This document shows, in pieces, positions 1 through 64,000 of a stretch of DNA of 64,000 bases (the stretch's first letter is position 1; each line of letters begins with the position of its first letter). The stretch is from Macrostomum lignano (lineage: Eukaryota): contig NIVC01000995.1 of NCBI GenBank assembly GCA_002269645.1, positions 1-64,000 on the forward strand, read 5' to 3'. The position numbers were made by a program, and so were the translations under genes. The notes under the pieces were generated by a model. It had not been told where the DNA came from. It did not search any database and saw only the letters and a list, made by a program, of their open reading frames with translations.

Positions 1-273
1 CGGCCATGGAGCTTTATATGTACCAAGGAGTTCTAGAGCAAAACTATCTGGAATGGAAAACGGACTGGCTAAATTAAGCTTATTTGTCAATTTTCACCTG
101 TATGTTAAGAACTGCTGTCTATAAGCTCATTTGAGAAAAATTGAGTTTGCCAATTGTTAAGTGACTGAATCAGCTGAGTGACCCACACAGATAAATTTCT
201 AACTTACGTATTAAATATGATCATGACGCAATGAATCAATACAGCTCGTAGGGACTTTTTAGTTTAGTTAGAG

Positions 274-520
274 GCAGGGGCTGCGTGCTCCACAGATTTC
301 TATATTACCTAGATGGGCCACTCCGGCGCGAAAACCCCGGGGTTTTGACCATAGACCATAGCTTTTGCTGCTCTCAAGACATTACGCTCGTAGCAGCAGC
401 AGCTAGTGTCTGTGGCCCTAACCCTGGGGTTTTCGGGCCTCAGAGGCGGCCTAAATGAGCGAATGCTGGAGTGACGCTTCTAGGTAAAATAGTATCTGTG
501 GTGTACACCCTGCTGCACTT
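274..520. mobile_element. Hairpin/MITE-like element with nested inverted repeats
   Basis: ccacagatttctatattacctag (about 291-313) is inverted at about 479-501 (ctaggtaaaatagtatctgtgg). Inner arms cgaaaaccccgggg (about 329-342) and ccctggggttttcg (about 422-436). No ORF. Confidence 0.55.
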
Positions 521-639
521 TAAGCGAAACTTTAAGTACACAGGGGTGTACAGCGGCCCTAACTTCATTTATCGTTAGGCATGTCGTTTATCGTCACTGT
601 GCCTTGAGGGTTGGCCCTCAAGGTTGTTAATTGCACGAG

Positions 640-751
640 CAGAGCCAAGCCGAGATTCTAACTCAGGCCCAAATTAATGTGACTGCACTTGGAATCGAGC
701 CTGGGCCGCTGGCACATCAGAGCGCCGCGCCAGACCACTGGGCTACGGCCC
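640..751 (-). mobile_element. tRNA-derived SINE head
   Basis: Minus strand reads GGGGCCGTAGCCCAGTGG (A-box) ... GGCTCGATTCC (B-box-like). No complete cloverleaf or acceptor stem. Confidence 0.55.
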
Positions 752-1256
752 CTTGTCCGTCGCGGCTTACAGAGCCGTGAAAGTTTTTTTAATTAAAAAA
801 AATCCTGCTTTTATTTTTATTTCACACTAAGAAACTAACTTCAATTTTTAAAAGCAATAAAAGTTTCACTTCACCAAGCGAATAATTTGGCTAGCTTTGC
901 CATATTGCGCAGGAAAAAACCAAAGAACATACTCAAGCGAGCTTGCATCAATGTAACCGAGTTCTATGAATTAAACTACCGTTTATTCCAGCTTAATCTT
1001 CTCATATTTACAGTAACTTTAATAAAATTCTATTTTGAATCGTCAGTACCGAGTCTTAGTGATTTTCTACACGTACTCTAAATAGAAAAAAAATGAATTT
1101 CCAATTTATTTTTTACTCCTATTAATAATTGAAGCTTAACTATGTGGGGCAACTAACTAGCATCGATATAGAATTCACTGCAGCATTTTCGACGTTTTCT
1201 TAAGAAGCAAACAATACATAATGGATATTACGAACAGGCTTGTACAGCAAAGCATT

Positions 1257-1700
1257 GAAGGAGTGGGGTGGGCTACAGACACTGAGCGATAAGTTAAGTG
1301 AGCTAGCCAATGAGAGCTGCGGAGTGGGGTGGGCTACAGACACTGAGCGATAAGTTAAGTGAGCTAGCCAATGAGAGCTGCGGGAGTGGGGTGGGCTACA
1401 GACACTGAGCGATAAGTTAAGTGAGCTAGCCAATGAGAGCTGCGGGAGTGGGGTGGGCTACAGACACTGAGTGATAAGTTAAGCGAGCTAGCCGATGAGA
1501 ACTTTGGGAGTGGGGTGGGCTACAGACACTGAGTGATAAGTTAAGCGAGCTAGCCAATGAGAACTTTGGAGTGGGGTGGGCTACAGACACGGCGATAGGT
1601 CAAGCGAGCTAGCCAATGAGAACTTTGGGAGTGGGGTGGGCTACAGACACGGCGATAAGTCAAGCGAGCTAGCCAATGAGAACTGTAGGAGTGGTGTGGG
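1257..1700. repeat. Minisatellite, 61-62 bp unit, about 7 copies
   Basis: Unit ggagtggggtgggctacagacactgagcgataagttaagtgagctagccaatgagagctgc, with a gradient of variants. Confidence 0.95.
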
Positions 1701-2261
1701 CATCACACAGTGAAAGAAAATACATGCAAGCCAACCAATCAGCACTGAGGGAGCTAGAATCGTTTAAAGCAGGTTTTAATATCGATAGCTTAAGTTTTTA
1801 AAAACAAAAAGGAATATCAACTGTACCAAAGAATTGTTATACACTCATTACAGTAAGTCGTTACAGGATGTTACAGGAAATAAACAGCGTAATGAATAAC
1901 AGGAATTCTTCAGACATTCGTAGACACAACACAAAAATCGGGACACAAATATTGGGCTAACGCAGAAAAAATTCTTTTTTTGTTTTGTCGTTTCGATTTA
2001 ACTAACTCAATTAACCAAACAGCAAGAGGTGCAAAGAGACAAAGTAAAATTTAGAAATAATCGTTCAAAATGGATCTGTGAGCATCTGTGGATGGGATGG
2101 CCCCAGACTAGAATGCGCTAAGTCAGCCAGACATTAGCTTGGCTCTCTAAAAAGCAGCTATGAACTACAACGAAAGTTTATTATCGATAACCAAATGACA
2201 ACTAAAAAAAGAAACACATTAAAACACTCGATTACAGTTATGCAAAGACCAAGAGTCATAC

Positions 2262-2725
2262 AAAACAGGTTTCACAAACTCGAAATTTCACAACGTCGAA
2301 AGCACCTTCTTTCACAAGATCGAAATTTCACAAGGTCGAAATTTCATAACATCGAAAACTCAAATAGCAACCACTTTCACAAGGTCGAAACTTCACAAGG
2401 TCGAAATTTCACAACATCGAAAACTTTAGCAAGGGACTTCAAAAGGTCGAAACTTCACAAGGTCGAAATTTCATAACATCGAAAACTCAAATAGCAGCCA
2501 TTTTCACAAGGTCGAAATTTCACAACGTAAAAAACTACTGCATAGTTCTTGTTATATTAAATTTTCGACGTTGTAAAATTTCGAGCTTATGAAGCTTCGA
2601 CCTTGTGAAAGTGGCTGCTATTTGATGTTGTGAAATTTCGACCTTGCAAAGTTTCGACCTTGTGAAAGTGGCTGTTATTTGAGTTTTCTACGTTGTGAAA
2701 TTTCGACCTTATGAAGTCTCTTGCC
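2262..2725. mobile_element. Foldback-like element with modular inverted subrepeats
   Basis: Repeated tttcacaaggtcgaaa modules (2270-2530) face inverted ttcgaccttgtgaaa modules (2560-2715). Confidence 0.6.
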
Positions 2726-2896
2726 ATAGTTTATACAAAACATGCGCCACGGATACGAAAAAGTATTTTATTGCCAGAAAACCAAAAGGAAACAAAAGTG
2801 AAGCTCGAAATTAGCGCAATCGCAGACAAACATGGCCCTCACGAATCTCATTCTTTATTCTAGCGCATCAAATCGAAACAGTCTTTATTTAGCAGC

Positions 2897-3413
2897 AATA
2901 AACATAATCAATCTTGGACGCTCCTCCCGGGGACACTTTGCCATAGACATAATCAATCTTGCACGCTCCTCCGGGGACACTTTGCCATAGACATAATCAA
3001 TCCTGGACGCTCCTCTCCTCCCGGGGCACTTTGCCATAGACATAATCAATCCTGGACGCTCCTCCCGGGACACTTTGCCATAGACATAATCAATCTTGCA
3101 CGCTCCTCCCGGGGACACTTTGCCATAGACATAATCAATCTTGCACGCTCCTCCCGGGGACACTTTGCCATAGACATAATCAATCTTGCACGCTCCTCCC
3201 GGGACACTTTGCCATAGACATAATCAATCTTGCACGCTCCTCCCGGGGACACTTTGCCATAGACATAATCAATCTTGCACGCTCCTCCCGGGGACACTTT
3301 GCCATAGACATAATCAATCTTGCACGCTCCTCCCGGGAACACTTTGCCATAGACATAATCAATCCTGGACGCTCCTCTCCTCCCGGGGCACTTTGCCATA
3401 GACATAATCAATC
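2897..3413. repeat. Minisatellite, about 45 bp unit (44-48), about 11-12 copies, just 3' of the GPCR stop
   Basis: Unit atagacataatcaatcttgcacgctcctcccggggacactttgcc. The overlapping ORFs are repeat translations. Confidence 0.95.
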
Positions 3414-3485
3414 CCAAAGATTGATTATCACTTAAAACGAAGTTTCGCGTCCATCTACTTAAGTCGTCCTTGGTCCATGCCGGCT

Positions 3486-4694
3486 TCAGCCGCACCAACA
3501 GGCGGCCCGAAAGCGGCGAGCAAATTCACGTCGGAATTTCTTAGCCACCAGGCAGTAGAGAAAGAAATTAGCAGAATGATTGGCGTACATCAGCAGCTCT
3601 GTACAGGCCAGGCCGAGCTGGTAGCGAGCATAGAACACAGTGTCGTTGTTCGTCTCGAAGTTGATCACGGACGACAGGGAGCTGAGCACCTTTAGCACAG
3701 TGATGGGCAGCGAGGTGAAGATGAAGAAGAACGACACCAGCAAGAGCATCAGCGTCACCTGGTTGACGCTCCGGCCGAGACCAGACGACTGGTAGCTGAA
3801 CAGTGGGCGCCGATTAGCGTTGGTGATTGAGTTCAGCGAGCGCTGCGGCCTCTCGGACGCTGCCAGCACGCAGGTGGAGCCGCCAGCAGTCTGCGTGTCG
3901 GCTGCCGCCACCGGCCGGAGCCGCACCGACTCGCTGGCGGCGTTCAACTGGCCGGAGTAGAGCTTCTTGGAGATGTACAGCTTGCGGATGATGAGGATAT
4001 TGCACACCACCAGAATGGAGATGGGAATCAGGGAGTAGAGGGAAAAATCCAGCCAGGCGAGCGGCTGCTTCAACGAGGCGAATCTCGGGCGCAGGTCGCA
4101 GATTCGATGGGTCCGGTTCGACCCCGGCCGCCAGTGAAAGTCGTAGACGTCCAGCACGAAGAACCAGTGGGCGTTGAGCAGCAGGCAGACAATCAGGAGG
4201 GCGCCGATGATGCGACGGGTGCGCCCAACCGCCGTGTTGGGCGTCGGCAGCTGGGACAGCAGGACGAACACCCGTTCGAGAGTTACGGCCGCGATGAGAA
4301 ACACGCTGAAGTAGGTGGCCATGGTGGACAGGAAGTTGCTGCCGATGCACAGCTCCACGCTGATGAGGGAGCAATCGTAGCCAAGCAGGCAGGAGATCCA
4401 GGACTTGAACAGGCCAGACAACAGGGTCACCTGGTCCGCTATGCTCAGCACTAACAGGTAATTGTGCGTGCCATTTCTTTTCACGTGGTTCTTCAGTATC
4501 CAGACAGACAGGCAGTTGGCAACGGACCCGACCAGGAGGAGCAGCGGACTGCCGGCCCAGCAGAGCCACTTGGCTGCCCGGAATTCCCAGTGCCGAGTGT
4601 AGAGCAGCAGGTCCTGATCGGATTGCATGGCTGGGAGCGGAGGGCAGGTGGTGCGAACTCTAATACCAGCTATACCTGAGACACAAGGTGTCAT
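3486..4694 (-). CDS. Rhodopsin-family (class A) GPCR, FMRFamide/peptide-receptor-like orphan, single coding exon
   Basis: Seven hydrophobic segments. TM1 GSVANCLS, TM2 LSIADQVTL, TM3 ERV in place of DRY, TM6 FFIFTSLP, TM7 NHSANFFLYCL...KFRREF. The true start may be the gccATG at 4628, because an acceptor-like ctcag lies at about 4678. Confidence 0.9.
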   Translation of the reverse strand: MTPCVSGIAGIRVRTTCPPLPAMQSDQDLLLYTRHWEFRAAKWLCWAGSPLLLLVGSVANCLSVWILKNHVKRNGTHNYLLVLSIADQVTLLSGLFKSWISCLLGYDCSLISVELCIGSNFLSTMATYFSVFLIAAVTLERVFVLLSQLPTPNTAVGRTRRIIGALLIVCLLLNAHWFFVLDVYDFHWRPGSNRTHRICDLRPRFASLKQPLAWLDFSLYSLIPISILVVCNILIIRKLYISKKLYSGQLNAASESVRLRPVAAADTQTAGGSTCVLAASERPQRSLNSITNANRRPLFSYQSSGLGRSVNQVTLMLLLVSFFFIFTSLPITVLKVLSSLSSVINFETNNDTVFYARYQLGLACTELLMYANHSANFFLYCLVAKKFRREFARRFRAACWCG

Positions 4695-5869
4695 TTGGCA
4701 ATTTCATAACGTAAAGATTTTCAGCCCCCCCCCCAGCTCTGTTTACGTGTAGAGCAAGACTTACATGTACGGAGTGAGAGGTATCAACCGAAGAAATCAT
4801 TCTATTGAGAAATACACCCAAGAGATTGCCTTCCCCTGGGAGATACCACTAAAGACATGCGTGATACGATGAGCTAGGAGATCGACATTATGCTAAAATA
4901 AATTGTTTCCTTGATATTGCAAAGCCGCGATTAGCATACTAATTAAACTATTCAGCAGAAGAGGCTGATGCAGTTAAAACAACTTTACAAGAGAATATTG
5001 TACTAATCTATATATACGAGCGTACTCAGTAAGCATTAATAGAAACTTACTTGAGCCAAGCTTTTTTGACAACAAATGTCAAGCGGTAGAGTGAGGAGGA
5101 TCCTTGGGATTCTTGGCTGCTTGACCGAGGAATAGATAAGCGATAAGAATTTGAGGGGAGGAGTGAGCAGTTTTATCTACTAACTCAACGACTTGCAAAG
5201 CTCATCCTGATATTTGAGCAGCCAATGACAGTCAGTCAGTCAGCAGTTCATAGATGTCCTAAACTATAAATCTGGACAATAAGCAAAGCTCTGACAGTCA
5301 TTTTTATTCAAACTTCACGGACTACAACCGCGATAGTTAATCAGCATCCAGTTAAACAGCTTTGCAACACAGAAACTTACATTGAGGATCCGTAGCACTT
5401 TATTGTCATGGAATTCTTATTTAAAATAATTAATATTATTATTATATATATTGCTTTTCTCAGCCAAGTTCAGCCAACAAGTTGTGAATTCCCAGTTGGC
5501 AGCAGTACAGTAGATTCGGTAGTAGACTTCCATGCAGTAAAGATCAGAATTACCTGCTTGATTTCCCTCTCCGTCTGTGTCTATGGACAAGACCAAATCT
5601 ACTGTTGCCAAATGGCTCGATCAACTTGATTTGCTCAAAACCTCTTCAAGACGGTGGAAATATTCGCCACTCTCCGTTTCAGTTGGATGGGTCAACTTCG
5701 GGCCATAGACAACAAATTTCTGCTCAACCCTGTATCCCCATTCCAGTCGGAAAGATAGAGGGAAAGATTTTGTACGAGCTACATACACGTATGCCTGTGT
5801 CCTCTGTGAGTTTCTGTCACCGACAGTAAAGTGCTTTATTTTAATCCGCAACTTACCAAAAGTTTTTCA

Positions 5870-6910
5870 AAAGTCATGGCTTCGAGAACAGCTCCACCCA
5901 GACAGGCTTTATTGGCTGAAATCAACAACAGCGCTGACTTGGACTCCGAGGATGAGGTCAATTTGGAATCTGCCGGATCAAGCCGATGAAAATGAGTCTT
6001 TTTTCGTCAAGAAGTTCTTGACAGGTAACATTTTTCAGCGTCTTTCGGACTGGACAAATGCGAGAGCCTGGAAGGAGTTCATGAATGTACAGGAAAGAGC
6101 CGGATGTGCCACCCAGGCTAGTTCAGTGGAAGGACTGTAGACCAAATGAGATTTGTGGCCATTGTAGTCTACTTGGGACTAAACAAGAAGCCTGAATTGA
6201 ACAGTTACTGGTCGAAAGATTTGTTCTCTCACATCTCATACCTAAGCCAGTCTTTCTGCCTTACTCGCAATCGGTTTAAGAGTATCATGGGCTTCATATG
6301 CAATTATACGACTGCAATGCGAGGTTTGCGAGGAACAGCAATGCTTAAAGGCGTGCAAGTTTGTCGACAAAAAGCAGAGCGGAACAAAGATTGTCTACGT
6401 GATTGACAGTCAGGGCGAGGCAGGCAAGCTGTGTCAACGTTACTCGAATTCGCCGAGGCGACGTGGAAGAAGTAATCCAAAAGCCGGTTTGCATCGCCAA
6501 CTATTCATCTTTTATGGGCGGCGTAGATTGACTGGACAGTGGACTCCAGCCGTATACCATCCGAACAGAAAGACGCAAAAATGGTTTCAGAAGCTCGGTT
6601 TTCATGTCATCCTTCTTCTGGTAGGCAATGCTTGCATCGTTTACCAGAATGCTGGAGGAACAAAGAGCTTCCTCAGCTTCTTAGAAGTTGCGATCAAGGA
6701 TTTGACTGAACAGTCTGGGCCAGGCAGACGTTGCGTTTCGGATCGAGTCGGCCGGGCACATTCCAAGCAAGTCAGGCCAGGCTGTTGGGCAAAATCGACC
6801 GAGTGTCAAAAAAGACAGGGTACGTCTGCTCGCAGTGTGCAGGCACCCCGTCCCTGTGTCTTGTGAACTCCTTTGGCACGTGGCACAGTAAAAAATCAAA
6901 GAACCATTGC
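5870..6910 (+). mobile_element. Decayed piggyBac (PGBD4-like) transposase remnant
   Basis: Frameshifted pieces RFVAIVVYLGLNKKPELNSYWSKD...RNRFKSIM, RKTQKWFQKLGFHVILLLVGNACIVY, and the C-terminal Cys-rich KTGYVCSQC...PSLCLVNSFGTWH. The DDD core is largely deleted. TIRs not identified. Confidence 0.8.
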
Positions 6911-7182
6911 CATCTTCTAAAATGTTGCTTTAGAAATTCGAATGAGCGAATGACAAATAGTGTGTGAAAGTAGAGCAAGGCGTAAACTAGTTAATAGAGC
7001 TTTAAAGCTACTTCTAATCCCTTAGAGCTACTTCAAATATTGTTTTATATTCCAATATACAAATATCTTTGCAAAGTTTGTTTGCTTTACTTCTATTATT
7101 GGTCGAGTTCGACCCAGAGCCGACTGGAGCGGTAGGAAGGGAATTCATGTGCTGGTCATGCATGTAACTATTTTGAACTGCC

Positions 7183-7600
7183 CTGTTTGGACTCAACCGC
7201 AGGGACATCAGAGCGGTGACCATGGCCCTCTCGGGTCATGGCTGCTTTGCCAGGCATCGTCACCTCCGGGGGAAAATCCGCAGTGAGGAATGCCCATTCT
7301 GCCTCTCCAGTGTCGAGAATGCGGAGCACTTCATCTGTGAATGCCCCGCCTTTACTCAGGACAGGCTCACCTACCTCGGCCCAAACCCGGACCTCTCCGA
7401 CGTTTTCAGGTTCGAGAATCTCTGCCAGCTCGTCCGCTACCTAAGGGCTACCGGGCGAGCGACAGTCCACCTCCTGGACCCTCCTGAGGGGGACCGCGCT
7501 GCGGACACCGGCACCACCGGAACTTCCTGCGCGACACCGCAGCACTAGCTGCCCGTGTGGTCGCCAGGGGCTAGCGAAATGGGCGGCAACGCCTCCTCGC
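7183..7600 (+). mobile_element. 5'-truncated non-LTR retrotransposon 3' end (I/LOA/R1-like CCHC finger)
   Basis: LNRRDIRAVTMALSGHGCFARH...ECPFC...ENAEHFICECPAF matches the C-terminal TGH/CxxC...HxxxxC motif typical of these LINE ORF2 proteins. Confidence 0.8.
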
Positions 7601-9646
7601 TGTTTCCGGACGCACGGAGCCCCCTGCAGCTAAGTCAAGTATTTTGAACCGAATGCGCTGGGGAGTAAAAAGTGGTCGGAAACAACTTTCCAGACTTCTC
7701 AAGGTTAACCTCGTATCAACTTGGCTACTAGAGACGATAGCGATAGCTACATACGAGTAATACATCTATACTGTATATCATATAGATCATAGTACATTAT
7801 AGGTCATCCATTGGTTACGCCCAAGCGAAACGTGCGGAACGCACAGGCCCCAGGCCAATTTTTGTTCACGAGCCCCCAATTAATGTGGCCGCTCACGGAA
7901 CCTGGGTACTTGATAGCTACTCAGACATATCAGTTGCTCCACCCCTCCCGTGCATAAAGTCTGAGTTCTGTATTCAGCTTCAAGTTATCCGTGCTTTATT
8001 AGCCAGACCCTCCGCCCTATATTGTCTGGCAGAGCGAGGCGAAAAGAATGGAATTAGTTAAGAAGGAATTGGAAGTTTTTCCAACCCGAATAATCCCTTC
8101 CTATGATGCCTTCATTTAAAACCTTTCAGTTCGGCAGCTTGCAGCAATAGTTTAGTCTAGCTTTCGTCTCCGAATCTCGTTTGGTTTTAGTGTCTGATCT
8201 TGATCCTATCTACCTGTGCTAGGCCTCAGAAATCAGTTGTACCTTATAACGGGTTGCCCTTATATTCTCAGCAGCCGGATTATACGCGGTCAGCTAATCC
8301 GAGCGGAGATCTGAGCAAATCTAGCGTAGGGCGCGGAGACATAGGAAATTATCCCGTGTCAGAAGCTCCTCGCATTTATAATTGGGATTTAACAGCCGCT
8401 CTGTAGAAAAATGTGTGGCAGACGGCGAGAGGTCGCTCGCCGAAAGTTCTAGGATGCAGCCAGTAATCCAATATACTAAAAATCAAAACTATGTACCTAC
8501 CTACCTATATATGTATAGGAACTTTCGTTTGTCGCTTCAGTGACATCATCCCGCAGTCAGTCGGTGCTGTTAGAAGTCGCGTGATGGATTTCACGCAACT
8601 CCAAACAGTACACAGAAAGATCAGTTGCTCATTTGAGATCAGTTCAAATCACAGCATGGTTGCTCTGTAAGTTAAAGATTGCTCAAATCGGTGTTAAAAT
8701 GGGTCTGAATACTGATTTTGACACCGAGCAGTGTAAAAATTGAAAGAGAAAAGTTTTCATGTTCTTCCACAGACAGAGATAGAAAATATAGTTTAAAGCT
8801 GAATATCAAAAACAAATGAAAATAGTCATTATTGCTTGGTTCTTGTCAATTTCGCTAATTTACCTTAGTTTAATACGATTCTGAAAGTGTTTCACAAGGA
8901 AACGATTGCTACTAAAATTAGGAGCTCATTGATTTATCATTGAAGCATGCGCAGACGTACTCAAATCCGACTATTGAATCCCTTGTTTACGCCTTCTACG
9001 CCAAGAAATCAATGAATAGACTAAATTCGTCAAGAAATGTGTACTTATAGGAATCATTTGACGATAGACCCTAGACTAGGAGTATAATTAAAAGATCCAT
9101 ATTTCTTTGGACTGATTGTTGGGCCAAATTAATCAAAGTCTACGAGCGTACCCCAGAGTTGGCTGGTCAATTCGCTAACTAGCCAAGTACCGGCGTAGTT
9201 AAGAAACGGAATTATAGCCCGTAGCTTAGTAAGCTCATTCTAGATTAATTTACAGTTAGTACCCACCTAGGACAATGGTTGACGGAATTTATAACATGCC
9301 ATACGACGCTCCGATAGAGGTTTGTCAACGAAAATTTCCTGCGCTTACTCAACTATGTTGTTGCTTGTGATTATTAAGTTACAACTCAGCGATATTAAAA
9401 GCCGCCACTATAGACTGTGTACCTGAGTAAGAGGTTAAAATGATTCCTTTGAAGTGTAGTGAATTGAAGTCGAACGTTTCCCCTTCGCTCTATAGGCAAC
9501 GTTGACGGTCTTTTAATTTTGCTGAGTACATCTTAAGACTTAAGTCCTTAGCTTAAGATTCTTAGATGGTGCTGTTCCAAAATTTTGTGCGCCCGAGTGG
9601 CAATATAAATAATTACCCGATAATACTAAAATTCTTTTCCAACCAG

Positions 9647-10623
9647 TTGATTCAACTCTGGATTGACGACATCTCTCAAGGCCGACCCAACCTGGTTCAA
9701 GTGAAGAACAATGTTCCGCCCCAGGTCCTACTGTATCACGTGCTTATATTTATTTTCGGAGTGCTACTACTACTGTTGATGGCCGTTCTAGCAACTATTG
9801 AGGCAAGGTAAGGCTCGGGCATTGTTTGGCCTGTTTCAATCCATTTCTAGGTTTTTTGTTGAATCCAATTCAATTGGTTTCTGCACGAATTACAGTGCTT
9901 TTTGCACAAAATGCATTTGATGCTTCTTAAAGTGAATAATGAGCCGAATTATGAGTGCATGGGCAAACAAAGCACTCTAGTCAACCAGACCAACGCCTGC
10001 AAAATACACATGACCAGCTGCCTCAAGGGATGACGGAAAGCAGCCTACTCAGCTTCGTACTATCCACGGCCACCTCTGCTTAACTTGCAAGTGCTGGCAG
10101 CAAATACGTTGGGCTCTTGTTATCATCGCTGTTGTGTTCTAATTGACACAGAGAGTTTCGTTTGATTAAAGCTTTTGAGCTCAGAGATACACATCTCGCT
10201 CACAATATATTTATAGAGATCAAACTCCTACTTGCACGTTGCACGTTGCAATCTCCTACTCATTCTAGTCTTAGTACAGTATACGCCCACGCATTCAATA
10301 AGGCCAATAGTTCATTGTCAGTAGTCAATTCATTGCGCGAGCATTGTCAATCACAACAATCGCTCATGCTCACCTTGCTGCATACAACTCACTAACATCT
10401 ATTTAACTATGCTTGCCAACATTATTTAAACAGATACGGCATCGCCCTTCATAGACTGCTGCCTCTAGTCACCCGGGTCATCGACGTTGCACAGCTTTTT
10501 GATCTCACTCCGCTGCCGCAGTCTAAGCGCATATCATTTGGCGTGGAGGCGCAGAACAGCACGAACTACAATCGAGCCCTCACTGATGCCTTGCTGAATC
10601 CAGGAGCGCAGCTTCATACTTGA
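9647..10623 (+). CDS. Candidate 3' exons of an unidentified single-pass membrane protein
   Basis: Exon 9647-9807 (ccag| LIQLWIDD...VLIFIFGVLLLLLMAVLATIEA |gtaagg, phase 2) joins in frame to exon 10434-10623 (acag| YGIALHRLL...QLHT*). A possible phase-0 upstream exon at 9271-9319. No expression data. Confidence 0.45.
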
Positions 10624-10699
10624 CAGCATATTTGAGCTACATGTAATAGCATGGCCGCTGGACTGCGCTGAGTTGCTTGGTTTCAATTCCTAGTTCTAA

Positions 10700-11160
10700 T
10701 GATTGATCTATCCACCTCACAGGTCCTCAGATTGATCTATCCACCTCACAGATCCTCAGATTGATCTATACACCTCACAGATCCTCAGATTGATCTATCC
10801 ACCTCAAAGATCCTCCTCAGATTGATCTGTATCTATCCACCTTAAAGATCCTCCTCAGATTGATCTATTGAACACTTCAAAGATCCTCAGATTGATCTAT
10901 CCACCTCAAAGATCCTCCTCAGATTGATCTGTATCTATCCACCTTAAAGATTCTCCTCAGATTGATCTATTGAACACTTCAAAGATCCTCAGATTGATCT
11001 ATCCACCTTAAAGATTCTCCTCAGATTGATCGGTATCTATCCACCTTAAAGATTCTCCTCAGATTGATCTATATCTATCCACCTCAAAGATCCTCCTTAG
11101 ATTGATCTATCCACCTTAAAGATCCTCCTCAGTTTGATCTATTGACCACTTCAAGGATCC
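10700..11160. repeat. Minisatellite, about 29-bp core with insertion variants
   Basis: Unit agattgatctatccacctcaaagatcctc. Confidence 0.9.
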
Positions 11161-11648
11161 TCAGTCCACATCCCAAAAACTCAGATTGAAATACTTTTCT
11201 CAAAAATTCTCTCAAGTCGATCTTATCAATCCATGAACCTCGAAAATGATTTAATGCCGCACAGTTAATCAAATTTTAACAAAACTTGAAGCAGTGTTTA
11301 TATAATGGACTCATGTCTCGTTCTTTGTCATCCATCCGTATAAAAAGATGAATAAATAATAAGCGAACAGTAGCATGCTAGAACTCAGCTTCGTGTATAA
11401 TTAACTCGGCAATATCTGCTTTCAATTAGCTAAAATACTCGTACTTTCGAATAGGCTCTCTAATAACGCACATTCAAAGCCAGTAAATTGATCAAGAATC
11501 TCGCAATTATATGGCAAAGAACGAATAAAGGTGCATAATAAATACAGGCAAAAAATCCATACGCAGATTTTTTATAGAATTCGCTATTGTCCCAAGAAAA
11601 TCATTTTGCAGCTATAGGGATCAGGCTAAAGGTGACAATTGTAGGCTC

Positions 11649-14600
11649 CTAGGCTCGCTTGGCCTCGCCGAACTCCAGCACGCCGAGGCCGCGGACGGCA
11701 GCGCGGCTTTGACGATTTGGCCAGCTGTCGCAGCCGATGAAAGCGAAGGCGCCCCGGCCGCGGCTGCACCAGGCGTCGGCTGTGGCGGACGCCAGCTTGC
11801 GGATGGCGGCGCTGAGCAGGTCCGTCTGGTTGCCGACGTCAACGATAACTAGAGACCTGCAGCGGGGAGGGGTCGTGCAAGGGGTCTTGATTATTTGTTA
11901 TTACTTTTTTATTTAGGGAATTAGGGAATATATAGATATAGGTCTAATCTAATACTTTTAGGGATTCTGGAATGCAAGCCAAATACGAGGACCATAGGAA
12001 TTTCGGTGGCAATTCGAGATATTCTGAGAGAGGGTCGGTATTTTGGGGGTTGGATAGATAAGCAGATGAAATTTATGTGTGAACTGTCAAGTCTCTAAGT
12101 CTTCAGATGCAAAGAGCTTACCAGATCCCACTGAAGGTTAAAATGCTGACAAACTAACCGGAGAATCGAGGGAGATTAGCGATTGAAAGACAGATTTGAG
12201 AAGACTCAACAAAACTGCAAAAAATGAGTTTTAATTGGCCTGTTTCAAAAACTCACCTGCTAGTGAGCCCGTTGCACAGACCGCTCAGCTGATCGAATAG
12301 AGCGGCAGATCCTTCCGTGTTCCAATCCGCGCTTTCCGCGGCGCCCCCAGCGGAGTCTGGCGCCTCGTCGATCGGCGCCAGACGCAGTGCGATAAGCCGA
12401 TCGCACAGGCGGAACGAGGCCTGCAAAGCGGGCACGTCCGAGCCGGCCTGGGCCATGACCTGCATCAGGCCGATCTGCCGAAGGAAGTCGCGCCTGTCCT
12501 GGCCGGCGCCGCCGCACACGGCCAGCAGGGAGCAGGCCGCGAGGCGAACGCGTGCCGCCCGGGCCCGCCGCCGCAGACCGATCGGCGCCGTGTCGGACAG
12601 GCGAGCGGCGGCGGCAGCGGGTGGCGGCCGCAGCGAATGGCGAGCCGGTCGCCGAACTCCGGCCTGGTGTAGCTGCGCTGCACGCTGGCCAGGGCTAGGG
12701 AGCTGAGCAGATCGGCATTGCTAACGGCATCAATGCATTTGAATAGCTGCATGGCGTGGGCTGGCAGCGACTCAAATAGCAGCTCAAATATCTGCAGCGT
12801 CAGCTTGTAGACGTTCTCGACGCTGACCTCGATGTCGGCGTTCAGAGCCGCCAGCTGGCTAGTGGTGAAGCTGCAGCACCGGCGGCCAATTGTCAGGTTG
12901 AGAAGCTCAGGCGCCAGACGGCTAGCTGTCTCCAGCAGGGTTGGCGGCCTCCGCTGCTCTCGCGCCGCTGCTGAGGTGCTTGGCAATCTAGCTCGCTGCT
13001 GCACCAGCTGCTGCTGCTGCCGTAGGTGTTGCCGTTGCCGGCTGGGCCTGCAGACGAATTGGAAACAGCAGCGGCAGCAGCACCAGAGGAATTGTGGGAG
13101 TCGTGAGGACTCACTAGTAGAGAGCTGAGTGTCTCATCGTCATTAGCGTCGCCGTCCTATTGAGAAGCAGAAAAAGTAGCTAAAGCTGTTACAGCTGATT
13201 TCAAGGCACCCAAGCGGGCTGCTTGCCAACAAAGAAGACGATTTCAGCCAAGCCTGTATTTGAGCGCTAAGGAAACCACCTGGAAGAGAGGCCTATAAAC
13301 TTTGCGTTTATTGTTTAACTGCATTAGGCAGAAACCAGGCTTGGTGAAAGCTCAGACCCGAGCCCGTTAATCTATAATCGAAGCGGCAGGCAAAAATTGA
13401 TTAAAAGCTTTCCATTTCTTCATCAAGAAAATTATTTATCGCTTTTTATAATTTGACGGCCTGGATTCGTCTTTGAAAACAAAAGAACAACCTCGGCAGC
13501 AAAGAGGGCTAAGCGGATTATCTATGGAAGAAAAAACGTATCAATTTATTCAGTCAAGGCAAACAGGCCATTAAAGTGATTGGAATCAAATTAACTAGAA
13601 GCTGCGAATTATATTAGAATCCTACTCTAACAGATTAGCTTCCGTATCATGATCACATGAAATGGAGAATTAATTAGCATAGGCTTATCCAAGATCTGCT
13701 CAGACAAATAAGATATAGTATAAGATGCTCTTGTTTAAAGACTTTTTTTACCCTCTACATGACACTTACAGTTCAAGGCTGTTATGCGTCTGGGGCTTGC
13801 GGCTTGTCGTCTGATCCGCAGAAATGAGGGCAACAGCTAAAGCACAGAGTGTATTCATAACTGACAATGAGACAGCTAGGGCTGCTGTAAACCCTGTGTG
13901 AGTGAGCAGCTAGGGCTGCTGTAAACCCTGTGTGAGTGAGCAGCTAGGGCTGCTGTACATCCTTGAGAGTGAGCAGCCACTCTCACTAAATCTGAGCAGT
14001 CACTCTCACTGAATCTGAGCAGCCACTCTCACTGAATCTGAGCAGCCACTCTCACTGAATCTGAGCAGCCACTCTCACTGAATCTGAGCAGCCACTCTCA
14101 CTGAATCTGAGCAGCCACTCTCACTGAATCTGAGCAGCCACTCTCACTGAATCTAAACAGCCACCCTCACTGAATCTAAGCAGTGAGCAGTCACTCTCAC
14201 TAAATCTGAGCAGCCACTCTCACTAAATCTGAGCAGTCACTCTCACTGAATCTGAGCAGCCACTCTCACTGAATCTGAGCAGCCACTCTCACTGAATCTA
14301 AACAGCCACTCTCACTAAATCTGAGCAGTCACTCTCACTTAATCTAAGCAGCCACTCTCACTGAATCTGAGCAGCCACTCTCACTAAATCTAAACAGCCA
14401 CCCTCACTGAATCTAAGCAGTCACTCTCACTAAATCTGAGCAGCCACTCTCACTGAATCTGAGCAGTCACTCTCACTAAATCTGAGCAGCCACTCTCACT
14501 GAATCTGAGCAGTCACTCACTGAATTTAAACAGCCACCCTCACTGAATCTGAGCAGCCACTCTCACTGAATCTGAGCAGTCACTCTCACTAAATCTGAGC

Positions 14601-17600
14601 AGTCACTCTCACTGAATCTGAGCAGCCACTCTCACTGAATCTGAGAAGCCACTCTCACTGAATCTAAACAGCCACTCTCACTAAATCTGAGCAGTCACTC
14701 TCACTGAATCTAAACAGCCACTCTCACTGAATCTAAACAGCCACTCTCACTAAATCTGAGCAGTCACTCTCACTGAATCTGAGCAGCCACTCTCACCGAA
14801 TCTGAGCAGCCACTCTCACTGAATCTAAACAGCCACTCTCACTAAATCTGAGCAGTCACTCTCACTGAATCTGAGCAGCCACTCTCACTGAATCTGAGCA
14901 GCCACTCTCACTGAATCTGAGCAGCCACTCTCACTTAATCTAAGCAGCCACTCTCACTGAATCTGAGCAGCCACTCTCACTGAATCTGAGCAGCCACTCT
15001 CACTTAATCTAAGCAGCCACTCTCACTGAATCTGAGCAGCCACTCTCACTGAATCTAAACAGCCACCCTCACTGAATCTAAGCAGTGAGCAGTCACTCTC
15101 ACTAAATCTGAGCAGCCACTCTCACTAAATCTGAGCAGTCACTCTCACTGAATCTGAGCAGCCACTCTCACTGAATCTGAGCAGCCACTCTCACTGAATC
15201 TAAACAGCCACTCTCACTAAATCTGAGCAGCCACTCTCACTGAATCTGAGCAGCCACTCTCACTGAATCTGAGCAGCCACTCTCACTGAATCTGAGCAGT
15301 CACTCTCACTAAATCTGAGCAGCCACTCTCACTGAATCTGAGCAGCCACTCTCACTGAATCTGAGCAGCCACTCTCACTGAATCTAAACAGCCACCCTCA
15401 CTGAATCTAAGCAGTGAGCAGTCACTCTCACTAAATCTGAGCAGCCACTCTCACTAAATCTGAGCAGTCACTCTCACTGAATCTGAGCAGCCACTCTCAC
15501 TGAATCTGAGCAGCCACTCTCACTGAATCTAAACAGCCACTCTCACTAAATCTGAGCAGTCACTCTCACTGAATCTGAGCAGCCACTCTCACTGAATCTG
15601 AGCAGCCACTCTCACTGAATCTGAGCAGCCACTCTCACTGAATCTAAGCAGTGAGCAGTCACTCTCACTAAATCTGAGCAGCCACTCTCACTGAATCTGA
15701 GCAGTCACTCTCACTAAATCTGAGCAGCCACTCTCACTGAATCTGAGCAGCCACTCTCACTGAATCTGAGCAGCCACTCTCACTGAATCTGAGCAGCCAC
15801 TCTCACTGAATCTGAGCAGCCACTCTCACTGAATCTGAGCAGCCACTCTCACTGAATCTGAGCAGCCACTCTCACTGAATCTGAGCAGCCACTCTCACTA
15901 AATCTGAGCAGCCACTCTCACTGAATCTGAGCAGCCACTCTCACTGAATCTGAGCAGCCACTCTCACTGAATCTGAGCAGCCACTCTCACTAAATCTGAG
16001 CAGCCACTCTCACTAAATCTGAGCAGCCACTCTCACTGAATCTGAGCAGCTACTCTCACTAAATCTGAGCAGCCACTCTCACTGAATCTGAGCAGCCACT
16101 CTCACTAAATCTGAGCAGCCACTCTCACTGAATCTGAGCAGTCACTCTCACTGAATCTGGGCAGCCACTCTCACTGAATCTGAGCAGCCACTCTCACTAA
16201 ATCTGAGCAGCCACTCTCACTGAATATGAGCAGCCACTCTCACTGAATCTGAGCAGCCACTCTCACTGAATCTGAGCAGCCACTCTCACTGAATCTAAAC
16301 AGCCACCCTCACTGAATCTAAGCAGTGAGCAGTCACTCTCACTAAATCTGAGCAGCCACTCTCACTAAATCTGAGCAGTCACTCTCACTGAATCTGAGCA
16401 GCCACTCTCACTGAATCTGAGCAGCCACTCTCACTGAATCTAAACAGCCACTCTCACTAAATCTGAGCAGTCACTCTCACTTAATCTAAGCAGCCACTCT
16501 CACTGAATCTGAGCAGCCACTCTCACTGAATCTGAGCAGCCACTCTCACTGAATCTAAGCAGTGAGCAGTCACTCTCACTAAATCTGAGCAGCCACTCTC
16601 ACTGAATCTGAGCAGTCACTCTCACTGAATCTGAGCAGCCACTCTCACTGAATCTGAGCAGCCACTCTCACTGAATCTGAGCAGCCACTCTCACTGAATC
16701 TGAGCAGCCACTCTCACTGAATCTGAGCAGCCACTCTCACTGAATCTGAGCAGCCACTCTCACTGAATCTGAGCAGCCACTCTCACTAAATCTGAGCAGC
16801 CACTCTCACTGAATCTGAGCAGCCACTCTCACTGAATCTGAGCAGCCACTCTCACTGAATCTGAGCAGCCACTCTCACTAAATCTGAGCAGCCACTCTCA
16901 CTAAATCTGAGCAGCCACTCTCACTGAATCTGAGCAGCTACTCTCACTAAATCTGAGCAGCCACTCTCACTGAATCTGAGCAGCCACTCTCACTAAATCT
17001 GAGCAGCCACTCTCACTGAATCTGAGCAGTCACTCTCACTGAATCTGGGCAGCCACTCTCACTGAATCTGAGCAGCCACTCTCACTAAATCTGAGCAGCC
17101 ACTCTCACTGAATATGAGCAGCCACTCTCACTGAATCTGAGCAGCCACTCTCACTGAATCTGAGCAGCCACTCTCACTGAATCTGAGCAGCCACTCTCAC
17201 TGAATCTGAGCTACTTGACTAAATCGGGCTAATCTCATTAAATATATAACAAGGCTGTGATAATACTCAACTATTTGCTTTCGTCGCTCGGTGAGAAATT
17301 GGCCCAGCGCTTGCCGGCTGCACTGCGCATGGAAGCCGCGTAGTTTTGAGTGCGCAAGCGCAGCCTCGAGGCCCAGCCGGCCAGCCAGGTCGGCAACCAG
17401 CCGCTCCGCCGCCGCCACCTGGCTGGCGTACAGCTGGCGAGCTCGATCTAGGGAGTCGTTGACGCCGGGCCTGACAGCGCCGATGCGTTGCGCGTGCATA
17501 GTTAAGCGGCCGCGCGAATAGCGCATGTCCGGGTTGGCCAGCACTTCGAAGTGAGCGCGCAGCCGCGGCAGAGCTGGCTCGTCCAGGGCCCGGCGGAAAT

Positions 17601-20600
17601 TGGCGAACAATGGATGCCGAAGGGGGGCGAGGGCCTGGCTGAGCGGGTCCAGGCGGCCCAGCATGTGGTGCAGGTAGATGATGCGGTTAATTCGGGTGCG
17701 AGCCACGTTGATTGTCGGCGGCATGCGAGACCGGCGTCGGCACAGCGAGTTGATGCAGTTGAAGTACGAGAACTCCGCCAACTGGGCGCGCAATGACTGA
17801 GATAAATATGAGCAAAAAGAAATTAGATTGACTTTTGCTATCTGCACTACTGTCAGTAGGGGAGATAAAAGCGCTGTGACAAACAGAAAATGTCACGTCT
17901 TTGAAAGTTTTTTTAAATAGGAAATTTCACAGAAAGCTATTAAAAAGTTAAAACTAGTTTATAAAAAATGAGAAAATGACAGTGAACAGGTGGAAAAGGG
18001 AAGGAGAAGTCCAACTGCCAGTCTACAAAGAGAAGGAAGGGAGCCCGACGTTAACTGCCGAAAATAGGGTTAAGGTCTAGGGTTTAGGTTAGGGTCAGAG
18101 TCGGCAGTCGTGGAGCTATAGGGGATAGGGAAAGGGAAGACTGGGGTTAGTAGGCGAGCTAGATTTCGCCTTGACATTCACCTGTAGTACAGCCGGATTC
18201 GTTCGCAGCTCCTCTACGCAGTCCTGCCTAGTGCGAATCGAATCCAAATCGGTTAGCGGCTGCAGCAGCGACATTCGGAGCAGCCGGGCCCCGCCACCAG
18301 TCAGAGTGTAGTTGAGCACGGCGAACAGATGGCCTCCGCTGCGGCCATCCAGCGATTCCACCAGTTCGAGCTGTCTGAAGTGTCGGAATTTAGCAGGGCA
18401 GCACATCGAGCTGTTGCTAACAGGCAGAAAAATATGATAATAAAAGTGGCAAAGCGGCGAAAATAACACGGAAAAATTAATTAAAGTGTTTGATTGAAAG
18501 TGCCATCAATCACACTTGCTGCATAGCTGCGCATATTTCGCTAATCTGTGAGAAAATGTGAGAAAGAGGAAAATCTCAAAACTCTAGTTCTCGCTTAACT
18601 CTGGCGCTAGGCCGCAAAACGTTGCCATTGCAAAGCACTCTCTTTCTCTCCACCGAGCCCGCGACTCCACCAGCGGGGCCCACCACCCCGAAAAAGCGGC
18701 AGATGCCGCACGCGTCGTTGAGGTCGAGGGGGTTGCCTCCGCTCGGTGCGCTACATCTGCTGCCGCTACTGCGGCTGAATGATTTCAGATAGCTTGCCAG
18801 ATCAGACGGAGTTCGCTCCTGTGCTATGTGCTGCAGACTGTCTCTATTTATGAGCTGTTTTGCACAACTTTATAATGAATTAAATATAACCAGCTGATGG
18901 GATAAGAAACTACCAACAGAAAGAAAAATATACACATGATTTGCAGCAAATAACGGGTGCCTAATGATTTGCCTAATGATAATTGGAACGCCACATTTGG
19001 CTTCTTACTTCTCCACTGCAAGTCAGCGATCTCTTCCCTTCCCACTTATTGCAACCTAGCTAATTTGCAATCGGCAAGCGAGACATGTTTTAAACGTATA
19101 TTGCTTATTGTTTCATATGGATATTTTCTAATATACATTATTTATATATACAAGTAAGCAATGTCTTTAATCTTTTAATATTATAAATGTAAGGTATAAT
19201 ACTCATAAACTGTCATGTTTATTTAAATATTTATTAAACTTCATTAATATATTTTATTCAGGCTCTTCTAGCTGTTGGACAAGCAACATGTCGCAGATCG
19301 TCGATACCACACACCAAAAAGGCCCGAGATGGGTACCAGGTACCAGGTCCTACCTTCGGCAATTTCTAAATACGATATTAATTGAGATCTCCGGCTGGCA
19401 TTGCCCACGAATTAAAGTGTTCATGGAGAGCGTGGCTGACCAACGGATTTGAAAGGACTAATGCACCATGTGAATAACTTAAACACAAATTTTCTGTACA
19501 GCATAGATCCTGGACCTGCCAACAAAGCATTTCTTGCTTTGCTTCAAGGCGTCAAACAACAAGTAAGCAGGATACGTGTATCACTTCTGCTTATCAAAAA
19601 TGATTTCATTGGTTTACAAAAGAGCCCAAATTAGACACGCACCGAGCCGTGCCGTAGTCCATAATGAGCGACGCAGAATGGGCATTGTAGGCCAGTCGAA
19701 CGCTGGCATCGCCGAACACGGTGTCCAATTGAAGTTCGGCGAATGCCTGCAGCACAGCGCAGGAGTAGAATATGAAATTGCACACTGGCAGCTGCTGCAG
19801 CACTGGCTGACTGTCCGGGTGGCAGACTCGGCGAACGAATGCTCGTCCGTCGGCTTCGTTAAACAGTATTCTCGGGGCCGACACGATTCGGCAGGCGGGG
19901 AATTTCACAGCCAGCAGGCGGAATAGTTCGTAAATTTCCGAGTTGCACAGCGTGTCAGGCAGTAGTACAATCGCCGGATCAAACCAACAAACCAGACTGA
20001 GGGTTTTCTGATAGGCCAGGCAGTCAGTCAGTTTTACAATGTCCAACCGATCCGAGTCTAGGTCCAGTACAGCGATAGCCAGGTCACGTGACTTGGTGCC
20101 GCGGCCTTCGCTAATTGCCATGCAGCGCGCGGGATCAGTTAGAGGCATTGTCCGCCTCTGTTGGCTCTGACGAGACTGCGACGAGCTTTGCCGACCTAGG
20201 AAATCAAGTGGCACTTGCAGTTAGCTGATTAGGTTTGTGGCTGAAGAGGACCACTTTCGATGAGCTCTGGAGGGTGATTACGCAATTTTTGAAGGGAGGG
20301 TTTATAGAGGGAATCGCAATGGACAAGGCCTCACGATGAGGTTATGGAGGGCTACTTCCCATCTGGCTTATAGAGGGAATCTAAATGGGGCTTATAGAAG
20401 TAATTTTAATGGGTTTTATAGAGGAGCTCTCAATGGGGTTCATAAGACTCTCAATGGGATCATATATGACAATCAATGGGATTCGTAGGACTCTAGGACT
20501 TCATAGGACTAGGTTTCATAGAACTCTCAGTGCGGATTAAAGCAAGACTTTTAACGCTGATCATAGAAGGACACTCAATGAGGCTTACGGAGGGACTATC

Positions 20601-21093
20601 AGGTGGGGTTAAAAGAGGGGTTCTAAATGAGGTTAGTAATATGACACTATAAACTGTTTTAGTGACCCCAGATCTGATTGAAACTTGCGGTTGTACTTCT
20701 ATTTATTAATAAAAAATTTAATAACAAAATTCCATCTATTTAGCAACGTTAAAGCTGTTAGTTCTGTGTCAAGGTATGGCTGGCAGCCATGCTAAAAAAT
20801 CAATTACCAGTAGCAGCCGAAGGTGGCATGAATTTGAAGATGCTGCCATCAGCTGCGGCAGGTGGCGGCCCTGGCGCAGCAGCAAAGCTTGGATGGGCGT
20901 GTCTATCCAGGGGACGTTGGTGGACGCTGCTTCTACTCGAGCCCACTGTTCCACTAGAAACAGTTGCAGCCGAGCGCAGCGGAGTCAAGATGCTGCTGTA
21001 CTGGCTGGACTGCTGGTGACTGCCACTATGTCCACTGGAGCCTGTGTAAGCTGACTCTGCTGATGAAGCCAGAAAATGGTGGCCCCGCTTCAT
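11649..21093 (-). CDS. MSH4: MutS homolog 4-like protein with degenerate ATPase domain; one apparent frameshift at about 12615
   Basis: Exons 21093-20808, 20195-19643, 18374-18182, 17796-about 17260, about 13050-12257, 11856-11649. Phases are consistent wherever both ends could be fixed; the exon 4/5 junction is unresolved. Motifs AISEGRG, LELVESL...LFAVLNYTLTGGGARLLR..LLQPLTD, IIYLHH, AVRPGVNDSLDRAR, YTRPEF...GRHP and FLRQIGLMQVMAQAGSDVPA are colinear with my recollection of human MSH4. Confidence 0.88.
13971..17210. repeat. Intronic satellite, 23-bp unit, about 140 copies, with higher-order duplications
   Basis: Unit ctgagcagccactctcactgaat. Rare variants recur with a fixed offset of about 0.89 kb. 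Confidence 0.97.
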
Positions 21094-23199
21094 TGGCTAC
21101 TTGGGGGTGCTGAATATTTGTTCTGAAGTTATGGGAAATGGGTAATTAATATGAACTAAGCTGTTATTAGAACTGTCTCAATAAGCTAATTTCACTTAAA
21201 TTTTGATTTAAAATTCTAGAAACTCGTAACAAGCAATAACTTTCCAACAAATGCTTCTCATATATTAGTACAAGCACAAAAGTATCTCAAACTAAATGGA
21301 AAAAGCCTCTAGCCTACACTTGGTTTAATAAAGTTAAAAAGTCCATTGATAGTAAAACAAACAGCTATTTTAAATATCTAAGATTGATCTATCTATAAAA
21401 CTATAGAGAAATACTATTCAATACCACAGAAGATACATTCTCAACAATAAAATTAAGGACTGAGGGAGGTGGCTTCATATACAAAGATGAAGGGCAGAAT
21501 CATACCCTTCGTAGTCTACCTAAAAGAAAATGGGAGTGGTGTGCTGTGCTATAATATAGGATTCAATACTTGGTTTTGAGTGTCTAGGTCACCAGTGTGG
21601 GCGAAGCACATGAGTGCCATAGACATTTAAGCAAGAAAAACCAAGTATTGAGTAGTATTGTGACAGGATATATATTTCTTGTGCATTAAATGACTCTAGC
21701 CAATACACGATCACAAGCCATTTAAGCATTCTATATGCATCAAAATATAGAAATAGTACCATTTGATTCCATGAACCATGGACACAATCAGCCTATTTTT
21801 TTAATTTTCTACATAGTTCAGATACGAGTTGAGAATGCTTTTAGCATTAAATGCACAATTTTACACATTTATATTGTGTTACAATATATCTATGGCAAGT
21901 GCCATTCTTAAAGCCATCTTGGATAGACAAACCAGTAACAAATGGCAAAGAATTAGCAAAGTGCCATTCAGCCTACTTATTTTTTTCTTCACAATAAGAG
22001 TAGCTAATATAGAATATAATTCTTGTGAAAGAATTTTTTGAAATTGGTGATTGAATATTCTGTGTATATTCTGTATTCAATGCTTTTAAAAGTATTTAAA
22101 ACCTTTTATTTAGAATATTATAGTTAAAAATACTTGCACTACACTTAAAATATCTATTGACCTATATAGTAGCAATCAATAAGATATTTCCATGCTAAAT
22201 ATAGATTTTATCTATTAATAGTTTGAATATAAGTTGAAAAAACAGGCATAAGTTTGTTATGCTAAGCTGTTTATTTACTTAATTAATAAGTTAAAATAGT
22301 TAGTTATATGTTCTTGTTTTTAAATATAATTGTATACTAATATTTTAAAAGCATACTAACCACTAGAGCTAGGCCTACATTTTTTAAAAGAGTGAGCTTA
22401 GTTACTTGCTCCTAAAGTGCATTAAGCACTAGCATGTTTTTGCCAAGTGCCCTAGATAGGCCTTGTATCTACCAAAATGGGGGTTGGCTACAATAAAGTC
22501 ATCCAACTTAGCTACTCTAACTTATATTATAATTTATCTTCATCATATTAGACCTAGATTTTAAACCAAATAGGCTTACTATCAATAAAAATATGTGTGG
22601 TAAAAGCCCTTGTGTTGATATAGCTATATACATGTGCAATATACAGCCAAGCCAGCCAATCCAGTTGGCTAGCAAAGGGACGAGCCAAGGTAGGCCTAAG
22701 TCACAAAAATTTCCACCCAAAAAATACAAAGCAGTACTAATTAGATTATGAGGCATTTAGTCTTAATAATACAGTCAAAGTAGGCCTAACTTTGCCATTT
22801 ACTCAAAATATTAATTTTTGCTTAGGTTTCTCTTATAGGTAAGCAATTGTTTGCCTAAAAGTAAGTCACATGGCCACTGTAACTCAGGCGGTTTTGCGCA
22901 CATGTTGGTGTAGCTTACAAGATTAAGATAATTCAAAATATAAGCTTAGTAGAACATTTTGCAGTAGCTAGGTTTAACAGACTGTCATAGGCCCTAACAA
23001 AACAGCAAAACTCATTAATGTAATGTAATTATGACCCTAAATTTCAAATACTCGAATGGGTAGGCCTAACTTTCGTAATCGACAAGTCTACGACTACTAA
23101 GCTTTAAAAAACCAATGAGCACTTAAAAAATAGTAACTAGAGTCTGAAGACAAACTTGCATCAAAATATAGAAATAGTACCATTTGATTCCATGAACCA

Positions 23200-23900
23200 T
23201 GGACACGATCAGCCTATTTTTTTAATCTTCCACATAGTTCAGATACGAGTTGAGAAACACGTGCGCATACACAGATAGGAGCCGCCACGAACCAACACAG
23301 CAGTACACGCGACGCAATGAGAGAAGCAGCGCGATCAGTACGTATTAAGTTTAATTGGCCCACAGGGTAAAATTTTAAATTTGTTCCAGGTGATAAGGTG
23401 TGTCTAAATTAACAAATAAATTACTAATTTGAAAAATCAAGGTAAAAAATGAAAACAGCTAAACTTTTATTTACTAAAGCAAACTTAAGAAAAATAAGCA
23501 AATTGACCTTTTTGTAAAACGTCTCAAACAAAACACAAACACTACTACTAGCTGTCCTCCATGTAAGAGAGAGAGAGAATTTGGCTCGGCAATTAGCCTG
23601 TTTGGCCAATATATTATAGAGCTATGTATTTGGAAAAGTTTTCGAAATAGAAGTTTATAAAGACGATTTGCCGCGAGTTAGTAGTAGTAAGAGTTAGAGT
23701 TAGAGTTAGAGAGTAAGAGAGTAGTAAGAGAATTTGGCTCAGGCAATTAGCCTGTTTGGCCAATATATTAGCAATGTAGCCATGTAGCAATGGGCCGGGT
23801 CTGGACCAGCGCATGGTCCACTCCACATGCATTAGGTAGCATAGGATAGGGTGAAACCCGGTATTCTACCTTGAAAACTCTTCAAAACCATTTGATTTTT
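23200..23900. promoter_or_regulatory. Putative CpG-rich bidirectional promoter region between MSH4-like (-) and DHDH copy 1 (+)
   Basis: CpG-dense core (cacgtgcgc, cacgcgacgc, gcgcgatc) flanked by CpG-depleted AT-rich blocks. Both genes have a splice-acceptor-like AG shortly before the ATG. Inference only. Confidence 0.4.
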
Positions 23901-25852
23901 TGAAAAATCAAGCGCACTGGCCTACCAGGGATTCTACTATCTAATCATATAGTAATATAATACTATTAAATAGAAATAAGTGTGTGTGGACAGTGGTGTA
24001 GATCGCTAGACTGACCAGACCTGTCCTAGGCCTATTATGTCAGCCAACCTCAACTTGGTTGACAAATTTACAAAAGTAAATATTTTGCTGCAATGAAAAT
24101 GATAGGCCTAATAGATAAGAATAAAGGTAAAGCTTGCAATAAAATAAAACTTAATTTTAATGTAAATTCTTTAAGGTTCTATTTTATCTTCCTTCAGTTT
24201 AAGTTTATTTATTTTTAAATGAGTCTAGTTTCACTATATTTGAAGTTTTATAGGGCCTAAAAAGAGAATTAGATAGTTTTTTTAATAAATATTTTTATAC
24301 TTTAGTCAAACTAGATGTTTAATAGGCCTAACATTTATTTTTTGCTATCTTGTAGAATATCTTGTATCAAAAATATATATAATATATATATATTTTTATA
24401 TTTTTATATATATATTTTTTTAACTTTAAACTAACCTAATACAAGGTTGAATATATGGAAGTTTTTTTAAATTGTATGCCTATAATATGATGAATCAAAG
24501 TTATTTATTTTAGGCCTATGCTATGAGAGTATGAGGCTATGCCTATGTTATGCCTATATATTATTCTAATAATCCTAATTAAATTACTATTTAATGCTTG
24601 ATATAGTACAAGCTAATAATTTTTTGGTTATCTGTAAGACCTTCCTTGGTCTCTAGCTATTCTTCTTAGTACTTTGGTCTAGTAAATGGATCTAAGCTAT
24701 TTTACTCTAGGAGCCTTAAAGGACTTATATTATAATAAAAATTGCTAGGCCCTACTTGGTTGTTCTCTTTTTGTTCTTGTACCTTTAGCACAAATAACAA
24801 GTATGATTTCAAGGATTAGAATAGACTACAAATGGAGTCTAGACTATAAATTAAGTCTAAGCAGGAGTGCACACTTAGGAAGCCAAGGCCATATCTATTT
24901 AATAGATTTTGGTTAGGCCTATATGTTAAGATATAGCCAAAGGAGGGGGGCACTAGGGACATGTCTCCCTAGAAAGCAATTTTTTTGCCTTTGTATTTTG
25001 CTTCTATTGCTTCCATTGGAAATGGATTTGTCTTTGTCCTCTTTCCTAATATGAATCTCAGCTATGCACCTAGTTATATATCATCTTCTAGGCCTCTACT
25101 ATTAATTAGCAATGGCAAACTGCCAAAACAGACATAGCAACATTAGATTAGTGCATTGTTACGAGGCAAGAGATAATTTTTTTATTTGTTACTTTGGTTG
25201 CATTAGGTAGTAATTTAAAAGTCAGTCTAGAATTTGTTCATTATAAACTTTATTTATAGTCTTGCTTATTAAGTTTACCAATCAAATGATAAAGAAGCCA
25301 ATTGCCTTTATGACTATCATTTCTTTTACTATCTTAGGGAATATATTTATGCTTAACTTATATAATCGTATAGGCCCTTGAAATTTAGTGCTATGATTGT
25401 ATGCAATGAAAGCTTAATTAGCTAAATAATCTTATTACCTTAACTATATTAGGCAAATTAGTGACTGCAACTCTTAACCTGTCAATTTTTTATCAATTCT
25501 AAAATATTGGTACCTTAATCTTTACTAGTAAAGAACATACTAGTCTTATAGAAGAAAATCACTTCATTATATATGATTATTACTATTATAAAAAATTAGG
25601 GCTGCTGACTTCTTATTAGATATATACTATGTTGCTCTTTTTGTTTTTCTTGATTTTATTTTCATATTAAATTTATATTGCAATTTCATCTCTATAATGC
25701 AAAACTAACCTGGCCCTTAGAGCTTGTCTATGCCCCTTTCATATTAAGCAAATAATTGTATTGTCACTTGACTTGTATATAAATCTTGTTACTTAGTTTG
25801 ATGGCAATATTAATTTAGCTTCTAATTTCAACTTGCAGCACTCAAGTGAAAC

Positions 25853-28800
25853 ATGGCACCTTTGCGTTGGGGCATCTGTGCCACTGGCTTGATTTCACAG
25901 GACTTTGCAAATGCACTTAGCTTGAGTCCAGAAAATCATACAATTGCTGCTATTGGTGCTCGCGATCCAAACAAGGCAAAAGAATTTGCTGCACGATTTG
26001 GAATCAAAACTGTGCTGGACTCCTGCGAAGCCCTTGGTTCATGCACCGATGTTGGTGAGCTGCTTATTTATTTTTTATTAGTCCCCTCTAGCTGCTAATT
26101 GTTGATCTCGTTTTCTTCTGCATCTTTTGCTAGCGGAGAAATGGTTTTGGTACTCGTAGTCTGGGAGTACAACATAAGTCAATTGGGCTTTCTGGATGAA
26201 AAAATGCAATAAATAAAGCCTGGCGAGGCACTACAGCAACTTATAGTGAATAGCCAATGAAACACATGCTGCTGTTTAGAAGGGGTGGTTTAAAAACTAT
26301 AGAGTGCGAAAACTTGTGAAACTTGAAAACCAGTTTTTGTACCCTGGAGGGGTCTGGCTGTGCACTTTTGTGCATTCGCGGGGGGGGGGGTTGGCGGGGT
26401 TGCGTTGTGTCCTTTCTTACCCTCTTGTGTGCAGCGGCCCTCCCCCTCCGCCTGCTGAGAATTTTTATGCCTTGATTTGAGCATTGGCTCTTGCGTTCCC
26501 TTTAATGGAAACAAAAGTTATAAACTAAAATGTAGCAGGACCTCGACCATAGACTTACAGTAATTCGACAAGCTAGCCGAAAGTAGCGAAAGTACTTTTG
26601 ATTGAATGCACTCAGACTTATTTTTTAGGCTGCTGTGAAAAACAAAAGAAAAGAAAATATCTATGGAAAACTTGGAGAAGCATATAGCTTTTAAAGCAAC
26701 AGAATATTTCAGCTTTATTGCTTTTTGTTCCCACCTTTTGCTGCACTTAAGTCTTGGATGTTCATTCAAGTTTGCTCAGAGGAGTGTGATATACACCCTT
26801 TAGGGGATGGGGCACAGTTGAGCCGAGATTCATGCTCAACTTTAATCGGCTCATGGGTCTTAGCAGTCATTCACCGCAGTCATTTTGCAGCATTTACTGC
26901 AGCCAGTTACCCGTTTGTGAGCTACCACTTCGAAATTTTGTTAACTTGTTGACTTACTGTAAGTCTATGGTCGAGGTCCTGCTACATTTTAGTTTATAAA
27001 TTTAGTTTTCATTGTCTGTTTTAAATGATGTTAAAGATAATATAAAGAAGAGAGTTGCCGCTATAAATCTGTGCAAAATGATGTTATTTGGTTTTTAATA
27101 TAACTACCTTTGGGACAGCCCTCGTTCAAGTTCGTGTGGAGGCCGTTGTTCCTCTCCATTGTTCTCGTGTTGTGTTTCTCTCTGAGCTGGGTACTAATTG
27201 TGAATTTAACATTTGTGAAAGCAACCCCTGAGAAGCAGGCGCGCCTACTGAGTCGCGCGGAGCTATCACGCCAAACGATCGGACTGTGTGACACGGTAAA
27301 AATATAGGCCTTACCCCCTATTACAGTGACAGTCACGGTCAGGCAGATTCAACTGGCCGAAATCGGGCGTCTTATGCGATAAAGAACTGGAACAGAGCAT
27401 GACAGGCCAGAGATTGTTTATTATTTACAGCAATATGAGCCGATAACTCGTAACTGTGGCTACTAGTATGTAATTTAACCGAGTTGATACTTGATAAAAA
27501 CAGCGTAAACGAGTAGAGTTTTCAGAGTCAGATTAATTTGCCTCTACGTTTCTAAGGCCTGGGGGCTTTCGTTTCCTGGAACCTGGGATCCTGGGACCGA
27601 AGTCTAATCGCACCCTGACACATTTTATATTAGCCAACCATAAACTGGCATGCTAAACAATGAGCACTGTGAGACCAAAAATCCCTTACGAGAACAGGAC
27701 CTGCCCAAAGTGCCATGTGCGGGTAAAAAGTGAAGTTCACTTCATGTTTAAGCGCAGTTTAAACTTTTATAGAGCTCCCCGTGATAAATTTGAAAAGGAA
27801 ATATTTAATAAAGTTACGAATTTAAAAAATCCTACTTCAGAGGATAGAGTATTTACCTTATGACTCAAGAAGATAGAGACAACAACAAAAACAAAATACA
27901 CCTCTCGCCAGCCACACTCTCGGCCACTTCTCAAAGTCAGTTCCCCCAGTCAGAGTCAGAACGAGGGCTCTTGCATCCCTCAGAAGCAACTCAAAGTAGC
28001 GCGTCGGACCCTACGCCGTCCAAAACAACAGGTCGTGTAGACCTAACGGCTCGCGGCAGCGACTCTGCAAGTGGATGACGTGGCCAGCCCCAACTGAGTC
28101 GCTTCCTCTCGCGCAGCAGGTCAGAAGGCCGCGTTAGGCGAGCCCTAGCGTAGAGCTCGGCGTTGGACTTCGAGCCCGGGCCGCAGCGCACGTCGAACGC
28201 AGAATGCAGCATCTCAGGGTGCGCGGCGTCCAGCTGTTTTTTTCAGGGCATCCGTCAGTGTCCAGGGTTCGGCGTCAAGGTTGTAGAGCAGAACAGTCTC
28301 GACGACTGCTCGAAATAGCTTATCCCGTCATCCAGAGCCGGGCTCCAAAGCCGAGCCCGCGTCTCCTTTTTATGTCACTGGCAATGTCCGGTGCGAGTCC
28401 GCCGAGGTACACACGAAATGCCGGCAGCGCATAAGCTGGGTCTCTCATCCCTGGCAGCATCTCGGTAGGTAGGTCCAGCGGCATAGTGAAGACTTCAGTT
28501 TGAGGCTGACCCTCGCTGCCGCTTTCGCCAGGCAGCGGCAGGGTGGAACCGCAACGAGAACGCGACTGCAGTTTAGTACCCGAAAATCTTTAGTCTCTAC
28601 AAAGGTCAACAAAAATCTATTATTAAATCTTTAGTCACTAAAAATTGTATTTATTGTTTTCGTTGTAGTAACTACTTTTCCTGAAATATCATAAAATGTC
28701 AAAAATCAGCACCTGCGTTTGCATTTAAGAATCATAATACACTCTTATTTATGTTAGTAGTTCTTAGAACCTGTGTGATTTGGGCAATTTCTACTTTACA

Positions 28801-30369
28801 GTTCACGTTTGAGGCAGCTGATATAAGTAGTAAGAAATAAAAAACGGGTCCTTGGCTAGCACTTTCGAATGCACATTACGCACGCAGGTGTTGGCTTGAG
28901 CGTTTAAGTTTCATCAAGCTATTTTATTATTCTATTATTCTATCTTTGGCGTAAACCAATTGAAACAAAGCATTTAATCGGTCACCTCATTTTGCAGATG
29001 TGGTTTACATCGGTAGTCTGACCTACATGCACTTCGAGCATGCGCGCCACTTTCTCAAGTCTGGCAAGCACGTGCTGTGCGAGAAGCCGTTGACTCTGCT
29101 GCCAGAGCAGACAGCCGAGCTGCTGGCGCTGGCCAAGTCCACCGGCCGCTTCCTCATGGTGGCTCTGTGGAGCCGCTTCTTTCCTGCCTACTCGCGTCTG
29201 CGTCAGGCCGTGACGAACGGCGAGTTGGGCACCGTGCGACTCGTGCAGGCCAACTTCTGCTTGCCGGTACCCGAGGTTGTGCGCCTTAAAGAGAAAAAAC
29301 TTGGCGGTGGGACGCTTTGCGACTTCGGCGTGTACCTGGTGCACCTGGCCAGCTGGGTGTACGGCGGGGAGAAGCCGCTGTCCGTGACGGTGGCCGGCCA
29401 CGTTAATGAAACTGGAGTAGACCGGAGCGGCGGTATTATTATTAAGTAGGTTAGTTGTAATATGCTAATACTAGTTATGGACACGTATCAGGAAACTATT
29501 AAAAGTACTTTTTCACCAAACCTGCTCATGTTTGTTAGTGTCTTGATAAGCTGTTTTATTATATCTTAATTATATTTAAACTTGGTTGTAGATACTCCGA
29601 CAACCGTCTTGCCTCTCTGACCTGGAGTGGAGACAGTGGACCAGCCACCACTGCCCTTGTGCTTGGTGACAAAGGCAGCGCTAAGGTAACCATTCTCCTC
29701 GAATACTGTATATTAAGCATATTCTTTAATATCTCAATAACTCTATGCTTAGGCTAGTCAAGGCCTCAGAAGAGGTACCTCCATTCAGAATTCAGTCGCG
29801 ATTTTGCTTTCTGCAAAATAGTGCAAAAACTTCAATCTTGTCCTTGCTTTTACTACAGCTGGAAGACTATTTCTGGTGTCCCACCAAGCTGACTCTTAAC
29901 GGAGAGCTGATACACATGCCGACACCGCCGGTTCGTCAGGGCGACAAGTTCAACTTCTTTGAAAGCGGTGGCCTTCTGTACGAGGCTAACCATGTCAAAG
30001 AGTGCCTGGAAAAGGGTAAGCGATCCTATTGATAAGTTTGTCATTAGATTGCAAAATGGTTTTGAGGGCACTATCATAAGTTCTGGCGACAGATCTGCAC
30101 CCAGTGAGAAGCACGTTTTTGCAATTTAATACGCACTCGGCCTAAAAGAAAAGTTAAAATTTTGGCGGGAAGTTTAGACGCGTTTTAGCGCTTTTTAATT
30201 GTTGTTTTACTAATGTGGATTTAGGCCTAAATTTGCGCATATTTCTGATGCACACGCAGGCCTAACAGAAAGTCCGCTATTGTCGCACAAGGAGTGCCAA
30301 CTGATCCACGACATTCTGGCAGAGGGCCACAAGCAACTAGGTGTGGACTATCACAATTTGGACGCTTAA
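25853..30369 (+). CDS. DHDH: Trans-1,2-dihydrobenzene-1,2-diol dehydrogenase / D-xylose dehydrogenase (Gfo/Idh/MocA), copy 1
   Basis: Exons 25853-26054, 28998-29445, 29592-29685, 29859-30015, 30260-30369, all GT-AG and in phase. LRWGI Rossmann start, HVLCEKP, WSRFFP, GGGTLCDFGVY, GLLYEANHV..CL..GLTESP. Confidence 0.92.
26518..26999. mobile_element. MITE (482 bp) in DHDH-1 intron 1
   Basis: Perfect 46-bp TIR ttataaactaaaatgtagcaggacctcgaccatagacttacagtaa (26518-26563 and 26954-26999), with a further about 13 bp of imperfect extension. Confidence 0.85.
27660..27860 (+). mobile_element. Possible LINE C-terminal Cys/His finger remnant
   Basis: IPYENRTCPKC...EVHFMF resembles the RxCxxC...E.HF motif at LINE ORF2 ends. 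Confidence 0.4.
28060..28500 (-). mobile_element. RTE-clade LINE remnant (RT C-terminal region)
   Basis: Frameshifted VYLGGLAPDIASDIKRRRGL and KLFRAVVETVLLYN..EPWTLTDALKKQLDAAH...SNAELYARARLTRPSDLLRER. Confidence 0.75.
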
Positions 30370-31539
30370 ATCACTGTTTTAAATGTTACAATCTTCAATT
30401 CACTAATTTTGTGCGAAACTTTGCCTTGATTAAATCCAGTAAATAAATAAAACCTGTGGCTTTTGATTGCGTCTCGATTGAGTAAATGTTAGTTTTATAC
30501 CTAAGTTAGTCCATAATCATCATCAACTTTTTAACAATAGCTACGATTCAGTTAGACATGTAGATGAAACTTTTTCATTATAAAAAATATACTGTTCAGT
30601 TTTATCTCTATTGTTTATTTTCGTGTTTCAGTGCAGCGTCTGATTAAAAGTTCAATTGACAACGATTATTCCTTCGTCTGCATTACTTGGTCCTAGTGTG
30701 TGCTTTTTCAAGTTTCCTTAGTCTTTATTTATGGCCTTTTATTCTAATGGTCTTTGCCTGTGGCGTTTATCATCTTTTTTCTTTGAGGTGACGACCGTAT
30801 TTAATAGCCACTGCTTCTTCGTGTCGTCCTGAATGCAATGTTGTTTAGGGTTGTAATCGTTTTCGTTCTGGACATAACACGATTTCGTGCTCACGATCAA
30901 AATTTTGAAAGTATTTCTTGTGGCGGCTGCGCCTCACTCACTCACCATGTGACCATAGTCTGCTGAATGGCGTGGACGAGCCTCAAAGTCTGAACTTGTG
31001 AACCGGGGAATCGTCTTGAGACTCGTGATGGAGGACGCCACGAGTTCAGAGTTATAGGACGAAGCTCAAGGAAAGAGAGCGCTCAGCATTCGTGGTAGAA
31101 ATGCAATAGTTTGTATACCACGCACTACTCCCCAGCAACTGCGCTGCTGCACAAGTGGCACCGTGGCTAAATGGGTCGGAACTGTAGACCCAGTACGAGT
31201 ACTCCGACTACTGACCACTTCCCAGATCGAGTTGGAGCGATCACCATCGATTGGCATCGAATCCACTACGTCACCCCAGCCTGTTTATGCTCCTCGGTCA
31301 GCTGATAGGGTACCCAGTGAGCCGAAATCTTGCCCAGATAAAGCTTCGACTGCAGAATCGTTCGGATTCCTTCTGATATAATGCCTAGCGCAGACTCTAT
31401 CTGTACAACCGGTATAACTCCGGCATCATCCTCAATCATAGCTCAAACGGTAGCAAAATTCTCAATGGTTGCGGGCGTGGGTCGACTGGAGCGCACCTTA
31501 TGTTCCAGGAGACTTCCTCCCGCGTTGGAATTCGGCGGG

Positions 31540-31940
31540 TCGCCATCATAAGCTCGAAAAATCACATCGTCGAAACAGGGCACTATCACAAGCTCGAAAA
31601 GTCACATCGTCGAAACAGGGCACTATCACAACCTCGAAAAGTCACATCGTCGAAACAGGGCACTATCACAAGCTCGAAAAGTCACATCGTCGAAACAGGG
31701 CACTATCACAACCTCGAAAAGTCACATCGTCGAAACAGGGCACTATCACAACCTCGAAAAGTCACATCGTCGAAACAGGGCACTATCACAACCTCGAAAA
31801 GTCACATTGTCGAAAATTTTAGCAACCACCATCACAAGCTCAAAAGGCACAAGCTCTAACCCTAACCCTTTTCAAGCTTGTGATGGTGGTTGCAAACTTT
31901 TCGACAATGTGATTTTTCGAGCTTGTGATGTGACTCTTCG
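31540..31940. mobile_element. Modular foldback-like element: 40-bp tandem (about 6.5 copies), ctaaccctaaccc core, inverted modules
   Basis: Unit tcgaaaagtcacatcgtcgaaacagggcactatcacaacc. Inverted ttttcgacaatgtgatttttcgagcttgtgatg at about 31898-31930. Confidence 0.6.
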
Positions 31941-33006
31941 AAGCTGTCCACGAATACCACTTTTGAAGTCATGCGAAATCATTGCTCTCCATTGTCTTCT
32001 GTTGAGCCTCATTGTGACTTGGTAAGAGGAGTTCGGTATACTGTTATACATAAAGTATGAAATAAATAATGGTCATAAATAAAGTATGAAAGGGTATTAG
32101 CTGTATAATAGACATATAGCAGTTTATTTGGAATAACGGCAGTGGCCATGAATTAAGATGGAAGACGTACGAGCGTTATAATAGTTATGAAAGGCAAGTA
32201 GTAGAAGTTATTTAGTGACGCTAAGCAAAAACCCGGAGGAAGAGAAAAACAAAACGGAAAATTCATCTTTTTTATTTTATGCATAAAATAAGCAGTTGTA
32301 TTTAAAATTTCTTAAAAAATATTTGTTTATAGTGCTCTGGATGGATAAAAATAGTCTTGTGAACGACATTGTATTTTTATTTTAATATAAATGATCGTGG
32401 GCTGCCTGGTCTTCATCCGCTTCATAATACTTTAATTTTCCAATTTATAAAGCCAATTGGACAATTCGTTAAATAACTTGAAAATTTCTACTTACTAAAT
32501 TAATAACACCGGTCGACACAAAGGTAAGATATGTATTTTGGCTCACTAATAACAAATATATTCACATCTTTCTAAGATTTTATCTGTCCTAAACTTATGG
32601 CGTACTTACACTCTTTAATATTGATTTTTATATCCTATGTACTAAAAATTTAAACTAAAGCCATGTGAAATGAAAAAAGTGGTATTATATTAATGATAGA
32701 AATTGAATTTCATTCAGCAAAAGCTATCTAAATTTTTATTCAAAGCGTGTGTATGTCAATACTCACAGTTACTTTAAGAGTTAATTTCCAGCTTTTTCTT
32801 TCATACCAGTCAAATAGCTAAGAAAGATATCGTCTGTTTTATTTAACGCATTTTGTATGATATAGAATTGCACTGTACTATTCAAAGCATACCGGCTTAA
32901 TCATACTTAATTATTAGATGTGTACATGTAACTGTCAAACTATTTGTAGTGAATAATTTTAATATAAGTGGGATCCATTCTAATTTCTTTTCGACCGCAA
33001 TTCAGC

Positions 33007-36000
33007 ATGGCACCTCTGCGCTGGGGCATCTGCGCCAATGGCATGATCTCGCAGGATTTTGCCAACGCACTGAGCCTGAGTCCGGAGAATCACACCATTG
33101 TCGCCATTGGAGCTCGGAATCCGGATAAGGCGAAAGAATTCGCTGCCCGATTCGGCATCAAAATCGTGCTGGACTCGTGCGAAGCTCTCGGCTCCTGCAA
33201 AGAAGTCGGTGCGTCATTCATATTGTGTCATATTTTGCATCGCTTACATCAGCGGTCGGCAAACTTCGACCCGCTAAGCCTCTCTATCCGGCCCTCGGGT
33301 CCTTTGAAACTTCACAATTGCAATCCGGCCCGCTCAAGGTTTCTGTCTCTTCTCAACTCTTTTCTCTCTAATCTCCTCTCCCTTCTCTCCCCTGCCTTTT
33401 CTCTTCCTTCTCTCTTCTCTCTCTCCCCTCCTCTGGCCCGCCAGTCATGCGCTGGGTTCTCGATCTGGCTCTTAAGATAAAATGTTTGCCAACCCCTGAT
33501 TTGCATATTGCTTGGAAAGATATCTTGCTTAAACACTGATCTACATGTAGATTTTGCACGCAGATCTATGAAGAAATTCTCTTGGGTTGTTTGAAGGGAA
33601 TTCATGAACAAATTTTGGTTAACTTCTTATCGGTGAGGCGACTCAATTAAGGACTGGTGCTTCTAGCTGCTGCTCGTAATTGTGCTCTTGTTCTGCCTGC
33701 GGGCCTCAAAACAGTCAACTGCAATCGGTGCTTATCAGTAATTTGTTGTTGAACAACTGACCACGGCCTCTGCTTGACCTTTCCAATACTGTCTCAGCAC
33801 TTTATCTGCAGCTAAAGTCTTCGTAGAAAATACGTTTGCAAACGTCGTGAGCTATAAACTTGACAGAGATATGCAAAACCTTTACCTTTCTTTCCCGTAC
33901 CTGTTTACGTGGGAGGACGGTAGCTTAATCTCGTTGCAGAAATGGACACGTTATGAATTTATCTGTTTTTAATTTTTTTAGAATAAAACTCTTGTATTGC
34001 ATGAGCTACATGTATGAAATCAATTGAGTCGTGGAGAATTAATTCAGCTTTAAAACGAAACAGAGATGATCAGAATCGGTTGCTGCAAACAAAAGAAAAT
34101 TTAAACCAAACTGCGTTGCCGTGACGGGTTGGATTAATTAATGAATCACAAAGTGCAATGAGAAAGCGTTGAAGAGGCTGACATAGCATCAAACCTACGG
34201 TCTAAATGATGTTTAAACGGGCTTAATCGATGTTATAGCACACGTAGTACCAATCCATTTTACTGTCGGCCGAATTCCGCAGACGTGGTGTACGTCGGCA
34301 GCCTGACCAATTTGCACTATCAGCATGCGCGCCACTTCCTCCAGTCCGGCAAGCACGTGCTGTGCGAGAAGCCGCTGACTCAGCTGCCAGAGCAGACAGC
34401 CGAGCTGCTGGCGCTGGCCAAGTCCACCGGCCGCTTCCTCATGGTGGCTCTGTGGAGCCGCTTCTTTCCCGCCTACTCGCGTCTGCGTCAGGCCGTGACG
34501 AACGGCGAGTTGGGCACCGTGCGACTCGTGCAGGCCAACTTCTGCATGCCGTTGTCGAATTTTGCTCGCCTCAACGACAAACGACATGGTGGCGGAGCCC
34601 TGTGCGACTTCGGCGTGTACCTGGTGCACCTGGCCAGCTGGGTGTACGGCGGGGAGAAGCCGCTGTCCGTGACGGTGGCCGGCCACGTTAATGAAACTGG
34701 AGTAGACCGGAGTGGCGGAATCATTCTAAAGTAGGCCAAGTTTCATTCGGTTGCTTTAATTAATGGCTCTAAGGCAATTTCAGCGCTTCGAAAATGACCC
34801 ATTTTCACCTGGCTTGGTTAGACAATTGTCGAAACTATAGTTAATCAGCATTTTAATTAACTGATCTAATTTTGAATTCGCACGCAGATACTCCAACAAC
34901 CGCCTGGCCTCTCTGACGTACAGCTCCGATGCCGGCCCGTCCGCTACGGCGACTGTGCTTGGCGACAAGGGCAGCGCTAACGTGAGAATTATCCATATTA
35001 TTTACACCTTTAAATCGAAATCAGTCAATGTGGCCTATACTACTCTAACAGTAGTTTAGTGAGAGTGCGCAGCGCTCCAAAATTACCACTTGAAATTTCC
35101 GTTGTATTATAGGACGCAAAATTTGAGGGCCCGCTTGTTCGCATTGCAGCTAAACTTTTCATACTCATATCTCTGGATCAGCTGCACTTAAAATGATCAT
35201 TTTTTAGATGATGCAAGCTTGGCTAGTTTCATAGTCATGACTCAAGACTGCATATACAAGCCTAATTTAATTTTTATCGTTTTCTAAAGTAGCATTGTAT
35301 AGCATATATTGCATAGGGTTAAGTAGGACACTAAGACAGCTAAAGCTTATAAAATATGTAGTAAAGGCATAGTTTTGCGTGTAATGCAATTTTCTTTTAC
35401 ACTACTGTTAGTAGTTTCCGTTCCGGAAATATCAGAAGACAGGTTCCCGTATTCTTTATTCCATTCGAAGTCCAACTTAGAGAATTAAGATCTTACATGC
35501 GTATTTTATTGTTGTTGTTACGAGCGTATGGTTGCACCCACCCTCCTTTGCAGCTGGGGGATCTTTTCTGGTGCGCCACCAAGCTGACCCTGAACGGGGA
35601 GCTGATCCACACGCCGTCGCCGCCGGCTCGCCCAGGCGAGAAGTTCAACTTCGACGAGAGCGGCGGCCTGCTGTACGAGGCCAACCACGTCAAGGAGTGC
35701 CTGGACAAAGGTTTGCAATGCAGCTGAATTTCTGTGTACCAGCAGATTTTTTAGCCGTTTTCTAATTCGTCTACTGAGAGTAGTAGCATATAGAGGTTTT
35801 AACGCTAAAATTAAGGCTTTATGAAATTTTCAATTTCATCTGTTTCTCCTTGTTAATTGTTTCCAAATGCTTTTCCTTCGCAAAGCCATTGAATGCAAAT
35901 GACAGGGCTGGTTGTTGAAAAATATTAACAATACAGCATAGATAATTAGTAGCACAAGCGCTAGTTTTCCTTGATTAGCCTTGTCATTCTCTCACATCGG

Positions 36001-37512
36001 GGCTTATTAAAAAAGCTAGCTGGACTCCAGTTAACCAAGCGACTCAAGTTCAGCCCTCGGGCCTTGCCCCACCCCTCCCTTTGAGCCGCGCTTTTGTCCA
36101 GCAGCCTTTGACTTGTCTTTGCTCAACCCTAAGCTGACACGCGGATGGATTACAGGTAAGGTTTCTGTCTGTGCCGGATTAACACCTTCATTACGTATAG
36201 AGCAATTTGAGCGTCTCAAAGGCCTGTCTCTGATTTCTGCTTGTCTGGTTTGATTCTCTTTTTTTCAAAATGGAAATTCGCATTTTATATTTTATAATTG
36301 GTTTTCATATCTGATAAACTGTCTCTGCATCTCGTCCTCCCCTTTATCTTCTCCTCCCTCTCCCCTCCTGTCTCACCCTCTCCTCCCTCTCCCCTCCTGT
36401 CTTACCCTCTCCTCCCTCTGCCCTCCTGTCTCACTCTTTCCTCCCTCTGCCCTCCTGTCTCACCCTTTCCTCCCTATCCCCTCCTGTCTCACCCTTTCCT
36501 CCCTATCCCCTCCTGTCTCACCCTCTCCTCCCTCTCCCCTCCTGTCTCACCCTCTCCTCCCTCTGCCCTCCTGTCTCACCCTTTCCTCCCTCTGCCCTCC
36601 TGTCTCACCCTTTCCTCCCTATCCCCTCCTGTCTCACCCTTTCCTCCCTATCCCCTCCTGTCTCACCCTCTCCTCCCTCTTCCCTCCTGTCTCACCCTTT
36701 CCTCCCTATCCCCTCCTGTCTCACCCTCTCCTCCCTCTGCCCTCCTGTCTCACCCTTTCCTCCCTATCCCCTCCTGTCTCACCCTCTCCTCCCTCTCCCC
36801 TCCTGTCTTACCCTGTCCTCCCTCTTCCCTCCGGTCTCACCCTCTCCTCCCTCTCCCCTCCTGTCTCACCCTCTCCTCCCTCTGCCCTCCTGTCTCACCC
36901 TTTCCTCCCTATCCCCTCCTGTCTCACCCTCTCCTCCCTCTCCCCTCCTGTCTCACCCTCTCCTCCCTCTCCCCTCCTGTCTCACCCTCTCCTCCCTCTC
37001 CCCTCCTGTCTCACCCTCTCCTCCCTCTCCCCTCCTGTCTCACCCTCTCCTCCCTCTGCCCTCCTGTCTCACCCTTTCCTCCCTATCCCCTCCTGTCTCA
37101 CCCTCTCCTCCCTCTCCCCTCCTGTCTCACCCTCTCCTCCCTCTCCCCTCCTGTCTCACCCTCTCCTCCCTCTTCCCTCCTGTCTCACCCTTTCCTCCCT
37201 CTCCCCTCCTGTCTTACCCTCTCCTCCCTCTTCCCTCCTGTCTCACCCTCTCCTCTATCTCCCCTCCTGTCTTACCCTCTTTTCCTTCTCGCCTGTTTCA
37301 GTTTTTGTAAAATGTACAGTTTGACTTATGTACAGTAAAGACAAATGGTACGAGTAACTGAGTTATGATGAAAAATTATAAAAGTCTCATTCAACCGCGC
37401 AGGCCTGATCGAAAGTCCAGTGCTGCCGCACTCAGAGTGCCAGCTCATTCACGACATTCTGGCCGAGGGTCACAGACAGCTTGGCGTTGACTATCACAAC
37501 ATGGACGCTTAA
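33007..37512 (+). CDS. DHDH: DHDH (Gfo/Idh/MocA) tandem paralog, copy 2
   Basis: Exons 33007-33208, 34283-34730, 34888-34981, 35554-35710, 37403-37512. Exon lengths (202/448/94/157/110) and phases are identical to copy 1. Confidence 0.92.
36330..37285. repeat. CT-rich minisatellite in DHDH-2 intron 4
   Basis: Repeated ccctcctgtctcaccct(c/t)tcctccct modules. Confidence 0.92.
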
Positions 37513-38309
37513 ATGCGAACTATGATTGAATTTTGATCAGCACTGGAGAACCAATTTTTTATCAATACGCATATATGACTACTGGACCATTTTTTCAATA
37601 ATTTTTTCCTATTAAATTGATAAGTAATTAAGAAGAACTGCCTTCAATATTAGAAGCAGACTTGAAGAAATCAGAAAGGAATTTTAAAGGTTTCGGCAAT
37701 TCTCCACCTTTTATTAGAAGCCAAAAGTAAAGTATCGTTCAATAGTTGATTAAATTGCTGTTCAGTTATTTTTGTAGGCGGTTAAAAATAGGCTAACGGA
37801 AAATCGATTAAGTGGGACAGACAATAGACAGCAGCAGTCTGCCATTCATAATCGCTGCAATTATATACGTATATAGCGACATAGTTGAGGCCGAGCCAGC
37901 CGAGACGGGGTCGCAAGCAGTCACGTGATTGAGCACGATACCATGGATAATAGAATAGCCCATCCGCATTGCAATGAGATGCAGCTGGTGCAGATAAATA
38001 TAGATGCGAGACATATGAGACGCCATCGCTCGATATATTTGCCTCTGCAGATACAGGCAATATTTACCTGCGAGTTTGCTAGTTGAAAAGGCACTCTGAT
38101 TGCAGTTGGTTCGTAAGCGGATCAAGCCTGCCCCCCCCCCCAATAGCCTCGCTTCCCTTGGGCCAAGGTCTGTCTGGGCCAATTATAGACTTGGACAACT
38201 CGCTTATAAGCTGAAGTGCGCGCACGTGACTCACAAGGTAGGGGCCAAGCGCATTCTGACGGGTCTCTGTGCTGGCTGATACTCTCTCAATCCGGCTGCA
38301 TCCGGGGCC

Positions 38310-39539
38310 ATGCTGCTACCAGCTGCTCTGGCGGTGTACGACACCGTGCTTGGCGCGCTGTTTGTCCTCGGCTTCGCCGGCAACCTGCTGGTACTGGTCG
38401 TGATCTGCTCGCTGAAGGCGGCCCACACCGTCACGAATATTTACCTGATCAACCTGGCCATTGCCGACTCTCTGCATCTTCTATCCATTCCGCCCTTCAT
38501 CCATCTGTCCATCATCAAATCCTGGGTTTGGGGCACCATCGGCTGCAAGTTGTATTTCCTGATGCACTTCGCCAACTCCAACGTGAGCATCTACATCATC
38601 ATGGCGATGAGCTTCGACAGATTCAAGGCCGTCGTATCGCCGTTCAGCTCGGCCCGCTACCGCACCAAGAAATTCGCCGTCATCCTTGTAGTCTGCATGT
38701 GGCTGCTGAGCGCTCTGATCGTCAGCCCCATCTACCTCAACGCCTACGTCCAGACTTGGATCATCCCAGCGTCGGGTGAAAACGCAACTGCGGACCATGA
38801 GAACAATGGGACTCTGGAGGACCGAGTTTGGATCAGCCGCAGCTGCCAGCACCTGCCGCCTGGCTCCGTCAATCATTCAGAGGGCCTGTTGAAGAAGCTG
38901 TTCACCGATCCGTACTATTTCAGCAGGTACATCTTCGTCACCGGCTGCGTGCTGCCCGGGCTGCTGCTGTGCACCTTCTACTTTCTGATTCTGCGCAAGC
39001 TCTGGCTGATGAAGCGAGCTCGCAGCGCCGGGCCCCAGGCGCAGCAGCGCTTCGAGAAGGTCACCATCCTGGTTGTGGCCGTGGTCACATTCTACCTGGC
39101 CTGCTGCTTGCCACACTGGATCTACGTCAACATCGCTCTGGAGCTCGAAGACATGACGCCGAGCTGGGTGCCCGTGGCCAGCCACCTCACCACCCTGCTT
39201 GCCTACGTCAACAGCGCCGGAAATCCCATCCTGTACGCCTTTCTCAACGAACCGTTCCGCGCCTCCATGCGCGCCATCTTGGCCCAGCACCTGCCGGCCG
39301 GCTGTCTGGGCGGATGCGGAGACGGCGGAGGCACCGGCGGTGGAAACGGCGCTGACGGAGGCGAAATTGCTGATGCCGATGCCGGCGGCGGCTCGGGACG
39401 GCCGACCAACAGCTACGAGCCGCTGCCGCTGCTGCCCGGCGGTGGAGGCGGCGGCGCCACCTTCGGCGCCAGCAGCTGCGCCCTGGGCGAGACCACAGCC
39501 ATGATGGAGACGCGCGTGACCGAGACAGTCATCGACTGA
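38310..39539 (+). CDS. Class A peptide GPCR, somatostatin/allatostatin-C/opioid-like, single exon
   Basis: GFAGNLLV, TNIYLINLAIAD, W.WG..GCK, MSFDRF.AVV.P, CWxP-like CCLPHW, NSAGNPILYAFLNE.FR. Confidence 0.92.
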   Translation: MLLPAALAVYDTVLGALFVLGFAGNLLVLVVICSLKAAHTVTNIYLINLAIADSLHLLSIPPFIHLSIIKSWVWGTIGCKLYFLMHFANSNVSIYIIMAMSFDRFKAVVSPFSSARYRTKKFAVILVVCMWLLSALIVSPIYLNAYVQTWIIPASGENATADHENNGTLEDRVWISRSCQHLPPGSVNHSEGLLKKLFTDPYYFSRYIFVTGCVLPGLLLCTFYFLILRKLWLMKRARSAGPQAQQRFEKVTILVVAVVTFYLACCLPHWIYVNIALELEDMTPSWVPVASHLTTLLAYVNSAGNPILYAFLNEPFRASMRAILAQHLPAGCLGGCGDGGGTGGGNGADGGEIADADAGGGSGRPTNSYEPLPLLPGGGGGGATFGASSCALGETTAMMETRVTETVID

Positions 39540-41089
39540 AGTCGAAACTCTTTTTTGTTTGAGCACTTTTCAGGAGGAGATGCGAGCAGTAAATTTTGTT
39601 TAAACGTGTCGGTAGGTTTTCTGTGTGGTATCGTCGTTGTGTCGTGTCGAACGGAGAGTGCAGCAGCTCCGCATTATTTGAAAGCAGAAATCTCAATGTC
39701 TCAACATATTCAAGGTTATCAAAGGTCTGCAACACAGATGATAAACACGATCAGTCCATCAGGCTGATCTCGTTGCTATGGTCGGGTGTAGCAGCACAAT
39801 GAAGCTGTAACTTCTCTCTGCAAGATCGCAAGCCCTTGCCAGCGTTGTCCCATTTTGCGTAAGCGACGACCAACTGAACTAATTAATCACTACATTGGCT
39901 TGCTAAATGTTTCAATGTACATCATTTACTGTTTTAAACGTTTCTGTGGAAATTTTTACCCTTTTTTCCAACCTGAGACTCCGCTTCATTCTATTTTTGT
40001 GTCCCTGTACACTGCAGTTGTTGAGTGACCTGATAATGTACTTTGTTAGCGAATCTATTATATAACTTTTACTGTTGTCTAGTTTGCAAAAAAACTGTTT
40101 CTTCTATCAAATAGTATCGAGCCTAGGAGTTCCAGATAAAAATAGCTTTATTGACTGAGATTTGCATAATTTTTTCACCTTTTTGACGTCGAGTGTTTTC
40201 TGTTGTTTTTTGCGTATTTTTCTCCGCCAATTACTTTTATAGCTGGTTGCCTGTCTAAACTGAAAAACTTGGGACCTGGAACTGTTTCACCTGTTATCCG
40301 GAGTTGGTTGGAGCTCTGGGCTCAGAAATAAAGAGAAAAATTATTACAATTTTCATAACTCGCTCCCCGAATTCGTGTGTTGAAATACTTGTATTTACCT
40401 GCTCTTTGATTGATTTCCTTTTACTGCAAATTGGGGTCAGGAAAGGACGCAGACCAGTGCCATTCTGTCAGTGCCATTCTGCCAGTGCCATTCTGCCAGT
40501 GCCATTCTGCCAGTCCCATTCTACCAGTGCCATTCTACCACTACCATTCTATGAGTTTACCTGTCCAAAAGTCTACGCTCGTATCAGTACATCTTTTGAG
40601 AGCTAATGGAATTCCGTGAACGTCAGAGAACCCCTGCTTTGAAAGAGACCGCACACTGGCCGAAGTGAATCAACATGTTGCGGTGGGTGGGGCTGGCCAA
40701 GCTCGGGCTCTCCATAGCCAGCTAATTTGCTCTTTCGCGGCGAATTCAATCTCAGGACAACCGCGGGGAAAAGCAGCAGACGGCTCGCTAACCAAAAAAA
40801 TCAGCGAGATCTCCTTCCTGCTCCGCCCCCCCCCTTGGGGCGAGGTTAGCGCCCGTGTGGACTTTTTTGTTACCAGCCTCGACTAATATTTCATGCAAAT
40901 TGAGGCACCATGCACGGACTGGGGGGGGGGGCGGTTTGGAGAGAAATGTGTCATTTCACAGGCACTGGCGAAGCCTAGCTCGCTCTCAGTTTCACTCAAC
41001 TCCTAGTGCATCGAATCAAAACAAAACTCTTGTTTTAACCACTATAGTCACAAATTTACAGCAAATAATAAAGTCTCAGGGAAGGGCAG

Positions 41090-41200
41090 TCCAGGGCGGC
41101 GCTGTTCCAGGTGCTTGTCGAGACTTGGTGTACAACGCCGAGACCTGTACTCTGGATAGCTGCCGCGCCGCCTTCAAGATCGGCGACTTCTCAATTGTCA
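41090..41200 (+). mobile_element. Short degenerate RTE LINE fragment
   Basis: ALFQVLVET / VYNAETCTL / RAAFKI resembles the fragment at 28.1-28.3 kb. Confidence 0.5.
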
Positions 41201-41312
41201 ACGCCGCTTTGGAGCTTCTTCGAACGCCCACTGGCCGATGCTGGCACCCTTTCGGGACCTTCAAGACGCCACTTATAGTACTTTGCATTTGTTTCACAAT
41301 ATTCAGAATTGA

Positions 41313-41812
41313 GGGCTAGGGCTAGGGTTAGGAATAGGACGAGGGCTAGGATTAGGGCTAGGGTTGGGCTGAGGTTAGGGTTAGGGCTAGTGCTAGGCTA
41401 GAGTTAGGGCTAGGGTTAGGCTAGAGTTAGGTCTAGGGTTAGGGCTAGGGTTAGGCTAGAGGGTTAGGGTTAGAGTTAGGGCTAGGGTCAGGGCTAGAGT
41501 TAGGCTAGGGTTAGGCTAGAGTTAGGGCTAGGGCCAGGGCTAGGGTTAGGGCTAGGGTTAGGCTAGAGTTAGGTCTAGGGTTAGGGCTAGGGTCAGGGCT
41601 AGGGTTAGGCTAGAGTTAGGTCTAGGGTTAGGGCTGGGGTCAGGGCTAGGGTCAGGGCTAGAGTTAGGCTAGGGTTAGGCTAGAGTTAGGGCTAGGGTTA
41701 GGGCTAGGGTTAGGCTAGAGTTAGGTCTAGGGTTAGGGCTAGGGTCAGGGCTAGGGTCAGGGCTAGGGTTAGGCTAGGGTTAGGCTAGAGTTAGGGCTAG
41801 GGCTAGGGTTAG
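41313..41812. repeat. Interstitial telomere-like array (TTAGGG / CTAGGG / TCAGGG / TTAGG variants)
   Basis: About 500 bp of mixed 5-6-mer G-rich units with a recurring higher-order block gggttaggctagagttaggtcta. Confidence 0.9.
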
Positions 41813-42939
41813 TTCTATGTCTATTCTATTCTATTGGTTGAAACGATATGGCTAGAATCAAATTAAATAATTCAAAGCTGACATGAGCTATTTTGTAATG
41901 AGAAGATTTCGTATTGCAGTGCGGGATTGCAGATGCATTATTCGTTTTAATATCGCAGAGTCCCAATGAGGGTTCTCAAGCCTCGACAGTAAAGTGCACA
42001 GTGCTTTTTGAAGCACCATTAGTGCTCAAGTGCTGCCCAGTGTTTGGTTCTGAGGTAGTTTACAGGCGAGCGCCTTGATGAGTTAGTCCTTGTCTAGCGC
42101 ATTTATTAATTCACAAATTTTACTGCTTATGAAAAAGCCAATCCAGCAATACTCGCGACTGGACCCTCCGTCGCTTTTAATATTTAGTATGCAGCGCCCG
42201 TGTTGTTGCCGATGCGTTCAAGTACACTTTTGTCCAAAAAACCCCTCTTGGGTATCGAGCCAGTTTATATATAGCTCTCCAGTCAATTCCCCATCTATTA
42301 TATTTTGAGCACGTCATAATTCCGCTCCGATGAATGCTCAAATATTTCGTGTTTGCATGCTCGATCAGTTGGATGATAAACAGGAAGATAGGAAATCAGA
42401 GAGATGCTTCTTGAATTATTTCTTCAAAATCGTTGCACTCGAATTTTCGCCAGTCTTCTTTTCTTCTCAACTTAGTTAATGGATCCTTGATTAAAAATTT
42501 CAGTACGAAAGGCCAAACCTGCCCAGGGGCCTGAGCCTCAATACAGTTGAATGAGTCTGTCTTGCTAAAGAAAGCGATTTGGCTCGACCCGGCGTAACTT
42601 TCCTTTTTGTGTTCGAGACACGGAATCGAGACTTGACCTCGTTTTGTTAATTAAGCAGCAGTTGGGAACAAGAGTTGATGATGAAGGGGTCGTTTGAGCC
42701 TGCACCCGAGGACAGCTGCCGATCACTTTTCTAATGTTGAACCGGCTCAGGGATCACTGGAAATATTTCCTGCGGTCGCAGAAGCAAGCGCCCTGTCCCC
42801 ATGTTCATCAAGCGGGATAGCATGGGAAACTCAACAGGAAGTGTGATGGACAGAAAGTGGGAGATGAAGATTGTGTAAGAATGTGACGAGATGCAGAGGT
42901 TTAAAAGGGATAAATCTTCAATAATAGAAGACAGGTAGA

Positions 42940-43430
42940 AATGTTGTGACATGGGAGGGAGGAAGACACGGAAATGGAGAGAGGGAGATGAAGAGAGGCA
43001 GAGAGGGAGAGAGGGAGAGAGGAAGACGGAGGGAGAGGGAGAGAGGGAAAGGGAGAGGAGGAGAGGAGGAGAACGAGAGAGGGAGAGGGAGAAAGGGAGA
43101 GGAGGAGAGGGAGAGATGTAGAGAGGGAGAGAGGGAGAGAGGGAGAGGGAGAGGAAGAGAGGGAGAGAGGGAGACGGAGGGAGAGGGAGGGAGAGGGAGA
43201 GAGGGAAAAGAAGAGAGGGAAAGGATGAGAGGGAGAGGGAGAGAGGGAAAGGGAAAGGGAGAGGAGGAGAGGAGGAGAAGGAGAGAGGGAGAGGCAGAAA
43301 GGGAGAGGAGGAGAGGGAGAGAGGGAGAGAGGGAGAGGGACAGAAGCAGACAGGGAGAGGGAGAGAGGCAGTCAGAGAGAGAGGCAGGCAGGGAGAGAGG
43401 CATACAGGGAGAGGGAGAGAAGGGCACTGA
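42940..43430. repeat. GA-rich low-complexity tract
   Basis: Almost pure purine gagaggga variants. Confidence 0.9.
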
Positions 43431-43983
43431 CCAGTGAGAGGCCAGAACTAAGAGTGGCGGAACAACCAAAATGAAGCAAGTGCAAGTTAACTGTGTAAAA
43501 TAGCTTCCATTCCACTCCTTTCGCTTCACAAATCCAGCTGCTACTAAAGTACATTTCTTATACTACACTTTCCTGCGCTAAGCGCTCGCCTATGCGACAA
43601 GCAGTAGTTTCCCAATCGGGCCAGAAATCACCTGTTGGACTCTTTTTGTTCTAAAGTGAGTTTTAGGGATTCTAATTCTTTAAGCTGGCTGGGGAAGAGC
43701 TTCTGTGCCGGAACCCCCACCCCCGGCTCTCATTCAGCTCGCTCGCTGGCAAGTCTCGCTTGAGATTTAGGGGCCATGGCAATGGCAGAAAGCGAAAAGT
43801 GGTGCTGATTTTGCAGCTTGAATCGGATCGATAAATCAGACCGCTGATAGAGGGAAGTGGGCGGCTAACTTCCGGGATTTGCAACTGGACAGGGAAATCG
43901 ACTAGGTTTAACAGCGATTTCATTTTCTGAAGAATTTTACTAGTTCTTCTACCTTGCTTTACTTTTTACCCGGCATGGGTTTG

Positions 43984-44866
43984 CTACCCCAATGTCCCAA
44001 GGTGGCCGTCCAAGTTCGCTCCCGGCTTGGCTACCCCAATATCTGTCCAGGGTAGCTCTGACTCGGCTACCCCAATATCCATCCAGGGTAGCTCTGGCTC
44101 GGCTACCCCAATATCCATCCAGGGTAGCTCTGGCTCGGCTACCCCAATATCCATCCAGGGTAGCTCTGGCTCGGCTACCCCAATATCCATCCAGGGTAGC
44201 TCTGGCTCGGCTACCCCAATATCCATCCAGGGTAGCTCTGGCTCGGCTACCCCAATATCCATCCAGGATAGCTCTGGCTCGGCTACCCCAATATCCATCC
44301 AGGGTAGCTCTGGCTCGGCTACCCCAATATCCATCCAGGGTAGCTCTGGCTCGGCTACCCCAATATCCATCCAGGATAGCTCTGGCTCGGCTACCCCAAT
44401 ATCCATCCAGGATAGCTCTGGCTCGGCTACCCCAATATCCATCCAGGATAGCTCTGGCTCGGCTACCCCAATATCCATCCAGGGTAACTCTGGCTCGGCT
44501 ACCCCAATATCCATCCAGGGTAACTCTGGCTCGGCTACCCCAATATCCATCCAGGGTAACTCTGGCTCGGCTACCCCAATATCCATCCAGGGTAACTCTG
44601 GCTCGGCTACCCCAATATCCATCCAGGGTAACTCTGGCTCGGCTACCCCAATATCCATCCAGGGTAGCTCTGGCTCGGCTACCCCAATATCCATCCAGGG
44701 TAACTCTGGCTCGGCTACCCCAATATCCATCCAGGGTAGCTCTGGCTCGGCTACCCCAATATCCATCCAGGATAGCTCTGGCTCGGCTACCCCAATATCC
44801 ATCCAGGATAGCTCTGGCTCGGCTACCCCAATATCCATCCAGGATAGCTCTGGCTCGGCTACCCTA
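43984..44866. repeat. Minisatellite, 36-bp unit, about 24 copies
   Basis: Unit ggctaccccaatatccatccagggtagctctggctc. Confidence 0.97.
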
Positions 44867-45384
44867 GTACCCTGCTAACTCTTTATCCGCCTGTCGATTT
44901 TCCCTCGCTTCGCCGATGTTAAAAAATCAGACAGCTCATCGTTTTCTGCCGTCAGGTTATCCTAAGCCCAGCAGCTGTGGCTTGAGTCAATCGCGGAAAA
45001 GCAGCTCTAATGCTAGCTATTAGCTCAGCTCTCCCCGCCCCCACTGTTTGATTTGCCAACCCGCGCGAGAATGAGGGAGAGAGTCACGAGATGAGCGAAT
45101 AAGCCGGCACCAACCTGTGCACCTTGCAAACAAACCCGGATGCGCGAAGGTCTTTTCCTGATCGGGCCAATGCTGATTACCCTGCCGGATGTTTGGCGTT
45201 CGCTTCCCGCCAGCCTCCGCCCCACTCCTAATCTACCTGGCTGCCTCTTCCACTGTTCCTGCCTGCCTGATTCCTCCGCTCAATCAGCAGCCACTGCCTG
45301 CCTTTTGTGCTGCTCTGCCCGCGCTTCCGCTGCCCCCATTAAGCATCCAGGCATGCCTTGCCTGCCTGCAGGCTCCCCGAACTC

Positions 45385-45778
45385 GCCGATGCCACGGGGT
45401 CTGCTCTGTGCTGTAGCCTCTGCCACTTGACCGATGCCACGGGGTCTGCTCTATGCTGTAGCCTCTGCCACTTGACCGATGCTACAGAATCTGCTCTATG
45501 CTGTAGCCTCTGCCACTTGACCGATGCTACAGAATCTGCTCTATGCTGTAGCCTCTGCCACTTGACCGATGCTACAGAATCTGCTCTATGCTGTAGCCTC
45601 TGCCACTTGACCGATGCTACAGAATCTGCTCTATGCTGTAGCCTCTGCCACTTGACCGATGCTACAGAATCTGCTCTATGCTGTAGCCTCTGCCACTTGA
45701 CCGATGCTACAGAATCTGCTCTATGCTGTAGCCTCTGCCACTTGACCGATGCTACAGAATCTGCTCTATGCTGTAGGC
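45385..45778. repeat. Minisatellite, 45-bp unit, about 9 copies
   Basis: Unit gctacagaatctgctctatgctgtagcctctgccacttgaccgat. Confidence 0.95.
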
Positions 45779-46309
45779 AGTGATAATGGCTAGAAACAAT
45801 ATTTTGGGTCTAAATAATGCACCAATTCATTTATGATGCTGACCGGTCGTTCAGTCTGCTTGAGTAGTTCGGAAATTCGTCCCAGCACTTCTCCCATCCG
45901 TTACTGTCCCAATCCCCAAAGGATTCTCTCTGCAGGCCTCAGTTCGCATGCAGTATCTTCCCCCTTCCTCGACTATGAAAATCGCTAATTGACCAAAGCA
46001 CAGAGGGTATGAGAGCTAAAAAAGAAAAAGGTAATGTTGAAAGGCATAAGGCAGGGAACTGGGTCAGACAAGGGCAGACCTGCCTGCAGCTCAAAGGCAG
46101 CGATTCTCTCCCCCCCCCCTTAGGAGGCAAAAAATCAGGCAAACCGCAAGATAAATTCCAACAAAAAAACAAAATTAGCATTCAAGGAGCTCAAGCAAGA
46201 GTCAGAGTTGATACTTTTTCCACAGTTTTCAAAACCACGTTAAAGCCAAAAAACCTATAATCGAAAGCCTATTTATTTACATGTAGGTATTATTAAGATT
46301 ATAATCTTT

Positions 46310-47132
46310 GAAATCTGGATAACCTTTGAAATCTGGATAATAATCTGGGAAAATCTGGGATAATCTGGGAAAATCTGGGATAAACTGAGTAATCTGGATA
46401 ATCTGAATGATCTGGATAATCTGGATGATCTGGGTAATTTGGTTGATTTGGGATAATTTAGATAATCTGGGATACTCTGAGATAATCTGGGATAATCGAG
46501 ATAATCTGCGATAATCTGTGATAATCTGATATAATTGGGATAATCTGGGATAAACTAGATAATATGGATAATCTGGATAATCTGGGATAATCTGGATAAT
46601 CTGGATAGTCTGGGATACTCTGGATAATCTGGGATACTCTGGATAATCTGGGATAATCTGGGATAATCTGGATAATCTGGATAATCTGGGATAAGCTGGA
46701 TAATCTGGATAGTCTGGATACTCTGGATAATCTGGAATAATCTGGATAATCTGGGATAATGAGGATAATCTGGATAATCTGGGATAATGAGGATAATCTG
46801 GGATAAGCTGGATAATCTGGATAGTCTGGGATACTCTGGATAATCTGGGATAATCTGGATAATCTGGGATAATCTGGATAATCTGGATAATCTGGGATAA
46901 TCTTTATAATCTGGATAATCTGGATAATCTGGGATAATCTGGGATAAGCTGGATAATCTGGATAATCTGGGAACATCTGGATAATCTGGGATAATCTGGA
47001 TAATCTGGGATAATCTGGGATATTCTGGGATAATCTGGGATAATCTGGGATAATCTGGGATAATCTGGGATACTCTGGATAATCTGGAATAATCTGGGAT
47101 AATCTGGGATAATCTGGGATAATCTGGATAAT
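46310..47132. repeat. 9-10-bp microsatellite-like array (gataatctg[g])
   Basis: Mixed gataatctgg and gataatctggg units. Confidence 0.95.
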
Positions 47133-47819
47133 CTTGTCGAGAACATTCGAAAGCTCGCAGCAGGTAAATTTAATGTAAGAAAGTGCATTCAGAAAGCCTG
47201 ATTTATATAACACTTTATATTATAGTTTACAACACTTTGATATTCATCAATAATAAACTGTTTAGTAATTTTTAGATAAAAAAATAATACGGATTTTCTG
47301 ATGTAAATATAATGCAAAAATTTGCATGACAGCAAATCTTATTAAACTGAACTATGCTACTAAGTAGTAGTATACCGTTAAAGTTATGATTAGCGCAAAA
47401 AATTGATTAACTTTATAATGTAAGATTGAATTTTTGCAGTTCAACTCACGTTTTGATGAACTGCAACCTGAGAGTGATTATATCATCATATTAATTTTGC
47501 AAACTGAATTATTATCCAGTTTACCGTATATATTGGAGACAAACTACGAGTATAACAAGCATATTTAATCATGTTTTTTAAAATGACTTTTTCAATATCA
47601 ATCCAATGGAAATGTGTGCAGAATACAGAGTCTGAGTTACCATTGCTGGTTCACCGATAAAAATAAAATATAATTGTAATAATAATAACTATGGGCAGAC
47701 GTGCAACCGACAGCTCAGCCGCAGCTATTGCGCGGCGCATCTGAAGGCTGCGTACGGCTGTCCAGTCCAAGGACTGGGGGGGGGTCGCCCCACACCCCCC
47801 TAAATTACCCCAGCTAATG

Positions 47820-47949
47820 CATTTTACAGCTGAGTGAACTGAAGCAATGCAGAGTTGCTCGAGGACAAAAATTGTTCCGAGTGGGTCGAGAATCGAACCC
47901 TCGACCTTTCAGTCGTGAGTCCGACGCTCAAACCACTAGGCTACAGCCC
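47820..47949 (-). mobile_element. tRNA(Val-CAC-like)-derived SINE
   Basis: Minus strand: TAGCCTAGTGG A-box, loop CT-CAC-GA, GGTTCGATTC B-box, then a cactcagctgtaaaatg central-domain-like tail. The acceptor stem does not pair. Confidence 0.6.
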
Positions 47950-47989
47950 TAAACTATATAGTTTCGTGGATTTATTCTTTAAAGCTTTT

Positions 47990-50900
47990 CTACTGAGGCG
48001 ATCCACTGACTTTGTAGCCCTGACGGCCGGCCCTCCCAATGTTGCCCGTTCTGCATCTCCGGCAGCAGAGGGTGATCTGGTGCAGCAGGCACTCGGCCAG
48101 CAGCACCACCGCGCCAGCGGCGAAGAAGCCGGCCAGAATGATGAAAGTGCCGCCGGCCTGCAGCAGGTCGACTGGCTTCGCGTCAGACAGGTCGCTTTCT
48201 ATAGCGCAGATGTTCTCGGCGCTCCACCATTTCTTAATCCAACGGGCCATTAAGCCGCTGTCGACCAGGCGCTGCAGTCTGCGAGGGGTGCGACGACGGA
48301 TTGAAGTGAGGTTCGAGCAGTGACGTAAGAAGTGACATAAATTGAAGTGGAGCAGCACGTCCTGACGTAAGAAGTGACATGAAGTGAGGTGGATCAGCAG
48401 TGACGTAAGAAGCGACATGAAGTGAGGTGGATCAGCAGTGACGTAAGAAGCGACATGAAGTGAGGTGGATCAGCAGTGACGTAAGAAGCGACATGAAGTG
48501 AGGTGGATCAGCAGTGACGTAAGAAGCGACATGAAGTGAGGTGGATCAGCAATGACGTAAGAAGCGACATGAAGTGAGGTGGATCAGCAGTGACGTAAGA
48601 AGCGACATGAAGTGAGGTGGATCAGCAATGACGTAAGAAGCGACATGAAGTGAGGTGGGGCAGCAGTGACGTTAGAAGCGACATGAAGTAAGGTGGGGCA
48701 GCAGTGACGTAAGAAGCGACATGAAGTGAGGTGGATCAGCAGTGACGTAAGAAGCGACATGAAGTGAGGTGGATCAGCAGTGACGTAAGAAGCGACATGA
48801 AGTGAGGTGGATCAGCAGTGACGTAAGAAGCGACATGAAGTGAGGTGGATCAGCAGTGACGTAAGAAGCGACATGAAGTGAGGTGGATCAGCAGTGACGT
48901 AAGAAGCGACATGAAGTGAGGTGGATCAGCAGTGACGTAAGAAGCGACATGAAGTGAGGTGGATCAGCAGTGACGTTAGAAGCGACATGAAGTGAGGTGG
49001 ATCAGCAATGACGTTAGAAGCGACATGAAGTGAGGTGGATCAGCAGAGCAACTATGACGCTGTGACTCTTGGAACAGGCATGCTTGAGGGCTGTAAAGGG
49101 GTGACAAAACATAAACCCACTCTCTATTGATGTCCTCTTTGTAGGGCGCATCCTTCTGCATCGGCCAGCCGAAGGTGGCTACATTGAAGATGTCGCTGAG
49201 CAGCAGCAAGTCGCAGTTGGTGAGGGCCGAGTAGCTCAGCTGAGTTCGGTCGCCAATAAAAGCAAATTGTCGGTCAGAGAAGTTTGCTCCCTTGACGAGA
49301 TTGACGCCCTGCTCAGTCTCGGTGAACTTGGGCATGTTGCCCATGAGCTTGAAGATGTTGTTGTAGGTGCTTCCTGCCGGCGACTTCTGCTCGGATTGAG
49401 GATTTCTCTGGGTGACTTTGATGTTGAGATACTCTTTCTCGACTCTACTTCTTGAGCCCTAAGTTTCTCTAACTTTCCATTGGTGCAGCCGTAATGTACA
49501 TTTTGTCTGACCCTAGCGCCACGACCCCTGGTTTTCGTTTGCTTTGTGGGACAATATCGGCGAAGGCGTTGCGCCAGGGTGTCCCTCAGCGGTCATGCGA
49601 ACATTTTTAAACGCTGTGTTAGCCGCGGTTCGGTAGAGTTATTATGCTAAAAAAGCCAACCAAAAACCTAAAATACACTAAAATACTTGTATTTAAAATT
49701 TTCTACTGAAAGTACTTTATACGCAAATTTGCTGATTTGTTTAGTATATCAAGACGAAAGCCAGCCAACCTCAAACAGCGTGTAGGCGTTGGCGCCAGAC
49801 TTGACAGCCGGTTCGATAACGGACTGGGCGGCTAGCTGCTCCAAGCTTTCAACGCTGGTGGCCGGCAGGTTCAGCGTCAGGTAGCCGATCATGTCGGCTG
49901 TGTACAGCGCCATGATGACCACCACGGTGCACCACCAGAGTCCCAGCACGATGCGGGCCGATGCAGCCACGGGAAAGAAGTCCTGGCCTGTTGATTAATT
50001 GAAATGGGTTTGGTACATCAGACTAGCACTTGAGCCCCCTTTGGGGGACAAGCATGGGAAAGAAGTCCTGGCCTGTTGATTAATTGAAATGGGTTTGGTA
50101 CATCAGACTAGCACTTGAGCCCCCTTTGGGGACAAGCATGGGAAAGAAGTCCTGGCCTGTTGATTAATTGAAATGGGTTTGGTACATCAGACTAGCACTT
50201 GAGCCCCCTTTGGGGGACAAGCATGGGAAAGAAGTCCTGGCCTGTTGATTAATTGAAATGGGTTTGGTACATCAGACTAGCACTTGAGCCCCCTTTGGGG
50301 GACAAGCATGGGAAAGAAGTCCTGGCCTGTTGATTAATTGAAATGGGTTTGGTACATCAGACTAGCACTTGAGCCCCCTTTGGGGGACAAGCACGGGAAA
50401 GAAGTCCTGGCCTGTTGATTAATTGAAATGGGTTTGGTACATCAGACTAGCACTTGAGCTCCCTTTGGGGGACAAGCACGGGAAAGAAGTCCTGGTCTGT
50501 TGATTAATTGAAATGGGTTTGGTACATCAGACTAGCACTTGAGCCCCCTTTGGGGGGACAAGACAAAATCTACTGCTGACAGCTTGGCTGGCAAAAGCAA
50601 ATTGTACGTTATAGCATTAGGACATCTTATATGCATCCAAGCGGTTACTATAAACACCTAAGCAATCTATTGTTTGCCCTCTATCCTTGATTCTAGTGGC
50701 ATGAAAATGAAAAGTTAAAACAATAAACCAAAGCAGGAGTCGGAACCAATGGTCACTGCAGTTTCAGATCAGCACTCGTTTGCAATTGATTGATTGGCAT
50801 GAATTTTTCAGCATTTATTGTGCACAAAATTTTACAGGTAAGGTTAGGCGATGAATCCTTTTTACTAGATTAGACTAGATTAGATCCCATTCGATCATAA

Positions 50901-53900
50901 TTAGGTTAGATCTGATTAGATTAGACTAGATTGGATTGAATTAGATTAGATTGGATTACATTATATTACATTACCTTAGATTGCAATACATTTAATTACA
51001 AATATTATATTAGATTGGATTAAATTAGACTAGATTAGACTAGATTAGATCCCATTAGACCAGATTTTGATTAGATTAGATTAGATTAGAATGGATTAGA
51101 TAAGATTACATTACATGACATCGGATTCGATTGGATTAGATTAGATTAGATTATATCAGATAGATTAGATTAGATTAGATTAGATTAGGTTAGATCAGAT
51201 AGATTAGATTGGATTAGATTAGATTAGATTACAATACATTATATTACATTGCATTACATTACAATAAATTAGACTAGTTTAGATGAAATCCTAAAACACA
51301 AGAAATTCCCGAACTCGCCTTGCTGCAGAAAAGTGCCAATGGCGGACCACAAGTTCTCCTTGTAAGACACCTCGTCCGTGATCCGGTCGGGCAGGTTTAA
51401 GTTCCAGCCGGAGAACGGGGACAGACGCGAGTACACGAAGATGCAGAACGAGCTGAGCAGCATGGAGCCAAGAATAGCCAACCAGCTATACAGAGAGAAT
51501 GGGCTGAGTACCCTGAACATGGGGTTCTCCTGTTCTGCAAGTGCGTTTAAGCGTGAATATATCCAATAATAATTTCATAACTGAATTACTAATTAGCAAA
51601 CTAATCAATACTTGTAACTATATACTTTTTCTGCATTACAGTTTTTCTTGACCAAACACATTCTGTCGATTGTTTCTCCTCCTCAATATAGATCTAGTCC
51701 AAAAACTTTATTTTGGAGTCCATGAATCTACTCAAGAGATGGCTGACTCTCCAGTAATTTCTAGTTCCTTACCTGGCTTCTTAATTAATATTGCATTGCC
51801 GTCCTGCATGAAGGGCACTGAGAAGTCGATGACAGTCTGTCGAATCGCTGTCATAGTGAACGGCCCGATGGCGAAGTCAGCCTCCTAGCAGGAAATTGAA
51901 GATTGGGTTAGTAGAATATTGATTTCTGCATCAGTTGAAGTCGGTCGGCTCCTGAGTTGTTTGCCTGTTAATAGCTGGTTTACTGATCATTACATGACCT
52001 ACTGACCTAACTGTTGTATTCACTCTTTCACCAGCAGTTCACTGCCTGACCTACAGAAGTTCACTGCTTGACCTACAGAATTTCACTGCCTGACCTACAG
52101 AATTTCACTGCCTGACCTACAGAATTTCACTGCCTGACCTACAGAAGTTCACTGCCTGACCTAAAGAAGTTCACTGCCTGACCTACAGCAGTTCACTGCC
52201 TGACCTACAGCTGTTCACTGCCTGACCTACAGAATTTCACTGCCTGACCTACAGAAGTTCACTGCCTGACCTAAAGAAGTTCACTGCTTGACCTACAGCA
52301 GTTCACTGCCTGACCTACAGCTGTTCACTGCCTGACCTACAGAATTTCACTGCCTGACCTACAGCTGTTCACTGCCTGACCTACAGCAGTTCACTGCCTG
52401 ACCTACAGCTGTTCACTGCCTGACCTACAGAAGTTCACTGCCTGACCTACAGCAGTTCACTGCCTGTGCATGTTAGCTGGGAGCACTATAAAGGGCACAT
52501 AAAAGTACAATGCAATGTATGGTCAGGGAGATCAAACGATGCGCACAAACTGTAAGATTTTATGCTAATGGACACAGAAGCTTTTAATAAGAAATAAGTG
52601 CGCGAATTAAATAAATAATTATACTTAGTACTGATCACCCATTGTTTTCGATCATTGCTCAGACTGACCTGCCGTGAGTCACCCCAAGCGTCAGTTTTAA
52701 TCCAATGAGACTCGCTCGCACAGGACCTGGCAGTGTGAGCTACACTAACTATCCCAATCAAGGATATGCTGAACACGGACATGAGGGTCAAATGATAGCC
52801 AATTTAACTAATTGCTTTAGCGACTAACCCTGCGTGCTCACGTGCCAGCCTTAATTGTTCTGTCAATCCACCGACAGTACCCACACTGGGCAGTTTGAAC
52901 CGGCGGGGGCCGGTTTTAATCCAGCTCCAGCCATAACTCTCCTCTCTTTCCTCGCCAGCCTAAGCTAGGGGGGGGGCAATGGTGACGCAAATCGCATCAC
53001 CAACAGTTGAGACGAGAGGCCGTGGACCTATCGTGAATTGCAGAATACTGACCTAGGTATAATTTGACACTCAAACATTTCCTCGACAGAGAGAAGAACA
53101 GATTAACAACATTGTTAATTGCTTCTAGAAAGCTTCGGGAAAGTTGACAAATCAGAATCCATTATCCACTTCAGACGGATCCGCCATCCCCCGAGGTGCT
53201 TGGACTCCTCCGATCTCAGCCAGCCAGCCAGTCATTAATCAAATCGCTCGCGCTGCATGACGTGGGCCCGCCGGTCCAACCCATTAACACGGGGCCAACT
53301 TCCTGACTGCCTCTTCCTCTCCCTCTCGAAGTGCATCAATTCAGCGTTTTATATTGCTATAGAAACCTAAGTGCGCGGGTTAGTGATGGAGAGCCATAGG
53401 CCTTTGAGTGCCCCCCCCCCCACAAAAAAGCATAGAAAATGACTGCAGTCGAGGGGGCGAGCATTTGAACTAGGGGACTCGAGCATTCACTGAGCTCACT
53501 CGAGCGGCTATTGTTAATCAAAATCAGAAAATATCCCTGACTGAAGTTGACGTTATAATGCGATTAAAGTTGCGTAGAATTCTGCTCCTACCTGACTCGT
53601 TGCGATTCGAGTGCAATAATTATTGGTACATAATTTGATCTGCTATCTCGCTACTACTGCTCACTCACTTTTCGCAGCACATCGCCAACCATGCCATTCC
53701 ACGTGCCGTTGGAGTAGGGCGCGCCCCAGTTGTTGTCCGGCGGTTGTCGCAAGCGATAGCTGCAATATTTTAGAATAAAACAGTTCAACCTTTGCTACAT
53801 CAGCCAGTTAAAAGCCGGCGAAAGAGAAGGGAGAATCAGCTGAGTGGAGGTGGAGGTCGTGAGGGTAGAAATACCAGTGAGCCAGCCAATAAGGAGACGG

Positions 53901-56900
53901 CCCAGGAGAAGGAACAATCAGCGGAGTGAGGTGGAGGTCGTGAGGGTAGAAATTCTAGTGAGCCAGCCAATAAGGAGACGGCCCAGGAGAAGGAACAATC
54001 AGCGGAGTGAGGTGGAGGTCGTGAGGGTAGAAATTCTAGTGAGCCAGCCAATAAGGAGACGGCCCAGGAGAAGGAACAATCAGCGGAGTGAGGTGGAGGT
54101 CGAGATGGGTAGAAGCGACAAGTCAACCAGCCAATCCAATATTAATGGGGATAGCCTCCGATGAATAATAACCTGACACTGATATAATAATGCTTCTGTG
54201 CGTACCTGAACTTCAGCCGGGAGGCCACCTCATTGATCATATCGATGCTGAGACCCGTGACGTTCAACTCGAATCCGTTTTTGTCCCGCGTACCAGGAAA
54301 CGAGAAAGGCGAAACCTGTGCGAGTGAATATCAGTTTCAATGAACCAATGAAGAGCTAAAGTGCTATATAATACACAAGAATATCAGCAACGTTTAAAGC
54401 GAAAGGACATGACAAGTGTATCGAAACGTTCTCATGACAAGGTGGGGCATACTGTCATTTTACTGCCAGAAATTAACCGGCAGTGATAATTGACTGCCCA
54501 GCAGAAGTAACCCATCTCCTTCCAAATTCTCAGTTGCCATCGGCAGGCAATTGTCAAAGACCCACAGGTCACCCAGTTCACATCTCAGCTCACCATCTTC
54601 AGCTCCAGAAGCAGAGTCCGGTTCTCCAAATAGCCGCTGCTCGCCGGAAATCTGGCGGCATTCAGCATCAACTTGCCGGAGTCTTCCACAAACTCGCCAG
54701 ACTGAATGTAGCCGTCGCTGCCGCTGCCGCTGCGGCAGAGCAGCTGCTGGCGACGCGATCCGCTAAAGATGGCCGACCGGATCTCCTCAGCTGGCGACAA
54801 CCCGGAGGCGGCGGCTGAGCTGGCGGTGCTCACCAAGCCGCTGAGCAGATCGGCCTGACGGAGGCTCAACTGCCGCCACTTGGCGCCGCGTCGCATCGGT
54901 GTAAACGCCGTCGTCGAGAGGCTTGGAGAGAAGTAGCAGAACCGACAGTTGCCAGGCGGCGGTGCAGCAGGCGGCGACCACACCAGCAGGCTGCGTCCGC
55001 ACAGCTGCGGGCAGGGGAGGTTCGAGGCTGAGGATCTGAGAAGCTTTGACAGAGTCAGGTGTGAAACTAACTAGCGTTATAGAAAGGTAAACAAAGACAA
55101 CTATGAAAGTATAGTAGAGAGTAGTGCGTTATCAACAATCACGAGTTGTTTGAAGCGCACTGGAACTTCTCGTGATAGCTCAGAAGTGACAAGTGAAGGG
55201 CGGGAAAATGCCGGGTTCGATTCCGCTAGCTTAAGCCCCTGAATGGTAAACCCACAAGGCTGTATACTGACTGGCTGCCAGTATGTGAGTATGCTTCTGC
55301 ACATTTATACTGGCAGTCAAGTGTCGAGTGTCGAAACTCTTTGATACTTGGGGCGGCAATGTGCGCCCATAAAGTACACATTTAGGACGCTTATAGGAGT
55401 GAGGAAAAGTTAGGAGCTTTAGTTGCCATGGTTGCGTCCAGCAGTCCCTGCTCAAGGCAACCCACCTGAGCCACGGCAGAGTCCAGCCGGTCAGCGCTGC
55501 CGATCGCCAGCACGAAGCCGTCAAATCTGACGCTGGCAATCGACAGCTCCGACATTATCGCCGAGATGTCGTCGAATTCGGCAGCAACAACGGCTGCGTC
55601 GGGCGCCCTGCGGCCCAGCGCGGCCAACAGGCGAAGGGAGCCGCCACCGGCCAGGCCGTCGTTCGACTTGTCGAAGACCAAGAGGACGCGACGCCAGCCC
55701 AGCTCGGCCACGGTCGCAGCCAGGGCTTCCTCTTGGCCGCCGGATTCCATTGATACAACGGCGGCGGCGGCGGCGGCAGAGGCTGGGCCAGCGGCGGCAG
55801 CATCGCAAACCGCAGCCGCCGGCGCCAGCAACTCCGTGACGTTCGGCAAGACGACTGCGGACAGAGCTTTGCAGGCTGCGAGGTTCAGCACCAGATGCGG
55901 CTGCCAGGCCGTTAAGTGCTTCTCTGGCCGGGTTTCAAGGGCGATTTTTCACTGTCAAACTGTCAGACTGTCAGACTGTCAAACTGTCAAACTGTCAAAC
56001 TGTCAAACTGTCAGACTGTCAAACTGTCAAACTGTCAGACTGTCAAACTGTCAGACTGTCAAACTGTCAAACTGTCAAACTGTCAAACTGTCAGACTGTC
56101 AAACTGTCAAACTGTCAGACTGTCAGACTGTCAAACTGTCAAACTGTCAAACTGTCAAACTGTCAAACTGTCAGACTGTCAAACTGTCAAACTGTCAGAC
56201 TGTCAGACTGTCAAACTGTCAAACTGTCAAACTATCAGACTGTCAAACTGTCAGACTGTCAAACTGTCAAAGTGTCAAACTGTCAAACTGTCAAACTGTC
56301 AGACTGTCAAACTGTCAAACTGTCAGACTGTCAGACTGTCAAACTGTCAGACTGTCAAACTGTTAGACTGTCAAACTGTCAGACTGTCAAACTGTCAGAC
56401 TGTCAAACTGTAAGACTGTCAGACTGTCAAACTGTCAGACTGTCAAACTGTCAGACTGTCAAACTGTCAGACTGTCAAACTGTCAGACTGTCAAACTGTC
56501 AGACTGTCAAACTGTCAGACTGTCAAACTGTCAGACTGTCAAACTGTCAGACTGTCAAACTGTCAGACTGTCAAACTGTCAGACTGTCAAACTGTCAGAC
56601 TGTCAAACTGTCAGACTGTCAAACTGTCAGACTGTCAAACTGTCCGACTGTCAAACTGTCCGACTGTCCGACTGTCCGACTGTCAAACTGTCAAACTGTC
56701 AAACTGTCAGACTGTCCGACTGTCAAACTGTCCGACTGTCAAACTGTCAGACTGTCAAACTGTCAAACTGTCAGACTGTCCGACTGTCAAACTGTCCGAC
56801 TGTCAAACTGTCAGACTGTCAAACTGTCAGACTGTTAGATGAGCTATATGATGACAAAATTTAAGTGTTAATCTTTTTACCATAGTCCAGATTCAGCTCA

Positions 56901-58679
56901 ATAGTCCGCACAGCAACCAGAAGCGCGGAGCTGTTTTTCAGGGTTATGTCACCAAACGAAGCATTTGATAGCTGATTTCTTGGTGTCAAAAGGCCTGGAA
57001 AATGCCCGGGAAAATAAATGCGTGATGCAGTGGAGACAGTGACAGCACAGAATGGACACGTCATGACAACTACAGTGGAGACAGTGACAGCCCAGAATGG
57101 ACACTTCATGACAACTGCAGTGGAGACAGCGACAGCACAGAATGGACACTTCATGACAACTGCTGTGGAGACAGTGACAGCCCAGAATGGACACTTCATG
57201 ACAACTGCAGTGGAGACAGCGACAGCACAGAATGGACACTTCATGACAACTGCTGTGGAGACAGTGACAGCCCAGAATGGACACTTCATGACAACTGCAG
57301 TGGAGGCAGTGACAGCCCAGAATGGACACTTCATGACAACTGCAGTGGAGACAGCGACAGCACAGAATGGACACTTCATGACAACTGCTGTGGAGACAGT
57401 GACAGCCCAGAATGGACACTTCATGACAACTGCAGTGGAGACAGCGACAGCACAGAATGGACACTTCATGACAACTGCTGTGGAGACAGTGACAGCCCAG
57501 AATGGACACTTCATGACAACTGCAGTGGAGGCAGTGACAGCCCAGAATGGACACTTCATGACAACTGCAGTGGAGACAGCGACAGCACAGAATGGACACT
57601 TCATGACAACTGCTGTGGAGACAGTGACAGCCCAGAATGGACACTTCATGACAACTGCAGTGGAGACAGCGACAGCACAGAATGGACACTTCATGACAAC
57701 TGCTGTGGAGACAGTGACAGCCCAGAATGGACACTTCATGACAACTGCAGTGGAGGCAGTGACAGCCCAGAATGGACACTTCATGACAACTGCTGTGGAG
57801 GCAGTGACAGCCCAGAATGGACACTTCATGACAACTGCTGTGGAGACAGTGACAGCCCAGAATGGACACTTCATGACAACTGCTGTGGAGACAGTGACAG
57901 CCCAGAATGGACACTTCATGACAACTGCAGTGGAGGCAGTGACAGCCCAGAATGGACACTTCATGACAACTGCTGTGGAGGCAGTGACAGCCCAGAATGG
58001 ACACTTCATGACAACTGCTGTGGAGACAGTGACAGCCCAGAATGGACACTTCATGACAACTGCTGTGGAGACAGTGACAGCCCAGAATGGACACTTCATG
58101 ACAACTACAGTGGAGACAGTGACAGCCCAGAATGGACACTTCATGACAACTGCTGTGGAGGCAGTGACAGCCCAGAATGGACACTTCATGACAACTGCAG
58201 CGGAGGCAGTGACAGCACAGAATGGACACTTCATGACAACTGCTGTGGAGACAGTGACAGCCCAGAATGGACACTTCATGACAACTACAGTGGAGACAGT
58301 GACAGCCCAGAATGGACACTTCATGACAACTGCTGTGGAGACAGTGACAGCCCAGAATGGACACTTCATGACAACTGCTGTGGAGACAGTGACAGCCCAG
58401 AATGGACACTTCATGACAACTACAGACTTACATTTATGCATAGCAGTACACTACTTAAAATATTTTAAACTGGCTCTGGAACAGTACCGACTAAGTGGCA
58501 ATTTATATGGTAAATAAGAGACAAAGTTGATCGGCTCTCAACAAGCGCGTCAGTGCAGAGGAAGGAAAGGTATTAGAAAATGAATTTTTCTCACCAATAC
58601 GCAGTTCCTGGGAGCAGCTCAGACCCGGGAGCAGAAGATGCAGCCCCAAGAGCAGCAGCCCAGCACGATGACGCGACAT
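47990..58679 (-). CDS. Divergent ionotropic glutamate receptor-like channel (about 789 aa, 11 exons)
   Basis: Exons 58679-58595, 56994-56881, 55923-55466, 55004-54594, 54315-54206, 53759-53669, 51884-51773, 51534-51319, 49987-49770, about 49386-49121, 48278-47990. Phases are consistent. Signal peptide + ELRIG, GTWNGMVGD, ADFAIGPFT...R..VIDFSVPFM, pore FLQQG, M3 YTA motif, FAFIGD, RLVDSG...KKWW..C, M4. Confidence 0.92.
48330..49046. repeat. Intronic minisatellite, 38-bp unit, about 18 copies
   Basis: Unit gcagtgacgtaagaagcgacatgaagtgaggtggatca. Confidence 0.95.
49971..50562. repeat. 85-bp tandem array (7 units) overlapping an intron/exon junction
   Basis: Units start at 49971, 50056, 50140, 50225, 50310, 50395, 50480. 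Each carries the minus-strand acceptor caacag| plus the first about 17-19 exon nt. Confidence 0.95.
50860..51275. repeat. (ATTAG)n-type microsatellite
   Basis: Degenerate attag/attac pentamers. Confidence 0.9.
52035..52466. repeat. Intronic minisatellite, 22-bp unit, about 19 copies
   Basis: Unit ttcactgcctgacctacagaag. Confidence 0.93.
53840..54110. repeat. Intronic minisatellite, 81-bp unit, about 3.3 copies
   Basis: gccagccaataaggagacgg recurs every 81 bp. Confidence 0.93.
55951..56835. repeat. 8-bp array actgtca(a/g), about 110 copies
   Basis: Alternating actgtcaa, actgtcag and actgtccg. Confidence 0.97.
57020..58425. repeat. Intronic minisatellite, 45-bp unit, about 31 copies
   Basis: Unit tcatgacaactgc(a/t)gtggagacagtgacagcccagaatggacact. 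The 499-526 aa ORFs here are artefacts. Confidence 0.97.
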
Positions 58680-59016
58680 GGTCTCACGTGGTCTCAGATC
58701 GTGGGTCCCAGGTGCTCAAGTCACGGTCTGGTCACGCTCTCCGTCCGTTTTCCAATGTTAATAAATTGTGCCAAAATGTAAACGAGACCCTATTGGCCAG
58801 ATGCAGGTTCAGGCCAGGGAATACTTATAATTAAGGCGCATGGAGTTCATGATGTACTATATTTGGATAGAGAAACTGTGACACAGCTGCGGGCGCTTAA
58901 CAATAGCAAATACCCTGCCATCTCCAAGAGCCAAATATTCCGTCTTTCCGAGTTTTAAAGCCACCATTTATGCGTTTGAAGAACTAAATTTCATAATTAG
59001 AGCTCATTTACAAAAG

Positions 59017-59560
59017 ACCTAAACTTCATTAGACCTAAACTTCATTAGACCTAAACTTCATTAGACCTAAACTTCATTAGACCTAAACTTCATTAGACCT
59101 AAACTTCATTAGACCTAAACTTCATTAGACCTAAACTTCATTAGACCTAAACTTCATTAGACCTAAACTTCATTAGACCTAAACTTCATTAGACCTAAAC
59201 TTCATTAGACCTAAACTTCATTAGACCTAAACTTCATTAGACCTAAACTTCATTAGACCTAAACTTCATTAGACCTAAACTTCATTAGACCTAAACTTCA
59301 TTAGACCTAAACTTCATTAGACCTAAACTTCATTAGACCTAAACTTCATTAGACCTAAACTTCATTAGACCTAAACTTCATTAGACCTAAACTTCATTAG
59401 ACCTAAACTTCATTAGACCTAAACTTCATTAGACCTAAACTTCATTAGACCTAAACTTCATTAGACCTAAAATCCATAAGACCTAAACTTCATAGGACCT
59501 AAACTTCATTAGACCTAAAATCTATAAGACCTAAAATTCACAAGACCTAAACTTTATAAG
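59017..59560. repeat. 16-bp array agacctaaacttcatt (about 28 perfect copies plus a degenerate tail)
   Basis: Direct reading. Inverted taggtc modules occur at about 59730 and about 59845. Confidence 0.95.
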
Positions 59561-60164
59561 ACATAAAAACTTCATAGAACCCAGACTTCATAACAACTAA
59601 GGTATTTATAAGACCTAAGCTAAACACCGATAAAATATATATATTTTTAATTTTACCGCTAATGCTTTTAGCGTTATTGGAAGTCAAGATTTTCATTAGT
59701 GGATGCTTGAAGCTTTTAGGCGATGCGAAATTTAGGTCCTATGAAACCTCGCCCCCGTTCGTGGACAACCAGAAAGTCCCCGTCCAAATTTCAGATCTTC
59801 AATTATTTTTACAAGCCCGGCAGTTTCCAGTCCAGATTTTGTGTAGGTCTAAAAATCCTCGGATCATATCGAAAATCAAAGAAATATTGCCTGGAGACAA
59901 CAGCAGCGAAGAAAAATGATGATGGGTAACGGCTCTTTAAGCCAGCTCCATAAGTGTGAAGCTGTGTTTCCTGGACTTATTCCTATTTTTCCTGGAGCTC
60001 AATGCTCAACTACGGCTGCTCGCGAAAATAAAATCTCTCCATGATTGGGATTCCGCTCGCGCAGTTTTTATCCTAATTAATTGAAAGGGGTGACAATCAA
60101 GCTCGAAATTTTATTTCGTCAAAAACCATGAAATGACAGAAGCGAATTCTCAGGCACACGAAGG

Positions 60165-60325
60165 ACCTCCACCGGATCTCCACCGGACCTCCACCGGACC
60201 TCCACCGGATCTCCACCGGACCTCCACCGGACCTCCACCGGACCTCCACCGGACCTCCACCGGACCTCCACCGGACCTCCACCGGACCTCCACCGGACCT
60301 CCACCGGACCTCCACCGGACCTCAG
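60165..60325. repeat. 11-bp array ggacctccacc
   Basis: About 14 copies. Confidence 0.93.
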
Positions 60326-60897
60326 TCGGACCTCTTCTAAAACAGGCTTCCATCTCGTCTAAGTCAAGTGACGGAAAGTAAAAACTGCTTCAGCTTTTTT
60401 CTCTGATAAAAATAATGAGCCCATCGTACTACTATTAGTACGCTCCAAGGAATGATAGGAACGACAATAATTTTTTTACAATCCAATTTTTTATCATTTG
60501 AGATTCAAAATGGTATCAGTGCTTGAAAAAATATAGTAAACTGAGAAACTTAAATTAAATTAACTTAAATAAACACTGCCCAGATAGATAATTGGGAGGG
60601 GAGGCTGCTCACTGTGCGGCCGCTAATTGATGAACAGCAGGGGTCTGGCCGGCTCTCTGCACAAGCATTTCCATTAGCATGGTGATTTATTGCAGCAAGA
60701 CGGCTGGTCTCCGGTACAAGTTGGATTATTGGCTAATCTGCCGCTGGCTACCCGCATTTTCCATTATTCAACCCTTGATCAAAGCGTGACAGGCAATTGA
60801 TGAAGCCATCGCCCAGCTTCCTAATGCTCCAGTGCTGGCTCCGATGTGTCATTTTATGACCGCTTTGGGACAATCTTTTATGGCAAAGCATCGATAC

Positions 60898-61209
60898 GGA
60901 AGCTGCACCTGGAACAACACGCTTCATCTGGAATTTTCCCAGGAAAAAGCTTACAACTATGTCTAGTTCGACACCTAGAAAATGAATCCACCCCTGGATT
61001 CTTCGGAGGGGGACTGCGCTGCGGACACCGGCACCACCGGATCTCGGAATCGGAACCGGATCGGAAGCTGCACCTGGAACAACACGCTTCATCTGGAATT
61101 TTCCCAGGAAAAAGCTTACAACTATGTCTAGTTCGACACCTAGAAAATGCATCCACCCCTGGATTCTTCGGAGGGGGACTGCGCTGCGGACACCGGCACC
61201 ACCGGATCT
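60898..61209. repeat. 165-bp-period direct duplication containing a LINE-derived segment
   Basis: ggaagctgcacctgg...gcaccaccggatctc at 60898 and 61063. The 3' 55 bp resemble 7465-7522. Confidence 0.85.
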
Positions 61210-61364
61210 CAAATATAATAGTAGAACACCTGGAAGAGTGCCTGCATGAGTACCTTGTAGAGAACCTCGAAGGGTATCTAGTAGAATACCTGGAAGAGCT
61301 ACCTAGAACAAATACATCGAAGAGTACTATCTACAAGAACAGAACCTTGAAGAGTATCTCAAAG

Positions 61365-61590
61365 AATGTCTGGAAGAGTACCTGGAAGAGTACCTGATAC
61401 AAAACCTGGAAGAGTACCTGATACAATACCTGGAAGAGTACCTGATACAATACCTGGAAGAGTACCTGATACAATACCTGGAAGAGTACCTGATACAATA
61501 CCTGGAAGAGTACCTGATACAATACCTGGAAGAGTACCTGATACAATACCTGGAAGAGTACCTGATACAATACCTGGAAGAGTACCTGGT
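61365..61590. repeat. 24-bp array gtacctgatacaatacctggaaga
   Basis: About 8-9 copies. Confidence 0.93.
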
Positions 61591-62066
61591 AGAATACCTG
61601 AAAGAATACGTCGAAGAGTACCTATAAGAACGTTATAATTAGTGTTGAATAATTTTAAAGACCAGATCAAGGTGATAATTTTGTTCTAGTTCGATAGAAA
61701 AATCAACCCTGCAGCACGTTGCTCATGTGCGTGCTCAGGAGCCAGTGACATGGACCTGCTTTGAGACAGATCAGTCTAACTTTCCTTCGAAATCGACAAA
61801 AAACCCAGCAGGCTGAGAAAGTATCTGTTTTTATTACTGGCAGCTCCGCCTGACTGACGGGGCTGCGGAATGAAGCCAGTAGGATTAGGGGAACGTTGTG
61901 GAAACATGGACAACTAGAGTAGTTGTCCATGTGTGGAAACTGATGGAGAACCTGGATCGTCTGCCGATTGGCTGTCTGTTCTATATAAAAAACCAAGGCA
62001 TGCGCAGCTGGACTGTCAGGCCGCTGCCGCAATAGAAGCCACAGAAATCCCTGATAGAGCAACAGC

Positions 62067-62139
62067 ATGGGTCTCTGTGTGACACCGCTCCTGCTGGCTA
62101 TTGCCGCTGGCCTGTCCGCTGGCGAGGAGCTGAGAATCG
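62067..62139 (+). CDS. First exon (signal peptide + ELRIG) of a probable second iGluR-like gene, transcribed divergently
   Basis: MGLCVTPLLLAIAAGLSAGEELRI g|gtgagt. Same ELRIG motif and phase-1 intron as exon 1 of the minus-strand iGluR-like gene. Downstream exons were not found in the window. Confidence 0.6.
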
Positions 62140-62149
62140 GTGAGTTGCC

Positions 62150-62601
<452 letters not shown>

Positions 62602-63519
62602 CATCTACGAGTATCTGTCATTATTTTGTTTACGACAATCATATCAGGCTCAGTTATCTCAATACAAGTCACCTGATCACAAACAATGGCCATGGGTCCA
62701 GCATTGGTGTCGCTGTGATGCCGAAAATAGCAACTGAGAGGCTGGCTCCATTGCACAGGAGAGTCACGGCAAGGAGAGCACACCTGTCCCCAAGCCCCAG
62801 TAAACACAGCGCGGAACGAAAGGGACAGCAGAGATAAAAATAAGCCATCAGTACGCAAGCACGCGCCAGGCGCAGCAGACCGCTATGGCCGGCAGGGCCA
62901 CCCCCTCGGCGGCAGCTAAATTCGCAAATCTGTTTAACTTTGCTGAATAATTCAATAGTTGAAGGGCCCGGACAGGCGAGGCAAAGGGCTGTCGTGGTCG
63001 ATTCACTCTAGTCTGTCTGGTCTGGCTCTCACCCACTCCATTAGCGGGCTGGCCAGTTCTATGCAGGCTTGTCTTATTAAGTACCCTGACCCTTTCCCGC
63101 CTGAGACTGGCAGAAACAAACACCGTGGAAAGTTTCTCTCGCGCCTCTAAAAATCTTTCCACAGAACGAATTGCTGGTATCAAGCTCTCCGGGGGATTTA
63201 ACAGATATTTTATAAGAGCTCCGTGTAAAAGCTGGAGGCCAGATTTAATCGGTCTCCATGGAAACCGCTGCGAATCAGATTTGTTAACTTGATATCATAG
63301 TCTACTGGGGATTGCAAAGAAATATATACATTTTTGAGAGCTGTAGCCTTCCTTTCTTGAAAAGTGTTGGCATATGCAAATAAAAAAATGAGCTTTTAGT
63401 CATGACTACTCAACCTCTCGAAATTTTTTTGGGGTTGGTTTAATCCGCGAAGGGATTACAGAAATGTCGGAGAGACTAAGACTAGGGTAGGCAGGGGGAG
63501 AATCCAGGGTGGGTAGGGG

Positions 63520-64000
63520 GAGATTCCAGGGGAGTGGGAGAAGCCAGGTGAGACAGGAGAAGCCAGGAGAGGCAGGGGAGAAGCCAGGGGAATCAGGGGG
63601 AGAAGCCAGGGGAATCAGGGGGAGAAGCCAGGGGAAACAGGGGGAGAAGCCAGGGGAATCAGGGGGAGAAGCCAGGGGAATCAGGGGAGAAGCCAGGGGA
63701 AACAGGGGGAGAAGCCAGGGGAATCAGGGGGAGAAGCCAGGGGAAACAGGGGGAGAAGCCAGGGGAATCAGGGGGAGAAGCCAGAGGAATCAGGGGGAGA
63801 AGCCAGGGGAATCAGGGGGAGAAGCCAGGGGAATCAGGGGGAGAAGCCAGGGGAAACAGGAGGAGAATACAGGGGAAACAGGGGGAGAAGCAAGGGGAGG
63901 CAGGGGGAGAAGCCAGGGGAAGCAGGGGGAGAAGCCAGGGGAGGCAGGGGGAGAAGCCAGGGGAAACAGGGGGAGAAGCCAGGGGAAACAGGAGGAGAAT
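63520..64000. repeat. 22-bp purine-rich array gggggagaagccaggggaa(t/a)ca, running off the window
   Basis: Direct reading. Confidence 0.95.

What the first reader, a model, noticed from the sequence alone, without database searches (positions are those of the whole stretch)
11649..12660. MSH4-like protein with all ATPase motifs dismantled: a candidate pseudo-ATPase MutS-gamma subunit
Seen: Walker A (canonical GPNMSGKST) reads CGGAGQDRRD, with no Lys-Ser/Thr. The STF signature is replaced by an insertion (DEAPDSAGGAAESADWNTEGSAALF). Walker B (LIDELGRGT) reads VIVDVGNQT, losing the catalytic Glu. The FATH motif reads FIGC, and the protein stops about 25 residues later without the C-terminal helix-turn-helix dimerisation region. 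Yet the intervening scaffold (FLRQIGLMQVMAQAGSDVPA..ASFRL), the clamp/lever exons, the splice sites and GC-rich codon use are retained. Established: MSH4-MSH5 uses composite ATPase sites to form sliding clamps on meiotic recombination intermediates. Inference: targeted loss of catalytic residues with the fold preserved suggests selection for a non-catalytic MutS protein (structural clamp, dominant regulator or neofunctionalised paralog) rather than random decay.
Basis: partly seen in the sequence, partly recalled or inferred. Interest (0 to 1): 0.8.

Follow-up and report, generated by a model that had tools for sequence, protein, structure and literature searches.

The report
Flatworm MSH4 with decayed ATPase
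This is one of three copies of the meiotic crossover gene MSH4 in the flatworm Macrostomum lignano; all three have lost every ATP-handling residue, only the front part of the protein is still under purifying selection, and this copy as assembled also carries two frameshifts that cut it off before the flagged region.

Summary
The window is Macrostomum lignano DNA, 100% identical to NIVC01000995.1. The flagged stretch is the 3' third of a six-exon MSH4 orthologue on the minus strand. Its annotated product (606 aa) therefore ends upstream of the flagged region. The other two copies (884 and 886 aa) read through and carry the same dead motifs, so the decay predates the recent genome duplication. 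Among the three copies, the connector/core/lever part (codons 92-509) shows 0 nonsynonymous and 10 synonymous changes (p=1.6e-6). The ATPase remnant shows 7 and 2, which looks neutral. About 20 trematode and cestode MSH4s also lack the Walker B Glu and the H-loop His but keep the P-loop; other animals are canonical. My verdict is a real, apparently unreported pseudo-ATPase MSH4. Selection acts on the N-terminal core, not on the ATPase fold, and this copy is probably a truncated homeolog. No second MSH4 was seen, and MSH5 and expression could not be checked.

The parts
20808..21093 (-). Exon 1 (MKRGHHF..., low-complexity N-terminal tail)
   Evidence: Exon model transferred from P0045/L002 by exact spliced translation. 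AlphaFold pLDDT is below 50 for residues 1-110.
19643..20195 (-). Exon 2: start of the MutS connector domain, with the MSH4-type AISEGRG motif at 20118-20098
   Evidence: weak Pfam MutS_II match.
18182..18374 (-). Exon 3: start of the MutS core domain III (LELVESL...TGGGARLLR)
   Evidence: Pfam MutS_III 3.8e-18 on this exon alone; coordinates.
17272..17796 (-). Exon 4: core/lever, ends at ...ERRKQI with donor ATA|GTTGAGTA
13970..17211 (.). 23-bp satellite, about 139 copies, filling most of intron 4
   Evidence: Tandem Repeats Finder. The gap between flanking matches that holds the array is about 1.3 kb in L001, 2.9 kb in L002 and 3.2 kb in the window.
12257..13156 (-). Exon 5: low-complexity insert, clamp and lever return, GRHP motif, Walker A remnant, signature remnant. 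It is one frame in the homeologs and three frames in the window.
   Evidence: tblastn frames; DNA alignment; stop positions per frame.
12960..12963 (-). First frameshift of the window copy, a complex change: homeologs read GCGCCGGGAGCAG, the window reads GCGCGAGAGCAG (net -1)
12893..12895 (-). Premature stop (…RLSFST*) reached after the first frameshift; end of the annotated 606-aa product PAA73741.1
12615..12671 (-). YTRPEFGDRLAIRCGRHPL, the conserved MutS motif at the entry to domain V, in a different frame from Walker A
12539..12540 (-). Second frameshift of the window copy: GGG in both homeologs, GG here
   Evidence: It sits in a homopolymer, so an assembly error is not excluded.
12487..12516 (-). 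Walker A (P-loop) remnant CGGAGQDRRD in place of TGPNMSGKST
12427..12486 (-). Retained post-P-loop helix and strand FLRQIGLMQVMAQAGSDVPA, the only part of domain V still recognisable by profile
   Evidence: Pfam MutS_V positions 13-53; MSH4 domain V HMM positions 73-105; 30-42% identity to canonical MSH4.
12295..12369 (-). Insertion DEAPDSAGGAAESADWNTEGSAALF at the place of the S[ST]F signature
   Evidence: AlphaFold pLDDT is below 50 for residues 779-796.
11857..12256 (-). Intron 5, 400 nt, CAG|GTGAGT...TGCAG|G, in phase in all three copies
11649..11856 (-). Exon 6, the last exon, with the Walker B remnant VIVDVGNQT (11849-11823), the H-loop remnant FIGC (11741-11730) and the stop (11651-11649)
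   Evidence: All three copies share the same stop. No further domain V or helix-turn-helix exon lies in the 11.6 kb downstream.

Best explanation
The flagged stretch is the 3' third of one of three homeologous copies of the only recognisable MSH4 orthologue of the neopolyploid flatworm Macrostomum lignano. The three copies probably correspond to subgenomes S, L1 and L2.

Shown:
- In all three copies the ATPase domain is a remnant. The P-loop Lys-Ser/Thr, the Walker B Glu, the S[ST]F signature and the H-loop His are all replaced, and the protein ends 26 residues after the H-loop position without the C-terminal helix-turn-helix.
- The loss is older than the genome duplication.
- The loss has a milder counterpart in parasitic flatworms, where MSH4 lacks the Glu and His but keeps the P-loop.
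- Since the duplication, the connector/core/lever part has been under strong purifying selection, while the ATPase remnant has changed as if unconstrained.
- In the window's own copy, two 1-bp deletions end the frame at codon 606.

Inferred:
- This subunit cannot bind or hydrolyse ATP in the canonical way.
- Lacking the signature, it also cannot complete a partner's composite site.
- Whatever it does, it does through its N-terminal MutS core as a non-catalytic scaffold, most likely still in meiotic recombination.
- The C-terminal domain is a still-translated appendage under relaxed constraint in two copies and already cut off in the third.
For: - Organism and copies: the window is 100% identical to L003 (NIVC01000995.1). 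L002 is 98.6-98.9% identical and L001 96-97%. Three subgenomes with 1.9-2.4% SNP divergence are published (PMC10733133).
- The same dead motifs occur in P0001 and P0045.
- MSH4 identity: the full HMMER search gave 143 hits below 1e-30, and every hit for which a source gives a family name is called MSH4.
- Motif census: almost all full-length MSH4s keep GxxxxGK[ST], S[ST]F, DE and TH. About 20 trematode and cestode proteins have DG or DD and Q, N or S instead.
- Selection: codons 92-509 show 0 nonsynonymous and 10 synonymous changes (p=1.6e-6). Codons 700-889 show 7 and 2 (pN/pS 1.28). Fisher p=7e-4.
- Frameshifts are specific to the window copy, and its annotated product is 606 aa.
- Domain V: Pfam MutS_V scores 24.2 bits, below the 30.2 cut-off, against 232 bits in a canonical MSH4. 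Only profile positions 3-105 of 350 are matched, and no other exon carries intact motifs. Identity is 14-22% in the distal half.
Against: - The selection test rests on few events (10, and 9). An omega of 0.3 or less for the remnant is only borderline excluded (my own binomial estimate, about 0.05).
- The remnant keeps coding-type periodicity: GC1/2/3 = 0.70/0.59/0.82, against intron GC of 0.40.
- An open frame of that length has roughly 0.04 chance probability at this base composition.
- Intron 5 splice sites and phase are conserved.
- AlphaFold, given an MSH4 alignment, still builds the ABC-type strand-helix order with pLDDT of 72-97 over most of residues 712-850. Some constraint on the fold is therefore not excluded.
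- The second deletion lies in a GGG run. The assembly is PacBio plus Pilon with near-identical paralogs, and an older assembly's model shows a different frameshift. One or both frameshifts could be assembly errors.
- Expression, MSH5 and a possible second MSH4 could not be checked.
Confidence: 0.6

Rival explanations
1. One reading: the whole protein, ATPase fold included, is kept by selection as a non-catalytic MutS-gamma subunit. It would act as a structural clamp or regulator and still pair with MSH5 through a preserved domain V.
For: - AlphaFold keeps the domain V topology up to the H-loop strand, and Foldseek matches MutS over about 750 columns at E=2e-30.
- The open frame, GC3 of 0.82 and the in-phase intron 5 are retained in two copies.
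- The helix and strand after the P-loop are 30-42% identical to canonical MSH4.
- Neodermatan MSH4s are conserved although they lack the catalytic Glu and His.
Against: - pN/pS is 1.28 in the remnant against 0 in the core.
- The distal half of domain V is near random identity and is not detected by the profile.
- The helix-turn-helix region is absent, with only 26 residues after the H-loop position against 128-181 in the complete non-flatworm MSH4s censused. That this region is needed for MutS dimerisation is established knowledge.
- One homeolog has lost the whole region by frameshift.
- The AlphaFold result leans on an alignment of canonical MSH4s.
Confidence: 0.2
2. Plain pseudogene: all three copies are non-functional relics of MSH4, because M. 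lignano makes crossovers without MutS-gamma, as Drosophila does.
For: - All catalytic motifs and the C-terminus are lost.
- One copy is frameshifted.
- The N-terminal tail and the C-terminal third evolve neutrally.
- No expression data were found in the held tables.
Against: - Codons 92-509 show 0 nonsynonymous and 10 synonymous changes, p=1.6e-6.
- Two copies keep a 2.66-kb reading frame over six exons with GT-AG introns.
- The gene models come from a transcript-based annotation (PMC5730564).
- AlphaFold pLDDT is mostly above 88 (ten-residue block means) over the core.
Confidence: 0.08
3. Assembly artefact for the window-specific part: the two 1-bp deletions are uncorrected long-read errors, and the window copy really encodes the same 886-aa protein as its homeologs. 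The dead motifs remain real under this reading.
For: - The second deletion is GGG to GG, and the nearest difference from L002 is 135 bp away, so short reads could not polish it uniquely.
- The assembly was Canu on PacBio plus Pilon.
- The ML2-derived model A0A1I8GLM6 carries a frameshifted tail not present in any of the three loci.
Against: - The first deletion is a compound change (a deletion plus G to A), which is unlike a homopolymer miscall.
- Downstream of it, the window copy has 5 nonsynonymous and 2 synonymous private changes, as expected once the frame is lost.
- Indels occur at a similar rate in the neighbouring introns.
Confidence: 0.3
4. Redundant duplicate: an intact, canonical MSH4 exists elsewhere in the M. 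lignano genome, and this gene is an older paralog that is decaying or has taken on a new function.
For: None was found.
Against: - The 90% cluster holds only these loci.
- No hit exceeds 36% identity.
- None of the hits with M. lignano-like amino-acid composition is from Macrostomum.
- Word-index searches with M. lignano and with neodermatan profiles returned no other Macrostomum protein.
- The loss of Glu and His is shared with other flatworms, which fits orthology.
Confidence: 0.1

Closest known systems
Canonical MSH4 (MutS-gamma subunit, partner of MSH5) of animals, fungi and plants
   Same: Orthology by best hits. No mismatch-binding domain I. N-terminal EGRG entry into the connector. Domains II, III and IV and the GRHP motif are present. 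Predicted MutS architecture.
   Different: Walker A, signature, Walker B and H-loop are all replaced. Pfam MutS_V is below threshold. There is no C-terminal helix-turn-helix, with only 26 residues after the H-loop position against 128-181 in complete non-flatworm MSH4s. An 80-residue low-complexity insert sits in the lever.
MSH4 of parasitic flatworms (Schistosoma, Paragonimus, Opisthorchis, Clonorchis, Calicophoron, Taenia, Anoplocephala, Schistocephalus)
   Same: Same phylum. The Walker B Glu is replaced (DG or DD here; DV in M. lignano) and the H-loop His is replaced (Q, N or S here; G-C in M. lignano).
   Different: The parasites keep P-loop GK[ST] (Lys is Arg in Calicophoron), the S[ST]F signature, a full domain V (Pfam 135 bits in Paragonimus) and a long C-terminus. 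They look hydrolysis-dead but able to bind nucleotide; M. lignano looks nucleotide-free.
Loss of MSH4 copies after polyploidy in plants (Brassica napus; PMC6541637)
   Same: A recent polyploid in which one of several MSH4 homeologs appears disabled.
   Different: In Brassica the remaining copies are catalytically canonical and the dosage effect on homeologous crossovers was shown experimentally. Here all copies are ATPase-dead and nothing has been tested.
Degenerate nucleotide-binding sites in heterodimeric ABC-type ATPases, and the functional asymmetry of the two sites in MutS dimers (established knowledge; e.g. PDB 1ng9, 'ATPase-asymmetry mutant')
   Same: One subunit of a two-site ATPase loses its catalytic residues while the protein persists.
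   Different: In those cases the degenerate site usually still binds nucleotide and the domain stays conserved. Here the P-loop itself and the dimerisation region are gone, and the domain evolves neutrally.

Membership tests
MutS homolog superfamily | MutS core domain III reaching the Pfam threshold | tested here: met
   PF05192: 90.9 bits, E=1.7e-25, cut-off 34.1. The exon 3 ORF segment alone gives 3.8e-18.
MutS homolog superfamily | MutS domain V (ABC-type ATPase) reaching the Pfam threshold | tested here: not met
   PF00488: 24.2 bits against a cut-off of 30.2, covering profile positions 13-53 of 188 only. Canonical MSH4 scores 232 bits.
MutS homolog superfamily | Overall MutS three-dimensional architecture | tested here: met
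   AlphaFold model with pTM 0.75. Foldseek against E. coli and Taq MutS and human MSH2/MSH3 gives E about 1e-30 to 1e-26, TM 0.47-0.61, about 750-800 columns. The model depends on an alignment of canonical MSH4s.
MSH4 orthogroup | Closest relatives in an exhaustive search are MSH4, not MSH2, 3, 5 or 6 | tested here: met
   Every top hit to which a source gives a family name is MSH4 (Lampetra 3.4e-60, Frankliniella fusca, Schistocerca, Penaeus, Amphibalanus, Schistocephalus). PDB MSH2, MSH3 and MSH6 score far lower. No explicit tree with MSH5 was built.
MSH4 orthogroup | No domain I; the protein enters the connector domain with the (A/V)xEGRG motif | tested here: met
   No PF01624 hit. AISEGRG lies at 20118-20098. 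The EGRG motif is shared by most hits.
MSH4 orthogroup | Walker A GxxxxGK[ST] | tested here: not met
   GGAGQDRRD at the aligned position. It is intact in nearly all full-length MSH4s surveyed.
MSH4 orthogroup | Walker B hhhhDE with the catalytic Glu | tested here: not met
   LVIVDV: Asp kept, Glu replaced by Val. The equivalence is supported by alignment and by the AlphaFold strand at residues 817-822, but not by a profile score.
MSH4 orthogroup | S[ST]F signature and the T-H (H-loop) motif | tested here: not met
   An insertion with ...GSAALF replaces the signature, and FIGC replaces FATH.
MSH4 orthogroup | C-terminal helix-turn-helix dimerisation region | tested here: not met
   Only 26 residues follow the H-loop position. 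No remnant in any frame within 11.6 kb downstream or in the homeologous loci.
MSH4 orthogroup | Heterodimer with MSH5, meiotic expression, and a role in class I crossovers | not testable with these tools
   M. lignano MSH5 could not be searched for. No expression entry was found in the held supplements.
Pseudogene | A disabling frameshift or premature stop | tested here: inconclusive
   The window copy has two 1-bp deletions and a stop at 12895-12893. The homeologs L001 and L002 have none. Assembly error is not excluded for the window copy.
Pseudogene | Neutral evolution (dN/dS about 1) over the whole gene | tested here: not met
   Whole-CDS omega is 0.35-0.47. Core codons 92-509: 0 nonsynonymous, 10 synonymous. 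Only the N-terminal tail (6 and 2) and the ATPase remnant (7 and 2) look neutral.

The most novel reading that the evidence does not exclude
MSH4 became a hydrolysis-dead subunit early in flatworm evolution: the Walker B Glu and the H-loop His are lost in every trematode and cestode examined. In Macrostomum it has been reduced further to a nucleotide-free N-terminal MutS core that is still under strong purifying selection. If so, the crossover-promoting role of MutS-gamma, or some other role of MSH4, does not need MSH4's own ATPase cycle or the canonical domain V / helix-turn-helix dimer. Flatworms would then be a natural separation-of-function series for MutS-gamma.
Probability: 0.35. Interest if true: 0.75.

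Novelty: new variant of a known kind. Interest (0 to 1): 0.55.

Why it matters
MutS-gamma is thought to stabilise meiotic joint molecules as an ATP-driven sliding clamp built from two composite ATPase sites.

A lineage in which MSH4 keeps a constrained DNA-embracing core but has no P-loop, no catalytic Glu or His and no dimerisation helix-turn-helix would test that view directly. So would a whole clade (trematodes and cestodes) with a conserved but hydrolysis-dead MSH4. Together they offer natural mutants for asking which MutS-gamma functions need which ATPase site.

The apparent disabling of one of three homeologs in a neopolyploid also echoes the MSH4 dosage reduction that stabilises meiosis in polyploid Brassica (PMC6541637).

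I found no paper in the held library that mentions MSH4 in Macrostomum or the motif loss in flatworms.

Tried and rejected
- **Mini-intron between GRHPL and Walker A.** Rejected: there is no AG acceptor in that stretch (read), and the homeologs read straight through with one extra base.
- **C-terminal MSH4 exon remnant on the minus strand at about 10440-10640.** Rejected. This stretch is the last exon of a small plus-strand gene (131 aa, called in L003). The MSH4 domain V profile finds nothing there.
- **Alternative exons with intact Walker A or B.** None in six frames of the window, L001 or L002.
- **The 67-nt GT...AG segment inside exon 5 (13114-13048) as an intron.** Splicing it would run into a stop; the annotated CDS keeps it.
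- **Word-index protein searches.** Searches with the M. lignano protein and with a flatworm alignment headed by it returned only its own cluster plus GC-rich bacterial MutS. The exhaustive HMMER search and a neodermatan-only profile were needed.
- **Hits with M. lignano-like amino-acid composition as a second Macrostomum MSH4.** They turned out to be shrimp, barnacle, fungi or unnamed metagenome contigs.
- **PDB sequence search.** It returned no chain named MSH4 or MSH5.
- **Expression look-ups.** Supplements of three M. lignano papers gave nothing for this gene; the files were partly cut when stored.
Full report
**What is at the coordinates**

- CGGAGQDRRD at 12516-12487
- FLRQIGLMQVMAQAGSDVPA at 12486-12427
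- DEAPDSAGGAAESADWNTEGSAALF at 12369-12295
- VIVDVGNQT at 11849-11823
- FIGC at 11741-11730
- a stop at 11651-11649, 26 residues after FIGC

HMMER aligns VCGGAGQDRRDFLRQ to Taq MutS ITGPNMAGKSTFLRQ, so the Walker A equivalence is positional. The intron between the two coding blocks is CAG|GTGAGT...TGCAG|G and is in phase.

However, the upstream conserved motif YTRPEFGDRLAIRCGRHPL (12671-12615) lies in a different reading frame.

**Organism, gene and copies**

A protein search identified Macrostomum lignano (PAA57927.1). The 90% cluster holds three annotated loci of assembly GCA_002269645.1.

The window is 100% identical to NIVC01000995.1 (L003). L002 is 98.6-98.9% identical and L001 96-97%. 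This matches the published three-subgenome structure (S, L1, L2) of this neopolyploid, with 1.9-2.4% SNP divergence (PMC10733133).

The gene has six exons on the minus strand: 21093-20808, 20195-19643, 18374-18182, 17796-17272, 13156-12257 and 11856-11649. All introns are GT-AG. A 3.2-kb 23-bp satellite fills most of intron 4.

**The window copy is frameshifted**

Aligned with both homeologs, the window lacks one base at about 12963. This is a compound change, GCGCCGGGAGCAG to GCGCGAGAGCAG. It also lacks one base at about 12539, GGG to GG.

Exon 5 is therefore read in three frames here but in one frame in L001 and L002. After the first deletion the frame stops at 12895-12893. The annotated product of this copy is accordingly only 606 aa (PAA73741.1). 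The homeologs give 884 aa (a partial model) and 886 aa, with identical dead motifs and the same stop.

The flagged region is thus, as assembled, downstream of a premature stop in this copy.

A caveat applies. The assembly is PacBio (Canu) polished with Pilon (PMC5730564). The second deletion sits in a homopolymer with no copy-specific difference within 135 bp. An older assembly's model shows a different frameshift. Assembly error is therefore possible, though less so for the compound first change.

**Family**

Pfam finds MutS_III at 1.7e-25. MutS_V scores only 24.2 bits against a cut-off of 30.2, covering profile positions 13-53 of 188. A canonical MSH4 scores 232 bits and Paragonimus MSH4 scores 135.

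An exhaustive HMMER search of 1.84 billion representatives gave 143 hits below 1e-30. The best are 28-36% identical, mostly over residues 120-506. Every hit for which a source gives a family name is called MSH4: lamprey, thrips (Frankliniella fusca), locust, shrimp, barnacle and the tapeworm Schistocephalus.

An AlphaFold model built on a 64-sequence MSH4 alignment has pTM 0.75. Ten-residue block means of pLDDT are mostly above 88 for residues 111-520 and 590-690, and 72-97 over most of 712-850, with dips to about 45-51 at 701-710 and 781-800. From residue 851 on they are below 50. Foldseek matches bacterial MutS and human MSH2/MSH3 at about 1e-30 to 1e-26.

**How unusual the motifs are**

Among the 150 best relatives, essentially every full-length MSH4 keeps GxxxxGK[ST], S[ST]F, hhhhDE and T-H.

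The exceptions are parasitic flatworms. A further search with a neodermatan profile and a motif census gave this pattern:

| Group | Walker B | H-loop | P-loop and signature |
|---|---|---|---|
| About 20 trematode and cestode MSH4s (Schistosoma, seven species; Heterobilharzia, Paragonimus, Opisthorchis, Clonorchis, Calicophoron, Taenia, Anoplocephala, Schistocephalus) | D-G in trematodes, D-D in cestodes | Q, N or S in place of His | GK[ST] kept (Lys is Arg in Calicophoron), S[ST]F kept |
| Molluscs, annelids, a nemertean, echinoderms, vertebrates, a sponge, a cnidarian | canonical | canonical | canonical |
| M. lignano | D-V | G-C | both lost, and the C-terminus as well |

M. lignano shares the loss of Glu and His and goes much further.

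A profile of intact MSH4 domain V (350 positions) matches only positions 3-105 in any frame of the whole window and of both homeologous loci. There is therefore no hidden exon with intact motifs and no helix-turn-helix remnant.

Identity to canonical MSH4 by region is:
- core: 25-30%
- the 50 residues starting at Walker A: 30-42%
- the rest of domain V: 14-22%, against 31-62% in other taxa

**Selection**

Whole-CDS omega between copies is 0.35-0.47. The changes are very unevenly placed:

| Codons | Region | Nonsynonymous | Synonymous | Note |
|---|---|---|---|---|
| 92-509 | connector, core, lever | 0 | 10 | binomial p=1.6e-6 |
| 1-91 | N-terminal tail | 6 | 2 | |
| 510-699 | insert, lever return, clamp | 8 | 5 | plus a 6-nt indel and one frameshift |
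| 700-889 | ATPase remnant | 7 | 2 | pN/pS 1.28, plus one frameshift |

Core against remnant gives Fisher p=7e-4. The gene is therefore not a plain pseudogene, but recent constraint lies on the N-terminal core and not on the ATPase-like fold.

Against complete neutrality of the remnant:
- Its composition is still codon-periodic: GC1/2/3 = 0.70/0.59/0.82, against intron GC of 0.40.
- An open frame of that length has roughly 0.04 chance probability at this composition.
- The intron 5 phase is conserved.
- AlphaFold keeps the strand order.

I read it as a still-translated appendage under relaxed constraint in two copies, lost in the third.

**Mechanism (inferred)**

With no P-loop Lys-Ser/Thr and no Walker B Glu or H-loop His, this subunit cannot bind or hydrolyse ATP canonically.

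Without the signature, it cannot complete a partner's composite site. Without the helix-turn-helix, canonical MutS dimerisation is doubtful. Both points follow from established knowledge of MutS and ABC-type ATPases.

The constrained part is the DNA-embracing core. The most likely role is a non-catalytic scaffold in meiotic recombination, possibly still with MSH5.

Alternatives are listed with their tests: fold under selection, plain pseudogene, assembly artefact for the frameshifts, and redundant paralog.

**What could not be done**

- M. lignano MSH5, a possible second MSH4 in the genome, and planarian or other Macrostomum orthologues were out of reach.
- No expression data for the gene were found in the held supplements.
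- No paper in the held library mentions MSH4 in Macrostomum or the flatworm motif loss.

**Verdict**

It is wrong about where selection acts, and it overlooked that this particular copy is probably truncated.

The phylum-level pattern of a hydrolysis-dead MSH4 in flatworms is the more interesting result. It is a new variant of a known kind.

Noticed in passing
not in the window: proteins P0053, P0059, P0083, P0156, P0234-P0249: All trematode and cestode MSH4 orthologues examined replace the Walker B Glu (DG or DD) and the H-loop His (Q, N or S) while keeping the P-loop (Lys is Arg in Calicophoron) and the S[ST]F signature. Other animal phyla are canonical. I found no mention of this in the held literature.
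   Followed up: partly
window 13970-17211 (intron 4 of the MSH4 gene); L001 about 13895-15166; L002 about 7880-10787: A 23-bp satellite (TGAGCAGCCACTCTCACTGAATC, about 139 copies, 90% matches) fills most of the intron. The stretch holding it differs between the three homeologs: about 1.3, 2.9 and 3.2 kb.
   Followed up: partly
window, whole length (e.g. 1260-1701, 2898-3413, 36350-37294, 44024-44864, 46340-47134, 48316-49046, 55951-56835, 57026-58425, 62152-62607, 63492-63999): The window is packed with tandem-repeat arrays: 38 Tandem Repeats Finder rows, roughly 27 distinct arrays, with periods from 4 to 165 bp. Many produce long spurious ORFs in several frames.
   Followed up: no
window 41312-41812: An interstitial array of degenerate telomere-like hexamers, (AGGGTT/AGGGCT)n, about 85 copies.
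   Followed up: no
window 29000-29449 and 34285-34734 (+); also L001 850-5357 and L003 725-5244: Two near-identical exons of GFO/IDH/MocA-type oxidoreductase genes (dihydrodiol-dehydrogenase-like) lie 5.3 kb apart, a local tandem duplication. A gene of the same family lies next to MSH4 in the homeologous loci too.
   Followed up: partly
window 38310-39539 (+) and 3486-4694 (-): Two long single-exon ORFs encode rhodopsin-family GPCRs (Pfam 7tm_1 at 8.6e-42 and 3e-16).
   Followed up: partly
window 9566-10623 (+): A small two-exon gene lies convergent to the 3' end of MSH4. The annotated product is 131 aa, with a predicted hydrophobic stretch and no Pfam hit. Its last exon on the opposite strand briefly looked like an MSH4 C-terminal remnant but is not.
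   Followed up: yes
window 13114-13048 (-), inside exon 5: A 67-nt segment has perfect GTGAGT...CTGCAG ends and looks like a short intron. It is kept in the annotated coding sequence, and splicing it would run into a stop. L002 has a 6-nt deletion inside it.
   Followed up: partly
protein P0046 (UniProt A0A1I8GLM6, older ML2 assembly) against L001-L003: This model matches exons 3-4 exactly, then switches frame at a point where all three Mlig_3_7 loci read through. It shows that single-base indel errors occur in M. lignano assemblies.
   Followed up: yes
window 10701-11164: A compound 38/102/140-bp repeat array lies about 500 bp downstream of the MSH4 stop codon. It is also present, with a different length, in the homeologous loci.
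   Followed up: no
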